64,000 bases of DNA from Syntrophales bacterium (GTDB taxonomy: Bacteria > Desulfobacterota > Syntrophia > Syntrophales > PHBD01). The notes below the pieces were generated by a model. It saw only the letters and a program-made list of their open reading frames with translations. It searched no databases and was not told the origin of the DNA. Within the stretch, counting starts at the first letter, position 1, and each line of letters starts with the position of its first letter. This document shows positions 1-64,000 of this stretch, piece by piece. The translations under genes and the position numbers were made by a program. The stretch spans positions 1,676,077 through 1,740,076 of the forward strand of contig OY764159.1 in the NCBI GenBank assembly GCA_963668175.1, read 5' to 3'.

Positions 1-273
1 CGGCAACGGACAATCCTGGCGGATAAGCCCGGGGGCCGCAACTCCCGTCCCGACCGACGGCGGGCTCCGAGTGAAGCATTTCATCCAGAACAGCGGCGGC
101 GGCAGGCGTTCCCTGATAAATAGTGGCATGATATCGGAGCCTTATAAATAATGGAGGACTGGCACGTTTCTTTCTATCTCTCATGCGAGCCCTCAAAAAG
201 CATCCGATATCCAGCAAGGCTTTAACCTATTTTCCAGTATGGAATAGATTAATTATGTTAAGGAGGAGGGAGT

Positions 274-1593
274 ATGGCCAATGAATCAGTAGCAACAGCA
301 ACACAGGCATTTGCGAAGCCAGAGACCAATACCCGCTGGTATATCGTTTTTATGCTGGCTCTGGGAACAGTCATCAACTACATTGACCGCGTCAATTTCG
401 GTGTCGCGACGCCGACATTGATGAAGGAGTTCAACTTGGGGGCGGTGGAAATGGGCGTCCTCATGTCGGCCTTCTTCTGGTCGTATACCATCATGATGCT
501 TCCTGCCGGCGCCCTTTTGAACAAATTCGGGCCCCACAAGGTCCTGGGCGCCGCGGGGCTCGCCTGGGGTGCCGTCACGATGTCGATGGCGGCCTGCCAG
601 GGTTTCGTTTCGTTTATCGTGATCCGCGTCGGTCTGGGCCTCACGGAGGCACCCGCTTTCCCGTCCAACGCCCGTGTGGTTTCGGTCTGGGTGCCGAAGC
701 GGGAAAGGACCTTCGCCTCGGCGATGTTCGACTGCAGCGCCCGGGCCGGTAATGCCTTTGCGCCCCCGCTCGTCGCCTACATCATCGCGGCATGGGGCTG
801 GAAGGCCTCCTTCGTCGTCACCGGCGCCCTGGCCGTTGTCTGGGCCATCTGGTGGCTCATGACCTATCACGAACCGTCCAAGCATCCGAGAATCTCCAAG
901 AGCGAACTCATGTATATCCGCCAGGACGAAGTCATCCATGACGACGGGACGATCAAGAGCCATCCGATTCCCATGTGGCGGCTTATCACCTATCCCACCA
1001 TCCTCAAGCTGTGCGTCGCCTATGCGCTCTATCTTTATGTCTGGGTCGTCTTCACGTTTTGGATTCCCACCTTCCTGATGAAGGCCAAGGGCCTGTCGCT
1101 GAAGGAGATGGGGCTTGCCGCGTCGGTGCCGTTCATTGTCGGCGTTCTCATGGAGCTCGTCGGCGGCAAGGTTTTCGACAAATGGTACGATAAGGGCGGC
1201 ACGATCAACTCCCTGCGCCGGACAGGCATGGGCATCGCCATGTTCGGGGCGGCCATTTTCATCTACTGCCTCATGGAATCCAACACGGCCTTCTGGGCGG
1301 TCTTCTGGCTGAGCGCCTTCATGGGAATCTTCTCCTTCGGCGCCTCCAACGTCTGGGCCATCCCGAGCGACATCGCCCCTTACGGACAGGCGGGCGGCGT
1401 CGGCGGCATCTACAATTTCGCCGGCAACTTCGGCGCCCTCTTCGGCCCGATGATCACCGGCTGGTTCGTCCAAAATTCGCCCTATGGCTTCAACGGCGCC
1501 TTCGGGCTCTGCGCGGCTTTCGCGGCAATAGGCGGTTTCCTCTACATCTTTACAAGCTATGAACGCCTGATGCCCAAGAAACAGGATATGTAA
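274..1593 (+). CDS. MFS transporter (anion:cation symporter / ACS-like)
   Basis: 439 aa, about 12 predicted TM helices, N-terminal IDRVNFGVA motif typical of MFS; ATG start with AGGAGG RBS. Confidence 0.85.
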   Translation: MANESVATATQAFAKPETNTRWYIVFMLALGTVINYIDRVNFGVATPTLMKEFNLGAVEMGVLMSAFFWSYTIMMLPAGALLNKFGPHKVLGAAGLAWGAVTMSMAACQGFVSFIVIRVGLGLTEAPAFPSNARVVSVWVPKRERTFASAMFDCSARAGNAFAPPLVAYIIAAWGWKASFVVTGALAVVWAIWWLMTYHEPSKHPRISKSELMYIRQDEVIHDDGTIKSHPIPMWRLITYPTILKLCVAYALYLYVWVVFTFWIPTFLMKAKGLSLKEMGLAASVPFIVGVLMELVGGKVFDKWYDKGGTINSLRRTGMGIAMFGAAIFIYCLMESNTAFWAVFWLSAFMGIFSFGASNVWAIPSDIAPYGQAGGVGGIYNFAGNFGALFGPMITGWFVQNSPYGFNGAFGLCAAFAAIGGFLYIFTSYERLMPKKQDM

Positions 1594-1605
1594 ACATTAA
1601 GAAGA

Positions 1606-1640
1606 TCCGGGACGGCCGCCCGCAAGGGTGGCCGTCCCGG
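1606..1640 (+). terminator. GC-rich hairpin after MFS gene (GGGACGGCC...GGCCGTCCC), weak T tract
   Basis: perfect inverted repeat seen in sequence; no clear U-run. Confidence 0.25.
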
Positions 1641-1761
1641 CCCCTATCGGCGCTTCTCATTGCAAGCGAGGCCCCGCATGAGCGGTCCTGCGGCGCATCC
1701 CGTGTAATGATCCGCGATTCTCGAAAGCAGTTAAGAAATAAACACAGGAAAGGAGTTTGTT

Positions 1762-2901
1762 ATGGAGTTCTCTTTAACGGAAGAACAAACCATGTTTAAG
1801 GAGACCGCGAGGAAATTTGCCGAAACGGAGATTACTCCTCTCATTCATCAGATGGAAACGACACAGCGGACGCCCCGCGAGCTGATCAAGAAGATGCGGG
1901 AGTTGAGTTTTTACGGAATCCAGTATCCGGCCAAGTACGGCGGTGTCGGCAGCACTTATCTCGAATACGTTATGGTCCTTGAAGAGATCTGTCGCGTGTA
2001 CTGCGCAATCGGCGGCCATATTTCCGTCAACTGTCTCTGCGCAGGGACGCTCAACGATTTCGGCACGGAAGAACAGAAGCTGAAGTACCTGCCCCAGGTC
2101 GTGGCCGGAGACGCGGTAGGGAGCTTTGCCTTCACCGAGCCGGCGACGGGCTCCGATCCCGGTGCGGTCCGGACGACCTGCGTCCGCGACGGTAACGACT
2201 GGGTCATCAACGGCGAAAAGATATTCATCACCAACTCGACCCTGCCCGGCTATATCGTCGTCTTCTGCAAGGATGTGGAAAAGGAAAACAAGATCACGAA
2301 TATCATCGTTCCCAAGGATGCCAAGGGCTATTCTACGCCGAAGCTCGTGGAGAAGATGGGCATGCACGGCATGGAAGTGGCCGACGTCGTTCTTGAAGAC
2401 GTGCGCGTGCCGTTTGAAAATACGACCGGCGGTGAAGCGGGACGGGGCAAGGGCTTCACCATTCTGACCACGGAAATCGCCATCGGGAAGCTGGGCATCT
2501 CGGCCGAGTGCGTCGGCATGGCCCAGGGCGCCCTTGAAGAGGCGATCAAGTATGCCAAGGAGAGGGTCCAGAGGGGAAAGCCGATTTCCAGCTTCCAGAC
2601 GATCCAGTGGCTTCTTGGCGAAATGTCGTCCGATGTCGAAGCGGCGCGGCAGTACCTGTACTACACGGCCTACTGGAAATCCCAGAAAAAGGATATCCTG
2701 TTCGATTCGGCGAGGCTCCGTCTCTTCGCATCGCAGGCTTGTCACCGCGTGACGAGCAACGCCATGCAGGTCCTCGGTGCGTTTGCCTATTCGAAGGAGT
2801 TCAACGTGGAGCGGATCTTCCGCGACATGAAACTGGCGGAAATTTACGAAGGTGTCAACGAAATCCAGCGCGTCATGGCTGCGGCCGGTGTCCTTCGCTA
2901 A
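1762..2901 (+). CDS. acyl-CoA dehydrogenase
   Basis: 379 aa; typical ACAD N-terminal helical domain, middle beta domain and C-terminal EIYEG motif; good RBS. Confidence 0.9.
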   Translation: MEFSLTEEQTMFKETARKFAETEITPLIHQMETTQRTPRELIKKMRELSFYGIQYPAKYGGVGSTYLEYVMVLEEICRVYCAIGGHISVNCLCAGTLNDFGTEEQKLKYLPQVVAGDAVGSFAFTEPATGSDPGAVRTTCVRDGNDWVINGEKIFITNSTLPGYIVVFCKDVEKENKITNIIVPKDAKGYSTPKLVEKMGMHGMEVADVVLEDVRVPFENTTGGEAGRGKGFTILTTEIAIGKLGISAECVGMAQGALEEAIKYAKERVQRGKPISSFQTIQWLLGEMSSDVEAARQYLYYTAYWKSQKKDILFDSARLRLFASQACHRVTSNAMQVLGAFAYSKEFNVERIFRDMKLAEIYEGVNEIQRVMAAAGVLR

Positions 2902-2935
2902 ATAGATCATAAGTATATCAGGAAGGAGTACGTTT

Positions 2936-3709
2936 ATGGACATGAAGTATTTGCTGTTGAATGTGGAAGACAAGGTGGCGACCGTAACGATCCATCGTCC
3001 CGACAAGGGGAATGCGCTGGCGCCGGAGGTTCTTCAGGAAGTGGAATATATCTTTACGGAGATCGCAAAGCGTCAGGACGTGAACGTGGTCGTGTTCACG
3101 GGCGGCGAGAAATACTTCTCGGCGGGCTTCGATCTCACGATCATCCGGAAGCTGGAGAAAGTATCGAACGAGGACTACACGGCGCTGTTCCACCGTGCGT
3201 ACCGTGCGATTATGTTCTGCGAGCAGCCGGTAATCTGCGCCGTAGGCGGACCGGCGATCGCGGGCGGATTCGACCTGACCTTGATGTGCGATATCCGGTA
3301 TGCATCCGAGCGGGCGAAGTTCGGTCAGCGGGAAATCGTTCTGTCGCTGACGCCGATCATGGACCCGCTGTGGCGTATCATCGGTCTGGGCCGTGCGAAG
3401 GAAGTGGCGCTGACGGGCCGTATCTACGACGCCCACGAGGCGGAGAAGATGGGCTACGTGACGAAGGTGTTCCCGGAAGGGCAGTTGCTGACGTCTGTCA
3501 TGGCGATCGCGAAGGAGATGGCCTCCTACGACCGTATGTGCCTGAAAGAGACGAAGCAGCTTGCGAACCACATTTTGGACGAAGACCTTGACGGCGCCAT
3601 GAAGGTCCAGGAATGGCTGTTCAGGACGTATATCGGCTCCGAGGACAACCACCAGCGCATCGACGCCCTCCAGGCCAAACTGGCGGCGGCGAGAGCGAAC
3701 AAGAAATAA
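2936..3709 (+). CDS. enoyl-CoA hydratase/isomerase (crotonase family)
   Basis: 257 aa; crotonase fold motifs (VVVFTGGEKYFSAGFDL, oxyanion hole region GGPAIAGG). Confidence 0.9.
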   Translation: MDMKYLLLNVEDKVATVTIHRPDKGNALAPEVLQEVEYIFTEIAKRQDVNVVVFTGGEKYFSAGFDLTIIRKLEKVSNEDYTALFHRAYRAIMFCEQPVICAVGGPAIAGGFDLTLMCDIRYASERAKFGQREIVLSLTPIMDPLWRIIGLGRAKEVALTGRIYDAHEAEKMGYVTKVFPEGQLLTSVMAIAKEMASYDRMCLKETKQLANHILDEDLDGAMKVQEWLFRTYIGSEDNHQRIDALQAKLAAARANKK

Positions 3710-4255
3710 CGGCCTTGCAGTAAGGGGGCCCGGGATACCGGGTTTACTGGGCCAGTTCTGCGTGCCGCGAAGGACGGCCGGATGATGCGGACATCCGGCC
3801 GTCCCCGCGCGGTGGCAGGACCGGCCCCAACGAGGCAGAGATGCCGTCCACCCCTTTGACATCGTTCAATCTTTTCTTCCTCTCCGGGCGGACCGACTGA
3901 CGCGGATATGTGCACCGGCGGAGAACGGCCGCCGTTTCTCTGCGGACGAGGAATGAATCAGGAACCGGGGCTCCGCGTGGAATTTCGATCCGGCTCGCTG
4001 CAGGCTTGACGTCTGGGGACATCCGCGGGGACGGGTTCCTGTTGCTTGTCGTGTCTGTCAACGTACCCCTTGCGCGGGCGGGCATTTGCTGGTATGAAGA
4101 GCACATCACCCCATCCGTGATGGGAAGCTGTAAGGGGTGGGACTACTGAGTGCCCTCATTTGTGTCGCCCTGCCACTTTCGGTTCCCTGCGTTGCCTGCA
4201 TTCCTGCGCTGTTGAGCAGTCATATTCTCCTTAGGAAAGGGTTATAATACCCCAT

Positions 4256-4828
4256 ATGAATGCCATATCCGTCGCCGCCATCGTTTTTGCCGCCGCCCTG
4301 GTCGTCATTTTCATCCGCGGACATCGTATCCTTAAGAAACGAGAGAAGAGGCTCGAAGAGATTGCCCGGGAGGAGCAGAGGGATGTGAGAAAGCTTGCTT
4401 ACGTCGCCTACCACGGCGGTCATCCCGACCTACCGGTGCCCCAGAAGCTGACGGCGGCTCTGACGGAGGATGCCCTTGTCCTGGTAACCAACCGGGGAGA
4501 TAAGACCGTGCTTCCCATGCAAGACTGGGTCAAGTTGGAGAAGTTTACGACAAAGCGGAAGCACGATGTGAAGCAGCGGAGCATGGTCCTCTGGGGCCCT
4601 TTCAATAATGTCATGTTCAAGGATCAGATCCGGCATTTTATAGTCGTCAACTACCGCCACGGCCGGAACGAAGATCCGGACAACCATATCCTGATCGAAC
4701 TGGGAAACCCGGACGAGAGGGACAAGGTATTTGCGGAAATCGACCGGACGCTCACGCAATTCAGACGTTCCGGTCCGGTGGCGGAGCGGGGCCGGCCGGC
4801 GGAAGCGGATCTGCTGCATACGTCCTGA
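4256..4828 (+). CDS. hypothetical membrane-anchored protein
   Basis: 190 aa; single N-terminal TM helix followed by a soluble domain; no recognisable family. Confidence 0.5.
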   Translation: MNAISVAAIVFAAALVVIFIRGHRILKKREKRLEEIAREEQRDVRKLAYVAYHGGHPDLPVPQKLTAALTEDALVLVTNRGDKTVLPMQDWVKLEKFTTKRKHDVKQRSMVLWGPFNNVMFKDQIRHFIVVNYRHGRNEDPDNHILIELGNPDERDKVFAEIDRTLTQFRRSGPVAERGRPAEADLLHTS

Positions 4829-4853
4829 CCGGTGCCAGACGGGGAAAACGGGC

Positions 4854-6995
4854 GCGATGGAAGAGACGGAAAGAGAAAAAAAGCATTTTGACAAGAGATA
4901 CTTTCGCTCTCAGGAGCATTTGAAGAAAAAAGTCCGGCTCCTAGCATCCATCTATAAAATCAGCCGGCTGCTCAACCGGTCCATCACCAGGGACAAGATT
5001 CTGCTTGCCCTCGTCAAGGAGATGAAGAAAGTCTTCGATCTCCACCGCAGCATGATCTTTCTGATCAACAGGCGGGAGAATACCCTGGAGATGAAGTACG
5101 TCATCGGTTTCTCCCCGGAAGAGTCCAAGAGGGCCTTCAAATACCCCCTGGACATGGACAAACAGCAGTGCCGGGAGACGCTCGTCGCCAGGACGGGCAA
5201 GACCATCTACATCAGGAACGCCCAGAACAGCCCGATCATCACCGAATTCGACTTCAAGATGGACCGCATCTGGCGCCGGACGTCCTCCATCTCGATGCCG
5301 CTCAAAATAAAGGGGGAGATCATCGGCGTCATCCAGGGCGACCAGACGGAAAAGGAACTCGTCCTGTCGAAGAGCGACATCGACCTTTTTTCGACCTTTG
5401 CGAGCCACGCCTGCCTGATCATTGAGAACGCCCGTCTTCAGGAGCAGTACCAGAAAAAGATCGCCCAGCTCCTCTCCCTTCAGGAAATTACGAAAAAGAC
5501 GAGCTCCACACTGAACCTCCGGAAACTGCTGAATATCGTGACGGTCAATGCCCTCAAGATCACCGGCGCCGCTGTCTGCACGCTCCTGCTTGCGGAGCGG
5601 GACTATCTCCGTATCGTCTCCTGCGTCGGGCATGAGATCGATCCCGAAAAGTTCCGGTTGAAAATCGGCGAGGGAATCGCCGGCTGGGTGGCGGAGAAAG
5701 GCGTGCCCCTTCTGATCGGCGACGTGACCGAAGAGCCGCGATATATCGAAAGCATACCGGGGATCGGGTCCACCCTGGCCGTTCCCCTGGTCAGCGAGAA
5801 GAAGGCGCTCGGCGTTCTCGTCGTGGACAGCTTCAAGAAGTCGGCCTTTTCGCTCGACGACCTGGAACTCCTCATGGTCTTCGCGAGCCATACGGCGGTC
5901 GTCATCGACAGCGTCCGTCTCTACGAACAGGTGATCGCAGAGAGGAACTTTGCCTCCAACATCCTGGAAAGCTCGCCCAACGGCATCATCACGATCGACG
6001 AGAACAAGAAAATCCGGGCGCTCAACCGGAAGCTGGAGGAGATCCTCGGCATCAAGCGGAGACTCATGCTGGACAAGAAGATCTCCGAAGTCTTCAAGGA
6101 CAACGAAATCCTCGCCGTTCTGAACCAGATGATCGAAGAGCGGCAGATCGTCGAGAACCACGAAGTCACCATGACGAAGAAGGACGGCTCGACGGTCATC
6201 CTGGGGCTCAGTTCTTCCTCCATGCAAACGGACGAAAAAGGGCTGGCGGCCATGATCATCACGATCCAGGACCTGACTGATTTCAAACGCGCCGAAGCCC
6301 TTATCCGCAGGGTGGACCGCCTTTCCTCGCTGGGGCAGTTGTCGGCGGGCATTGCCCACGAGATCCGGAACCCCCTTGCCAGCATCAACTTCAACGCCCA
6401 GCTGCTCCAGAAGAAGCTCAAGTCCGATAGAAATGTCGAAAGCATCCTCAATGACACCTTCGAGGGAATCGACCGTATCAAGGTGCTGGTGCGGCGGATA
6501 CTCGACTTTACCAAGACGGGACAGCCCTCGTTCAGCAAAAGCTCCATCAACAGCGTCATTGCCGACTCCATTTCACTGATCGAACCGCAGCTTAAGAAGC
6601 GCAAGGTCGATATTAAAAGATATTTCGCCGACGGCGTTCCCGATATCCTCTGCGATCCCCACCAGATCCAGCAGGTCTTTGTCAATCTCCTGATGAATGC
6701 GATCGAATCGATCGAGGACGCAGGTACGATCGAAATCAGATCCACCGTGGAAAAAAGGCGGTCGGACGGAACGCGCGTCGTCGTCGTGCTTTCCGACGAC
6801 GGCGTGGGCATCCCCAAGGAGAACGTCGCCCGGGTGTTCGATCCGTTTTTTACCACCAAACCCGACGGGACGGGACTGGGGCTCTCGATCGTCTATAAGA
6901 TCCTGGAGCAGCACGACGCCCAGATAGAAATCAAAAGCAGGGAAAAGAAAGGGACGTCGTTCGTCCTCCGGTTTCCCGTAAAAATGCATACATGA
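4854..6995 (+). CDS. cytoplasmic sensor histidine kinase (GAF-GAF-PAS-HisKA-HATPase)
   Basis: H-box SAGIAHEIRNPL, C-terminal ATPase G-boxes (DGVGIP, GTGLGLSI); internal ATG chosen as start because the longer ORF overlaps the upstream gene. Confidence 0.85.
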   Translation, partial: AMEETEREKKHFDKRYFRSQEHLKKKVRLLASIYKISRLLNRSITRDKILLALVKEMKKVFDLHRSMIFLINRRENTLEMKYVIGFSPEESKRAFKYPLDMDKQQCRETLVARTGKTIYIRNAQNSPIITEFDFKMDRIWRRTSSISMPLKIKGEIIGVIQGDQTEKELVLSKSDIDLFSTFASHACLIIENARLQEQYQKKIAQLLSLQEITKKTSSTLNLRKLLNIVTVNALKITGAAVCTLLLAERDYLRIVSCVGHEIDPEKFRLKIGEGIAGWVAEKGVPLLIGDVTEEPRYIESIPGIGSTLAVPLVSEKKALGVLVVDSFKKSAFSLDDLELLMVFASHTAVVIDSVRLYEQVIAERNFASNILESSPNGIITIDENKKIRALNRKLEEILGIKRRLMLDKKISEVFKDNEILAVLNQMIEERQIVENHEVTMTKKDGSTVILGLSSSSMQTDEKGLAAMIITIQDLTDFKRAEALIRRVDRLSSLGQLSAGIAHEIRNPLASINFNAQLLQKKLKSDRNVESILNDTFEGIDRIKVLVRRILDFTKTGQPSFSKSSINSVIADSISLIEPQLKKRKVDIKRYFADGVPDILCDPHQIQQVFVNLLMNAIESIEDAGTIEIRSTVEKRRSDGTRVVVVLSDDGVGIPKENVARVFDPFFTTKPDGTGLGLSIVYKILEQHDAQIEIKSREKKGTSFVLRFPVKMHT

Positions 6996-7001
6996 GGGGC
7001 C

Positions 7002-8378
7002 ATGTACCGCTATAAGCTACTCATCGTCGACGACGACCGGTTGCTGCAGAATTCTCTGAACAATATCCTTTCGGAGAATTACGACGTCATGATCGCCGGC
7101 AGCGGTGAGGCCGCCCTGCAGATCCTGAAGAAACATACGGTGGATCTGATCCTGCTGGATATCAGGCTGCCCGGCATCGACGGGGTGGAGACGCTCCGCC
7201 AGATAAAAAACGGCGACAACAGTACGGGTGTGATCATGATGACGGCTTACGAGGACATCAAGACCGTGATCACCTCGATGAAGAACGGCGCCGCGGACTA
7301 TCTGGTGAAGCCCCTCGATATCGAGGAACTGGAGATCATCATCGAAAGGGCGCTGGAAAACATCCGCCTGAAGCGTGAACTGGAAGAACTCAGGAAACAG
7401 TACATCCAGGAATTCGACATCGACCAGATCGTGGCTGAGAGCCAGGGCATCAAGAACGCCCTGAAACTGGCGAACACCATTGCCCAGAGCGACGATACGA
7501 CCGCGCTGATCGAGGGCGAGACGGGAACGGGCAAGGAGGTCATAGCCCGGACGATCCACTGCAACAGCCGTCGCTTCGGGAAGCCCTTCGTTAGCATCAA
7601 CTGCGGGGCGATCAGCAAGGAACTGATCGAAAGCGAACTCTTCGGCTACGAAAAAGGGACGTTCACGGGCGGCCTGCAGGAAGGTAAGAAGGGAAAGATC
7701 GAACTGGCCGAGAGCGGGACCCTTTTCCTCGACGAGATCAGCGAACTTCTCCCGTACTCGCAGGTCAACCTGCTCAGGTTCCTGGAAGAGAGGGAGTTCT
7801 ACCGGGTCGGGGGGACGGAGAAGCGCAAGGTCGACGTGCGGATCATCGCCGCCACGAACAAGAGCCTGGAGGAAGGTATCGCGAAGGGCACCTTCCGGAA
7901 AGACCTCTATTACCGTCTGAACGTGGCCAAGATATTCCTGCCGCCGCTTCGGGACCGGAAGGCCGACGTCATCGCCCTCGTCCGCTTTTTCATGAACAAG
8001 TTCAACGAAAAGTTCGGCAAGAATTTCCGCGGGGTATCCAAAGAGGCCCAGGCGCATCTCCTCAATTATCCCTGGGTGGGCAACGTCCGGGAGCTCCGTA
8101 ATTGCGTCGAAAGGGTGATTCTCGTCGAGAACGACACGGAGATCCGGCCGGAACATCTCCTGTTCTTGAACCACCAGCTCGACACCCATCTGCCCGCCAC
8201 TTTCGAGCCGGCATGGAGCCTTCCCCCTGCGGGGATCGACCTGGACGAACTTATCAAGAAACTGATCCTGCAGGCCCTGGAGCGGGCGCACGGCAACAAA
8301 GCCCAGGCCGCCAAACTCCTCGGCATGTCCCGGCCGACTATGATCTACCGTATCGAAAAGTACGGCATCAAAATTTAG
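7002..8378 (+). CDS. sigma-54-dependent response regulator (NtrC/Fis family)
   Basis: REC domain (LIVDDD..D), AAA+ sigma-54 interaction domain (GETGTGKE, GAFTGA-like ESELFGYEKGTFTG), C-terminal Fis HTH. Confidence 0.9.
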   Translation: MYRYKLLIVDDDRLLQNSLNNILSENYDVMIAGSGEAALQILKKHTVDLILLDIRLPGIDGVETLRQIKNGDNSTGVIMMTAYEDIKTVITSMKNGAADYLVKPLDIEELEIIIERALENIRLKRELEELRKQYIQEFDIDQIVAESQGIKNALKLANTIAQSDDTTALIEGETGTGKEVIARTIHCNSRRFGKPFVSINCGAISKELIESELFGYEKGTFTGGLQEGKKGKIELAESGTLFLDEISELLPYSQVNLLRFLEEREFYRVGGTEKRKVDVRIIAATNKSLEEGIAKGTFRKDLYYRLNVAKIFLPPLRDRKADVIALVRFFMNKFNEKFGKNFRGVSKEAQAHLLNYPWVGNVRELRNCVERVILVENDTEIRPEHLLFLNHQLDTHLPATFEPAWSLPPAGIDLDELIKKLILQALERAHGNKAQAAKLLGMSRPTMIYRIEKYGIKI

Positions 8379-8585
8379 CAGGCCGCGCCCCCTGCATGGG
8401 GGCAGTTGAAAAACGCCCATCTGCAGCGTTGCGTTTCGCCCCGCGGGTGCTCACGTACCTTGTAGTACGCTCCGCTCCGCGATGCTCGCGCGCCTTGCAT
8501 ATGGACATTTTTGAACAGCCTGTTCAGAATCTCGTTTTAGCAGGCCGCGCCCCCTGCATGGGGGCAGTTGAAAAACGCCCATCTG
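8376..8585. repeat. MITE-like intergenic repeat element, copy A (about 110-bp core flanked by a perfect 49-bp direct repeat)
   Basis: TTAGCAGGCCGCGCCCCCTGCATGGGGGCAGTTGAAAAACGCCCATCTG occurs twice (8376-8424 and 8535-8583); the core shares conserved blocks, including the palindrome TTGAACAGCCTGTTCA, with the inverted copy at 56640-56812. Confidence 0.6.
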
Positions 8586-8599
8586 TCGCACTTCAATTC

Positions 8600-9853
8600 C
8601 TATCCCTGCCGACCGCGCACTTCCTTGACAAAAAGAAAGAAGACGACGGCCGCTCCGGCCATGGCCGCATCCAGCAGGAAGGCCCAATGGTAGCTTCCAA
8701 GCGTATCCCGGACGGCGCCGCCGGCCCAGTGGGAGAGGATGGCCCCCGCGCCGTACAGGGGCGTCCAGACACCGATGACGGTGCCGATCAGCGGCCGCGG
8801 AAAATAGTCGCCGGCGCAGGCGCCGTAGATAGGGAATGTTGCGCCGTAGACGATCGCCAGGGCGCCCACCAGACAGGGGAGTACAATCGTTCCCGTACCG
8901 GCGGCGACGATCAGAAAGAGGACGATGGCGAGAAATACGTTTGCACAGAGGATAGTTCGCCTCCGGCCCAGGCGGTCCGAGAGGGGCAGAATCGTGAGGA
9001 CTCCCAGAACCTGAAAGATGCCGTGAATCGTGGCGAGAAAGCTTGCCGCTCCGAGGGAGAGGCCGGCTTCGCTGCGGGCGTAATCGACCATGAAGGTCGT
9101 AAATCCGTAAAGGGCGAAGGCGACCGAGAAGTAGGAGCCGCCTATCCACCAGAAGATCGGGTTCCGGAGAACGGCCGTAAATGGTCCGGCGGAGGCCGGA
9201 CCGGATGAAGGCGGCGGGACTGCGGCACAGCCGTCCTTATCTCCCCAGGGGACCGTGCCCGAGGATTCGGGAGTGTTCCGAAGGACCGCGGCGTTGACGG
9301 CGACCAGGGCAAGGGCAGCTCCTCCCAGGGCGAGCCATGTCCAGCGCCAGTCGTAATGGGCCGCGACGAAGGGAAAGATGGCGCCGACGGCGGCAAAGCC
9401 CAGCCCGTATCCTGTGCCGAGAATACCGAGGGCGAGGCCGCGGCGACGCGGGGAAAACCACCGCTGGATCACGGCCAGGACCGGGGTCCAGATGCCTGCG
9501 GCCCCGGCTCCCGCGAGGGCATACGCCAGGCACGCCTCACCGAGGCCCGACGCTTTCGACAGGAGCAGAACACCGGAGCCCAGGACGGCAAGACAGACGG
9601 GGATGACAAGCCGGACGCCGATGCGGTCGGCGAGGAATCCGGCGACGGGTGCGAGGCAGATATACGCGCCGAGATAGGCATTGTAGATCGTGCCGCCGGC
9701 GGTGCGGGAGAGGCCCATGTCGCGGATCATCTCCGGCAGGACAACGCCGTAGCCCAGGCGGACCGAGTAATTGATGAAGATGTCCAGAAAGCCGGCGCCC
9801 AGGATGATCCAGGCCCAGTGCAGGACTCTTCCCTGAGTCGATCGGGATGGCAT
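8600..9853 (-). CDS. MFS transporter
   Basis: 12 TM helices, MFS-like loop motifs; six-frame ORF starts with TTG at 9898, first ATG at 9853; neither has a clear RBS. Confidence 0.8.
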   Translation of the reverse strand: MPSRSTQGRVLHWAWIILGAGFLDIFINYSVRLGYGVVLPEMIRDMGLSRTAGGTIYNAYLGAYICLAPVAGFLADRIGVRLVIPVCLAVLGSGVLLLSKASGLGEACLAYALAGAGAAGIWTPVLAVIQRWFSPRRRGLALGILGTGYGLGFAAVGAIFPFVAAHYDWRWTWLALGGAALALVAVNAAVLRNTPESSGTVPWGDKDGCAAVPPPSSGPASAGPFTAVLRNPIFWWIGGSYFSVAFALYGFTTFMVDYARSEAGLSLGAASFLATIHGIFQVLGVLTILPLSDRLGRRRTILCANVFLAIVLFLIVAAGTGTIVLPCLVGALAIVYGATFPIYGACAGDYFPRPLIGTVIGVWTPLYGAGAILSHWAGGAVRDTLGSYHWAFLLDAAMAGAAVVFFLFVKEVRGRQG

Positions 9854-9994
9854 GCGTTTTTGGAATGAGAGTATATGAGGTGCCGGCCGGGTTGTCAATG
9901 GGCGATATGCCGGTCGCCGTTCCTCGGCAGGAGGGGAGAGGCCTCCGGCCGAAAGGCGGCCGAAGGCGATATTTCCCCGCCCCCCGATTCGTTC

Positions 9995-10414
9995 TTACTG
10001 TTTTTTGGCCTTGTTCGGCAGCTTCATGTCGAACCTGGCGTGGCAGTCGAGACAGTAAACCTTGGACGGCGAATGCTCGTGATGGCAGACCGTGCAGGCG
10101 ATGTCCCCCAGGTGGGATTTGTGGGGGTTGCGGTCGGGAAAATCCTTCGGCGTGGAATTTTTAACGAGCTTTTCCATGGGACCGTGGCAGGCGAGGCAGC
10201 GCTGGTTCTCCACTTCCGCGTCGGCCGCGGGAACGGACTTCCCGTGGCAGTTGGCGCAGGCGATGCCGCCTTGCATATGGGGCCCCGCGGCAACCTGGGG
10301 CGCTTTGGCAGTCTTCGGCTCTTTTTTCGCCGCCATAGCGGTGAGATGGCCCGCGGCCAGGCAGATTGCGACCGCCCAAAGGGCGATCCATACGGGTGCG
10401 AATTTTCGTTTCAT
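9995..10414 (-). CDS. small tetraheme cytochrome c (periplasmic)
   Basis: four CxxCH motifs (CANCH, CLACH, CTVCH, CLDCH) in about 140 aa; signal peptide; RBS AAGGGAGA before the ATG at 10414. Confidence 0.85.
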   Translation of the reverse strand: MKRKFAPVWIALWAVAICLAAGHLTAMAAKKEPKTAKAPQVAAGPHMQGGIACANCHGKSVPAADAEVENQRCLACHGPMEKLVKNSTPKDFPDRNPHKSHLGDIACTVCHHEHSPSKVYCLDCHARFDMKLPNKAKKQ

Positions 10415-10604
10415 CGTTATCTCCCTTGTGTAAAGAAAAGGCCCGTGAATCCGGCCCATTCACGGACCCTGTATAAAACCGGACGACAGGGACGACGCCG
10501 GCGTCGGCCGGGGGTCAATTGAAGCCCGGACCGGCGCCGACGGTCCCATTCCTGTGGAGACTCCTCCCGCGGACCGCCTCCGGCCCGCAGAAGGAGCATT
10601 TCCT

Positions 10605-12215
10605 CTATTTCCAGATTTTCTCCGTGGCGGCGAACTTTCCCGCCTGGCGTCCGAAGACGATCAGGTCGCAGATGGCCGTCCCGCTGCCGGGATACCTGCC
10701 GCCGAAAACGCCGATGGCATCGCGGCCCGCCGCATAGAGGCGCGGAATGACCTCGTCGAAGGCGTTGAGCACCTGGGCCTTGGTGTTGATGTTGAGCCCG
10801 CCGTCGTGGGCGATCATGCCCACGCGGACGGTGAAGCCGTAGTAGGGAGGCGTCCTCAGGGGGGCCAGGGCTTTCTTCCTGCCGAACTGGCTGTCCTTTC
10901 CCGCTTCGGCGTCCTTGTTGTAGTAGGCGATGGTCTTCTCCACGGCCGCCGTATCGAGACCCATTTTTGTCGCCAATTCGGCGATAGTGTCGGCCTTCCA
11001 GAGGTCGCCCGCCGCGGCCTGCTTGTCGATGTTGTTGGGATTGAGACCGATGGCGATGGTCATTTCGGGTGTGATCCCCCGGGCTTTCCCCGTTTCGGCG
11101 ATCTCCAGGGCCTTCTTGACGCTGGTGGAATCCAGGATGCAGTAGGCCGTCGTCGCCTTGTTGGTGATCATCGCCTCGCAGACGAGGACGTAGTAAGTGC
11201 CTTCGTCGACGAAGCGCGTGCCGTCCTTCTTGACATAGATGTTGGGAATTCCCCAAATGTTTGCATAGACGATACTCGCCATCCGCTGGCCGGGGAACAT
11301 GGTCGAGGGCAGCGGGCAGATCGTGTTCAGGCCCTTCATGGCGCCGCCGCAGTAGATGCCGATTTTGTAACCGTCTCCCGTGGCGTTGATGTCGCCGGTG
11401 GGGATGGTGTCGGCGAGATCGGGCGAATAGTCCCGAAGCCAGGGAATGCACCCGGGGCTGGACACGATGCCGCCGGTGGCGAGCACGACGGCCTTGCGGG
11501 CCCGGACGTTGATTTCCTTGCCGCGCCTCACAACCTTGACGCCGACGACCTCGTAGCCGCCGTCCGCCTTCGACGGCCGGACGATGGGGCGCGTCACCTG
11601 GGCGCCGAGGACGGTCTTGATGTTCTTCTCGGCCTTCACGGTATTCATCATGACGTTGAACAGATCGCGGCCGCCTCCCTTCACGCGGTGCCCCCGTTTC
11701 ATGGGCGGGGTGATCGCCGTGTATTCCGGCAGAAACTCCATGCCGCTCATGGCGAGGAGTCCTACGGGAAATTCGGCCCCCATGCTCCTGATCCATTCGA
11801 TGTTCTCGTTCGACATCTCCGCCGCGAGCTTCACAAGCTCCGGTTTCGCCCCGCCCTTCCCGCAGGCCATGATATATTTGTACATGGCCTCGGGGGAGTC
11901 TGAAAGCCCCGCTTCCTTCTGTGTGCTCGTTCCCGAAGCGTAGATGATGCCGCCCGATATCTTCGTCGAGCCGCCCGGCACCTCCGATTTATCGAAGATG
12001 AGGACCGACGACCCTGCCCGCGCCGCTTCGATGGCGGCGCAGGCCCCGGCGCCCCCGTATCCGGCGACGACGACGTCGGCCTCCATGTCCCATTTCTTCG
12101 GTATCGGCGCTGCGTGCGAATCCTTCATGCCCATTCCTGCCATGGCCAGGGCACCCGTGCCGATGGCCGCTCCTTTCATGAATCCCCTGCGGGACAACTT
12201 TCCTTCTTCCGGCAT
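10605..12215 (-). CDS. Tat-exported FAD-binding flavoprotein, fumarate reductase/urocanate reductase/methacrylate reductase family
   Basis: twin-arginine signal SRRGFMKGAA; FAD dinucleotide fold VVVAGYGGAGACAA; C-terminal HDGGL...RLYAAGRD motifs of FAD_binding_2 reductases. Confidence 0.85.
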   Translation of the reverse strand: MPEEGKLSRRGFMKGAAIGTGALAMAGMGMKDSHAAPIPKKWDMEADVVVAGYGGAGACAAIEAARAGSSVLIFDKSEVPGGSTKISGGIIYASGTSTQKEAGLSDSPEAMYKYIMACGKGGAKPELVKLAAEMSNENIEWIRSMGAEFPVGLLAMSGMEFLPEYTAITPPMKRGHRVKGGGRDLFNVMMNTVKAEKNIKTVLGAQVTRPIVRPSKADGGYEVVGVKVVRRGKEINVRARKAVVLATGGIVSSPGCIPWLRDYSPDLADTIPTGDINATGDGYKIGIYCGGAMKGLNTICPLPSTMFPGQRMASIVYANIWGIPNIYVKKDGTRFVDEGTYYVLVCEAMITNKATTAYCILDSTSVKKALEIAETGKARGITPEMTIAIGLNPNNIDKQAAAGDLWKADTIAELATKMGLDTAAVEKTIAYYNKDAEAGKDSQFGRKKALAPLRTPPYYGFTVRVGMIAHDGGLNINTKAQVLNAFDEVIPRLYAAGRDAIGVFGGRYPGSGTAICDLIVFGRQAGKFAATEKIWK

Positions 12216-12393
12216 TGCCAATCTCTCCTTCCTCTCTTTTCTCTTACGTCATAAGTCGGCGGCAATATACCAGCGACATAAGGCCGCCGCGGCCTGACAC
12301 GGTCGCCTGGGCGACGGTTCAGCTTTGGGTTTTGTACGGTTAAAAGGCGGGAAAGACAATGACAAGAAATCTTACGTTGATCTTAAAAAATAT

Positions 12394-13683
12394 TTAAGAT
12401 TCGCCGTAGGACGCAAGGAAAGACCGGAGGTTCTGCGTTTTGCTGAGGCCGATCTTCTTCCGGATGTGGTGGCGGTAGACGTTGACGGCGTTTTCCGAGA
12501 CGTTCACGATTTCGGAAATCTCCTTCGTTGTTTTGCCCTCCCGGATGAGGCTTGCAACCTGAATCTCCTTATTGGTCAGGTCCAGGTGGTTCACGGTGAG
12601 CTTGTGGGCGAAGGGCGAGATGATGTCCCGCAGGTTGGATTCGACGACCTTGAGATAGGAGCGGCCCCTTTCGCCCGTCTGGTTCTGCAATTTCTCCAGG
12701 TAGGGAAGGACGAGCTGCTTGATGTTTGCGAGGATCTTGTCCTCCATCTCGCCGCGATCGCCGTCGCGCTGCTTCAGGAGGACCCTGAGGGCCGTGTTCA
12801 GATCCTGCAATTCCCCCGCCTTGATCTCCAGTTCTTTTTCCTTCCGCCTCAATTCGGTGATGTCCCGGATCGATTCGAGAGCCCCGACGACGTTGCCGTC
12901 GCTGTCGTAGAGAGGGCTGGCCTTGCACCATAGGCAGACCTTCTTCCCTTTCAGGCGGCCGACCCATTCCATGCGCAGGAGGGTTTTGTGTTCCCGGACG
13001 ACGGAAAATTCCCTTTCGCCCCTGGCGTCGGGGGCAAGCACGAAGTCGATCAGGATCGGCCGGCGGTTTCCGCAGAAGGGCACGACGTAACTGTAATTCC
13101 CCTGTCCCATCATCTCACTCGCCGGAACACCCGTCATTTCCTCGATCGCCCGGTTCCAGGCGATGACCTTCCCGTCGAGGTCGATCGCCAGTGTGGCGTC
13201 CGGGAGGAAGTCGATGACGTCCATCCAGCGATGTTCCGATTCCCGGAGGGCCACCTCCGCCTGCTTGCCGGCGGTTACATCGCGGCAGCCGACGACCAGG
13301 CCGCCGTTTCCGCCGTTTTCCCGGACGGTTTTTCCCGAACAATAGAGCCAGACATAGCGGCCGTCGGCGTGGCGGAAGCGGAAGGATTCGCCCTGCTGTC
13401 CGGTCTTGAGGGCCTCCGCGAAGGACGCCTTCATCCGTTTGCGGTCCTTTGGGTGCACGTGGTCGGTGACTTCGCGGCCGACGATATGGTCGGCATCGTA
13501 GCCGAGAATGCCTTTGATGGAGGGGGTCACGTACTGGAAAATGCCGTCCCTGTCGAGGAGGGCAACGATATCGACCATGTTGTCGAAGATGACCTTTTGC
13601 AGGGCTGCCGCCGTCGCGCCTCGATCGGCGGTTCTGCGGCACGGGGATTGAGACGGAGTTTTTTTCTGAATTTGCTTTTTCAT
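12394..13683 (-). CDS. PAS-domain sensor with C-terminal LuxR/GerE HTH (transcriptional regulator)
   Basis: two PAS-like domains plus C-terminal LTNKEIQVASLIREGKTTKEISEI...LSKTQ LuxR-type HTH. Confidence 0.8.
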   Translation of the reverse strand: MKKQIQKKTPSQSPCRRTADRGATAAALQKVIFDNMVDIVALLDRDGIFQYVTPSIKGILGYDADHIVGREVTDHVHPKDRKRMKASFAEALKTGQQGESFRFRHADGRYVWLYCSGKTVRENGGNGGLVVGCRDVTAGKQAEVALRESEHRWMDVIDFLPDATLAIDLDGKVIAWNRAIEEMTGVPASEMMGQGNYSYVVPFCGNRRPILIDFVLAPDARGEREFSVVREHKTLLRMEWVGRLKGKKVCLWCKASPLYDSDGNVVGALESIRDITELRRKEKELEIKAGELQDLNTALRVLLKQRDGDRGEMEDKILANIKQLVLPYLEKLQNQTGERGRSYLKVVESNLRDIISPFAHKLTVNHLDLTNKEIQVASLIREGKTTKEISEIVNVSENAVNVYRHHIRKKIGLSKTQNLRSFLASYGES

Positions 13684-13839
13684 GACGGCTGCATGCGGCA
13701 AAGGGGCTCTGCCCGTTTGTTATTTCAGAGGGTGGAGTATAGAAAAGCCGCCGCGCCGTGTCAACGGAATTATGGCTGCTCTGTCGGAAGGTCGCGCGGA
13801 GTGGCTGTTACGCCGGGCCGGCTGCAGCAGTTCGTGCGG

Positions 13840-14469
13840 TTAACGGACGGTGATCTCCACACGGCGGTTTCGCGGTTCGGAGACGCCGTCGGCCGTCGGG
13901 ACCAGGGGGTTTCCCTTTCCATGGTAGGTGATTTCGATGCTGTCGCGGGGGATGCCCTTCGAGAGCAGGACGTTCGCCACGGACTTCGCGCGGCGCAGGG
14001 AAAGCATCCGGTTGTAGTCGTCCGAGCCCACGCTGTCCGTATGGCCGCTGACGATGATGTCCGTCGATTTCCGGACCCTGACGGCTTCCAGGACATCCGG
14101 CAGCAGGCGGAGGGATTCGGGCGTCAGGTCGGCGCTTCCCGACTTGAACTGCATGACGAAGGTCGCCGGGGCCATGGGCTCAGCTTCCAGGGCCTGCCGG
14201 ACGGCCGTCCGGGCCTGCTGTTCGCCGATCACTTTAGGCTTCCCCTGGGCTCCGGTCAGCGCGGAGGTTTCCGTCGATTGCCAGGCCTGATCCAGCGTTT
14301 GCGATCCTTTTTTGTCGGTGACTTCGAGGCTGCCGACCTTGCCGTCGGGATTGGGGAGGAGGATGACTTGCGTCGTCGGACCGCAGGCGGCTACGATGAG
14401 GGAAGCGAGAATGGAAAAGGTTACGGCCTTCAGCGGCTTCAGGCATGATCGCGTAGTCCCCGCGGCCAT
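13840..14469 (-). CDS. OmpA-family lipoprotein
   Basis: lipoprotein signal (LIVAAC), C-terminal OmpA_C motif (SGHTDSVGSDDYNRMLSLRRAKSV...NRRVEI). Confidence 0.75.
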   Translation of the reverse strand: MAAGTTRSCLKPLKAVTFSILASLIVAACGPTTQVILLPNPDGKVGSLEVTDKKGSQTLDQAWQSTETSALTGAQGKPKVIGEQQARTAVRQALEAEPMAPATFVMQFKSGSADLTPESLRLLPDVLEAVRVRKSTDIIVSGHTDSVGSDDYNRMLSLRRAKSVANVLLSKGIPRDSIEITYHGKGNPLVPTADGVSEPRNRRVEITVR

Positions 14470-14470
14470 G

Positions 14471-15007
14471 TTATTCCCCGGCTTTCTTGCCCCGGACCTT
14501 GTCCCACAGACCCTTGAGCGTCGATTTGTCTTCGCCCTTCGCCGGAGCGGCGTCGTCCTCGTCGGGGGCGTCGACCTTGATGGCGAAGTGCGTTCCCCTG
14601 ATGCCGCAGACGGCCGTGGGCGTCTCGAAGCTGACCCCTTTTCGGTTGAGCTTGGCGATGAGTCCGGTGAGATAGGCGATCGTTCCGCGCCGGATTTTCG
14701 CCACGAAGGAGAGCTTTTCTTCCGCCGGATCGAAGGCAAACTGCGACAGGACCACCCGCGAATTGGGTCCCAGGGACAGGACGCTGTTGTCCTGGAGGAT
14801 GATCCCCATCGATCCGTCGGCCCTGGTGATCAGGGTGTCGCTGACTTGCAGTTTTTCGTTTGCCCTGGCGGGGATCATCTGCGCCTGGCGTTTTATGAAG
14901 GCCTGGCCGGAAACGTTTTTGATAAAACCGACCTTGGCCTCCACCGCCGCGGCAGGACCCGTATACAGGATCGCCGCCAGGCAAACCAGTATGGTCAAAT
15001 TTTTCAC
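14471..15007 (-). CDS. FecR-domain protein (periplasmic)
   Basis: FecR-like segment ITRADGSMGIILQDNSVLSLGPNSRVVL; GTG start preceded by AAAGG; signal peptide. Confidence 0.6.
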   Translation of the reverse strand: MKNLTILVCLAAILYTGPAAAVEAKVGFIKNVSGQAFIKRQAQMIPARANEKLQVSDTLITRADGSMGIILQDNSVLSLGPNSRVVLSQFAFDPAEEKLSFVAKIRRGTIAYLTGLIAKLNRKGVSFETPTAVCGIRGTHFAIKVDAPDEDDAAPAKGEDKSTLKGLWDKVRGKKAGE

Positions 15008-15080
15008 GGATTCACCTTTGGAATGGACGAAGTGTAATATATTCGCAGATAAATGCAATATCTTTTTGTCGTCAGGTCGT

Positions 15081-16535
15081 CTACAGCCAGGGGAACCTGA
15101 CCATCAGGCGGTAGATGCGATCGAAGGTCCCGCCGTAGGGCGGCGCCAGAAGGGCGCTCGCGGGGAAGGGCGCCTGTTTGAAGACCGGGCGGAGCTTCGA
15201 ACATTCCAGGAAGCCCTCGTAGCCGTGGTAATGGCCCATGCCGCTGTTGCCGACGCCTCCGAAGGGGAGGTCGTGCTGGGCCACTTGCATCGCGCAGTCG
15301 TTGATGCAGACGCCGCCCGACATGGTCCGGGCGATGACGCTCTCCTGGACGGTGTGGTTGCCGGTGAAGAGGTAGAGGGCCAGGGGCCTGGGGCGGCTGT
15401 TGACATAGGCGACTGCTTCGTCAATGTTCCGGTAGGTCTTGATCGGCAGGACCGGACCGAATATTTCCTCCTGCATCAGCGTCATGGCGTCATCGACATG
15501 GAGAGCCAGCATGGGCGGTATTTTCCGCGATGCCACATCGGGGACGGCGCCGGGAAGGAGATCGACGATCTCGGCCCCCTTGGCGCGGGCGTCGTCGATG
15601 GCCGCCGTAAGCCGCGCAAAGGATTTGGCGTCGATGATGGACGTGTAGTCGGCCGTATCGAGCCGCGGATATCGCCTGGGAACCAGGTTACGGGCCCTGG
15701 CGACGAAGGCCTCTGCTTTGTCTTCGGGGAGAAAGATATAGTCGGGGGCGACGCAGGTTTGTCCTGCGTTCATGTATTTCACGTAGAGGATACGTTCCGC
15801 CGCCTTGCCGATGTCGAAGTCGGCCGCGACGATCGCCGGCGACTTGCCGCCCAACTCCAGGGTGACCGGCGTCAGATGCTCCGCGGCGGTCTTCATGACG
15901 GTCTTCCCCGAACCGGGCGACCCGGTGAAAATCAGGTGGTCGAAGGGCAGCGCGGTGAATTCCCCGGCGGCGATACCCGGCAGGAAGGCCACGAGATCTT
16001 CGGGGATGACTTGGGAGACCAGGCGCTGCAGGAGGCGGCAGAGTCCCTGGGAGTTGGCCGCCATCTTGATCATGCACCGGTTCCCCGCCGCAAGGGCGGA
16101 TGTCAGCGGGCAGACAGCGAGCTGCAGGGGATAATTCCACGGTGAGACGATGCCCACCACGCCTTTCGGCTGGGGGATGACGCGGTTTCCCGCTCCCATG
16201 AACCAGAGCGACACATGCCGGTGCTGCGGCCTTGCCCATGCCGCCAGGCGGCGGCGCGCGTCGGCGAGTCCCGACAGGACGGGAAAGATTTCCAGGAGTC
16301 TCGTTTCGTGAAGGCTGCGGTTGCCGAAGTCGCGGCAAACGGCATCGGCGATCTCCGCCTCGTTCTCGGCGATGGCCGTCTCCAAGGCGAGAAGTGTCCG
16401 GCGCCTTGCGTCCAGGGAGAGATAAGGATTGTCCAGGTACGACGCCCGTTGTTTCGTGAAAACGTCTTGCGCCTGATTTCGCCCCTCATTCATAGCCGGG
16501 GACCGATCCAAAGGAACCGTTACCGTCTCGTCCAT
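15081..16535 (-). CDS. aldehyde dehydrogenase (coniferyl-aldehyde-DH-like)
   Basis: ALDH motifs (ELGGKSP, catalytic Cys region GQTCVAPDY, NYPL); ATG at 16535 with GGGAGGTG RBS. Confidence 0.85.
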   Translation of the reverse strand: MDETVTVPLDRSPAMNEGRNQAQDVFTKQRASYLDNPYLSLDARRRTLLALETAIAENEAEIADAVCRDFGNRSLHETRLLEIFPVLSGLADARRRLAAWARPQHRHVSLWFMGAGNRVIPQPKGVVGIVSPWNYPLQLAVCPLTSALAAGNRCMIKMAANSQGLCRLLQRLVSQVIPEDLVAFLPGIAAGEFTALPFDHLIFTGSPGSGKTVMKTAAEHLTPVTLELGGKSPAIVAADFDIGKAAERILYVKYMNAGQTCVAPDYIFLPEDKAEAFVARARNLVPRRYPRLDTADYTSIIDAKSFARLTAAIDDARAKGAEIVDLLPGAVPDVASRKIPPMLALHVDDAMTLMQEEIFGPVLPIKTYRNIDEAVAYVNSRPRPLALYLFTGNHTVQESVIARTMSGGVCINDCAMQVAQHDLPFGGVGNSGMGHYHGYEGFLECSKLRPVFKQAPFPASALLAPPYGGTFDRIYRLMVRFPWL

Positions 16536-17049
16536 CCTGGCACCTCCCGCTGTCTTTCGCTGGGGGCACGCGTTCCGTCTTGAACCGTTCGCGCCGTGTG
16601 CCGGCCCGGAAACCGATTCCCTCCGGGGCACCGCTTTCCGTGACCGCTCCCCCCCTGCACGGTACGGCGTCCTTCCCTGTTCCTTGAGTCTTGCGATGTT
16701 ACCAGTATAAGAAGGCCGTTTGAATATGTCAAATAAAACATAATATGTCAGGAACGAACGGACGAACGGATCGCCTGTGTCGAACGCCACGGCCGGCGAA
16801 ACAGGAAAAAGCTATAATTATTGAATATATACAATATAAGACCGGAAAGGCGCGTCCGGCTTTGTGTTGCGGGAATGAACGTTCGCTCATGTAGGAACTA
16901 CAGAGCTTATAGCGATTGATCTTTTATAAAATATTCAATATAATGCCGGAAAGTGGTTTCCCGCTTGAAAACGTGCCGGTAAGGCCCGGAAGAAAGCCTT
17001 GTGCGGTTTCGGCGGGAATCCTACGCGAAATAGATCAAGGAGGTTTTGG

Positions 17050-18720
17050 ATGCGCAAGACAAGGATGTTGTTATTGGTGGGCGGTATCATGCTGGTGCTG
17101 ATATCGTCGTCCGTCGCCGCAGCCGCCGAGGCGAAGGATGCCCGGAGCGGCGCGACGTCTTTTGAAAAGCTGATGGGCTTCGGCGAAGGCCTGGCTGCCG
17201 TTTACGCCAAAGGGCAGTGGGGTTTTATCGACCTGGCGGGCAAGCGGGTCATCGAGCCCCTCTTCCATGAAGTCAGGGGATTCCGCGGAGACTATGCCGC
17301 GGCCCGCCTGGAAAAGCGATGGGGTTTCATCGACAGGAAGGGCACGTTCGTCATCAATCCCCAGTTCGACGACGCCCGGAATTTTTCCGAAGGCCTGGCC
17401 GTCGTGAAGAAAGAGAATGCCTGGGGTGTAATTAACGAAAAGGGTGCTATCGTCCTCGACTATTCCTATGAAGATCTGAAGAGTTTCAACGGCGGCCTGG
17501 CCCCGGCCAAGAGGACCGGCAAGTGGGGCTACATCGCCAAGGACGGAAGCTTCAAAATCGCCCGGACCTGGCTGGAGGCCGGCGAATTCGCCGACGGCTT
17601 CGCCCCGGTGAAGACCGTGGAAAACCAGTGGGGTTATATCGATACCAAGGGCCGGTACGTCATCGAGGCCCAGTTCGACGGCGCCGGCGGATTCTCGGGC
17701 GGGCTGGCCCCCGTGCAGGAAGAGACGAAATGGGGCTTCATCGACAGGAAGGGCAAATTCCGGATCAACCCCCAGTACGCCGGAGCCAGGCCTTTTAAAG
17801 ACGATCTGGCTGCGGTGCAGTCGGGCGGCAAGTGGGGTTACATCGACAGGAAAGGGAGGCTCGCCGTCCCCTGTAGTTTCGATGCGTCCGGCGACTTCAG
17901 CGGCGGCCGCGCCCTCGTGGAAAAAGACGGCGTCTCCTTCTACATCGACAAGAAAGGCGGGCAGATCCTCGACGTATCGGCCCGTAAGGTGGTCGCGGCG
18001 GCTCCGGTGACTCCGGCGGCTCCGGCGGCGAAAAGAAGCAGCCTGAAGGACGCGTGTGGCCAGACGCCCTGTCGCATTACCGGCCTCGGCAACGTCGCCT
18101 TCGGCGATATCCCCGTCAGCAACAGGTTAGGGAGTGCAGCGGACAACGATCTCGTGATCCTGAACCTGAGTTCTTCCGATCTCGTTGTGACCGCGAACAA
18201 CATCTTTGCCGGCATGCCGAACACGATCAAGAAAGGGCACAACTACACGTTCTATAACCAGAAGGATACGTTACAGGGTTATATAACCTTCGCGTTCGAC
18301 GATGCCGCGAACCCCGATCCGTTCATGATTTATGGGGATCACGTATCCCAGGACCCGTTTGCCTTTTTCGTGCAGGATCCCTGTCCGCAATCCTCTTTGT
18401 CCACCAGGAAGGGACTCAAGGCACCGCTGGGCAGTTCGCCTGCAGCCCCGAAAGATTCGGGAAACAGTCCCTATCAGTGGGACGGCCAGATGCACTGGGG
18501 CCGGTTCGCCACGAATGTCGCGCCGGTGGGGCAGTGTCCGGAAATGTGCACGGATTACAGGGCCTATACCGTCGTATCGCCCCGGCGGACCGTCACGATC
18601 TCTTCGACGAATTTCAAGGAAAAAACCGGCGGCACGCTTTTCCTCATCGTTGCCGATACGAATCCGGGCGACGGCGTTTCGATCTTCTCGCAGCGCATCT
18701 CGCCCGTCGTACCCAAATAG
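17050..18720 (+). CDS. secreted KWG/WG-repeat protein with unknown C-terminal domain
   Basis: signal peptide; at least 8 tandem about 40-aa repeats each containing KWGFID/KWGYI; RBS AAGGAGG. Confidence 0.7.
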   Translation: MRKTRMLLLVGGIMLVLISSSVAAAAEAKDARSGATSFEKLMGFGEGLAAVYAKGQWGFIDLAGKRVIEPLFHEVRGFRGDYAAARLEKRWGFIDRKGTFVINPQFDDARNFSEGLAVVKKENAWGVINEKGAIVLDYSYEDLKSFNGGLAPAKRTGKWGYIAKDGSFKIARTWLEAGEFADGFAPVKTVENQWGYIDTKGRYVIEAQFDGAGGFSGGLAPVQEETKWGFIDRKGKFRINPQYAGARPFKDDLAAVQSGGKWGYIDRKGRLAVPCSFDASGDFSGGRALVEKDGVSFYIDKKGGQILDVSARKVVAAAPVTPAAPAAKRSSLKDACGQTPCRITGLGNVAFGDIPVSNRLGSAADNDLVILNLSSSDLVVTANNIFAGMPNTIKKGHNYTFYNQKDTLQGYITFAFDDAANPDPFMIYGDHVSQDPFAFFVQDPCPQSSLSTRKGLKAPLGSSPAAPKDSGNSPYQWDGQMHWGRFATNVAPVGQCPEMCTDYRAYTVVSPRRTVTISSTNFKEKTGGTLFLIVADTNPGDGVSIFSQRISPVVPK

Positions 18721-18735
18721 AAAGGATAACAGAAC

Positions 18736-20820
18736 ATGAACAAGTCCCTTAAATGGTTTCTCATAGTCGCTTTCGGGTTCTGTCTCGGCATCCTGCCGCC
18801 TGCCGTCTGCCCGGCGATGCAGGCCTACGAGCTGGCTCAGAATCTCACCGGCACGGCGTCGGGTACGGTCATCTTCCTCCAGAATCTGTCGCCGTACTCA
18901 ATCAAGCTGACGGCGCACAATGTTTCCGATCCCGTGACGGCCAGTTCCCAGAGCACGGTCCTGGTACCCTTGGGCTTCCCGACGGCGCTGCCCGCGACAG
19001 TCTATCCCTCGTGTACGGCCGTGGCCTACACCTCGCCAATGGTTCCCATATTCGTCAACTTTCAGGACTATAATTCGCCGATCGTCAACCTGTTTCAGCT
19101 CGATTACCTGATCAGCCAGGTTACGGCCCTCGACAACCAGAATCGCCCCGTTACCGCCGACGTCCCGTTCCGTCTCTACATTTCCCATACGGTTCCCCCG
19201 GCGCCAGAACGGGGCAGCATGCATCTGCTCTGGAATCTGTTCAAGGAAGCCCTGTCCATCACCGATGTCGTTCTGGACCCGGAAAGCAAGATAGGGTGGA
19301 TCGCCCTGGCGGCCGACACCTACGATCTCATCGACGACGCCGCCTTCCCGGACGGCAACAAGAATACGGGTTCGCCGAGCAATCCGAACATCATTGCCGC
19401 CTATGCCGTCATGGACTTCACCAGGGAGACCCCCAGCGTCTTCACTACCGACGGGAGTCTCCAGAATACGGATGCCATCGCCACCCAGGCGGGAGGCATG
19501 TCCGCCCCGGCCAACGGCATTATCGTGACGGTTTCGACGGTCCGCGGCAAATGGGGAACGACCGGGGCCGACGTAGTGCCCTACACTTTCGTGACCATTT
19601 ACGACACCCCCCATTTCACGGCAGCCAGCCTCTCCCTGGCCATCAAGGATGCGACCAAGGCGGGGACGCTTACGGCCGATAACGCCACAGCCGGAATGGC
19701 GGTCCGCATGCAGAAGAGCGGCCGCGTGGCGATTATGGAGATCGCCAATGCGTTGAAAGGCTTTTCTCCCCAGCAGTATGCCGCCGTGAACAGCGCCATT
19801 GCGAAGATCAGGGGCGGAAAGGCGCTGGCGTCCGATGAAGCGGCGATCCTGAACGATCTGGGGGCCCGGGCTGACAAGCTGATCCTGGCCCGTGCGACCG
19901 ATTGCCCGTCGGGGGCTTGCACCATGCCCGACGGGACGTGCACGCAGACCAAGCAACTGGACTGCAAGGGCACTTATAAAGGCGACGGGACGACCTGTCC
20001 CACCGGGGCCTGTTTCAAGGACGCCAACACCTGCACCATACTGACGCAGGTGGCCTGCAAGGCGATCTCGGGGGCGACCTACAAGGGCGACAACACGTCC
20101 TGCCCCACCGGCGGCTGTTATTACCAGAGCACCCAGACCTGCGACACCGGCCTTACTCAGGACGCCTGTATCGCCAAGAACGGCAGCTATATGGGCAACT
20201 ATACGGACTGCGGCAAAGGCGCCTGTTACCTTCAGGATAACTGTTCGATTACGTACGGCGGCCTGTGCACGCCGCCCTCGATATATCACGGGACGGGTGC
20301 GGTCTGCGGCGCCGTCATGTCGGTTTCTCCCGTCTATCTCGGCGCCAAGAAAGACCCTTCCGCACAGTTAAGGGGACTCTCGGCCAATGTCCAAAATCCC
20401 TTTGCCGCCCTCACCTTTTCCAGTGAGGATTATCTCATGGCCAACTCTTGTACCGGCCCGATGCTGTCCTGCGGCTTCAGTGTCATGATGGACGCGACCA
20501 AGCCTCTCAAAACGGCCTTCACCGTGTCGGACGGAAAGAAGTCCTTCGATATCAAGGCCACCTGGGGCATGGATCTCCCCCAGACGTCGTTGACGGCGAA
20601 GTCTTCAAAGAAACAGTGCCAGTTCGCCGTTCCCGTCAACTACTCGTCCGGCTCCGTCCAGATCACGGGAGGCCCCGCAGTCGTTGCGAACACCTGCAAC
20701 GGTTCCCAGGGCGACTCCTGCCTGGTCACGCTCAAGACGTCCGTGGGAACGTCCACGGCTACCTTGACGGACCCGGTGACGGGGATCAGCGCCGCAGTGA
20801 GTCTGAACTGCCAGAAGTGA
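18736..20820 (+). CDS. secreted protein with tandem Cys-rich repeats
   Basis: signal peptide; four repeats of C..(T/S)G.C...C....C.G.YKGD.T.CPTG.C; no recognisable family. Confidence 0.65.
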   Translation: MNKSLKWFLIVAFGFCLGILPPAVCPAMQAYELAQNLTGTASGTVIFLQNLSPYSIKLTAHNVSDPVTASSQSTVLVPLGFPTALPATVYPSCTAVAYTSPMVPIFVNFQDYNSPIVNLFQLDYLISQVTALDNQNRPVTADVPFRLYISHTVPPAPERGSMHLLWNLFKEALSITDVVLDPESKIGWIALAADTYDLIDDAAFPDGNKNTGSPSNPNIIAAYAVMDFTRETPSVFTTDGSLQNTDAIATQAGGMSAPANGIIVTVSTVRGKWGTTGADVVPYTFVTIYDTPHFTAASLSLAIKDATKAGTLTADNATAGMAVRMQKSGRVAIMEIANALKGFSPQQYAAVNSAIAKIRGGKALASDEAAILNDLGARADKLILARATDCPSGACTMPDGTCTQTKQLDCKGTYKGDGTTCPTGACFKDANTCTILTQVACKAISGATYKGDNTSCPTGGCYYQSTQTCDTGLTQDACIAKNGSYMGNYTDCGKGACYLQDNCSITYGGLCTPPSIYHGTGAVCGAVMSVSPVYLGAKKDPSAQLRGLSANVQNPFAALTFSSEDYLMANSCTGPMLSCGFSVMMDATKPLKTAFTVSDGKKSFDIKATWGMDLPQTSLTAKSSKKQCQFAVPVNYSSGSVQITGGPAVVANTCNGSQGDSCLVTLKTSVGTSTATLTDPVTGISAAVSLNCQK

Positions 20821-20905
20821 CGCGGAATGCCGGCCTGCCGGCATCTTGACGCGGACAGCATTGTTCCGGATGCGTCCGGAAAAGGTTGAAAGAAAGGAAG
20901 AACGA

Positions 20906-22012
20906 ATGAAAAAAATCAAATGGCCGACCACGTTGCTTGCGCTTTTGCTGTTCTCTGTCCTGGCCGCGGCGGCGGAGGCCTGCTCCGTCGTTCGCGTTAT
21001 CGCCAAGGACGGAACCATCATCAGCGCCCGCACGATGGAATTCGGCATGGATATGAAGTACAACGCCATGGTCGTCCCGCGGGGCAAGGTTTTCGCCAGT
21101 CCCGCCCCCGGCAAGGGAACGGGGCTGAAATGGAAGACGCGCTACGGGTACGTTGCCGTCAATGCCTTGGGCGACGAGACAGTCGCCACGGACGGCATGA
21201 ACGAAGCGGGCCTGTCCATGAGCCATCTGTGGTATGAAAACGACATGGAATGGCAGACTGCGGGTTCGTCGGAAAAGGCGGAGGCCCTGGCCAACGCGAT
21301 GTTCGGCACGTGGATCCTCGGCAATTTCGCCACCGTCGACGAAGCGGCGAAGGCCCTGAAGAAGATCAAGGTCTTCAGCTACAAGGTGGCCGAGGCGGGC
21401 AACGTCTCATTCCCCGCCCACTTTATCATCAACGACGCCAAGGGCGGCTCCATCGTCATCGAGTACGACAAGGGCCAGCTCCACGTCTACGACAATCCCC
21501 TGGGGATTATGACCAACGCGCCGAACTTCCCCTGGATGGTCAACAACCTCCGCAATTACGTCGGCATGACCAACGACCAGCGCGGGGCTCAGGACTTCGG
21601 CGGCATGAAGCTTCCCGCCACTGGCCACGGCGCGGGGATGCTCGGCCTGCCGGGGGACATCACGCCCCCGAGCCGGTTCGTCCGTCTCGCCGTCCTGTCG
21701 AAGTTCGCCGATCCCCAGGAAACGGCCGAAGGGGCTTTGAACCTCGCCCAGCATCTCGTCAGCACGATCCATATCGTGAAGGGCACGATCGTGGACCGCG
21801 ACAAGGACGGCAAGATCGTCGCGAGCGAAACGACCCAGTGGTCGTCCTACCGGGACCTCACGAACCGCATCTTCTATTTCCGCACCTACGATAACTTCAA
21901 TATGCGGAAGATCGACCTGAAGCGGCTCGACTTCACCGGGCCCAAGGTCCGGCAGATCGAGATCGTCCAGGACCGGGAGGCGATTGCGGACGTCACCGAC
22001 CGTCTGAAATAA
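20906..22012 (+). CDS. choloylglycine hydrolase / penicillin V acylase family Ntn-hydrolase (secreted)
   Basis: signal peptide ending AEA followed by nucleophile Cys (CSVVRV...ARTMEF); GLPGDITPPSRF matches PVA motif GLPGDFTPSARF. Confidence 0.85.
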   Translation: MKKIKWPTTLLALLLFSVLAAAAEACSVVRVIAKDGTIISARTMEFGMDMKYNAMVVPRGKVFASPAPGKGTGLKWKTRYGYVAVNALGDETVATDGMNEAGLSMSHLWYENDMEWQTAGSSEKAEALANAMFGTWILGNFATVDEAAKALKKIKVFSYKVAEAGNVSFPAHFIINDAKGGSIVIEYDKGQLHVYDNPLGIMTNAPNFPWMVNNLRNYVGMTNDQRGAQDFGGMKLPATGHGAGMLGLPGDITPPSRFVRLAVLSKFADPQETAEGALNLAQHLVSTIHIVKGTIVDRDKDGKIVASETTQWSSYRDLTNRIFYFRTYDNFNMRKIDLKRLDFTGPKVRQIEIVQDREAIADVTDRLK

Positions 22013-22311
22013 TCACGCATTGCGACCGTCCCGCGGCTTTCCCGGCCGCGGGACGGTCGCGCTCTTCTTCCGTGGTTCCCTCTTCATGAAGCCGGCATGT
22101 GGGGCAAACGGTTCTTCTCCGGCCCCCTCCCGTCAGATAAAAGCTATCAATATCCCTCCATATAACCCCGATTGTCCGCCCCAGGCCCCGGGAGTAATTT
22201 ATAAAGCAGGAAGTCCTCCGCGGCGACGGGCTGCGAACCCGCAGGGTATGGGGATAACGGTTGCCTCCCGGAGCGCAGAGGGTGCACGGGAACGGACAAA
22301 GAGGAAAGGAA

Positions 22312-23523
22312 ATGAAACAGGGATACCGCACCACGGCCGTCGTCTGGATCGTTGCCCTGTCCCTTCTTGTGCCGATGCCCGTGCTCGCCCAACAACCGCC
22401 GGAAGATGCTGCGGCGCAAAAGTCCCACGTCTATTCCCAGGAAGAACTCGACCGGCTCCTCGCGCCTATCGCGCTCTATCCCGATACGCTGCTTTCGCAG
22501 ATTCTCATGGCGGCCACGTATCCCCTGGAGGTGGTCGAGGCCGACCGCTGGCTCAAGCAGAACAAGGGCCTGGGCGTCGACGCCCTCGATGCGGCCATGA
22601 TGTCGAAACCCTGGGACGTGAGCGTGAAGTCGCTGTGCCACTATCCGCAGGTGCTCGCCATGATGAGCGACAAGCTGGAACTGACGAACGACCTGGGCAA
22701 CGCCTTCCTCAATCAGCAGGAACAGGTGATGAATACCGTTCAGGATCTCCGCGCCAAGGCGCAGTCCCGCGGCAATCTCACGGCGACCGAGAAGCAGAAG
22801 GTCGCCTCCGAGGACGGGGCCATTACCATCGTCCCGGCAACCCCCGAGGTCGTCTACGTGCCGGCCTACGATCCCTGCTGGGTTTACGGGCCATGGTGGT
22901 ATCCCTCCTGCACGCCGTGGTGGTTCTGGTATCCGGGGATCGTGGTCGGCGCCGGGTTCTTCTTCGGTCCGCCCTGCTTTGTCGGCCCCCTCGATTTCTG
23001 GTGCGGTTTCCGCTGGCGGCGTCACGAAATATTCGTCAGTGTCAACAAGACGTTTGTCGTCCACAACCCTTCCTTCACCAGGATGCACGGCGGTACGGAG
23101 GTCTGGGTACACGATCCCGCGCACCGGCGCGGCGTGGCCTATACCCGGCCGGAAACCGCCCGCCGCTTTGGTCAGATGGTCCGTCCGGGTGTGGACGCCC
23201 GCCGGTCGTTCCGGGGATTCGCACCGGAAGGCATCCGGCCGGGGACACCCGCGGGTTCCGCGGCGCGGCCGTTTTCGCCGTCGCCGGGGATAGGAAAACC
23301 AGGCAGGCCGTTTTCGCAGCCGCAGGGTGTCTCTCCGGCTTTCAGGCCGTCTTCGCCGCAGGCCGGGCACGCTTTTGAGGGTTTCGGAGCGAGCCACGGG
23401 GAAGTCGTGCAGCACAGCGAGCGCGGGCACAGCAGTGTGGGAAGCAGCGGCGGCGGCCGCGTCGGGGGAGGCAGTATCGGCGGCCACGTCGGCGGCGGTC
23501 ACGTGGGGGGAGGCAGGCGATGA
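22312..23523 (+). CDS. DUF3300-family secreted protein
   Basis: signal peptide, conserved LLAPIALYPDTLLSQILMAATYP block, Gly/Arg-rich C-terminus. Confidence 0.7.
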   Translation: MKQGYRTTAVVWIVALSLLVPMPVLAQQPPEDAAAQKSHVYSQEELDRLLAPIALYPDTLLSQILMAATYPLEVVEADRWLKQNKGLGVDALDAAMMSKPWDVSVKSLCHYPQVLAMMSDKLELTNDLGNAFLNQQEQVMNTVQDLRAKAQSRGNLTATEKQKVASEDGAITIVPATPEVVYVPAYDPCWVYGPWWYPSCTPWWFWYPGIVVGAGFFFGPPCFVGPLDFWCGFRWRRHEIFVSVNKTFVVHNPSFTRMHGGTEVWVHDPAHRRGVAYTRPETARRFGQMVRPGVDARRSFRGFAPEGIRPGTPAGSAARPFSPSPGIGKPGRPFSQPQGVSPAFRPSSPQAGHAFEGFGASHGEVVQHSERGHSSVGSSGGGRVGGGSIGGHVGGGHVGGGRR

Positions 23524-23549
23524 CAGGGATATCGGGCAAAAGAAGGCCG

Positions 23550-24479
23550 ATGGCATTCGCTAGGCTGCTTTGCTGTGCGGCGGTTGCAGTCATGGCGATC
23601 CACGCAGCCCCGGGTGAAGGCCTGGCTGCGAAGGCCAGACAGCTCGCGTTCGACTCGCCCGAAGCGGCCTTCAATGCGATGATGCAGGCCATTCGGACCG
23701 GCGACGGCGGGCAGCTTAAGGCCCTGTTCGGCCCGGCCGGTAAAGACATCTTTCCCGCCGACCCGGAGGGGAGCGCCGCCCTGAGGAAGAAATTCGCCGC
23801 GGCCTACGACGAAAAATTCCGCCTGGAACGCCGGGGCGAGGACAAGGCGGTCCTGCACGTGGGCGACAACGACTGGCCCTGGCCCGTTCCCCTGGTCAAA
23901 GCCGGCAAACGCTGGCGGTTCGATACGGCGGAGGGCATCCGGGAAATCGTTGCGCGCCGGATCGGCAGGAACGAAATCTCCGCCATCCAGGTCTGCCTCG
24001 CCTATGTGGACGCGCAGCGGGAATACGCCGCAGAGCATCGCACCGGGGATATCGGCGAATATTCGCAGAAGCTCGCAAGCGACCCGGGCCTCAAGAACGG
24101 GCTCTGCTGGGAAACCAGGGAAGGGGAGAGGCCGAGCTTTCTCGGGCCGCTGCTCGTCGGGGCCTGCAAGACCGAAGCGACGGGAACGACCCCGCTTGTG
24201 ACGTCCTTCGCCCCCTATCACGGTTACTATTACAGGATCCTCAAGCGTCAAGGCCGGGCGGCGCCCGGAGGCGCCTACGGCTACGTCGTGGACGGGAAGA
24301 TGATCGGCGGATTTGCCCTCGTCGCGTATCCGGCCGTGTACGGCGCTTCGGGAATCATGACGTTCATCGTCGATAAGGACGGCGTCGTCTACCAGAAAGA
24401 CCTGGGCCGCTACACGGAGAAGCTTGCCGAGTCGATGGAGAGCTACAATCCCGACGCCACCTGGAAAAAAGTGGATTGA
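23550..24479 (+). CDS. DUF2950-family secreted protein
   Basis: signal peptide; typical partner of DUF3300; FALVAYPAVYGASGIMTFIV block. Confidence 0.65.
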   Translation: MAFARLLCCAAVAVMAIHAAPGEGLAAKARQLAFDSPEAAFNAMMQAIRTGDGGQLKALFGPAGKDIFPADPEGSAALRKKFAAAYDEKFRLERRGEDKAVLHVGDNDWPWPVPLVKAGKRWRFDTAEGIREIVARRIGRNEISAIQVCLAYVDAQREYAAEHRTGDIGEYSQKLASDPGLKNGLCWETREGERPSFLGPLLVGACKTEATGTTPLVTSFAPYHGYYYRILKRQGRAAPGGAYGYVVDGKMIGGFALVAYPAVYGASGIMTFIVDKDGVVYQKDLGRYTEKLAESMESYNPDATWKKVD

Positions 24480-24679
24480 CCATCGGGACCCGCCGGTTAT
24501 TCTTTTCCCGGTTCCCGGCTTCGCGCCGCCGGACCTTGCCGGAAAGAAATCCTGTCTGCAAAGGCCTTCCTGTGTTATAAGAAGAGAGTTGCGGCCGGCT
24601 GGGCCTCCACGGGCCGCAGCGGTTCTTCTCTGTCCTTGCGCATCGCGGATGCGGACGACATTCCCTGGAGGAAGGAGGA

Positions 24680-25624
24680 ATGAGCATGCTTCAATCCCCC
24701 TGGCTGCGGGCGGCCCGCCTGCAACTGCACACCATCGGTTTCGCCCCGCTTCTCCTCGGCAACGTCGCCGCCTGGTACGAGCAAGGTGTTTTCAGTTGGC
24801 CGCGGTTCATCCTTTCCCTGCTGATCGGGCTTTTCCTCCATATCATCACGGCGTTCGTCAACGACGTGGCGGATGTCGGCACCGACGGGGCCAACCTTTC
24901 CCGGACACCCTTTTCCGGAGGTTCGGGCGTCCTCGTCGAGGGACGGCTATCCCGTGCCGACCTGGCCGCGGGCGCGAGCGGACTGGCCTTCCTTTCTCTG
25001 GCCCTGACCTGGGTGCTGATCTTCGTCCTCCATGTCCATTGGGCGATCGCTCTCTTTGTCGGCTGGGGCCTGTTCTCCGCCGTAGAATACAGCCTCCCCC
25101 CCGTGAAGCTCGCCTACCGGGGAGGCGGCGAATTCCTGGTCCTCGTGACCTACAGCCTGGCGCTGGTATGGGCCGGATATTTCGTGCAGGCGGGCTTCGC
25201 CTATTCGCCCTTGATCTGGGTGTTTTCCGTTCCGATAGGTTTCGCCGTCTTCACGTTGATTACGGTAACGCAGTTTCCGGACCGGGAGGCCGATGCGAAG
25301 GCCGGCAAGCGGTCGCTCGTCATCCTCTTCGGCGAAAAAACGACCCTGCGCATCTGTGCGCTCGCCGTTATGCTCGGTATGGCCGGCATTGTCACGTCCT
25401 TCCTGACGGGTTTCGTTCCGGTCTGGGCGGGGGTGATGTCGCTCCTCGCTTTGCCCCTCACGTATCGCCTGGCGAAAACGATGCTTCGTCCCGACCTGGA
25501 CGGGACAGCCCTTTATATGAAGCTCAGCCGGGAGACCTTGCTCCTGACGCTCTGGTTCAGTCTGGCGCCGGCCGCCGGCCTGATCGTGCAGCGCTGGATG
25601 GGTTTTCAGGGGTTGTGTGGATGA
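24680..25624 (+). CDS. UbiA-family membrane prenyltransferase
   Basis: about 8 TM helices; first Asp-rich motif NDVADVGTDGAN, second D-rich region DREADAKAG. Confidence 0.75.
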   Translation: MSMLQSPWLRAARLQLHTIGFAPLLLGNVAAWYEQGVFSWPRFILSLLIGLFLHIITAFVNDVADVGTDGANLSRTPFSGGSGVLVEGRLSRADLAAGASGLAFLSLALTWVLIFVLHVHWAIALFVGWGLFSAVEYSLPPVKLAYRGGGEFLVLVTYSLALVWAGYFVQAGFAYSPLIWVFSVPIGFAVFTLITVTQFPDREADAKAGKRSLVILFGEKTTLRICALAVMLGMAGIVTSFLTGFVPVWAGVMSLLALPLTYRLAKTMLRPDLDGTALYMKLSRETLLLTLWFSLAPAAGLIVQRWMGFQGLCG

Positions 25625-25746
25625 ATGCCCGGTTCGGCCCGGTGACCTCCGCGCGGCATGTCGGGGGAGACCGGAATCCGGCGCTTCGGTGGTTCGTGTA
25701 AGGCAAAACTCCGTCGGGATGCGTCCGGGACGCATCGGGAAAAGGC

Positions 25747-27387
25747 ATGAGGACTTTCCGCATCATATTCGGTCTCATCGTCGATCTGGCCCTCTTCGGA
25801 ATGTTTGTTCCCTGGGCGACATTCCGGACGGGACATCTCCTCGACGGCCTCTTTCCGGTTTCCCTTCGTCCGGCTCTTCTTTTTGACGCCGCGGGCTGCG
25901 TGTTCGCCGCGGCGGGAGGGGCGTGGCTGCTCTGGTCGTGGTATCTCCTTGTCCGGGAAGGCCGCGGCTACATGACGGAGCTTTTCCGCATCGAGATTTC
26001 CCCCGTGACGGAGCGGCTCGTTGTCTCCGGGCCGTTTTCCCTCCACCGCCATCCCGTCTGCGCGGGCTACCTCTTCCTCCTCGCCGGCATCGGACTTGCG
26101 AAAGGCTCCTTCTGGTCGGCCGCCGGATGCGCGCCCCTGATTCTCGTCCTTGTTTCCGTCTATCTTCGCCTCTTCGAGGACCCGGGCCTCCGCCGGCGGT
26201 TCGCTGCGGAATACGACGATTATGCCCGACGGGTCCCCATGTTCTTTCCCGGCAGGCCCGGGCGCGTTTCCGTCGCCTACCGCAACCTCATCGCCGACCG
26301 GATACGCTTTGCCGTCACCGTCGCCGGGGTCGCCTTCGCGGTGCTCCTCATCTGCTTCCAGCTTTCGGTCCTCAAGGGAACGCGGAGCCAGATCACGACC
26401 TACATCGACCACGTCGGCGCGGACGTCTGGGTGATGCAGAAGGGCGTCGACGACTTCGTCGCAACATCCGCCGTTCCGAAAACGAGTGTCGATGCCGTGA
26501 AAAAGCTGAATGGCGTCCGGAAGGCGGAGGGTATTTACGCCGTTTATACCCTGATCGAAGTCAATAAGGTGAAGTCCCGGGTATACGTGATCGGCTACGA
26601 CACTGCCACGGGCGATGGCGGCCCGTGGAAGCTGGGAGAAACCCTGCCTCACATCGCCGGGGCGCGGTCGCTCAAAGACGGTGAAGTCCTCCTCGACCGT
26701 GACCTTGCCCGCCGCCATCATCTGAAAGTCGGCGACCGTGTCTCCCTCTTCGGCCAGACGTTCACCGTCGCCGGCTTCACGCTGGAGACGAACTCCATCG
26801 GGAGCCAGTACGCCTTCCTCTCCCGGGATTCCGTAGGCGGGATCATGCCGGGCGGCGGGTCCTTCTTCACCCATGTGCTCGTCTGGACGGACGGGACGGT
26901 TTCCGGCCCGGAGATGGTCCGGCGGATCGCTGCGGCCACGGGCCTCGGCTGCCTCGCGCGGGAGGTCCTCGACGACCACATGCGCGATTTTCTCGGAATG
27001 TTCATGCTGCCCCTGCTCACGGCGGGCGTCGTCATGGGATTCCTCGTCGGGTCCGTCACCATCGGTATTACCCTGTACACGGCCGTTCTGGAGCGGTTCA
27101 AAGAATACGGGACGATGAAGGCCCTGGGGGCGACGGACCGGTTTCTCTACGGCATCCTCCTGAGGCAGGCCCTTATCTCCCTGGGCTTGGGCACGGCCGT
27201 GGGCCTGGCGCTCGCGGCGGGTGCGGACCGTTTCATCAATCTCTGGGTCCCCGGCATGACGGCCGGCCTCGACAGGGACACGGTCCTGCAGACTGTCCTT
27301 GCGGGACTGCTCATGGCGGTCCTGAGCACAGGCCTCCCCATGTGGCGGCTTTACAGGTTGGACCCGATGGAGGCCTTCCGGTCATGA
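25747..27387 (+). CDS. fusion protein: ICMT/PEMT-like methyltransferase domain (N-terminal) plus MacB/FtsX-type ABC permease (C-terminal)
   Basis: residues 1-160: VSGPFSLHRHPVCAGYLF...EDPGLRRRFAAEYDDYARRVP (isoprenylcysteine carboxyl methyltransferase signature); from about residue 165: AYRNL...TM1, MacB-like periplasmic domain, three further C-terminal TM helices; no stop between the two parts. Confidence 0.7.
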   Translation: MRTFRIIFGLIVDLALFGMFVPWATFRTGHLLDGLFPVSLRPALLFDAAGCVFAAAGGAWLLWSWYLLVREGRGYMTELFRIEISPVTERLVVSGPFSLHRHPVCAGYLFLLAGIGLAKGSFWSAAGCAPLILVLVSVYLRLFEDPGLRRRFAAEYDDYARRVPMFFPGRPGRVSVAYRNLIADRIRFAVTVAGVAFAVLLICFQLSVLKGTRSQITTYIDHVGADVWVMQKGVDDFVATSAVPKTSVDAVKKLNGVRKAEGIYAVYTLIEVNKVKSRVYVIGYDTATGDGGPWKLGETLPHIAGARSLKDGEVLLDRDLARRHHLKVGDRVSLFGQTFTVAGFTLETNSIGSQYAFLSRDSVGGIMPGGGSFFTHVLVWTDGTVSGPEMVRRIAAATGLGCLAREVLDDHMRDFLGMFMLPLLTAGVVMGFLVGSVTIGITLYTAVLERFKEYGTMKALGATDRFLYGILLRQALISLGLGTAVGLALAAGADRFINLWVPGMTAGLDRDTVLQTVLAGLLMAVLSTGLPMWRLYRLDPMEAFRS

Positions 27388-28058
27388 CGCCAGTCATAGA
27401 AGCCCAGGACGTATCCCGGCGTTTCGGGCCGGGCGGCAACGAAGTCGTGGCGGTCGACAGCGTTTCCCTGCGCGTCGGCGCCGGGGAAATGGTCATGCTC
27501 ATGGGGCCGTCCGGGAGCGGCAAGACGACGCTCCTGGCGATGCTGGGCTGCATCCTCAGGCCTTCCTCGGGAAGCATCCGCATCATGGGGAAGGAGGCCG
27601 GCGGTCTATCTCCTGTCGAGCTGGCGCGGCTTCGGGCGCAGGCCATCGGCTTCGTCTTCCAGGGGTTCAATCTCCTGGCCGCCTTGACGGCGATGGAAAA
27701 CGTCGTCCTGGCCGGCGAGTTCGTCTCTCCGCGCCCCCGCGATATAAGGAAACGCGCCGAGGCCGTCCTCGTGCAGATGGGGCTCGGCCGCCGCCTCCAT
27801 CACCTGCCGGAGCATCTTTCCGCCGGGGAGAAGCAGCGCGTGGCCTTCGCCCGGGCGCTCATCAACGGCCCCGGGATCGTCCTTGCCGACGAGCCGACGG
27901 CGAATCTCGACGCGGAGAACCGCGACCTGGTCGTGAGCCTCCTTTTGACCGCCGCCAGGGAACGGAACGTCGCCGTCGTCATCGCGACCCACGACGACCG
28001 CATCGAACACATCGCCGACCGTGTCATCCGCATGGGCGACGGTAAGATCGTTCCATAA
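27384..28058 (+). CDS. ABC transporter ATP-binding protein (MacB/LolD-type)
   Basis: Walker A GPSGSGKTT, signature LSAGEKQRVAFARAL, Walker B VLADEPT; ATGA overlap with permease stop. Confidence 0.9.
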   Translation: MTPVIEAQDVSRRFGPGGNEVVAVDSVSLRVGAGEMVMLMGPSGSGKTTLLAMLGCILRPSSGSIRIMGKEAGGLSPVELARLRAQAIGFVFQGFNLLAALTAMENVVLAGEFVSPRPRDIRKRAEAVLVQMGLGRRLHHLPEHLSAGEKQRVAFARALINGPGIVLADEPTANLDAENRDLVVSLLLTAARERNVAVVIATHDDRIEHIADRVIRMGDGKIVP

Positions 28059-28356
28059 TGCCTCATTCGCTTGTTTAATGTCCCGATGCGCCCTCGTCCC
28101 CCTCTTTCGTCAATGAGACATCTTCATGAGGATTCCCGGAGTGCCGATCGCGCGCCTTCGCCGATCGGTATCGTAAGCCCCGCCTGACAGCGTTCCCATA
28201 ACTCAATACCGCCGGTTTTTTCTTGGCCGAATCTTCCTCTGTTCCGCGGAACGTCGCCGGCTGCGGGATAGCTGGGCGTGGCGAAGAGAGGAGATAGGGC
28301 AAAGAAAGGTTGACAAAACCGGCCGGAGGGCCCTAGATAGGTCCACGGAAAAAGCG

Positions 28357-28941
28357 ATGCGCTGGAATAATCTTTCGACATACAAGCGGGAGGCTTGGGT
28401 GGCGCTGGCCTTTGCGCTCCTCATCGCCGCCACGGTGTTTCAGCTTCACGAACAGGGGAGGGGTTTCTGGTGCGCCTGCGGGCAGCCTTACCTGTGGGAG
28501 GGCGACATCTGGAGCGCCCACACCTCGCAGCATCTCTTCGACCCGTACAGCTTCACGCACATCCTGCACGGCGTCCTGCTCTGCGGTCTTCTGACGTTGG
28601 CGTTTCCGAAGGTTCCGCTTCCGTGGCGCATCTTCATGGCGGCGGTCATCGAATGCGTCTGGGAAATCGTCGAGAACAGCCCGTATATTATCCACCGCTA
28701 CCGTACCGTCACCATCGGCCTCGGCTACGAGGGGGATTCCATCGCCAATTCCTTAAGCGACATCTCGTGCTGCCTCCTGGGGTTCTACCTGGCCTACCGC
28801 CTGGGCCTCAAACGCTCCATCGTCTTGTTCGTCGTGATTGAGGTTGTGCTCCTCTTCTGGATCAGGGACAACCTGACCCTGAACGTCCTGATGCTCACCT
28901 GGCCCATCGACGCCGTCAAACAGTGGCAGATGATCCGTTGA
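28357..28941 (+). CDS. DUF2585-family membrane protein
   Basis: 194 aa, 4-5 TM helices; TTGACA-17-TAGATA promoter at about 28310-28345. Confidence 0.6.
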   Translation: MRWNNLSTYKREAWVALAFALLIAATVFQLHEQGRGFWCACGQPYLWEGDIWSAHTSQHLFDPYSFTHILHGVLLCGLLTLAFPKVPLPWRIFMAAVIECVWEIVENSPYIIHRYRTVTIGLGYEGDSIANSLSDISCCLLGFYLAYRLGLKRSIVLFVVIEVVLLFWIRDNLTLNVLMLTWPIDAVKQWQMIR

Positions 28942-28944
28942 AGG

Positions 28945-29040
28945 GCGGTGCGATATCGCCGTCGTCATCGCGACCCGCGACGACCGCATCATCCACATCG
29001 CCGACGGGCGCGTCATCCGCGTCGCGGACGTGAAACCGGC
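28945..29040 (+). pseudogene. degenerate duplicate of the 3-prime end of the ABC ATPase gene
   Basis: CGCCGTCGTCATCGCGACCCGCGACGACCGCATCATCCACATCGCCGAC is about 85% identical to 27973-28040 (AVVIATHDDRIEHIAD). Confidence 0.5.
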
Positions 29041-29258
29041 GGGGAGCCGTGAAGGCCGTTCCCGGATCCCATACATGACGGAGACGTTGCCCGGCCGTGG
29101 CTAAGTGATTTGGGGTGAAAACGAATTTGTCTTCATCTCACTTTTTTCCCATATGTGACGGGTTGCTGTCCCCGGGCATCCTCTCCCCATCCTTTTGTTG
29201 CTTTACACCTGTTTATGTTTTACCGTAGATCATCTTAGATCGACAAGAGGAGCAGGAA

Positions 29259-29783
29259 TTGACTCTTTCCGATATCCGTCTTCCCCGGGAACTGGAGGCG
29301 GATGGCAGCGCCGCCGCCATCCGCCGCGCATTATCGTCCCGGACGACGATGATTCGGCCCGGGGGCACGCAGGAAGTTCCCTTGATTGCGATGAGTGCAT
29401 CCTTGGAACAGGCGCTGGTGAGGTCCCGGTCCAAAGGGCAGATCCTTTACGGGTTCGAAGCCATCCGGGAAAGGCTGGCTTCCGAGAAAAAGGGGATCAT
29501 GAATGTACTGGAACAAGGCTCCGCGCCATACGGCAATCGCATCTCCAGGTTGATCCTCTTTTCCGACGACGGCGCCGGGCGCCTCTACCGGCATATCGAG
29601 CAGCTCCTGCTGGATCACAGCCCCAGAATCCTGGGCTGTCTCCTGGATATCGACAGCGGCGTTCTCGGCAGTCTGATTATCGGAAAAGACAGGCCGATCA
29701 AAGTCGTGCTGGCGGAGCACAAAGAGGCGGTGTCCGAACTGCTGCGGGCGATGATCGCCGGACCTGCGCAAACCGATCCATAA
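29259..29783 (+). CDS. hypothetical protein (TTG start with strong AAGAGGAG RBS)
   Basis: 174 aa ORF in the rearranged island; no recognisable family. Confidence 0.4.
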   Translation: MTLSDIRLPRELEADGSAAAIRRALSSRTTMIRPGGTQEVPLIAMSASLEQALVRSRSKGQILYGFEAIRERLASEKKGIMNVLEQGSAPYGNRISRLILFSDDGAGRLYRHIEQLLLDHSPRILGCLLDIDSGVLGSLIIGKDRPIKVVLAEHKEAVSELLRAMIAGPAQTDP

Positions 29784-29949
29784 GGAAATCTCCCTGCCAC
29801 GATTACTGCAAACCGAAGTTACTCCTGGCGTGTACCACGAACGGCAGCATTATTATATTATCCACACCGTCCAATCTCTCGAATCCGATTAGCGGGAACA
29901 AGAAAATAAACCAGTTCTCCATTCCCCGATTTTGCCGGGACGGAACCGG

Positions 29950-30012
29950 GTCAGACATCCTGATGACGGCCATGGCCCATCGAGGCCGTCAAACAGTGGC
30001 AGATGATTCATT
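29950..30012 (+). pseudogene. degenerate duplicate of the 3-prime end of the DUF2585 gene
   Basis: GGCCCATCGAGGCCGTCAAACAGTGGCAGATGATTCATTGA versus 28900-28941 GGCCCATCGACGCCGTCAAACAGTGGCAGATGATCCGTTGA. Confidence 0.5.
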
Positions 30013-30044
30013 GAGAGATACCGTTAGAAAACCGGTGCGAGTCC

Positions 30045-30845
30045 TCAATTCTTTGCCTTGCCTTTTTTCACATATTTAAACTGACAGATGTTTATGCTGC
30101 CAAATGCAGATCCTTCACGCACTGAGAATCCTCTATATATCTTGAGTATCCCCGGAAACGAATCCCAACCGAACATGTATGCCTGCCCTTTATACAGCAT
30201 TATCTCAGCACCGTAAGAAGCATTAATGGAACCCAGTATATCATTATATCGCCAATCTAGACGAGTATCCGATTTTATTACACCATACAAATCTTTCCAT
30301 CCTGCTTCGTTACATGATCGCTGATTTAACAATACAACCTGTTCAGTACGGCCATCGTAATCAATATCAATCGTTGCGATCTGTAGTTTGATTCGACCGT
30401 CAGTAAGATCGGTCTTGTAACCTGGCTCAATTATCTTCCATTGCCCAACGCGATACTTTTCTCCCCGGCCACTCAAAGCCATGTCCTCAATCAGTCCCCA
30501 ATGGGCTTTGGGATCAATCAAACTCCATGCGAGCTTCTTAAACTGCTTTTCCCCAGGCGGCAGAGTCCAGTTGCAAATCAGTTTATCAGGAGATTCACAG
30601 GTTCTGTTCAATACCTTTTCAAAATCGACACACACGGGCAATTCGCTCCTTTCCCACACTTCCGCGCGCCTGCCATTCCCCAGAGATGTTGTCCGATCTA
30701 CCCATGAGATGCGTTTCCAGCATTTCTGCGTCTTTTTAATTTTTTTCTCGATAGCCGTTGCATCCTGTTTTTCGGCCGCCATCAGTGATGGACCCGTTAA
30801 ACAGAACACCAAGACAATCGCGGATAGAATCAATTTTCGCGACAT
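30045..30845 (-). CDS. secreted hypothetical protein encoded in an AT-rich (about 42% GC) segment
   Basis: signal peptide MSRKLILSAIVLVFCL; codon usage unlike neighbours; no family recognised. Confidence 0.55.
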   Translation of the reverse strand: MSRKLILSAIVLVFCLTGPSLMAAEKQDATAIEKKIKKTQKCWKRISWVDRTTSLGNGRRAEVWERSELPVCVDFEKVLNRTCESPDKLICNWTLPPGEKQFKKLAWSLIDPKAHWGLIEDMALSGRGEKYRVGQWKIIEPGYKTDLTDGRIKLQIATIDIDYDGRTEQVVLLNQRSCNEAGWKDLYGVIKSDTRLDWRYNDILGSINASYGAEIMLYKGQAYMFGWDSFPGILKIYRGFSVREGSAFGSINICQFKYVKKGKAKN

Positions 30846-30955
30846 ATCGCTTAACCTCTCACGGTCTGCTGTCCGGATAGACCATGGCCCGATCTTGCGT
30901 CGGGCCATGGCCGTTCAATCGTTTTCCAAGCTTCACATTTCCGAAACAGACAGCA

Positions 30956-33046
30956 TCAGGTCTTTGCTGCCGCATCCGGCGCCGAGGCCGGTGCAGCCGC
31001 GGCGTCCTTCTTCGTGATGAGGCTGGTGAGATAGGCGGAAAGCAGGCCGCCGATGCCGTCGCCGCCCTGGACCAGGAAGTCCGGCGTGACCTTGACGTTG
31101 CCCGCGGCGATCTGCTTGGAGATTTCGATGGCCGTGACGCCCTGCTGTCCCACCGCCTTGTTCTGCAGTTCGTAGGCCTTCGCCGTGGCCTCGCCGATGG
31201 CGAGTATCTTGGAACCCTCGGCGTCGCCCTTCGCCTTGATACCCTTCGCCTCGCCCTCGGCCCGGAGCCTGATGCTCTCCGCCTCGCCTTCGGCGAAGCG
31301 GATCGCCTTCTGCTTGTTCTGCTCGGCGATCTTGACGCCGATCTCCGCTTCCACGAGGTTCTTCTGCTGGTCGGCCTCGGAGCGCGTCTTCTCGGTGGCG
31401 ATGCGAGTCTGCTCCGCCTTCTGCTGTTCCTGGTACATCGCCTGCTGCTGCTGGGCGATGATCTTCATCGTCTGTGTGTCCATGAGGTCCTGGGGCAGCT
31501 TGATCTGGCAGATGAGGACGGAGACGCATTCCACATGGTATTTCTCAAGCTCCGTGCGGGCCCGCTCTTCGGCTTTCCGCTGCTCGTCCTGGCGGTCCTG
31601 CATGAAGTTCATGGCGGACGTGGACGAGGCCTGGTTGCGGAAGCTCGAATCGATCATCGGGTGGATGACGTGGCGGATCAGGTTGTCGATGGAGCCGATC
31701 TTGGCGACCATGTAGGGCGCCTGGTCGGGGCGGACGCGGATGATGACCTTGACGGCGACGCTGATCTCGAAGCCGTCGCGGGAGATGACCTTCAGGGGAT
31801 CGAAGTTCGTCTCCTTGGCGTCGTCCCAGTCGATGGTGATGTTCGTCGTATCGACGATGTAGGCGATGAACGCCCGGCGGTTCAGGTAATAGATGCCGGG
31901 GCCGGCCACCTCCTGCTGGATGCCGCGGAAGCCCTTGGGCACGACGTAGCGCTCGATGCCGGTGTCCAGCCTTTTTTCGATCAGTTCGACCGGCGGCACG
32001 CCCGTGTCCGCCTGGATCTCCTTCCTGGCCGTTTCCGCGACGATCTGCTTCACCTGTTCGGGCTCTTCGCCCACGTTCGAGATGACGACGGCGACCTGGC
32101 CGCGCTCCACGGTGGCTACGTCGTCAAGCTCCAGCTGGAACATGAGGGTATTGACGTAGTACGTGCCCGGCTTGAGGACGTCGAACTGGGGGCCGCGCTG
32201 GCCGCCCGCCCCCAGGAACTTCGAGGCGTCCTGGTAATCGTTGTGCCCCGGGACGGACTTCGCCACGTATTCGGTCTCCGGCAGGGGCTCGCCGTCCAGC
32301 GACGTCACCAGCCCGACCTTGCCGGACGGGACCACCGTGGCCTCCCTGACCTCCGCGTGGAAGAGGTCGGTGTTGATGCGGTAAGTGCCGGGCAGCAGAA
32401 TTTCGATCTGCGGCCCCTTCTGGCCGTGGTTGCGGAGGAACATCTGGCCGTTTTCGAAGTTCGAGTGGCCTTCCGCCTTGTGGGCGAGAAGCCGGCCGAC
32501 GGAGATCGGCTCGCCGTCCATCGCCGTGACCATGCCGATCTTGCCCTTGTCGATCACGATGCAGGGGACCTTGCGGATTTTGAACAGGAAGGGGTTGATG
32601 CGGTAGTTCCCCGGCGGGAGGATTTCGATCTGGGGGCCCTTCTCCCCGCCGTTGTGGAGGAAGGCCTCGCCGTCCTGAAACGAATCGTGACCGGAGACTA
32701 CCTTGGCGAAGATCTTTCCCGGAGGAATGGCGTCCCCGTCGATGGATTCGATGATGCCGACCTGGTCCTCGGTGATGACGGTGAAGGGCACCTTCGTCGC
32801 TTTGTAAAGGAAGGGGATCAGGAGGTGAAGCCCCGGCCCCAGGGTCCTCGCCTGGACGCCGACCTCGTCCGCCATGGCGACGACGCGGCCGCTGGGCATC
32901 TTCTTGCCGAACCAGCGCCGTTCGAGAACGGCGATCTGCGTGCCCCCGACGTTGACGATCATGTTAGTCAGGATGATGAGAAAGAGGATGAACCCGACGG
33001 CGTAGAGGGCGACCATGCCCGGGTGCTGAAAGATGTAATCGATCAT
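30956..33046 (-). CDS. flotillin-like SPFH/band-7 protein
   Basis: N-terminal TM, repeated SPFH beta segments, long Glu/Ala/Lys-rich coiled coil (flotillin C-terminus). Confidence 0.85.
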   Translation of the reverse strand: MIDYIFQHPGMVALYAVGFILFLIILTNMIVNVGGTQIAVLERRWFGKKMPSGRVVAMADEVGVQARTLGPGLHLLIPFLYKATKVPFTVITEDQVGIIESIDGDAIPPGKIFAKVVSGHDSFQDGEAFLHNGGEKGPQIEILPPGNYRINPFLFKIRKVPCIVIDKGKIGMVTAMDGEPISVGRLLAHKAEGHSNFENGQMFLRNHGQKGPQIEILLPGTYRINTDLFHAEVREATVVPSGKVGLVTSLDGEPLPETEYVAKSVPGHNDYQDASKFLGAGGQRGPQFDVLKPGTYYVNTLMFQLELDDVATVERGQVAVVISNVGEEPEQVKQIVAETARKEIQADTGVPPVELIEKRLDTGIERYVVPKGFRGIQQEVAGPGIYYLNRRAFIAYIVDTTNITIDWDDAKETNFDPLKVISRDGFEISVAVKVIIRVRPDQAPYMVAKIGSIDNLIRHVIHPMIDSSFRNQASSTSAMNFMQDRQDEQRKAEERARTELEKYHVECVSVLICQIKLPQDLMDTQTMKIIAQQQQAMYQEQQKAEQTRIATEKTRSEADQQKNLVEAEIGVKIAEQNKQKAIRFAEGEAESIRLRAEGEAKGIKAKGDAEGSKILAIGEATAKAYELQNKAVGQQGVTAIEISKQIAAGNVKVTPDFLVQGGDGIGGLLSAYLTSLITKKDAAAAPASAPDAAAKT

Positions 33047-33442
33047 GTTTTTGGTCCTTTCTTCTTGTTCTGGGGTTGATCTTGTTTTTTAGCTTCCTGT
33101 AACCGCTGTTCCGGAGGCCGGACCATTTTCGCCGGCGCATCCCGGCACATGTGTCCGTATACGCGGGAAGCCCGGAACAGGGACGATTTTTGCCAATTCT
33201 CGCCTCTTTTATACTAAAGAATAAGATATTATGCTAATATTTATTTTAGACAGAATCACTATTTTGTAAATAGCTGGGTATTGTAGAGGATAATACACAA
33301 AACGATGGGGCGCGTTTCACGCGAGACGAGGCAAAGGAAAATGGTGGCGTGGGGTGGCTCCGTGATGCGGCCGGGGTGATGCACAGATAAAGCGTTTGCA
33401 GGGAATGAAACCTGAGATTATCGGTGAACGGCCGGTCGCGGC

Positions 33443-35254
33443 CTAGACTAGTTCCGTGAGGGCTTCCCGGATGCGGAGGACCACATCGTCCCAGCCGCCG
33501 GGTTCGTTCTGGTTGAAGATGCGCAGGGTGCCGGGATACCAGGGGCTGTCCTCCCTGTCGACGAACCAGCGCCAGCAGCTGTTGAACCGGTTCAGGAGCC
33601 ATACGGGTTTGCCCATTGCCCCCGCCAGGTGGACGACGGCCGTATCGACGCTGATGACGAGATCGAGGTTTGCGATAAGGGCGGCCGTATCGGCGAAATC
33701 GCGGCAGTCCGCCGTCCAGTCGATGAGCCCGAAGTCGGCCGGGGCCTTCGGCCCGTCCTTCTGCAGCGAGAAGAACCGCACATCGGCGACATCCAAAAGA
33801 GGGGCCAGGCATTCGGGGGCGACGGACCTTTTCCTGTCTGTGATGACGAGATCGGGAGACTGGACCCGAGAGCTTCCCGCCCAGGCCAGTCCGACTTTCA
33901 TGTCGTCCGATCCCAGGGCGGCAATACGTTCCCGCCAGCGGGCCTCGTCGGCGGCATCGGGACGCAGATAGGGGACAACCGCCGGTATCGTTTCGACCTC
34001 CGTCCTGAAAACGACGGGCAGATGCATCATGGGGCAGTGGACATCGAAAGCCGGGATGTCGTCGGTACGCGTGAAAATGGCGTCCACACCGGCGAGTGTC
34101 CGGACAATGCGCTGCAACTGGGGCGGCACGAACATGAGGACGTTGAAACCCATTGCCCTGATCATGGGTACGTACCGGCAGAATTGAATGGTATCGCCGA
34201 AGCCCTGTTCGGCGTGGATCAGGATCGTCCGGCCTTCTCCCGCTTCTCCCCGCCACTCGGGCCGGTTGAAGCACCGGGAAATATGGCTGAACTGCTTCGA
34301 CTGCCAGCGCCATTTGTATTCGCGCCATCCCTCGTCGAAGTGCCCGAGGGCCAGGAGAGACATCGCCAGATTTTTGTGTATTTCCGCATTGCCGGGATCG
34401 AAGCGCAACGCCTCCCGGTAAACCTCGACGGCCTCTTCGTGAAGCCGCGAATCCTTCAGCGTGTTGCCCAGATTGTTGAGGGCGCCGGGATACGTGGGGC
34501 GGAGCGTCAGGGCCTTCCTGCTACACTCGACGGCCCCGGCGAGGTCGTCCCTGAAGCGCCGGATCACGCTCAGGTTGCTGAGGGCCTCGGGATAGTCCGG
34601 TTGGATCGACAGGGCCTCCCGGTAAAGGGCCTCTGCGCCGTCCAGGTCGTTCGAAAGGAAGCGGATAACGCCGAGATTGTTGATGACCAGGGGATTGCCG
34701 GGAACGAGGTCAAGCGCCAGCTTATAGCAGGCCGCCGCTTCGGACAGCAGGCCCATCTCTTTCAGGGTGTTGCCTTTTCCCGTGAGAGTCGCGGCATGAT
34801 GGGGGTCGATGGAGAGCGATTTGTCGAAGGCGGTAAGCGATCCTGCCATGTCGCCGGTCTTTCTCAGGGCATGGCCGATGTGGGCATGAGCCCTGGCATG
34901 GTCCGGCCTGAAGGAGACAACGCGCGTCATGAGCAAAAGCGCCGCGGTGTAATTGTTCTGGGCCAGGTGCATGAGGGCGAAGCAGTACATGACAGCCGTC
35001 GACCGGGGGACGAGGGCCAGGGCCTTCTGCATCCAGGCCTCCGCCTCCTTCTTGCGCCCCTCCACAAAATTGACGACGCCCTGCAGGAAGACGAAGGTGT
35101 GGTTCTCGGGATTTTTCCGCCAGAGCTCGATGCAGACCTGCCGGGTCTCTTCGACTTTCTCCTGCCCGCGTCCGCTCATAATCAGGAATTCGACAATATC
35201 CTCGATCCGGCTGTCCGTGTCTGTCCGGCGGTCTGTCATTGCTTCCCGGTTCAT
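33443..35254 (-). CDS. TPR-repeat protein with C-terminal GT9 (heptosyltransferase)-like glycosyltransferase domain
   Basis: about 9 TPR repeats, then ILIHAEQGFGDTIQFCRY...LAWAGSS...DTAVVHLAGAMGKPVWLL resembling ADP-heptose transferase fold. Confidence 0.75.
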   Translation of the reverse strand: MNREAMTDRRTDTDSRIEDIVEFLIMSGRGQEKVEETRQVCIELWRKNPENHTFVFLQGVVNFVEGRKKEAEAWMQKALALVPRSTAVMYCFALMHLAQNNYTAALLLMTRVVSFRPDHARAHAHIGHALRKTGDMAGSLTAFDKSLSIDPHHAATLTGKGNTLKEMGLLSEAAACYKLALDLVPGNPLVINNLGVIRFLSNDLDGAEALYREALSIQPDYPEALSNLSVIRRFRDDLAGAVECSRKALTLRPTYPGALNNLGNTLKDSRLHEEAVEVYREALRFDPGNAEIHKNLAMSLLALGHFDEGWREYKWRWQSKQFSHISRCFNRPEWRGEAGEGRTILIHAEQGFGDTIQFCRYVPMIRAMGFNVLMFVPPQLQRIVRTLAGVDAIFTRTDDIPAFDVHCPMMHLPVVFRTEVETIPAVVPYLRPDAADEARWRERIAALGSDDMKVGLAWAGSSRVQSPDLVITDRKRSVAPECLAPLLDVADVRFFSLQKDGPKAPADFGLIDWTADCRDFADTAALIANLDLVISVDTAVVHLAGAMGKPVWLLNRFNSCWRWFVDREDSPWYPGTLRIFNQNEPGGWDDVVLRIREALTELV

Positions 35255-35278
35255 GGCATTGTTTCCTTATCCGGGCTG

Positions 35279-36004
35279 TCAGGCCGACGTATTGATGGTG
35301 CCTGCCTGGGTGCCGGCGTTAAGCAGGCCCGCCAACATATCCAGCAGTTTTTTCCGGTTGGAGCCGGACATTGAACCAGTCGAAACCGCATCGGAGGCCG
35401 AACCGCTCGCGCTCACCGATTGCACGTTTTTGAGCAGGTCGGAAAAGGAGCTCTTTGCGCTTGTGAGATCGCCCGACGAGAGGGCGGTGGAGAGTGTGCC
35501 GAGTGCCGTGGACAGCTTATTGGAACTGTCTTTCGTACCGGAGGACGATGCGGCCGCAGTTACGGTTTTCCCCGCCGTTCCCGAATCGGCGGCCGGCCCG
35601 TTCTGCAGGTTCTGCATGACCGTGGCGAAGATATTTCGGGCGCCGGTCAGGTTCCCCGCGGCAAGGGCCGCTCCCAGGGCGTCCATGTCCTTTTTCAGCG
35701 GATTCGAATCGTTTCCGGCCGCGGCCGAAGACGTCGTGCCCGCCGCATCCGTGGAGCTTGCTCCCTGGATGTCCTGCGTGAGTTGCGAGAGGAACGAATT
35801 CTGCGAGTTGAACAGACTGTTGATGTCGAGCGCCTGAAGAAGCGAACTCACATCGGTCGAACTGGTATCCGCGGTGCTGGTCCCGAAGACGGCATTGAAT
35901 GCCGAATCGGCGGATTGACTGCCCGACGAATCGGTCCGCGAACCGAACAGTGATTTATAGAGCTCGTAAAGATAGTTGCTTGACGAAATTCCGGATATCG
36001 ACAC
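35279..36004 (-). CDS. Ser/Thr/Ala-rich low-complexity protein
   Basis: GTG start with perfect AAAGGAGG RBS; 241 aa, over 45% S/T/A/G, no signal peptide. Confidence 0.5.
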   Translation of the reverse strand: MSISGISSSNYLYELYKSLFGSRTDSSGSQSADSAFNAVFGTSTADTSSTDVSSLLQALDINSLFNSQNSFLSQLTQDIQGASSTDAAGTTSSAAAGNDSNPLKKDMDALGAALAAGNLTGARNIFATVMQNLQNGPAADSGTAGKTVTAAASSSGTKDSSNKLSTALGTLSTALSSGDLTSAKSSFSDLLKNVQSVSASGSASDAVSTGSMSGSNRKKLLDMLAGLLNAGTQAGTINTSA

Positions 36005-36805
36005 GATAAACCTCCTTTCTCATCGCCTGTCCCGGACCCCGGATAGAGGCCGGCGGCGATTGCCTCTGGTGGTTGGACAAAAGCAACGAACGTGCCCTGG
36101 AGACAACGTTGCGCGCCGAACCGTCGCATCCCGGCGTGAAGAGTCCTTACGGCCGGACTGACCGGCGGGTTTCTTGCGAATAAAGTTCTTGAAAATCGGA
36201 TATATAGCCGCTATGCCGGAGAGGCGGGCTGCCGCGGTTGCCTTTGAAAAATATACAAATCTTAACGGAAGATTCCAGGTGGGATGCGGCAGGGCAGGCC
36301 GCCCGCCGGCCGCAAAGAGGGAAAATATTGCCAGGGCGGAATTGCCGGGGGAAAATTATGCCTCCGTCCAGCGGCCCGGCCGTGTTCCCGGAAAGAGGGC
36401 GTGGCGGCGCGGGAAGTGCGACGCCTCCCTTCATCTCTCTCCATTCAGGCCGATCGGGACGGCATCGCAACGGAAAATGCGGGCATGGTTCCGTTCGTCT
36501 CCCCCGTTGCCTTTGTTATCCGCGGGAATGCCTCTCCCCGCTTTCCTGCATTCTTCTTATTCCGCACGGACCTCGCGTCCCTTGCCAGACTGGCTGCGGC
36601 CTGCTGCAGGGCGCGGATCTCCTCCGCCGTCAGATAATCGATAGCGCTCCTCATAGCAATCCTTTCCCGTGCCGGCCGCCGGCGGCAATTTTTGCTGCCC
36701 GCCTGCCCTCGATAAAACATTATTTGCCGGTTTCACGGCGTACCCACCCCTCAATATACGGATATTGCATGTCACGTGCCAGGAGAAGGGCGGCTTGCGG
36801 AAATA

Positions 36806-36860
36806 AAGAAAGGGCGGTTGTCCTCGACGGCTCATACGCCGTTCCGCCCTTCTTAAGACA
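36806..36860 (-). terminator. rho-independent terminator downstream of leuD
   Basis: on minus strand AAGGGCGG...CCGCCCTT stem followed by TCTTTATTTCC. Confidence 0.5.
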
Positions 36861-36923
36861 CAGGCTTTCGCCCGTCCTTTATTTTCGATTTTCTGCACTG
36901 TTTTCGGAATTGGTTTCGCAGCG

Positions 36924-37418
36924 TCAGCGCCTATTGGCGACGATGTAGGCCATGAGGCCGCCGGCGGCGACGAGTTCCTGCATAAACGGCGGAATCGGTT
37001 CGATGCGCCATGTCCCCGAAGCCGGTGGCGAAGCCGTGACGGTGCCGCTCGCGCTGTCCACCTCGATCTCGCTGCCCTCGGCGACGGCGTCCCATATTTC
37101 CGCGGATTCGAAGATGGGCAGGCCCATATTGAAGGCGTTGCGATAGAATATCCGGGCGAAGCTCTTCGCAATAACGCAGGAGATGCCGGCCGCCTTGATC
37201 GCTATCGGCGCATGCTCCCGCGACGAGCCGCAGCCGAAATTCTCCCCCGCCACGATGATGTCCCCCCGCGCGATCTTTTTCGCGAACGCGGGGTCCGCGT
37301 CCTCCATGCAGTGGGCGGCCAGGGCCTCCGGGTCCGAAGTGTTCAGGTAACGCGCAGGGATGATGGCGTCCGTATCGATGTTGTTGCCGAATTTCCAGAT
37401 GCGTCCTTTGTACTTCAT
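36924..37418 (-). CDS. leuD: 3-isopropylmalate dehydratase small subunit (LeuD-like aconitase swivel domain)
   Basis: 164 aa; DTDAIIPARYL...GENFGCGSSREHAP motif; ATGA overlap with leuA stop; RBS GGAGG. Confidence 0.8.
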   Translation of the reverse strand: MKYKGRIWKFGNNIDTDAIIPARYLNTSDPEALAAHCMEDADPAFAKKIARGDIIVAGENFGCGSSREHAPIAIKAAGISCVIAKSFARIFYRNAFNMGLPIFESAEIWDAVAEGSEIEVDSASGTVTASPPASGTWRIEPIPPFMQELVAAGGLMAYIVANRR

Positions 37419-38995
37419 GATTTCCCTCCTTTCCCTGCCTCCCTGCCCGTCTCGGCGCCTTCGGCCTTCCGGGTATTGCTCTTCAGCCATTCCAGCCTGT
37501 TCAGGGCGTTCACGTAGGCGTTGGCCGAGGCGACGATGATGTCGGGATGGGCCCCGCGCCCCACGACGCTCCGGCCGTTGTACTGGAGGCGGACAGTCAC
37601 CTCTCCCAGGGCGTCGGTCCCGCCGGTGATGGCTTTGACGTTGTACTCCAGCAGGCGGTAGTCCGTACCCGTGATCTTGCGGATGGCCGCGACGGTGGCG
37701 TCGAGGGGCCCGACCCCGAAGCCGGCGTCCTGGACGGTCTTATCGTCCACCCGCATCTTCAGGGTGGCCGTCGGGATGGCGACGTTGCCGCTAATGACGC
37801 TCATGTAGATGATGTCGTATTTGTCCCGGCCGCGGAAGACTTCTTCGTAATAGATCGCTTCCAGGTCCTCGTCGAAGATTTCCTTCTTGATGTCCGCCAG
37901 TTGCTTGAAATGGGCGAAGACCCGCGTCATCTCTTCGCGGGTGAGCTTGTAGCCCATCTTCTCGAAATGCGCCTGGATGGCATGGCGGCCCGAGTGCTTG
38001 CCGAGGACGATATGGGTCTCCGGTACGCCCACGGAATGGGGCGTCATGATTTCGTAGGTGAGCTTGTTCTTGATGAGGCCGTCCTGGTGGATGCCCGATT
38101 CGTGGGCAAAGGCGTTCGTGCCGACGATGGCCTTGTTCGGCGGGACGGCGATGCCCGTGATCTGGGTCAGGAGGCGCGACACCTGGTAGATGCGTTCGCT
38201 TACGATTCCCGTCTCGTAGCCGTAGAAATCCCTGCGGGTGGCGAGGGCCATGGCGATCTCCTCCAGGGCGGCGTTGCCGGCCCGTTCGCCGATGCCGTTT
38301 ATCACGCATTCCACCTGTCTCGCTCCGTTCTGGATCGCCGCCAGCGAATTGGCGACGGCCAGGCCCAGGTCGTCGTGGCAGTGGACCGAAACGACGGCCT
38401 GCGAGATGTTCTTGACCTTCTTGAAGAGGAAGGCGATCAGGGCGCCGAACTCGCCCGGGACGGCGTAGCCGACCGTATCGGGGATATTGACGGTCTTCGC
38501 CCCGCAGGCGATGACGGTCTCGATGATCTCGGCGAGGTAGTCCCTGTCCGTTCGCGTCGCATCCATGGGCGAGAATTCCACGTTGTCGGTGTAGCGGCGG
38601 GCATGGGTGACGGCCCGGCGTGCGTCCTCCAGGACCTGCTGACGCGATTTGTTCAACTGGTGCTGCAGGTGGATGTCCGACGTGGAGATGAAGGTGTGGA
38701 TGCGCGGATTTGCCGCCCCTTCGATCGCCTGCCAGGCCCGGTCGATATCCGCGATATCCGCCCTGGCCAGGGCCGCGACCTGCGAGCCGCGGATCTCGCG
38801 GGCGATCTGCCGGACCGAATCGAAATCCCCCTCGGAGGCGATGGGGAATCCGGCCTCGATGATATCGACACCGAGTCTCTCGAGCTGGCGGGCGAAGCGC
38901 AACTTTTCGTTCGGGTTCATGCTGGCCCCCGGCGATTGCTCCCCGTCCCTGAGCGTCGTATCAAAGATCAGTATCCTCTCCTTTTTCCGTTCCAT
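37415..38995 (-). CDS. leuA: 2-isopropylmalate synthase (LeuA/CimA family, long form with regulatory domain)
   Basis: LIFDTTLRDGEQSPG N-terminus, HxH metal site region, about 525 aa. Confidence 0.85.
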   Translation of the reverse strand: MERKKERILIFDTTLRDGEQSPGASMNPNEKLRFARQLERLGVDIIEAGFPIASEGDFDSVRQIAREIRGSQVAALARADIADIDRAWQAIEGAANPRIHTFISTSDIHLQHQLNKSRQQVLEDARRAVTHARRYTDNVEFSPMDATRTDRDYLAEIIETVIACGAKTVNIPDTVGYAVPGEFGALIAFLFKKVKNISQAVVSVHCHDDLGLAVANSLAAIQNGARQVECVINGIGERAGNAALEEIAMALATRRDFYGYETGIVSERIYQVSRLLTQITGIAVPPNKAIVGTNAFAHESGIHQDGLIKNKLTYEIMTPHSVGVPETHIVLGKHSGRHAIQAHFEKMGYKLTREEMTRVFAHFKQLADIKKEIFDEDLEAIYYEEVFRGRDKYDIIYMSVISGNVAIPTATLKMRVDDKTVQDAGFGVGPLDATVAAIRKITGTDYRLLEYNVKAITGGTDALGEVTVRLQYNGRSVVGRGAHPDIIVASANAYVNALNRLEWLKSNTRKAEGAETGREAGKGGKS

Positions 38996-39020
38996 CGTCC
39001 TCTCCTTTCGGCTTCGATCG

Positions 39021-39065
39021 CTAAAAATAAAAAAAGCCATGGGCTTTTCAACCCATGGCTTTTAA
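39021..39065 (-). terminator. attenuator-type intrinsic terminator immediately upstream of leuA
   Basis: minus strand GCCATGGG-TTGAAAA-GCCCATGGC hairpin followed by TTTTTTTATTTTT, 25 nt before the leuA start. Confidence 0.5.
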
Positions 39066-39087
39066 GTGCGTTCTTTTCAGTAAATCT

Positions 39088-39216
39088 TTAAGGTTCGACT
39101 AAAAACGACGGGTCGTATGTCGGCGTATGAAGCAAAAGGCACAAAAGTCCGCCCGCCAGGGAGAGGTCTTCCCGGATGCCGATGCGGATCGCGATGTCGT
39201 TGATGCCTGTTGCCAT
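39088..39216 (-). CDS. candidate leu leader peptide (42 aa, contains LLCLLL)
   Basis: ORF MATGINDIAIRIGIREDLSLAGGLLCLLLHTPTYDPSFLVEP ending 23 nt before the terminator hairpin; weak RBS. Confidence 0.35.
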   Translation of the reverse strand: MATGINDIAIRIGIREDLSLAGGLLCLLLHTPTYDPSFLVEP

Positions 39217-39455
39217 ATCCGTTTTCTGTAACCCTCGTTTTGCAGTTCCGTTTCCGTAACTTTCTGTAACAGTTACGGCAAATGAAAAGGAATGTCAACG
39301 AAAATTTTCATATCCGTGATCCGGATTCGATGAAGCGACGTCGATTCCAGATGAAAAATCAATACCTTCCGGATTTCGTTTCCGAGTTAAAGTTCTCCAC
39401 TTGTGAAGTCTGCGCCGTCAGCCCCGGTATTCCTGCCTGCCGGCCTGTAAACCGC

Positions 39456-40100
39456 CTAGTTGTTTATATCCCGGCGGTAGGCGACAATGTCCTCGACCGC
39501 CACGACAGGGAAGCCGTGTTTGCGGGCAAAGGCCGCGATTCCCGGCAGGCGCGCCATGGTGCCGTCGGGATTGGTCAGTTCGCAGAGAACGCCGTAGGGC
39601 CGCAATCCGGCCAGGCGGTTCAGGTCCACCGTCGCTTCCGTGTGGCCCGGCCGTACGAGAACCCCTCCCGGCCGCGATCTCAGGGGAAAGACGTGTCCCG
39701 GCCGCCGCAGGTCCTCCGGCCGGGCGCCGTCGGCCACGGCCGCCCTGACGGTGGCCACGCGGTCGGCGGCGGAAACGCCGGTGGTGACGCCCTCCGCAGC
39801 CTCGATGGAGACGGTGAAGGCCGTCTGGAAGCGGCTGGAATTTTCCGCCACCATCATCGGTAGGCACAGGCCGTCCACCTTCTCCGCCGTCAGGCACAGG
39901 CAGACGATGCCGCTGCATTCCCGGATGAGGAGCGCCATCTGAGGCGCGTCGAGAAAGTCCGTGGAGAAGATGAGATCGCCCTCGTTCTCCCGGTTTTCAT
40001 CGTCCGTAACGAGGACGCCGCTGCCGCAGCGAAGCGACTGAAGGGCCTTTTCCACCCGTTCAAACGGTTTGCCGAATGAGGAAAGAATGTTCTGATCCAT
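39456..40100 (-). CDS. ribB: 3,4-dihydroxy-2-butanone 4-phosphate synthase
   Basis: 214 aa; [17 protein letters not shown] motifs; RBS AAAGGAG. Confidence 0.9.
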
Positions 40101-40239
40101 GATAATACTCCTTTGAAAGAGGGATTACCCGAATCAGGGCTGAAGAAGAGAAAATGAAACGCGGCGGCGGAAAGTCCGCAGGGGCTTGTCGCCCGTCTGT
40201 CGGCGCTTATGTCTTGCCGTTTTTCCGGCGCCGGTCGCG

Positions 40240-40420
40240 ATACCTTATCCTCTTCCATCCGGACTGTAACCGTCGGCCCTGGCTTCGCACCAGGTCTGCT
40301 GTCCCCCTGCCGGAAGCAGGGGCGCTCGCGGGCTCCCCGGAATAGTCCGGGATACCGCCGGTGGGGAATTCCACCCCGCCCTGAGAATAGGCTGCTGTCC
40401 GGATATAGGAAGAGGAGGCC
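40240..40420 (-). ncRNA. FMN riboswitch (RFN element) in ribB leader
   Basis: minus-strand sequence CAGGGCGGGGTGGAATTCCCCACCGGCGGTA...AGCCCGCGAGCGCC...GACAGCAGA...GAAGCCAGGGCCGACGGT..AGTCCGGATGGAAGAGGATAAGG matches conserved RFN blocks. Confidence 0.8.
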
Positions 40421-40627
40421 GTTGTCAACCGAATTATGCCGTCCCGGGAAAAACGAAGGCAGGACGGCCTGTTGTGAGGTCGGCCTGCCTTTAAGCGAAT
40501 GCACTTTGCCGCGCCTGCATGAAGCGCGAAAACAGGAAACCGACGTCATCGCGCCTGCTGAAGCGTCCGGACGGCGGGGCATGCCGGAACGGTGCCCGGC
40601 GCATATCGGATCACTTGCGGCGTCCGG

Positions 40628-42169
40628 TTAAAACTCCTCAGGTCCCGTCCCTTTGCGCTTCACCCGGGACAGGACGTTTTGGACCAGACGCCCCGCCGGC
40701 CTTTCATCGTGGTCTTCGGCCCGACCCATTCGGGCGCCCGCCCCGCCCACGACCTCCATGAGTTCGACCACATACCCCTTCATCTGTTCGGCCTGGGCGT
40801 TCATTTCCTCCGAGGCGCTGGCCGATTCCTCCGCATTGGCGGCGGCGCCCTGGACGACCTTGTCCATCTCCGAGACCGCCGAACTCACCTGGGAGACACC
40901 CTTGGACTGCTCCTTGGAGGCCGCTTCCACTTCGTCGATGAGCCCACCGATCTTGGCCGATATGGCGACGTTCTCCTTGAATGCATCCCGGGTTTGGAGC
41001 GTCAGTTCGCTGCTCTTCCGCACGGTCGCAAGGGTGTTTTCGATGAGGTCCGACGTGTTCTTCGCGGCTTCCGCGGCCCTCATGGCGAGATTGCGCACTT
41101 CGTCGGCGACGACGGCGAATCCCGCGCCGGCCTCGCCCGCCCGCGCCGCCTCGACCGCGGCGTTCAGGGCCAGGAGGTTGGTCTGGAAGGCGATCTCGTC
41201 GATGGTCTTGATGATCTTGCCCGTCTCCTCGCTGGTCTTCGATACGTCGGCGATGGCCGTCGCCATTTCGCCCATCTGGACATCGACCTTCCCGACGATC
41301 TTCTTCGCTTCGTCCATCAGGTTCTTGGCCTGCGACGTATTCTCGGCATTCTGCTTCGTCATGGACGAGATCTCCTCCATGGACGACGACGTCTCCTGCA
41401 GGGCCGCGGCCTGTTCGGATGTGCCCTGGGCCAGGCTCTGGCTTGCCGAGGCGACCTCGGAGGATGCCGCCGAGACCTGTCCGGCCGCTTCGGAAAGGCC
41501 CGTGATAACCCGGTTCAGCGGGCCCGTGATGCTCCGGGTGAGGAAAAAGGCCATAAGCGTACCCAGGACCAGGGCGGCGATGCCGAGGAACAACATGACC
41601 GTCCGCGCCACCGTGGCAATCGCTTTCGTTTGCTCCCCGTCATTACGGACCGTTTGCTGGACAAACGCCACGAAAGCCCCCACCGCACCCATGAATTTCT
41701 CCTGGACGGGCAGAAGCTGAACCATGATGACTTCAGCCGCCTCGGCGTTCTTGTTCTGCTTGCCCAAATCCATCGCCTTGTCCGACAGGGCGAGGACGGT
41801 CGGCAACTGGTCCGCAATCTGCTTGAAGAGTTCCTTTCCCTTCTCCGTAACGAGGCTCTTTTCCATCTTTCCCAGGACGGCGGTCAACGCCTCCTTGTTC
41901 TTTTTATACTGATCTTCCATCTTCCGGTTCGTCGCCTCGTCGGAGGTCAGGGAGACGTCCCGTATGGCCCGCGACAGCCCGGCGTACTGCTCCGTTATCT
42001 CGCCCAGGAAGCCCAACTGGGCCACCCTGACTTCGGCAAGCAGGCCGATCTTTTCGTTCATGACACCGATCCTGTTTACTGAGATAGCCACAACAACGGC
42101 CATGAGGACCAGCACCAGAGCGAATCCGCCGCCCAGCTTGGTTCCGAGCTTCATCTTTGCTATACTCAT
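40628..42169 (-). CDS. methyl-accepting chemotaxis protein (4HB_MCP sensor, HAMP, MCP signalling domain)
   Basis: two TM segments flanking a periplasmic domain, HAMP, highly conserved signalling hairpin and methylation heptads. Confidence 0.9.
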
Positions 42170-42637
42170 AGAAACCTCTCATGAATCGTGTATTTGCTGA
42201 AGAAAAACTATTCAATTTCCATGCCATCGGGGGTTCCGTTAAGATTACGAATAATGTGAGCATGTTGCGAATATTCACGGTGGGAGCGGTTGCCGGGCAG
42301 GTGTTCGTTGTCCGGTTTTTCCGGATGGATCGAGCGCGTGCCCCGTATAGGAAAAAACGGATCTTTGTCCTTTTGAAAAGGGCCGTGATCATGGTATGAA
42401 AGGCATCGCCCAGCCCGCCGGAGCCGGACAGGCCGCCATTATCGGGCAGATGACGACAGGCTTTCCCTTCAGCCCCTTGACGCCGGCGACCTTTCTGCTC
42501 ATCGGCACGACAAACGTCGATCTGGCCGACCACCGGAAGTTCACTTTTATTTACGCTTTTTTCGACCGCCATCGTCATGGCGGTCGTATCGATCATCATC
42601 GGGTTGTACCCGATCCAAGGACTGGAGGAACTGCCGC

Positions 42638-43978
42638 ATGAACAAGATCAGGATCGGCTCGGGGGCGGGGTACGCGGGCGACCGCATCGAACCGGCCGTC
42701 GAACTGGCGGAGAAGGGGGCCATCAGGTATCTCGTTTTCGAATGCCTGGCGGAAAGAACGATCGCCATTGCGCAGCAGGCCAGGATGAAGGACCCCGGGG
42801 CGGGTTACGACGCGCTCCTGGAAACGCGGATGGAGGCCTGTCTGCCCGTGTGCCGGAAGAACGGCGTGACGATCGTTACGAACATGGGGGCGGCCAATCC
42901 CCTGGCGGGGGCGGCCAAGATCAAGGAAGTTGCGGGCAGGCTGGGCATCCGGGGCCTCAAGATCGCCGCCGTGACGGGCGACGACATTACCGACATCATC
43001 AGGAAGGGCGACTACATCATCGAAGAGACCGGGGAGAAATCCTCGGCGCTTGCCGACCGGATCGTTTCCGCCAATGCGTATCTCGGCGCCGAATGCGTGG
43101 TGGAGGCCCTGCGGAACGGCGCCGACGTGGTCATCACGGGCCGGGTGGCGGACCCGGCGATCTTCATCGCCCCGGCCATCTATGAGTTCGGCTGGGATAT
43201 GGAGAACTGGAACATCCTCGGGCAGGCCATTGTCATGGGCCATCTGCTCGAATGCGCCGGCCAGGTCACCGGGGGCTACTTCGCCGACCCGGGATACAAG
43301 GATGTGCCGGGCATCGGCCGCCTCGGGTTTCCCATCGCCGAAGTAGCGGAAGACGGCACCTTTGTCGTCACGAAGGTCGAAGGGTCGGGCGGGATGGTGA
43401 CGCTCGCCACCTGCAAGGAGCAGCTTCTCTACGAGATCCACGATCCGTCGTCCTATATCACGCCGGACGTCGTGGCGGACTATACGGATGTCCGGATGGT
43501 CCAGGCCGGCAGGGACCGGGTACAGGTCACGGGCGGGAAGGGGAGGCGCAAGACCGATACCCTCAAGGTCTCGATAGGCTACGTGGACAGTTTCATCGGC
43601 GAGGGGCAGATCAGTTACGGCGGCCCCGGGGCCGTCGAGCGCGGCAGGCTGGCCCTCCGGATCGTCGAGGAGAGGCTGAAGGACACCGGCGTGGCCGTGG
43701 ACGATATCCGCTGCGACCTTATCGGCCTCAATTCGCTCCATAAGGACAAGCTGTCGGCCGGGCACGACCCCTACGAGGTCCGCGTGAGGGTCGCCGGGCG
43801 GACGAAAAGCATGAAAGAGGCCGTCCGCATCGGCAACGAAGTCGAGACGCTTTACACCAACGGCCCGGCCGGGGGCGCGGGAGCCTGGAAGGGTGCCCGG
43901 GAGGTCGTCGCCATGGTGTCGACACTCGTTCCCCGGAACCTTGTCCATCACGCGATCCAATACGAGGTGGTATCATGA
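42638..43978 (+). CDS. AtuA-family protein (DUF1446, acyclic terpene utilisation)
   Basis: MNKIRIGSGAGYAGDRIEPAVEL N-terminus and length 446 aa typical of AtuA. Confidence 0.8.
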   Translation: MNKIRIGSGAGYAGDRIEPAVELAEKGAIRYLVFECLAERTIAIAQQARMKDPGAGYDALLETRMEACLPVCRKNGVTIVTNMGAANPLAGAAKIKEVAGRLGIRGLKIAAVTGDDITDIIRKGDYIIEETGEKSSALADRIVSANAYLGAECVVEALRNGADVVITGRVADPAIFIAPAIYEFGWDMENWNILGQAIVMGHLLECAGQVTGGYFADPGYKDVPGIGRLGFPIAEVAEDGTFVVTKVEGSGGMVTLATCKEQLLYEIHDPSSYITPDVVADYTDVRMVQAGRDRVQVTGGKGRRKTDTLKVSIGYVDSFIGEGQISYGGPGAVERGRLALRIVEERLKDTGVAVDDIRCDLIGLNSLHKDKLSAGHDPYEVRVRVAGRTKSMKEAVRIGNEVETLYTNGPAGGAGAWKGAREVVAMVSTLVPRNLVHHAIQYEVVS

Positions 43979-44280
43979 AGCTGCGCGAACTGGCCCATTC
44001 CCGGACGGGGGACAAGGGCAACACGTCGAATATCTCGGTCATCGCCTACGACCCGGACAATTACCCGCTTCTTTCGAAACACGTCACGGCCGAGCGCGTG
44101 AAGGCGTTCTTCTCCGAAATCGTCGAAGGGGACGTCGTCCGGTACACGCTGCCCAATATCGGGGCGCTCAATTTCGTCATGACCAGGGCTCTCGGCGGCG
44201 GCGTAACGCGCACCCTGGCAGTCGACCTCCACGGGAAATCCCTGAGTTCGGCCATCCTCGACATGGATATCCCGGCATAG
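43975..44280 (+). CDS. DUF4387 protein (AtuA-associated)
   Basis: 101 aa, HSRTGDKGN motif; 4-bp overlap with AtuA. Confidence 0.7.
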   Translation: MKLRELAHSRTGDKGNTSNISVIAYDPDNYPLLSKHVTAERVKAFFSEIVEGDVVRYTLPNIGALNFVMTRALGGGVTRTLAVDLHGKSLSSAILDMDIPA

Positions 44281-44401
44281 CGCGCCGTGGAGGCGTCCCC
44301 CCCACCGGTGTCTGCCTCCTTTGCGCCTTGAAAAAGTGGGAACGATCGGCTAGTTTAGAGACGGATCGATCCCTTCAAAAAAGTGCAAGGAGGCCATCGC
44401 C

Positions 44402-45052
44402 ATGCAGGTCATCGCCGTCAACGGCAGTCCGCGGAAGAAGTGGAACACGGCGACGCTTCTTCGGAAAGCGCTGGACGGCGCCGCGTCCCGGGGTGCGGCC
44501 CCGGAGCTGGTCCATCTCTACGATATCGACTTCAAGGGCTGCATAAGCTGCTTCGCCTGCAAGACGAAGGACGGCAAAAACTACGGCCGGTGCGCCGTGA
44601 AGGACGGCCTGACACCCCTCCTTTCCCGCATCGCCGCCGCCGACGTCCTCATCCTGGGGTCGCCGATCTATTTCGGGACCGTGACGGGGGAGATGAGGTC
44701 CTTCCTGGAACGGCTCCTGTTTCCGTATCTCACATACACCGATCCTCCGGGGTCCATCTTTCCCGGGAAACTGCGGACCGCCTTCATCTACACCCTGGGA
44801 GCCGACGAAGCAATGGCGGAGGCCCGGGGCTTCGGCAACCATTTCGCCCTGAATGAAATCTTTCTCCAGATCGTCTTCGGGAATACGGAGACGCTCTGCA
44901 GCTACGACACATACCAGTTCGACGACTACGCCAGGTACGCAGCACCCCGGTGGAACCCGGAGGCGAAGGCGAAACGGCGGGCTCAAGTCTTCCCGGAGGA
45001 TTGCGCAAAGGCCTATGCGCTGGGGGAAAGGCTTGCAGGAGGGCAGGGCTGA
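44402..45052 (+). CDS. flavodoxin-like NAD(P)H-dependent FMN reductase / iron-sulfur flavoprotein family
   Basis: VNGSPRKKWNT flavodoxin-like motif, CISCFAC cysteine cluster. Confidence 0.75.
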   Translation: MQVIAVNGSPRKKWNTATLLRKALDGAASRGAAPELVHLYDIDFKGCISCFACKTKDGKNYGRCAVKDGLTPLLSRIAAADVLILGSPIYFGTVTGEMRSFLERLLFPYLTYTDPPGSIFPGKLRTAFIYTLGADEAMAEARGFGNHFALNEIFLQIVFGNTETLCSYDTYQFDDYARYAAPRWNPEAKAKRRAQVFPEDCAKAYALGERLAGGQG

Positions 45053-45091
45053 GCCGGGAGCGGATGTCTTAAACATAAACCGGGATGCGCG

Positions 45092-45454
45092 ATGAAGCGG
45101 AACTGGGACACGATCAGGGAAATTCTCCTGCGGCTCGAAGAGGCCGTGCCGGGGGAACCGCCGTTCCCCGGGGAGCGGGCGGAGGAAGCGGACTATCACC
45201 TGGACCTTTTGCTCGAAGCGGGCCTCGTGACGGGACCTGCGGCGAAAGCTTCCGGGCCGGGATCGCCCCCGTTCGCCGCCATGCGTCTCACCTGGCAGGG
45301 GCACGAATTTCTCGACATGATCCGCAGCGACATGGTCTGGCAGCGGACCAAGAGGTCCTTCGCCGCAAGCGGCCTCGCCATGACCCTGGACCTGGTCCGG
45401 GCCGTCGCGGCGAATATCGCCGCCTCGATGCTCAAGTCGCCCATGAGCGGCTGA
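45092..45454 (+). CDS. hypothetical protein (DUF2513-like)
   Basis: 120 aa ORF; weak RBS. Confidence 0.45.
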   Translation: MKRNWDTIREILLRLEEAVPGEPPFPGERAEEADYHLDLLLEAGLVTGPAAKASGPGSPPFAAMRLTWQGHEFLDMIRSDMVWQRTKRSFAASGLAMTLDLVRAVAANIAASMLKSPMSG

Positions 45455-45578
45455 ACGGGAGCGTGAGCGGCCGAACAATCCCGCCCTTTTTTATCTTTAT
45501 GCAGCAGTCCTGCTTCGGTTATCATGAAGGCGTCAGGACATTCCACGGGATAGATTTCTCAAGTATTGAGGAGCATTT

Positions 45579-46061
45579 GTGAGCGTTCACAGCGGCGGCA
45601 TTCTCTTGTACCGGTACCGGGAGGGGCGCCTTCAGGTCATGCTCGTCCATCCCGGCGGACCTTTGTGGGCGAGGAAGGACGAGGGCGCCTGGTCCGTGCC
45701 CAAAGGGTTGTTCGATGCTCATGAAAGCGCCCTGGATGCCGCCCGGAGGGAGTTTGAAGAGGAGACGGGCTTCGCCGTGGACGGGGAGTTTGTCGCGCTG
45801 GGCGAACTGAAGCAGGCGAGCGGAAAGATCGTCCACGCCTGGGCCGTGGAAGGAGACTTGGATACGGCGAAGATCAAAAGCAACACGTTCACCCTGGAGT
45901 GGCCGAAGCACTCCGGCATTCTTCGGGAATATCCCGAAATCGACCGGGGCGGCTGGTTCCATGTCGACGCCGCCCGGCAGAAGATCGTGAAAGGCCAGGC
46001 CGCGTTCCTCGACCGCCTGCTCGTGCGTTTGGGGTACGTCCCGCCTCCCGGAAACGGGTAG
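45579..46061 (+). CDS. NUDIX hydrolase
   Basis: Nudix box GLFDAHESALDAARREFEEETGF; GTG start with GAGGAG RBS. Confidence 0.8.
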   Translation: MSVHSGGILLYRYREGRLQVMLVHPGGPLWARKDEGAWSVPKGLFDAHESALDAARREFEEETGFAVDGEFVALGELKQASGKIVHAWAVEGDLDTAKIKSNTFTLEWPKHSGILREYPEIDRGGWFHVDAARQKIVKGQAAFLDRLLVRLGYVPPPGNG

Positions 46062-46211
46062 AATCTCTCCGTTCCCCGACACGCAATGATGCCTGCCTCC
46101 CCCCGACGAGACCTCAAAAAAGCTTGCAATGCCTTCCGAAGCCTGATAATTGACACAATATAGATGAAATTCTATGTGAATAATAGCTATTCTATACTTT
46201 GAGAAGGTATT

Positions 46212-46295
46212 ATGATCCTTTGCCTTGCAACCCCGTCGCGTGAAAGTGGACGGGGTTTTATTTTTGAGCGGTTTTGGGGTGGAACACCGGGATAA
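46212..46295 (+). other. 27-codon leader ORF overlapping a terminator hairpin upstream of the tandem lipoprotein genes
   Basis: promoter-like TTGACA-17-TATGTG at 46150-46178, RBS GAGAAGG, ORF MILCLATPSRESGRGFIFERFWGGTPG, hairpin CCCCGTC..GACGGGG plus TTTTATTTTT at 46231-46266. Confidence 0.3.
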
Positions 46296-46338
46296 GCGGT
46301 GGAGTCGGCGAGAATTCATTTGGGAAAGGGAGGTCTGC

Positions 46339-46944
46339 ATGAACGGAAAGCGCGTTTTCGTTATGACATTGCTGGTTCTTGCCGTATTCGCCTGCGGTCC
46401 GATGAACTCGGCCATCAGCGTACGGCTCAGCCTGGACACCTATCAGCCGCTCATCGATCCTGCGAAGTACGCCGATTACAAAGGGCAGACGGTCGTCTTC
46501 CAGTCGATCGACATCCTGGCGGACGACATCGCGAACCTCTATTTTACAAGCGGCGACGGCGAGGTCGGCTATCTGCTCTTCCATGCGCCCGACAAAATGC
46601 AGACGCCTGTGGCGTCCTTCTTCTGGTACGCCCTGGACAAGACTTTCAAGCACGCCGGGCTTGACGTCAAGGAGGTGGTGCCGGTCACGAACGCCCCGGA
46701 CCTGCTGATCGGAATCAGGTCGCTCACCGACCAGAATATCAGGTTCCGGGTCAGCCTTTCCCGGAACGGCAATCTGCTTCTGCAGAAAGAAATGATCTGC
46801 ACGAAGGTCCTGCCGCCGACGAAGACGGATGTGCCGGAGCTGCGAAGGAGGATGTTCGCCATGATTGACCTCATGGCCGAGACGATCCTGTCCGATCCCG
46901 ATTTCAAGCGGGAATTCTTCTCCGATAAATACAGAATCAATTGA
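46339..46944 (+). CDS. lipoprotein, paralog 1
   Basis: lipobox LAVFAC; 201 aa; about 45% identical to the next gene. Confidence 0.65.
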   Translation: MNGKRVFVMTLLVLAVFACGPMNSAISVRLSLDTYQPLIDPAKYADYKGQTVVFQSIDILADDIANLYFTSGDGEVGYLLFHAPDKMQTPVASFFWYALDKTFKHAGLDVKEVVPVTNAPDLLIGIRSLTDQNIRFRVSLSRNGNLLLQKEMICTKVLPPTKTDVPELRRRMFAMIDLMAETILSDPDFKREFFSDKYRIN

Positions 46945-47014
46945 GCCCGAGGATTGCCTGCCTGCGGTAAGCCGGGAACACTCGAATACACATTTCTCAA
47001 GAGGAGGGGATATC

Positions 47015-47617
47015 ATGAGAAGAAAACTGGATATTGTCTGCCTGTTGGCGCTGGTCATGTTTGTATTTTCTTGCGAGGGAACGATGAGCACGCCCATCAA
47101 GGTGAGTAGGCATGCCTATACGCCTCGTCTCGATCAGGCGAAATTCGCCGAATACCGGGGACAGACGATTATCTTCGACTCGATCGACTCGCAAGCGACG
47201 AACGTGACCAACTTCTACTACTTCAGCCCCGACCGGGAATACGCCTATCACCTGTTTTACAGTCCTTCGCACATGCAGCAGCCTCTCGCCTCTTTCTTCT
47301 GGTACGCGCTGGAGAAGACCTTTACGTCCGTCGGCCTGGTCGTCAAGGATATCGGTCCCGTGAATAACGCCCCCCAGATCCATGTGAAGATCGTGTCTCT
47401 CTCGGACCAGGAAGGGAATTTCGTCGTGAGCATTTCGAGAAACGGGTATCTCATCCTGCAGAAGCCGATCGTCTTTACAAAGAAGCTGCCGCCCACGAAG
47501 GACGTGGCCGAACTCGAGAGGCGCCAGTACGACTTCCTCGATCTGATGGGGGAGACGATCCTGTCCGATCCCGACTTCAAACGGGAATTCTTCTCCGAGA
47601 AGGGCAAAGTCAATTGA
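47015..47617 (+). CDS. lipoprotein, paralog 2
   Basis: lipobox FVFSC; shared blocks ASFFWYAL.KTF, ETILSDPDFKREFFS with paralog 1. Confidence 0.65.
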   Translation: MRRKLDIVCLLALVMFVFSCEGTMSTPIKVSRHAYTPRLDQAKFAEYRGQTIIFDSIDSQATNVTNFYYFSPDREYAYHLFYSPSHMQQPLASFFWYALEKTFTSVGLVVKDIGPVNNAPQIHVKIVSLSDQEGNFVVSISRNGYLILQKPIVFTKKLPPTKDVAELERRQYDFLDLMGETILSDPDFKREFFSEKGKVN

Positions 47618-47832
47618 ATCCGTGCCGCTGATATATGATGCCCGGGAAAGAGGTGGATTCCCCTTTTTTATTCGGAGAAACGGTTGCTTCGTTTTGCGCG
47701 TGAAACAGGTTCTGCCGGAGGAATCTGCGAAATTTTTCGTAACGGGCAGGTCGATTTTAACGGCATTTATACGGCGAGATGTGGTATACGGCAGCATCCT
47801 CGGATAAAAATGAAGCAAGGGGCGTTCATGCC

Positions 47833-48567
47833 ATGTACCTGATCTTGAAGAAAAATCGTATCTGCTTATATACGGCCGCCTGTCTGGTCTTTTTTCTTTT
47901 CTTTTACCCTGCTCAGGCCGTGACGGCTCAGCCGGAGGCCAAGGAAGCGAAGTCGTCCATTGAGAAAACGCTGACGAACGCGGTGCATGGCGTGTACGCC
48001 AGGCTTCCGGCCGACGTGCAGAAGATGCTCAAGTCGTCCGTCGTGCTTTCCATAGCCGTGAACGGTTACAAGGCGACCAAGGAGACGTATTACCGGAACG
48101 TGCGCGGCCAGCAGGCCCATCCGTCCATGGTGACGGCAAGGGCGGTCATCGGGTTTGCCGGGTGCTTTGCGGCTGCGTTGTTTCTGGGAAAGATATTTTT
48201 CCTCGTCTTTTCGGCCATCCCGTTTGCCGGCCGGTTTCTCGGGCCGCTCTTCGGCCTTGTGGGCGTGGCGAGCGGATGCATCGCGGGAGCCATCGGCGCC
48301 GAATGGCTGTTTGAAATGATCATGCCTCTTCAGGGGGCGGGATCGAAAGTGAGCAATGCCCTCCTCGGCGGTGCCCTGGGTGGCATCATCGGGGCGGTGA
48401 CCGGTCTGCTCATGGAAATGACGTTCGCGTCGAACAAGAAAGGCGGCCTGGCCGGTTTCTTTCGTTCGATGGTCCCCACGCTGATGGACGCCTTTGCCGG
48501 TCTGTTCTACGGCGGCCTGTTGGGGGCGCTTGCCGGTGCGATCGCGTTCTTCTATATTTTCCTGTGA
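47833..48567 (+). CDS. membrane protein with glycine-zipper helices
   Basis: signal/TM N-terminus; GxxxG-rich TM helices (GALGGIIGAVTGLL, GGLLGALAGAIA). Confidence 0.55.
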   Translation: MYLILKKNRICLYTAACLVFFLFFYPAQAVTAQPEAKEAKSSIEKTLTNAVHGVYARLPADVQKMLKSSVVLSIAVNGYKATKETYYRNVRGQQAHPSMVTARAVIGFAGCFAAALFLGKIFFLVFSAIPFAGRFLGPLFGLVGVASGCIAGAIGAEWLFEMIMPLQGAGSKVSNALLGGALGGIIGAVTGLLMEMTFASNKKGGLAGFFRSMVPTLMDAFAGLFYGGLLGALAGAIAFFYIFL

Positions 48568-48690
48568 GCGGAGCTGCGGAATGCTTGGGGGCGGGAACAG
48601 CGCCCCCTTCATGAAAGGTCCGTGGTCCGTTCGCCGTGCCGGAGCGGCCGCAGTCTTCTCGCCGCAAGGGGCTCTCCGGCCGCGTTGCCC

Positions 48691-49179
48691 TTATCTCCCG
48701 CCCCGTTTACCCTTCTTGTGCATCCCTTCGCGGAACGACGGCCGTTCCCCGTCTTCTTCCCCCGTCCGGAATTCGAACAACTGGTCCGGTTTGGACAGAT
48801 AGACCAGGAGGAAAAGGGCCAGGATGCAGCCTGCCTGGATTTGCGCCATGTCCCACATCGACCCGGCTTCGAGGTCGAACGCTTCGGGAAGCGCCCCGCC
48901 GAAGAAACCGACACCCAGGGCCAAGACGGCCCGGACGATGAGGGTTTGAACGGGGGTGGGGTCGGGATTAAAGAGGGACGCGATAAGGAGCGCAATGAGA
49001 CAGTTTATGCCGATAAGCAAGAGGATGGCTGCAGGCGCGGGATACTGCGGCTTCGCGTCCGGGGCGGCATCGTCCCCGCCGGGTGCGGACTCGATCCGGT
49101 CTGCCGTGACGGCTTGCGGCTGCGGTGCGGCGTCCACGGCCCATGCCGGCGACGCGGAAATGGTAAGGAGAACAAGCAT
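48691..49179 (-). CDS. small membrane protein, hypothetical
   Basis: signal-like N-terminus plus two TM helices; GGAGGG RBS. Confidence 0.45.
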   Translation of the reverse strand: MLVLLTISASPAWAVDAAPQPQAVTADRIESAPGGDDAAPDAKPQYPAPAAILLLIGINCLIALLIASLFNPDPTPVQTLIVRAVLALGVGFFGGALPEAFDLEAGSMWDMAQIQAGCILALFLLVYLSKPDQLFEFRTGEEDGERPSFREGMHKKGKRGGR

Positions 49180-49645
49180 GGAGCATATCCATGCCCTCCA
49201 GCGGCACGGCGGCCGTACATCTATGAAATGGTCCTGCAACAACGTACTTCTCGATTTATATCAGCCGCCAACGACGGCCTTATCAAATGTATGCGGTCCC
49301 CTGATTGATATTCTTTCAGGATACCCGTCTTCGGCGGAGTCCCTGCTCTCGATCGACGTGCAACCGATAGCCGGAGGAGGAGTAAACCGGGATGAAAAAC
49401 AGGGAGATGCTTTCAGCGGGATATGTTTACCCGGTGCTTCGGAAGCGGCGACTCGCGGCCATAATGATGTTGGAAGTATTATGTAAGACTTTTCGGGATA
49501 AGTCAAGTGAATTGTATGGAAGATTGTATGCAGTCAAGGGGGCTCAAAACGGCCTGGCGGTACGGATCGGGGGAGGGCGTATCCCGTCCGCCGGGGCGAA
49601 GTTCCGCGCCGGCCTTTCCTTTCATGATACGGCTGCTGTTCCGGA

Positions 49646-51226
49646 TTAACGGCTGGATCTGGTCCCGGCAAGTTTCGCCACGACCTTGTCCTGCAGGACG
49701 ACGATTTCCCTGATTTTCATGAGACGGCCCGCCGCGAGGAAAATGACGACGAACAGGGCACCGTTGATGGCTGCGCTTGCGAGGCTGCCGGTAAACGTCC
49801 CGATATTGAGGACCGGCAGGAGATAGTGCCTGCATGCTTCCAAAAAGAGGCCGATGGCGATGCTGAGCAGGGTCATCCTGCCGATGAAGAGGTAAACGTC
49901 CGTGCTGCCCGGGTTTTCCGTCCTCCGGTTCCAGAGGGCATACAGGATCGCGATCTGCAGGGCGACTGAGGCGGTTACGGCGAAGGCGATGCCGGAAAGC
50001 CCGAAGGCCTGCATGCCGTAATAATAAACCGGTATGCTCAGGACGACGGCAGCGGTGCTGAAGATCGCCGGGAAGAGCGTGTCCTCCATGGCGAAGAATC
50101 CCCGGACGACGACGTTCTGGGCGGCGAAGAAGAACGCCCCGGCGAGCAGAAAGGCCATGACCTGCGCCGTCCACGCCGTGGCGACGGCGTCGAACCGGCC
50201 CCGCTGGAAAAGAATGACGACGATCTCGTGCCGGACGACGATGAGAAGCGCCGAAATCGGGATCACCAGGGCGAGGTAGCGGAGCGTGCCGTTCAGAAGG
50301 TTGTTCATCTCCGCGAATTTCGCCTCCTTGGCAAGCCTCGCCAGGTAGGGATAGGACGCCGTGCCCACGCCCTGCCCGAAGAGCGCCACCAGCATCAGCG
50401 TGACCCGCAGTCCGTAGTTGAGGCTGGCGATGCTTCCCGAAGGCAAATAGGAGCCGAATATCCGGAAAAAAATCTCCGTCGAGAAGGTCATCGTGAGGCC
50501 CAGCATCAGCGGCAGCGTGAGCTTGACGTAGTGCGCGAGCTTCGGATTGCGGATGTCGAAGACGAAGCGGTACCGCATGCCCGCCTGCTTCGCGCCCTTG
50601 TACTGGAGGAGGAACTGGCCGATGAAGGCGCCGGCGAGGACGCCCCAGGAGAAGCCCTCGATGCCGAGCCAGGGGTGGAGCAGGAGACCCCCGGCGATGA
50701 TGCTCAGGTTGTAGATGACGGGGGCCGCCGCGGGGACGGCGAACCGTTCCTTCGTGTACTGGACGGCCATGAAAAGGGCGCCGGTAAAGAAGAAGAACTG
50801 GGCGGGGATGATGATCCTCGTCATCCGCACCGCCTTGGCGATGACGGCCGGGTCGTGCGTGCCTGGGACGATGAGGGCGATGAAATCCCCGGCAAAAACG
50901 AAAGAGACGGCGATGAAGAAAAGGACGACGGCCCCGAAGGTGTTATAGACGAGCGAGAATATCCGCCAGCCCTCGTCTTCCTCCTTGTTGACGAGATACG
51001 CGGTGAAGATAGGGATGAACGTCACGGACAGGAATCCCGCCGCTCCGATATGGTTGAGGATCTCCGGGATGACGAAGGCGATCTGGTAGGCGTCCACATC
51101 GCCCGTCGCGCCGCCGATGTAGGCCAGGGCCATCTCCCTGAGCAGGCCGGTGATGCGGCTCAGAAAAATGGACGCGGTCGTGATGAGCGTCGCTATGCCG
51201 ACCTTCCTGAAAAGCGATTTGGACAC
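49646..51226 (-). CDS. murJ: lipid II flippase MurJ (MOP superfamily)
   Basis: N-terminal FLSRITGLLREMALAYIGGATGDVDAYQIAFVIPE matches MurJ signature; 14 TM helices; GTG start after AAGGGAG. Confidence 0.85.
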   Translation of the reverse strand: MSKSLFRKVGIATLITTASIFLSRITGLLREMALAYIGGATGDVDAYQIAFVIPEILNHIGAAGFLSVTFIPIFTAYLVNKEEDEGWRIFSLVYNTFGAVVLFFIAVSFVFAGDFIALIVPGTHDPAVIAKAVRMTRIIIPAQFFFFTGALFMAVQYTKERFAVPAAAPVIYNLSIIAGGLLLHPWLGIEGFSWGVLAGAFIGQFLLQYKGAKQAGMRYRFVFDIRNPKLAHYVKLTLPLMLGLTMTFSTEIFFRIFGSYLPSGSIASLNYGLRVTLMLVALFGQGVGTASYPYLARLAKEAKFAEMNNLLNGTLRYLALVIPISALLIVVRHEIVVILFQRGRFDAVATAWTAQVMAFLLAGAFFFAAQNVVVRGFFAMEDTLFPAIFSTAAVVLSIPVYYYGMQAFGLSGIAFAVTASVALQIAILYALWNRRTENPGSTDVYLFIGRMTLLSIAIGLFLEACRHYLLPVLNIGTFTGSLASAAINGALFVVIFLAAGRLMKIREIVVLQDKVVAKLAGTRSSR

Positions 51227-51556
51227 GCAGTCTCCCTTGCGATGTGAAAATGGCATGCTGTGGATGTCTTTTAGTGATTTTTTCAGGATTTGTCAAAGGT
51301 TGCCTGTGACGGCCCCGGCGACGGGCGGGCCTTCATCCGGGTATACGGGCGATGGCCCCGCCCGGCGCGGAAAGCGGAATAACCGGTTTGACAAGACGGG
51401 AACGACTGGAATACAATATGACCATCCATCAATTGAAATCATCCTTCCGCTTAAGTTTTTTTTTGACGATGCTTTGAAGTTTCAGCAAAATAGGGCGGTA
51501 TTCGCTCTGAACGGCTGTTCGAAACAGAACATGGATGCCATGGGGGTGGGACGGAA

Positions 51557-52741
51557 ATGGACTGTCGGCGTTTGCGGAACAAGTATGCGATTGTCGGCGT
51601 GGGATACACGCCGCAGGGCAAGGTGCCCGGAAGGACGGCGCTCAGCTTCCATGTGGAGGCCTGCGCGAACGCCATCCGGGATGCGGGCCTGAGTAAGGAA
51701 GACATCGACGGGCTTTTTCTGTACCGTCATTTCCGGCCCATGGGGAACGATTATGACGTTACGGCCTTCCTGGTTGCGGAACAGCTCGGCATCCGCCCGT
51801 TTGCGCTCAACCAGGAGCATGTCTGTCATCGCAGCTGGCTGACGCACGCCATAGGGCTCCTTGAGGCGGGATTCTGCCGCTACGTGCTGGTGTCGTACGG
51901 GGACAATGCGCGGTCCGTGAAACGGCCGTTCATGGAAGAGCTGGACGCCGCCGGAAATCCCGCGAGCGAACTGGCCGCCTTCGGCGACTTCAGCCAACTG
52001 GCGAAATACGCCATGGTCGCGCGAAGGGCCATGCACGAGGACGGCACCGGGCCGCACGTCTGGAAGGAGATCGCCATCGGCCAGCGCAAATGGGCCAATC
52101 TGAACCCGATCGCCGGCATGCACGATAAGCCCCTGACGGACGACGGCTACTGGAACGACCCGTTCGTGGCGGAGCCTTTCCGCATGCTGGATGCCGTTCC
52201 CGTCTCCGACTGCGGCCGGGCGGTCGTGATCACCTCCGCGGAGCGGGCCAGGGACCTGAAAAATCCCCCGGTGCTCATCAGGGGCGTCGGCGAGTCGAAT
52301 GCGTCCCTGTCGCCCTTCCGCCTCAAGAACACGGACGACAGGAGCGCCGCGGCGATTGCCGGCGCGCAGGCCTTCTCTATGGCCGATTGCGGGCCGGGCG
52401 ACGTGGACGCGTGCGAACTGTACGACTGCTTCACGTTCACTGTGGAGCATACCCTGCGGGACTGCGGCTTTTTCAGGCACGGCGAAAGTGCGGACTGGCT
52501 CCGGCGGGAACGCATCGGGCCGGGAGGAAGCCTTCCGGTCAATACCTCAGGCGGCATGCTGTCGGAGGCCTACTGCATGGGCCTGACGCCGGTAAGCGAG
52601 GGCGCCATGCAGCTCATGGGGCGCTGCGGCGGGCGCCAGCTCGGCGTGCTTCCGGGAACGAAAAAGCCCAGCCTTATTCTTTGCACCGACAACGGCGGCG
52701 TGCTGCAGAGCAACTGCACCATGATCCTGGAAAGGAGTTGA
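51557..52741 (+). CDS. SCP-x-type thiolase family protein (BbsB/DitF-like)
   Basis: 394 aa thiolase-like fold without canonical N-terminal Cys motif; followed by a DUF35 partner. Confidence 0.8.
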   Translation: MDCRRLRNKYAIVGVGYTPQGKVPGRTALSFHVEACANAIRDAGLSKEDIDGLFLYRHFRPMGNDYDVTAFLVAEQLGIRPFALNQEHVCHRSWLTHAIGLLEAGFCRYVLVSYGDNARSVKRPFMEELDAAGNPASELAAFGDFSQLAKYAMVARRAMHEDGTGPHVWKEIAIGQRKWANLNPIAGMHDKPLTDDGYWNDPFVAEPFRMLDAVPVSDCGRAVVITSAERARDLKNPPVLIRGVGESNASLSPFRLKNTDDRSAAAIAGAQAFSMADCGPGDVDACELYDCFTFTVEHTLRDCGFFRHGESADWLRRERIGPGGSLPVNTSGGMLSEAYCMGLTPVSEGAMQLMGRCGGRQLGVLPGTKKPSLILCTDNGGVLQSNCTMILERS

Positions 52742-52745
52742 CGCG

Positions 52746-53177
52746 ATGGACCCCGGGACCTGCTTCCCCCTTATGCCGAAAATCAGCGACGACACGGCCC
52801 CCTTCTGGCGGGGATGCAGGGAGCGCCGCCTCCTGTTTCAGCGCTGTTCCGAATGCGGCCACATGCGTTATCCCGTGTCCGTCATTTGTCCCGAGTGCCA
52901 CTCGGCCGCCTTTGAGTGGGTCGAAGCGAAAGGGGAGGGGCGCATCTATTCGTTCGTCGTCTTCCGTCGCGCCTTCCACCCGGCCATGGCCGGCCGGATT
53001 CCCTATGTCGTGGCCGTCGTCGATCTCGACGAAGGGCCCTCGTTCCTGACGAACATTGTCGGAACCGATCCCGCGCTCATCCGCTGCGACCAGCGGGTCC
53101 GGCTGACATGGGAAAACATGGAAGACGGGCTTGCCCTGCCGGTTTTCACAATCGCGGAAACCGGTGAAGCTGCGTGA
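52746..53177 (+). CDS. Zn-ribbon OB-fold protein (DUF35), partner of SCP-x thiolase
   Basis: CSECGHMRYP...CPEC zinc ribbon followed by OB fold. Confidence 0.8.
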   Translation: MDPGTCFPLMPKISDDTAPFWRGCRERRLLFQRCSECGHMRYPVSVICPECHSAAFEWVEAKGEGRIYSFVVFRRAFHPAMAGRIPYVVAVVDLDEGPSFLTNIVGTDPALIRCDQRVRLTWENMEDGLALPVFTIAETGEAA

Positions 53178-53231
53178 CGGCGCCGGGAAAACGGAGGCGG
53201 ATTGATCGGGCTTTCGGCCCGCATGCGGCTG

Positions 53232-53939
53232 TCAGCCGTTGGCATCCCTGAGGAAGGAAAGCACCTGCGCCATCAAGCCGTTGATCGCTTGATATCTTTC
53301 CGGGCTCGCGCCCAGGATATCCGCTTCTGTCTGGATAGAGTCCGCCTGAACAAGTTCGCTGCGGCAATTCCTTACAAGTTCCCGGGCCGAATCCGGCGTG
53401 GTTTCCAGGTGAAACTGCAAGCCGATGACGGACCTGCCGTACTGGAACGCCTGGTTCCGGCAAACTTCGCTTTGTGCGAGATGGACGGCGCCTTGAGGCA
53501 GGTCGAAGGTCTCGCCGTGCCAGTGGAACACCTCGGCCGACACAGGGAAGCTGAAAATCGCTTTGCCCGTGGCCGGGATGCCCCGGATGGGAAACCAGCC
53601 GATTTCCTTCACCGCGTTTCTATAAACCCTTGTACCCAAACAATTTGCGATGAGCTGCGCGCCCAGGCAGACACCCAGGACGGGTTTCCCCGATTCGATG
53701 ACGTTGCGGACGAACTGCTTCTCCCGGGCGAGCCAGGGGTATTCGTCCTCGTCGTTGACGCTCATGGGGCCGCCCATGATGACGAGGAAATCGATTTCGT
53801 CAGGGGAGGGCGGCTCCTCCGCTGCGAACAGCCGCGTCCGGGAAATCCGGTATCCGGCGGCTTCGAGCCAGGGCCCGATACTGCCGAGGCCTTCGAACGG
53901 GACGTGCTGCAGGCAGTGCGCTTTCATCATGTGTATCAT
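53232..53939 (-). CDS. class I glutamine amidotransferase-like protein
   Basis: GVCLGAQ nucleophile elbow; His further C-terminal. Confidence 0.75.
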   Translation of the reverse strand: MIHMMKAHCLQHVPFEGLGSIGPWLEAAGYRISRTRLFAAEEPPSPDEIDFLVIMGGPMSVNDEDEYPWLAREKQFVRNVIESGKPVLGVCLGAQLIANCLGTRVYRNAVKEIGWFPIRGIPATGKAIFSFPVSAEVFHWHGETFDLPQGAVHLAQSEVCRNQAFQYGRSVIGLQFHLETTPDSARELVRNCRSELVQADSIQTEADILGASPERYQAINGLMAQVLSFLRDANG

Positions 53940-53953
53940 CCCTGGAACATGCG

Positions 53954-55066
53954 CTATCGGGCCCGCTGCAGCTGTTCCCAGTGCAGGTTGGAGCCGATGT
54001 TCGGGTTGTCGCTCGCTCTTTCGGTGAAATAGTATTCGCCCAGGCCGTTCGACCAGGCATGGCCGCCGGTCGGCAGTTCCACCTCTCTCCCGGCACGCTC
54101 GTCGTAATACCGGTCCACGCCGCGGATCGTGTCGCTCTGCATCCGGCCGATCCGGTCGTAGGTCTTCTGCTTGGCCTCCCAACTGCGCTGCTGGTCCTCT
54201 CGCAACTTGCTCCCGGCCTTGGATATCATGTCCCCGATGCGCCCGATCCTGACCGTCTTTTCAATCTCCTGCTTGGACAACATCTCCTTGACGTTCGCGA
54301 CCTTGGCGAACCAGGCCGGATTGAGCTTCACGGAATAGATTATCGTCTGGAAGCGCCCGGCGTTGGCGTCGAGCTTCCCCTTTTCCGCCCGGAAGGAAAA
54401 GACGTGGTCGATGTACCAGAAATTGATGAAGTCGGTCCGGGAGGTGTTGACGACGAACTGGCTGACCGCCGCGTAAATCTCCTCCTCCATAGCTCTGCCG
54501 TTCTGCCGGTATTCGATCCTCACCTTGCCCGCCTTGGCCAAGGCCTGGACGCCGCGCGCGGGCTCGCCTCTGGCGAGGGTTTCCAACTGCGGGACGTCCT
54601 TTTCGGATATCGTCCTTACGTCCTGGATGTTCTTCCGCGCGGAGGGGATCACGACGCTGTTGAAGGCCGTTCGCAGGCCGACCGGCTGGGCGACGACGGA
54701 GCCGTACATCAGGGAGCCGGGCGGCTTCAGGGAAAGGGTCTGCCGGTTGCTCGTCCAGAAATAGGTGTGCGTCGGAAAGAAGTTGAGTTCCTCCGAGCCG
54801 TTCGGGTTATAGAAGCGGAAACGGACCTGGATGGGGAGGGCGGGCGTCATCGACCACCGGACGGAACCCTCGACCCGCCAGTCCCTCGGGATCAGCAGGC
54901 GGAAGACCTCCAGCCCACACGCGGGATCGGTGTATTTGTACGTCACGAACGACTGTGCGCCGCCGCTGGGCGTCGCTGCGGATGCGGCCTGCGGCGCGCC
55001 GGCAGAGAGCAGACAGACCGCCGTGAGAATGACGAAGACGTGAAAAGACGAAATGGTTCTGCGCAT
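53954..55066 (-). CDS. secreted hypothetical protein
   Basis: signal peptide MRRTISSFHVFVILTAVCLL; GGGAGG RBS; no family recognised. Confidence 0.55.
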   Translation of the reverse strand: MRRTISSFHVFVILTAVCLLSAGAPQAASAATPSGGAQSFVTYKYTDPACGLEVFRLLIPRDWRVEGSVRWSMTPALPIQVRFRFYNPNGSEELNFFPTHTYFWTSNRQTLSLKPPGSLMYGSVVAQPVGLRTAFNSVVIPSARKNIQDVRTISEKDVPQLETLARGEPARGVQALAKAGKVRIEYRQNGRAMEEEIYAAVSQFVVNTSRTDFINFWYIDHVFSFRAEKGKLDANAGRFQTIIYSVKLNPAWFAKVANVKEMLSKQEIEKTVRIGRIGDMISKAGSKLREDQQRSWEAKQKTYDRIGRMQSDTIRGVDRYYDERAGREVELPTGGHAWSNGLGEYYFTERASDNPNIGSNLHWEQLQRAR

Positions 55067-55236
55067 GAGCGACCTCCCGGAATATGCCTTCACGCCGCCG
55101 GTATGCATGGCGCACGCGTAACTGCGGCGGAATTTGTACCACAAGTTCCGCCGGAGGTCACCTCTGTTTTGAGGATTTCCGGTTTTGCCGCCGTGAGAAG
55201 CGGAGGAGAAAGCGGCGGGCAGCGGTTTCGGTCGGT

Positions 55237-55575
55237 CTACTTATTCTTCTTCGAATCGGGCGGCAGGAACATGGAAAACGGCTTCAGGAGCGCCTTCAAC
55301 TGATCGGCGATGAGGTTCTGCATCCCGCCTACCATGTTGGAATAGACGTTGCCCGGCAGGGTCCCCTCGAACTCCTCCGACTCAAATTTGCCGTTCTCGA
55401 AGCTCTTCTTTTTCGCCCTCACGCGGGTGTTGACGCCGTCGGAGGAAATTTCCTTATACGAATACCGGAAGCTGACGAAGGGAAACGGATTCGGCGTATC
55501 GTCGACGATCTCAACGTCACGGCCGTTCCTTCCGGCAACCTCGCCCTTGTCTTTTTTCACAATATCTTTGCTCAT
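55237..55575 (-). CDS. small acidic hypothetical protein
   Basis: 112 aa ORF; weak RBS. Confidence 0.4.
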   Translation of the reverse strand: MSKDIVKKDKGEVAGRNGRDVEIVDDTPNPFPFVSFRYSYKEISSDGVNTRVRAKKKSFENGKFESEEFEGTLPGNVYSNMVGGMQNLIADQLKALLKPFSMFLPPDSKKNK

Positions 55576-55897
55576 AATTCCCTGCTCCACAGATAGGAAA
55601 ATCGTGCGGACAATCTAGAACGGAAGAGAGACTTTTGCAACGGTTTTTGAAGGAGGGCAGGCGGGATCGTTGGGATGTCGTTGCTGAGGAATAGTTCGGA
55701 AAAAATATAACGAACATAAGAAGCGAAAATTCGCATGCCATTCCATTCCCAATGCGATACAGAAATCAGTATCCCCTTTTCTGGCAAGGAAATGATATCC
55801 TTGGATTCATGCGATTGCTCCACAGAAAATCAACCGGCTTTGACAGGTGATTCTAAAGATGCATGATGGCGACGACATGAGGATGATCTGAGGACAG

Positions 55898-56041
55898 TTA
55901 TTGTTTTGGTATGTCACTGAAAAAGAACACATAGATAATCATCGAAATTCCGATCAGTAAGACGATATTTTTTGGATTTCTTAATAAACGGATTATAAAT
56001 TTGTAGAAATCATAAATCTCTTTTCCGACTGAATTCGACAT
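55898..56041 (-). CDS. possible small TM protein in an AT-rich patch
   Basis: 47 aa, one hydrophobic helix; local GC about 30%. Confidence 0.25.
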   Translation of the reverse strand: MSNSVGKEIYDFYKFIIRLLRNPKNIVLLIGISMIIYVFFFSDIPKQ

Positions 56042-56427
56042 ATTCGCCTCTCTTCGAATTATAGTATAGAATATGTACAATCATTTATTTATTATATGTA
56101 TTGTAGATTATAATATCAAGAAAAATATGATAAAAAAGGAGCGCCTCCATCATCCTCTTTCCTGTAATCCGTTCGCCGGTTCTCGATTACCGGTCGGTTT
56201 CAGACCATTTATGATTTTCTTGCCGAATATTCATCGATCATGTGACCGTTCAAGGCGCGTAGCTAATGCATAACCGGCAGCTGATGCGTTTGATACCCAT
56301 CCGCTTTTTCCTCCGTGTAATGCCTCGTTTTTTCACGCAAAACGCGGTCACCGCTCCCCTATTTTTTCATATGAAAGACGTTCCTCCCTTCATCGGTTGC
56401 CGGGAAAGCGGAGTTACGCCCCATCGG

Positions 56428-56456
56428 TTGACTTTTCCCCGCATGGTTGCTATATT
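56428..56456 (+). promoter_or_regulatory. sigma-70-like promoter TTGACT-17-TATATT
   Basis: near-consensus hexamers with 17-nt spacer; no annotated gene for about 450 nt downstream except the repeat element. Confidence 0.35.
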
Positions 56457-56639
56457 CCTGAAACGGATACCTTTATCGGCCGGTTGTGTCGCGCCCGCAG
56501 GGATGGCGAAAAAATCTTTTGTGCGTCGAGGCAGTGTGGCGGTATCCTTGAGAGGCGAGATCGTTGCGGAAAGACGGACGATAAACCAGCAGCGGTAAGC
56601 CCCGCGTAGTTTCGGCCTTTCCATACGGCAGTTCATTCG

Positions 56640-56812
56640 GGCCATGAACCTTAACTGCTTGTTGAAAAACTCGATTTTGAACAAGCTGTTCAAAAATGTC
56701 CAGATGTAAGGCGCGCAAAAGCTGAGGAAAGAGGCATACATAGAAGTATGTCGATTGACGAGGCTTGCAGCGCAACGCAACAGATGGGCGTTTTTCAACA
56801 GCCTGTTAAACG
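56640..56812. repeat. MITE-like intergenic repeat element, copy B (inverted relative to copy A, terminal inverted repeats CTGTTGAAAAAC / GTTTTTCAACAAG)
   Basis: shares GTTGAAAAACGCCCATCTG...GCGTTGCG and GCGCGCCTT.CAT.TGGACATTTTTGAACAGC.TGTTCA.AATC blocks with 8401-8530 in reverse complement. Confidence 0.6.
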
Positions 56813-56932
56813 TCGGCGGCAGGGGAATTTCCCCGCACCCCGCCGGGAGAACCATCGGGGGTCGGCCGCCGGGTTGACCCTTTTTTTGTAAGTTTTGACG
56901 GCAGCAGAAGAGAAGACGGAGAAGATTTCAAC

Positions 56933-57805
56933 ATGAAGTACGAAGGCATGATCATCAGGCCCCCCAGCGAGGCAGACAGCCTGCTTATACAGGTCACCGT
57001 GGGGTGCTCCAACAACAAGTGCACCTTTTGTCCAACCTACAAGGAGAAAAAATTCCGCATCAAGGACGACGAGGAGATCGCCGAGGACATCCGGGAGGCA
57101 AGCCGCTACGGCCGCATCCCGCGGGTCTTCCTCTGCGACGGCGACGCCCTCATCATCCCCCAGAAGAGGCTCGTCGGCATCCTGGGCGCCATCGGCGCGA
57201 AGATCAAGGGCGTCGAGCGCATCGGCACCTACGCCAACGCCAAGAGCATCCTGAAGAAAACGCCGGAAGAACTGGTCCGCCTGCGGGAGCTGGGACTCGG
57301 GATTGTCTACATGGGCGTCGAGACGGGGAATGAAGAGTTGCTTACCGCCATCAACAAGAAGACTGATTTCGGCAAGCTCGTCGAGGCGGGACGGCGTGTG
57401 AAGGAGGCGGGCATCACGCTTTCGGTCACGGTCCTGCTCGGCATCGGCGGCATCGAGAAGTCCGTCCAGCATGCCCTCGACACGGCGAAGGTCCTCACGG
57501 CAATCGACCCGGACTACGTCGGGGCGCTCACCGTCATGGTGGTGCCCGGCACGCCGCTCCACGACGAAATGCTCGCCGGGCGCTTCGTCCTGCCCGACAC
57601 CTTCGGGTTCCTCAAGGAGTTGGAGCTGATGATCGCCCATTCCGATTTCACGCACTGCTTCTTCACGGCCAACCACGCCTCCAATTATCTGCCGATCAGG
57701 GCGTGGATGCCGGAAGAGAAGGAAGAGACGCTGCGCCGCATACGCGAAGTCATTGCCAACCGCGACAAATCGAGGCTCAGGCCGGAATTCATGCGGGGGC
57801 TGTAA
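56933..57805 (+). CDS. radical SAM protein
   Basis: Cys cluster CSNNKCTFC near the N-terminus, glycine-rich SAM motif GDALI. Confidence 0.8.
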   Translation: MKYEGMIIRPPSEADSLLIQVTVGCSNNKCTFCPTYKEKKFRIKDDEEIAEDIREASRYGRIPRVFLCDGDALIIPQKRLVGILGAIGAKIKGVERIGTYANAKSILKKTPEELVRLRELGLGIVYMGVETGNEELLTAINKKTDFGKLVEAGRRVKEAGITLSVTVLLGIGGIEKSVQHALDTAKVLTAIDPDYVGALTVMVVPGTPLHDEMLAGRFVLPDTFGFLKELELMIAHSDFTHCFFTANHASNYLPIRAWMPEEKEETLRRIREVIANRDKSRLRPEFMRGL

Positions 57806-57815
57806 CGGGGGGATC

Positions 57816-58646
57816 GTGAAAAGCAAGGTAACCTCATTCTTCAAGTCCATTCTGCCCGTCAAGGACCAGACCCAGCTCGAAAAGGAAATCCAGTCGATCA
57901 TCGACGACGGCGAGGAGAAGGGCCTCCTCGACGCCCAGTCGGGCGAGATGATCCAGTCGATCCTCGACTTCCGGGACACGGTCGTCCGGGAGGTCATGGT
58001 CCCGCGGACGGAGATCGTCGCCGCCCGGATCGACTCCGCCATCGAGGAGATCCTCGACCTCATCATCCGTTCCGGCCATACGCGCATCCCCGTCTATACC
58101 GAAAGCGTGGACAACATCATCGGCATCCTGAACGTCAAGGACCTCGTCAAGTACTGGTCCAAACCGGTGACCGAAAGCGACATCACGGCGATCCTCCGCA
58201 AGCCCTACTACATCCCCGAAACGAAGAACACCCACCTGCTGCTCCATGAGCTCAAGGTCCAGAAGCACCACATGGCCATCGTCATCGACGAGTACGGCGG
58301 GACATCGGGGCTTGTCACATTGGAAGACCTGATCGAGGAGATCGTCGGCGACATCCGCGACGAACACGAAGAGCAGCGCGACGACCTGGTCGACCTGCCC
58401 GACGGCTACACGCTGGCGGACGGACGCATCGAGATCGAAGAGCTGGAAAGGCGTTTCGACGTCGCCTTCGAGGAAGGGAAGTACGAAACCCTCGGGGGGC
58501 TGATCCTCCACGAGACCATGAAGATACCGGTTACGGGCGAGCGGTTCGAGATCGGCGGCTTCGAGATGGCAATCGAGGAGGCCGACGAACGGAGCATCAA
58601 GAAAGTCAAGCTGCGAAAATTGGGACGGGAAGCAGGGAAGGAATGA
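57816..58646 (+). CDS. CBS-pair plus CorC_HlyC domain protein (CorC/YbeX-like)
   Basis: two CBS motifs followed by transporter-associated domain; GTG start assumed. Confidence 0.75.
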
Positions 58647-60187
58647 GCATGCCCCGGAGGCATCTGGACCTAAAATGGCTCTATGCCCTGGCATCGGGAA
58701 TCCTCCTGGCCCTCTCCTTTCCCAAGTACGGCGCGGGTTTCGTCGCCTGGATCGCCCTGGTGCCGCTCCTGCGGGCCGTCACGGACGGGGAAGTTGAAGC
58801 GAAAAAAGGCTTTCTCCTGGGGCTCGTTTCCGGGTTCGCCGCCTATGTCGGCATCATCTACTGGATCACCTACGTCGTCGTCCATTACGGGTATCTCCCC
58901 TACTGGATGGGCGTGGGGGCCACCGTTCTCTTGTCGCTCTATCTCGCCGTCTATGTCGGTCTTTTTGCCGCGGGCGTCGCCGTATTGAAAAAGAGGGGCA
59001 TCCCGTCGGTCCTGGCCGCGCCGGTCCTGTGGACGAGCCTCGAATACGCCAAATCGGTCCTCTTTACGGGCTTCCCCTGGGAAAACCTCGGTTATTCACA
59101 GTATTTGAACATCAACCTGATCCAGATCGCCGACATCGCGGGTGTGCCGGGCATCACCTTCCTGATCGTCCTTACGAACGCCGTTCTCGCCGATCTGCCC
59201 GAAATGAAGACAGACAAAAAAAGGGTGACGGCCGAGTTCATCATCGCCGTCGTCCTGATCGCCGCCGCCAACGTCTACGGCTACTTTCGCCTCAACCAGA
59301 TCGAAAAGGCGATGGAAAAGGCGGAATCCATGGACGTTTCGCTCATCCAAGGCAACATCGAGCAGGACGTCAAGTGGAACCCCGCCTACCAGAAGGGGAC
59401 CATCGACATTTACAGAAAATTCTCCCTGACGGACCCGCCGAATGGCGGGCTTATCGTCTGGCCGGAGACGGCGGCGCCGTTCTTCTACCAGGACCCGGGC
59501 GAAATGCGCGACGCGGTGACGGACGTCGCAAAGGCGACGGGCAGCATGCTCCTCTTCGGGAGCCCCGCCTATAAGCGACGGGACGGCGAAATATACCTGT
59601 CGAACAGCGCCTATCTCCTGTCTGCCGCGGGGGAAACGATAGGCCGGTACAACAAGGTCCACCTGGTCCCTTTCGGGGAGTACGTCCCCCTCCGGAATCT
59701 GCTGCCCTTCATGAGCAAGCTCGTGGCCGGCATCGGCGATTTCGAGTCCGGGCCGGGGTTCGTGCCCGTCGCCGCGGGCAGGCACAAATTGGGCATCCTC
59801 GTCTGCTATGAGGGCATACTGGCCGAGGCCGGCCGAGACTACAAGCGCGGCGGCGCCGATCTTCTCGTCAACGTAACGAACGACGCCTGGTTCGGCAAGA
59901 CGTCGGCCCCTTACCAGCACCTGTCCATGGCTGCGCTCCGCGCCGTGGAGACGCGGCTCTACCTCGTCCGGGCGGCCAACACGGGCATCAGCGCCGTGAT
60001 CGACCCCGCCGGGCGCATCGTCGGCCGGACGCCCATTTTCGAGCGGTGCCAGCTGCCGGGAAAAATTAAATTCATTGACGAGGCGACCCTTTATGGGGCA
60101 TATGGGGACGTTTTCGTCTATCTGAACATGATCATGATGACGGCCATGATCGGATATGCCGTCAAAAAAGGAGGCAAACATGCTTGA
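58643..60187 (+). CDS. lnt: apolipoprotein N-acyltransferase
   Basis: N-terminal multi-TM domain, C-terminal nitrilase-like domain with VCYEGIL and NVTNDAWFG motifs. Confidence 0.85.
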   Translation: MSMPRRHLDLKWLYALASGILLALSFPKYGAGFVAWIALVPLLRAVTDGEVEAKKGFLLGLVSGFAAYVGIIYWITYVVVHYGYLPYWMGVGATVLLSLYLAVYVGLFAAGVAVLKKRGIPSVLAAPVLWTSLEYAKSVLFTGFPWENLGYSQYLNINLIQIADIAGVPGITFLIVLTNAVLADLPEMKTDKKRVTAEFIIAVVLIAAANVYGYFRLNQIEKAMEKAESMDVSLIQGNIEQDVKWNPAYQKGTIDIYRKFSLTDPPNGGLIVWPETAAPFFYQDPGEMRDAVTDVAKATGSMLLFGSPAYKRRDGEIYLSNSAYLLSAAGETIGRYNKVHLVPFGEYVPLRNLLPFMSKLVAGIGDFESGPGFVPVAAGRHKLGILVCYEGILAEAGRDYKRGGADLLVNVTNDAWFGKTSAPYQHLSMAALRAVETRLYLVRAANTGISAVIDPAGRIVGRTPIFERCQLPGKIKFIDEATLYGAYGDVFVYLNMIMMTAMIGYAVKKGGKHA

Positions 60188-61287
60188 AAATGTGACCGAA
60201 ATCCTGAGCGATCTGGAGAAGAGAATCCTGCACGTCGGAGACTGCCTTTGACATCCCCGGCAAGCAGACCGAAATAGACAAGCTCGACGCCCTCTCCCAG
60301 AAGGAGGACTTCTGGAACGATGCCGAAACGGCCAGGGACGTCCTCCGCAGGAAGACCAAACTAGCGACCGTAGCGGACAACTGGAAAAAACTCAAACAAT
60401 CCCTGGACGATGTGAATGTTCTCTACGAGTTGGCCTCCGAGGAGGGCGACGAGGAGAGCATGGCCGAGGTCGAGAAGGAACTGACGACGCTCCAGGCCTC
60501 CGTCCGGAACGAGGAGCTTCGCCTCATGCTCGGCGCCGAGCAGGACGTCCTGAACGCCATCATGGCGATCAACGCCGGGGCGGGCGGCACCGAGGCCCAG
60601 GACTGGGTCGAGATGCTCATGCGCATGTACCTCCGTTGGGCCGAGAGAAAAGGCTACAAGACCAATATCATTGACTTCCAGCCGGGGGACGAGGCCGGTG
60701 TCAAGAGCGTATCGTTCACCCTCGAAGGCGATTACGCCTACGGGTTCGCCAAGGCCGAAACGGGCATCCACCGGCTCGTCCGGATATCGCCTTTCGACGC
60801 CGGCGGCCGCCGCCACACCTCCTTCGCCTCGGTCTTCACCTACCCGGAGGTCAACGACGAAATCGTCATCGATATCGACGAAAACGATCTAAGAATAGAT
60901 ACTTACAGGTCTACAGGGGCCGGCGGCCAGCATGTCAACAAGACCGACTCGGCAGTCCGCCTGACCCACCTGCCGACGGGCATCGTCGTCCAGTGCCAGA
61001 ACGAACGGTCCCAGCACAAGAACAAGTCCATGGCGATGAAATATCTCCGGTCGCGCCTTTACGAACTGAAACTGAAGGAACAGAACGAAAAACTGGAGGC
61101 GATGAACAAGACCAAGAAGGATATCGCCTGGGGGAGCCAGATCCGGTCTTACGTCCTGCATCCCTATAAGATGGTCAAGGACCATCGCACGAACCTCGAA
61201 ATCGGCAACGCCGGACGCGTGCTCGACGGCGATATCGACGATTTAATCGAGGCTTACCTGCTCGCCGCATCATCCGACAAGCCCTGA
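60181..61287 (+). CDS. prfB: peptide chain release factor 2, requires programmed +1 frameshift at CUU UGA C (60250-60256)
   Basis: frame 0: MLENVTEILSDLEKRILHVGDCL-UGA; +1 frame continues DIPGKQTEIDKLDALSQKEDFWND...SPFDAGGRRHTSFASV...GGQHVNKTDSAVRLTHLPTGIVVQCQNERSQHKN; SD-like GGAG upstream of the shift site. Confidence 0.85.
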
Positions 61288-61423
61288 TGAGCGTTTTTTT
61301 CTAGGGATATCGGGAAAGATGTGTTATACGCACGGGGAACTCAACCCGAACATCATCATCCCGGCCCAAAAATTCAGTAGGGACAGTTGCATGCGGCCGG
61401 GACTTGGCAAGGAGACATGAACC

Positions 61424-63178
61424 ATGAAGATATTATTGCGAGTTTTCCTCTGGAGTTGCCTGATCACGGCGTTCATGGCCGCAGGTCCGGGGTCTTCGGT
61501 CGGCCCGGTCTCGGCAGACGATAAGGTCGAGAAACAGGTCGCCGCCGCCGTCCCGGCAGACGAGGCCAAGAAACCGGCGGAAGCCGCCGCCCAGCCGAAA
61601 CCGCCGGAAAAAGCGGCCGAAGCCAAAGCGGCGAAATCGGACGACGATGACGACGGCGACGACGAAGGGCAGGATCTCATGGAAGACGCCCTGGCCCTCC
61701 TCGGCGAATCGGATGCGTCCTGGAAGAAGGGCGACATCGAAACCGCCCTGGAACTCCTCGACCAGGCCTATTCCCTGATCCTGGACGCCGACGGCGATCC
61801 CAACGTCGCCCGCCAGAAGGACGATTTGCGACTCATCATTTCCAAAAGAATCCTGACTATTTATAATTCCATCCACGCGGCGACGGCGGGCAGGCGTAGC
61901 GAAATCCCCACCGTTATGAATGCCGACGTCGAATATGAAATCAAACAGTTCCAGACGCGGGAGCGCGATTTCTTCATCGGCGCCTACCACCGGTCGGGCA
62001 TCCACCGTCCGGCCATCGTGAAAGCCCTGAAACAGGCGGGGCTTCCGGAGGAGCTGTCGTGGCTGCCTCTCGTCGAAAGCGGTTTCAAGGTCACGGCCAT
62101 GTCGCCGGCCCGGGCCCTGGGTATCTGGCAGTTCATCCCGTCCACGGGCTACAAATACGGCCTGACCCGGGATGAATGGATCGACGAACGCATGGACGTC
62201 GACAAATCCACCCAGGCGGCCATCGGCTACATGAAAGACCTCCACGGGATGTTCGGCGACTGGCTGACGGTGCTTGCCGCCTACAACTCGGGCGAGGGCC
62301 GGGTGCTCCGGGTCATCTCCCACCAGCGCGTGAACTACCTCGACCACTTCTGGGACCTCTACCGCGAACTTCCCCGGGAAACGGCGCGCTACGTCCCGCG
62401 TTTCCTGGCGACGCTCATGATCATCAAGGACCCCAAGAAATACGGCATGGACCTGGGCGAACCCGTCGAGAAGCCGATGAATTACGAAAGGGTCAAGACG
62501 GCGAAGCCCATGAAACTCACCGATATCGCGAGCAATATCAGCTGCTCGGAGGACCTGCTCTTCCAGCTCAATTCGGAACTCAGGCACAAGGCGACGCCGG
62601 ACCGGGAATATGACCTCAAGGTGCCCCCTGAGGCCGGGGAGAGACTGGTTGCGATCATGGACGAAATACCCCGGTGGGAACAGCCGCGATATGCCGCCTC
62701 CCGCCGCGGCGTCGTCCGGCACCGGGTCCGCCGGGGCGAGTCCCTGGCTTCCATTGCGAACCGGTACAGGACTTCCGTGGCCGCCATCCGCGAATACAAC
62801 CGTATTTCGACCGCCAAGGGCGTCTATGTCGGGCAGCGCCTGATCGTTCCCGTCCGGGCCCGGGTGGCCGCCGATACGCAGACTTCAAAGGCCGCAAGCA
62901 GCCGCGCCCCGCAGACGGCGGGGAGCACGCCCGTGACTTACAAGATCAAGAAGGGCGACACCCTCATCATGCTCGCCCGGCGCTTCCATACGACCATCCC
63001 GGAACTGAAAAAACTGAACGGCATGAAAGGCAACGTCCTGGTGCCGGGCCGGGTGATCCGGGTCGGAGCCAATCTCCAGGCCTCCGCGGAAGATCCTCCT
63101 GCGCCCAAGGTTGCGAAAAAGAAACCCGTCAAGAAGACCGTGAAGAAAAAAGTGGCGAAGAAGGACGTGCAGGATTGA
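61424..63178 (+). CDS. membrane-bound lytic transglycosylase (MltD-like) with C-terminal LysM domains
   Basis: signal peptide; SLT catalytic block ESGF...GIWQF; two LysM repeats; Lys-rich tail. Confidence 0.85.
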   Translation: MKILLRVFLWSCLITAFMAAGPGSSVGPVSADDKVEKQVAAAVPADEAKKPAEAAAQPKPPEKAAEAKAAKSDDDDDGDDEGQDLMEDALALLGESDASWKKGDIETALELLDQAYSLILDADGDPNVARQKDDLRLIISKRILTIYNSIHAATAGRRSEIPTVMNADVEYEIKQFQTRERDFFIGAYHRSGIHRPAIVKALKQAGLPEELSWLPLVESGFKVTAMSPARALGIWQFIPSTGYKYGLTRDEWIDERMDVDKSTQAAIGYMKDLHGMFGDWLTVLAAYNSGEGRVLRVISHQRVNYLDHFWDLYRELPRETARYVPRFLATLMIIKDPKKYGMDLGEPVEKPMNYERVKTAKPMKLTDIASNISCSEDLLFQLNSELRHKATPDREYDLKVPPEAGERLVAIMDEIPRWEQPRYAASRRGVVRHRVRRGESLASIANRYRTSVAAIREYNRISTAKGVYVGQRLIVPVRARVAADTQTSKAASSRAPQTAGSTPVTYKIKKGDTLIMLARRFHTTIPELKKLNGMKGNVLVPGRVIRVGANLQASAEDPPAPKVAKKKPVKKTVKKKVAKKDVQD

Positions 63179-63223
63179 GGCGGGATCTCGGTATATAACA
63201 AGAATAATCAACGCATTGCATGA

Positions 63224-63261
63224 GGGGCCGGCGGACTGAAAATCGCCGGCCCCTTTTTTAT
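63224..63261 (+). terminator. intrinsic terminator between convergent mltD-like and ybeY genes
   Basis: GGGGCCGGCG...CGCCGGCCCC hairpin followed by TTTTTTA. Confidence 0.5.
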
Positions 63262-63348
63262 GCGATTCTGCCGGGATGCGTATTTTTCGGGGGATGCCTT
63301 GATCTGAAGGATTGCCCGCCGGATGCGGCGGTGCGGGGAAAGGGCGTT

Positions 63349-63804
63349 TCAGTGCGCCAGGCGGTAGCCCTTGAGGAAGAAGAACAGCTCGTCCTCCATC
63401 TCCTTCATCCTTGTTTCCTCGGCGGGTGTGGTATTCTCGTGGTTGTAGCCGACGAGGTGCAGGAGCCCGTGGATCAGGAGGAAGTCTATCTCATCGTCCG
63501 CCGGGATCCGGGCCTTTTTCGCTTCGGTACGGGCGGTCTCCACCGAAATGACGATGTCGCCCAGCACTTTCGGATTGACGCCGCCGAATTCGCCCTCCTG
63601 CATGGGGAAGGAGATGACGTTCGTGGCATGATCGCGGTCGAGGTACGACCGGTTGATCTCCCTGATCGCCATGTCATCGACGAGGAGGATGCTCAGCTCG
63701 CTGTCGTCGCGGCCGAGGTGCCTGAGGAGCCTGGATAGAACGGAGCGGATTCTACGCAAATCGATCTTTGCTTCGCTCTGTCTGTTTTCGATCTGTATGG
63801 CCAT
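63349..63804 (-). CDS. ybeY: rRNA maturation endoribonuclease YbeY
   Basis: HGLLHLVGYNH zinc-binding motif. Confidence 0.9.
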   Translation of the reverse strand: MAIQIENRQSEAKIDLRRIRSVLSRLLRHLGRDDSELSILLVDDMAIREINRSYLDRDHATNVISFPMQEGEFGGVNPKVLGDIVISVETARTEAKKARIPADDEIDFLLIHGLLHLVGYNHENTTPAEETRMKEMEDELFFFLKGYRLAH

Positions 63805-64000
63805 TGTTTTCTTTCTTGGCTCCGTTGCCCGCCGCCGGTTTCACCAGTTCCGGATAGTCGATGCGGTGGTGGAAGATGCCGTTTAGTATCCGCGAGAAGG
63901 TCTCGGCGATCTCGTTCAGGTCGTGGAGGGTCAGCTCGCACTCGTCGAGCTGGCCGTCGGCGAAGACGCGTTCGATCCGCTCCTTGACGAGGTGGTTGAT
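63752..64000 (-). CDS. C-terminal part of HD/HDIG-domain protein (PgpH/YqfF-like), runs off window edge
   Basis: translation ...LHDLNEIAETFSRILNGIFHHRIDYPE; overlaps ybeY start. Confidence 0.55.
   Translation of the reverse strand: MNHLVKERIERVFADGQLDECELTLHDLNEIAETFSRILNGIFHHRIDYPELVKPAAGNGAKKENNGHTDRKQTERSKDRFA

Follow-up and report, generated by a model that had tools for sequence, protein, structure and literature searches.

A TPR-containing glycosyltransferase with a GT9-like domain and an adjacent Ser/Thr-rich protein: a probable cytoplasmic protein-glycosylation pair in a Syntrophales bacterium

When a gene for a soluble glycosyltransferase lies beside a gene for a disordered, Ser/Thr-rich protein, is the second protein the acceptor of the first? 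The question is raised by a two-gene locus in the window (the whole 64-kb stretch of Syntrophales DNA that was analysed). To our knowledge, only a few systems are known for cytoplasmic protein O-glycosylation in bacteria, namely FlmG and Maf (flagellin), TibC/Aah (autotransporters), GtfA/B (serine-rich adhesins), HMW1C, and EarP, and literature searches found no paper on proteins that combine tetratricopeptide repeats (TPRs) with a GT9-like domain. The locus probably encodes a cytoplasmic protein-glycosylation pair, with both genes drawn from large uncharacterised families, as judged for the pairing from gene neighbourhoods. Its features are as follows, in the direction of transcription.

36801..36849 (-): terminator-like hairpin and U-run after leuD (sequence and RNA fold)
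36011..36018 (-): Shine-Dalgarno sequence AAAGGAGG of the Ser/Thr-rich gene (sequence)
35279..36004 (-): Ser/Thr-rich gene, 241 aa (ORF, family alignment, AF2, dN/dS, composition)
35255..35278 (-): intergenic 24-nt spacer with GGATAAGGAA, a weak Shine-Dalgarno sequence of the glycosyltransferase (GT) gene
33443..35254 (-): GT gene, encoding a 603-aa soluble TPR and GT9-like glycosyltransferase (ORF, Pfam, fold model)
34289..35206 (-): TPR domain, aa 17-322, 8-9 repeats (Pfam and repeat register)
33446..34288 (-): GT-B catalytic domain, GT9-like, aa 323-603
34193..34204 (-): GFGD motif, aa 351-354 (invariance and model secondary structure)
33599..33652 (-): SVDTAVVHLAGAMGKPVW, aa 535-552, nucleotide-sugar-binding signature (hhalign, Pfam GT9 match)
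33243..33270 (-): sigma70-like promoter TTTACA-16-TAAAAT of the flotillin gene, within the AT-rich gap
30956-33046 (-): SPFH/flotillin gene, 696 aa (ORF and Pfam)

Both ORFs sit where a preliminary description had placed them, but their order has to be read differently. The Ser/Thr-rich gene, described as the next gene after the GT gene, is upstream of it in the direction of transcription and separated from it by the 24-nt spacer, while the flotillin gene, described as immediately upstream, is downstream of the GT gene, past a 396-nt AT-rich gap. The ribosome-binding site claimed for the Ser/Thr-rich gene is present, with AAAGGAGG lying 6 nt ahead of a GTG start codon. The hairpin after leuD (RNA fold of -22.3 kcal/mol, z -2.8) is followed by UUUCUUUAUUU and is the predicted upstream boundary of the unit, and the promoter-like site of the flotillin gene is its predicted downstream boundary. 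Given the leuD terminator, the 24-nt gene spacing, and the promoter-like site in the 396-nt gap, the two genes are best explained as a predicted two-gene transcription unit. A search of 32900-37100 against Rfam, with E values up to 1, returned no match. The flotillin gene was considered as a part of the system and set aside, because it lies past the gap, in which it has a promoter-like site of its own, and because all 80 related GT loci lack a homolog of it; it has no apparent role, and it recurs solely in the near-identical relative L093.

In the 603-aa protein, repeats of a protein-binding type are predicted to be fused to a sugar-transfer domain that resembles heptosyltransferases. Its TPR matches in Pfam are strong (TPR_2, E 6.5e-36), and a 34-residue register resolves eight regular repeats from aa 51 to 322 and one imperfect N-terminal repeat, in agreement with the approximately nine repeats counted before. 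The last four repeats carry an Asn at repeat position 6/7 (NNLG, SNLS, NNLG, KNLA) and, from what is known of OGT, may resemble its Asn ladder; the family's TPR segment, made up of the repeats nearest to the GT domain, matches the TPRs of human OGT with an E value of 6.8e-55. Neither a TM helix nor a signal peptide is predicted, and the protein has no membrane-association element.

The C-terminal domain is GT9-like in its fold, and its sequence similarity to GT9 is confined to about 50 residues. The Pfam model Glyco_transf_9 (PF01075) matches aa 520-551 with 25.8 bits (cut-off 22), covering just 32 of 247 profile positions, and the NCBIfam model for heptosyltransferase I gives 26.6 bits, below its cut-off of 185. 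A search of solved structures with the single GT-domain sequence gave noise only; a first family profile was dominated by TPR matches, and the GT-only profile built afterwards reached WaaC only at E 0.24 among PDB sequences. The AF2 model of aa 300-603 (pLDDT 88.7) adopts a GT-B fold, and fold comparison places it nearest to solved GT9 structures, including WaaC and WaaF. When the GT family was aligned with WaaC/WaaF/WaaU by hhalign, the DT..H segment was matched with a probability of 95% and E 3.4e-8, pairing SVDTAVVHL of the family with SVDTGLSHL, the C-terminal D-T-G-x-x-H motif, and SVDTAVVHLAGAMGKPVW aligns with WaaC residues 259-275, including D261 and T262 of its nucleotide-sugar motif. 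The GT domain did not match the GT41 catalytic domain.

Both motifs quoted earlier, GFGDTIQ and DTAVVHLAGAMGKPVW, are present, and the residues whose loss would have spoken against catalysis are retained: the Asp of GFGD and the Asp-Thr of SVDT..H are unchanged in 30 of 30 relatives, which have 50-64% identity, and the Arg of DRKRS is likewise invariant. Asp354 of GFGD resides in the beta1-alpha1 loop, between strand 44-48 and helix 53-68 of the AF2 model, and would correspond, by topology rather than by residue-level superposition, to WaaC Asp13, the catalytic base of that enzyme. Judging from the motifs, an invariant Arg seems to stand in place of the conserved GT9 Lys (WaaC K192). Three Cys residues are also conserved in the family, in FCRY, HCP, and CWRW.

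The upstream gene encodes a protein with 20.7% Ser and 9.5% Thr, and its Ser, Thr, Ala, and Gly content of 53.5% bears out the figure of more than 45% given before. As had also been stated, the protein lacks a signal peptide and a TM helix, since its maximum 19-residue Kyte-Doolittle hydropathy is only 0.95. It begins with MSISGISS, ends with TINTSA, and contains three helical hairpin repeats of the form ..L..AL..G(D/N)L..A...F..L, the first of them degenerate. The AF2 model (pLDDT 42) is largely disordered, with helices at 102-134 and 158-199. Homologs at 79%, 52%, and 43% identity, together with a dN/dS of 0.23 against the 79% homolog, indicate that the ORF is a real gene. The protein belongs to a family that has no name and comprises at least 408 proteins, whose termini are conserved as MSIS(G/A)(I/L)SS and ..NV(T/Y)A; a loose regular expression for the N-terminal motif returned mostly noise, its genuine matches being L006 and Xanthobacteraceae proteins only. 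His tracts and EF-hand tails occur in the relatives and suggest a metal-related function of the family in which glycosylation is not necessarily involved.

Comparison across genomes speaks partly for the pairing. The order of Ser/Thr-rich gene, 24-nt spacer, and GT gene recurs in two close relatives (L092 and L093), where the spacer is identical in length and nearly so in sequence, and purifying selection acts on the Ser/Thr-rich gene (omega 0.23) as well as on the GT gene (omega 0.14-0.16). The closest distant ortholog of the GT (L006, 68% identity) adjoins a 142-aa member of the Ser/Thr-rich family, which phmmer relates to the 241-aa protein with E 3.5e-4 and to P0124 with E 1.4e-16, and which is the sole match to the family in 1.17 Mb of GT loci. 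Plain inherited synteny was considered for this adjacency and rejected, as no further part of L006 maps close to the locus. In an independent lineage (L116 and L094), a 983-aa TPR-GT41 gene adjoins the Ser/Thr-rich family member.

The earlier view of the 241-aa protein as an obvious candidate substrate is partly supported by the recurrence of the linkage and weakened by some 16 other lineages of the family that have no such GT within 5-10 kb. Of the members examined, the majority lack a TPR-GT at this distance (L001-5, L087-91, L095, L101-104, L106, L109, L111-113, L115, and L117-120). The proposed co-occurrence of the GT with such neighbours is likewise found in L092, L093, and L006, but the family is absent from 79 of the 80 GT loci examined, and the next-closest full-length GT orthologs, L007 (62%), L008 (58%), and L009 (53%), have no neighbour from it. 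Judged from gene neighbourhoods only, the pairing is plausible and partly supported.

The GT does not stand out within its family, a huge and uncharacterised one with 39,715 cluster representatives, which makes its architecture extremely common. By far most members carry a fused OGT-type TPR array, and some contain as many as six GT domains. Others, such as P0065 (320 aa) and P0081 (305 aa), both from long contigs, consist of the GT domain alone and lack TPRs. No conserved partner was found among the neighbours of 75 GT loci, which are heterogeneous overall, the recurring neighbour clusters being within-genus synteny or generic response regulators. Ser/Thr-rich proteins are immediate GT neighbours in 6 of 150 cases versus 6 of 559 elsewhere in the loci, a weak enrichment whose p value of 0.024 ignores lineage, with four of the six cases belonging to one clade. 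Relatives of the GT also adjoin proteins that would make plausible acceptors, which speaks for a protein as the acceptor: flagellins, a giant RTX-like protein, a giant calcium-binding protein, and a Ser/Thr-rich protein that starts with MGIGSIGSS and differs from the 241-aa family.

We tentatively favour the reading that the enzyme of this unit glycosylates proteins in the cytoplasm and that its likely acceptor is encoded beside it. An extended, disordered polypeptide would be bound by the TPR superhelix (aa 17-322), which has an OGT-like Asn ladder in its GT-proximal repeats, and passed on to the GT9-like GT-B domain (aa 323-603), where Asp354 would act as the general base on a Ser or Thr hydroxyl to form an O-linkage, and the invariant Arg476 (DRKRS) and Asp537-Thr538 (SVDT..H) would hold the nucleotide sugar. 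The preferred acceptor would be the co-transcribed 241-aa protein, in which Ser/Thr-rich linkers (30% Ser/Thr) flank short helical hairpins. The sugar itself was earlier proposed to be heptose-like; no evidence points to any particular donor, and no heptose-pathway genes are found in the window.

The GT may instead be a TPR-guided protein glycosyltransferase whose acceptor is encoded elsewhere, such as a flagellin, a pilin, or a large adhesin, leaving the Ser/Thr-rich protein as an accessory factor (a specificity adaptor or a regulator, as GlfM is for Maf-2) or as an unrelated passenger; we consider this rather unlikely, but it accounts for several observations. GT relatives in Xanthobacteraceae and Geobacteraceae directly adjoin flagellins or flagellar genes in flagellar clusters (L024, L026, L081, and L084), others lie beside a 1762-aa Ser/Thr-rich RTX-like protein (L079) or a calcium-binding protein of more than 2,600 aa (Azospirillum), and a GT neighbour is the exception among members of the Ser/Thr-rich family. 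The helical hairpins of the 241-aa protein also show faint matches to cytochrome b562 and DUF4363, a likeness to four-helix bundles, and GlfM, a specificity factor encoded in cis, is itself a four-helix bundle (bioRxiv 10.1101/2023.12.03.569772). However, no flagellin, flagellar, FlgI, pilin, or adhesin gene was found in the window, a Ser/Thr content of 30% in disordered linkers has the look of an acceptor and not of an adaptor, and the occurrence of the family beside two unrelated TPR-GT folds (GT9-like and GT41) is easier to reconcile with a common substrate than with a common adaptor.

A non-protein acceptor, such as an LPS core, a glycolipid, or a polysaccharide primer, with TPRs that only organise a complex and a functionally unrelated Ser/Thr-rich gene, is in our judgement improbable. 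The closest solved folds do include the LPS heptosyltransferases WaaC and WaaF, TPR-less members exist (P0065 and P0081), and the Azospirillum gene is surrounded by GT2 and GT4 polysaccharide-type genes. The solubility of the protein, however, and the OGT-type TPR arrays in most of the family argue against such an acceptor, as do the lack of LPS, capsule, or sugar-nucleotide genes in the window, an acceptor-side N-terminal half in which no similarity to the WaaC or WaaF sequences was detected, and the recurrence of the Ser/Thr-rich adjacency in L006 without other synteny. Finally, PnsB1 is an NDH subunit with a non-catalytic GT9 fold, and a similar scaffold, making the whole protein a mere TPR adaptor, is hardly credible here in view of the GFGD Asp, DRKRS Arg, and SVDT..H residues kept in all 30 relatives and of the strong purifying selection on the GT gene (omega 0.14).

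Several known systems come close to the locus. OGT and SPINDLY, which are GT41 enzymes, modify Ser/Thr residues in disordered regions of nucleocytoplasmic proteins, and the N-terminal TPR array of the GT41 group (OGT, SPINDLY, and Xanthomonas XCC0866), Asn ladder included, is of the same sequence type as that of the window GT; the TPR-GT41 gene beside a Ser/Thr-rich family member in L116 provides a further link. WaaC and WaaF share the D-T-x-x-x-H nucleotide-sugar motif and a G-D motif after beta1 with the window GT, but the latter is fused to TPRs, and the family-invariant EGWxEYxWRW, FCRY, SLQK, and CWRW..R.DSPWYP are absent from both.

FlmG of Caulobacter crescentus and Brevundimonas subvibrioides, compared here by description only, is a 596-aa cytoplasmic flagellin O-glycosyltransferase (PMC7591256), soluble like the 603-aa window GT and composed of N-terminal TPRs and a C-terminal GT-B domain, of which the former bind the protein acceptor and the latter selects the donor (PMC7591256; bioRxiv 10.1101/2022.03.25.485807). 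In contrast to FlmG, no flagellin, flagellar, or nonulosonic-acid (pseudaminic/legionaminic acid) genes lie near the window GT, and it is relatives of the GT, not the window GT itself, that adjoin flagellin genes; FlmG is also described as confined to Caulobacterales, against the 39,715 cluster representatives counted here. TibC and Aah are GT9-like protein heptosyltransferases (cited in PMC7591256) of the BAHT group, and cytoplasmic Ser O-glycosylation of a protein encoded beside the enzyme may be a shared plan by analogy. BAHT enzymes, however, lack a TPR domain, their acceptor is an autotransporter whereas the 241-aa disordered neighbour has no autotransporter domain or signal peptide, and searches against the sequences of solved structures gave no sequence-level match to TibC/Aah. 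The tripartite Maf-2/GlfM system of flagellin glycosylation likewise pairs a protein glycosyltransferase with a small helical protein encoded in cis (bioRxiv 10.1101/2023.12.03.569772), but Maf enzymes are GT-A and the window GT is GT-B, and GlfM is an adaptor that, unlike the 241-aa protein, is not Ser/Thr-rich.

On a broader and more speculative view, which we think has a small chance of being correct, the Ser/Thr-rich family (at least 408 proteins, often with His tracts or EF-hands) would be a widespread class of intrinsically disordered bacterial glycoproteins for which cytoplasmic TPR-GTs of two unrelated folds, GT9-like (window and L006) and GT41 (L116), were recruited independently. The whole TPR-GT9-like family of approximately 40,000 clusters would then play the part of OGT in bacteria, with substrates encoded in cis, namely flagellins, RTX-like giants, and the Ser/Thr-rich proteins. 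Should the pairing not hold, the locus would add only another generic "TPR-containing glycosyltransferase" to those already annotated. If the Ser/Thr-rich protein is the acceptor, the two-gene unit would offer a tractable entry to the function, donor sugar, and acceptor logic of the GT family, and could also assign a function to a second uncharacterised family of disordered proteins.

The genes on the minus strand are ordered leuA, leuD, a gap of ~920 nt, a 241-aa Ser/Thr-rich ORF, a 24-nt spacer, a 603-aa ORF for a TPR-containing GT9-like glycosyltransferase (GT), a 396-nt gap, a flotillin gene, and a 287-aa ORF, so the Ser/Thr-rich gene precedes the GT gene and the flotillin gene follows it:

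35279-36004, minus strand, Ser/Thr-rich 241-aa ORF
33443-35254, minus strand, 603-aa GT ORF
30956-33046, minus strand, 696-aa SPFH/flotillin gene

The preliminary description correctly reported that the three genes adjoin, but the order it gave is reversed, as the Ser/Thr-rich gene lies 5′ of GT and the flotillin gene 3′. A hairpin with a U-run lies 3′ of leuD (-22.3 kcal/mol, z -2.8), AAAGGAGG is located 6 nt ahead of the GTG start of the Ser/Thr-rich gene, and TTTACA-16-TAAAAT stands in the AT-rich 396-nt gap ahead of the flotillin gene. These features are most simply read as delimiting a two-gene unit that includes neither the leu genes nor the flotillin gene; the flotillin, noted earlier as a neighbour of the pair, appears incidental, lying behind this gap and having no homolog in the 80 related GT loci. 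Rfam gave no match in the GT/Ser/Thr-rich region, and the stretch of ~920 nt between leuD and the Ser/Thr-rich gene (36005-36923) contains neither a convincing ORF nor an Rfam match. The JGI annotation of L093, a closely related locus from another genome, places a 204-aa antisense gene without a family match in the equivalent stretch, and this call is probably spurious.

The flotillin is itself unusual, with an N-terminal TM anchor, three ~74-aa internal repeats (aa ~85-300, ending 'G..GPQ(I/F)(E/D)(I/V)L.PG.Y..N'), and then the SPFH domain (aa 375-545), in a region with a GC content of 0.55 vs ~0.60 in the surroundings. Elsewhere in the window, prfB (release factor 2; 60180-61287, plus strand) has CTT TGA C at 60246-60252, the canonical site of programmed +1 frameshifting, where frame 0 stops at ...GDCL* and the RF-2 domains run on in the +1 frame. 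The products of a gene run at 16999-24479 (plus strand) are a WG-repeat protein of 573 aa, a protein of 694 aa that Pfam does not match, a member of the choloylglycine/linear-amide hydrolase family, and a DUF2950 protein. The organism is a Syntrophales-like deltaproteobacterium, its RibB falling into a cluster (≥90% identity) with a protein from a Syntrophus sp. MAG.

The Ser/Thr-rich protein contains 20.7% Ser and 9.5% Thr, and its Ser+Thr+Ala+Gly content of 53.5% and lack of any hydrophobic segment bear out the earlier characterization (>45%). Because dN/dS against a 79%-identical homolog is 0.23, the ORF is, judged by its substitution pattern, a real gene. In the AF2 model (pLDDT 42), most of the chain is disordered, and helical hairpins are predicted for residues 102-134 and 158-199. 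NCBIfam gave no match and Pfam nothing significant, the sole match being MPH2 (E 0.0067, 17.7 bits vs a cut-off of 29). The family, which has no name, comprises 21 proteins in a single-sequence search and at least 408 in a profile search, from Betaproteobacteria (Silvimonas, Amantichitinum), Verrucomicrobiae, and many peat/soil metagenomes. Its members share an almost invariant N-terminus, MSIS(G/A)(I/L)SS, one to at least five repeats of '(N)P..D...L..AL.SG(D/N)L..AQ..F..L.Q..Q', the hallmark Ser/Thr/Gly/Gln linkers, and a conserved C-terminus, (S/T)(V/L)N(V/I)(T/Y)A. Of the 37 members with a strict MSISGI-type N-terminus, 25 have His tracts, and a few family members have EF-hand-like tails, the segment 'DKKDINKDGTVS.EEE' ending those in loci L105, L107, and L109. 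In one locus (L111, 3568-6198), a heavy-metal P-type ATPase is encoded upstream at a distance of two genes, and taken together these features hint at a metal-related role of the family. The MSISGISS-family genes of L096 and L110 are each immediately preceded, in tandem, by another kind of Ser/Thr-rich gene ('MSDVSGVTNLNSS...VNVNA'; 80-601 in L096, 371-892 in L110) with similar terminal motifs.

The proposed pairing of GT with this protein has parallels in other loci. L092 and L093, from two related genomes, agree with the window in gene order, in having a spacer of 24 nt, and in most of its sequence, and the Ser/Thr-rich protein of L092 is 79% identical to that of the window. Between window 33443-36004 and L093 4550-7117, dS is 0.06 for the Ser/Thr-rich gene and 0.43 for the adjacent GT gene, which suggests a putative recombination breakpoint or mosaic at the spacer. 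Among the 80 genome loci of the closest GT relatives (1.17 Mb of six-frame ORFs), the best one, L006 from a deltaproteobacterial MAG, has a GT domain of 68% identity; the gene for a family member of 142 aa lies 440 nt downstream of its GT gene (phmmer E 3.5e-4 against the window protein, 1.4e-16 against protein P0124). This is the sole family match in those ORFs, and L006 and the window have no further synteny in common. A third lineage (L116, L094) has a family member next to a convergent TPR-GT41 gene (Glyco_transf_41 E 9e-23), arranged in L116 as follows:

1283-1867, plus strand, MSISGISS-family member
2732-5683, minus strand, 983-aa TPR + GT41 (SPINDLY/OGT-like) gene

The fold of this glycosyltransferase differs from that of the window's GT. 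A TPR-GT is thus the immediate neighbour in 3 of ~19 lineages, by our estimate rather than by calculation far above chance, because TPR-GT genes are rare per genome. The association is clearly not obligatory: ~16 other lineages have no TPR-GT within 5-10 kb, and the next-closest GT orthologs (L007 to L009) have no such neighbour. The co-occurrence check upholds the pairing only in part. A role of the Ser/Thr-rich protein as an adaptor or passenger, with the acceptor encoded elsewhere, is rather unlikely.

Although neighbourhoods of the wider GT family have no universal partner, plausible protein acceptors recur in them. In five Xanthobacteraceae loci (L024, L026, L037, L055, L081), two or three GT paralogs belong to a flagellar cluster; all five have FlgI, and flagellin genes were recognized in three (L024, L026, L081). 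In all but L037, one of the paralogs is oriented divergently to the gene of another Ser/Thr-rich protein (267-288 aa, 30-37% Ser+Thr, starting 'M(G/S)IGSIGSSTSFWQQDQ', no Pfam match), which is located between a TPR-GT paralog of ~865 aa and the flagellin genes. In Geobacteraceae L084, genes resembling MotA/MotB (recognized by eye from the N-termini) are followed by two TPR-GT genes (658 and 2,310 aa) and a flagellin gene. A Bradyrhizobium MAG (L079) encodes an RTX-like, Ser/Thr-rich protein of 1,762 aa directly upstream of its GT gene, and a calcium-binding protein of >2,600 aa adjoins a GT-family gene on an Azospirillum plasmid. Ser/Thr-rich proteins make up 6/150 immediate neighbours vs 6/559 elsewhere in the loci (Fisher p 0.024, uncorrected for lineages, 4/6 being from one clade). 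A non-protein acceptor for GT is improbable.

Pfam matches the TPRs of GT strongly, and the 34-residue register gives eight regular repeats and an imperfect first one, in keeping with the ~9 described previously; Glyco_transf_9 matches only aa 520-551 (25.8 bits vs a cut-off of 22, 32/247 profile positions). Position 6/7 is Asn in each of the last four repeats, a pattern resembling the Asn ladder of OGT, and the family-alignment segment comprising the last repeats ahead of the GT domain matches the human OGT TPRs (E 6.8e-55). There is no membrane helix. The AF2 model of aa 300-603 (30-sequence alignment; pLDDT 88.7, pTM 0.89) has Veillonella GT9, WaaF, WaaC, and TibC as top Foldseek matches in the PDB. 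In hhalign, a GT-only alignment matched WaaC/WaaF/WaaU only at SVDTAVVHL/SVDTGLSHL (probability 95%, E 3.4e-8), and the relationship is, at the sequence level, remote. Asp354 (GFGD) resides in the loop after beta1, by topology the place of the WaaC catalytic Asp13, and EGWxEYxWRW, FCRY, SLQK, and CWRW..R.DSPWYP are invariant motifs peculiar to the family. Loss of the catalytic residues, named beforehand as an objection, was not found, since Asp354, Arg476 (DRKRS), and Asp537-Thr538 are invariant among relatives; that the GT9-like domain is a non-catalytic scaffold is very improbable.

A word-indexed search with GT returned at least 7,992 matches, with rank 120 still at E 5e-98, and exhaustive phmmer against 1.84 billion cluster representatives returned 39,715 at E ≤1e-3 and 16,737 at ≤1e-30, many being giants with 2-6 domain copies. 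Many such relatives (among P0265-P0414) have 1,000-3,100 aa and 2-6 tandem GT9-like domains interspersed with TPRs, an architecture of which we know no description. In NCBI they appear as 'tetratricopeptide repeat-containing glycosyltransferase family protein', and a search of the available literature found no paper on a TPR-containing GT9-like family. The window's GT gene is thus one ordinary representative of a very large family, for which no experimental characterization was found.

As its profile match is partial, GT would not be classifiable as a standard GT9 enzyme. BAHT membership was ruled out, since GT is unrelated to TibC in sequence and no autotransporter gene adjoins it, and GT41 membership was also rejected. 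Heptosylation, as first proposed, is unsupported, with no sugar-nucleotide genes within the 64-kb window. GT resembles FlmG (compared by description only) and OGT in architecture, and TibC/Aah in catalytic fold. The best-supported reading, tentatively held, is that GT may be a cytoplasmic TPR-guided protein glycosyltransferase, with the putatively co-transcribed, disordered Ser/Thr-rich protein as its likely acceptor.
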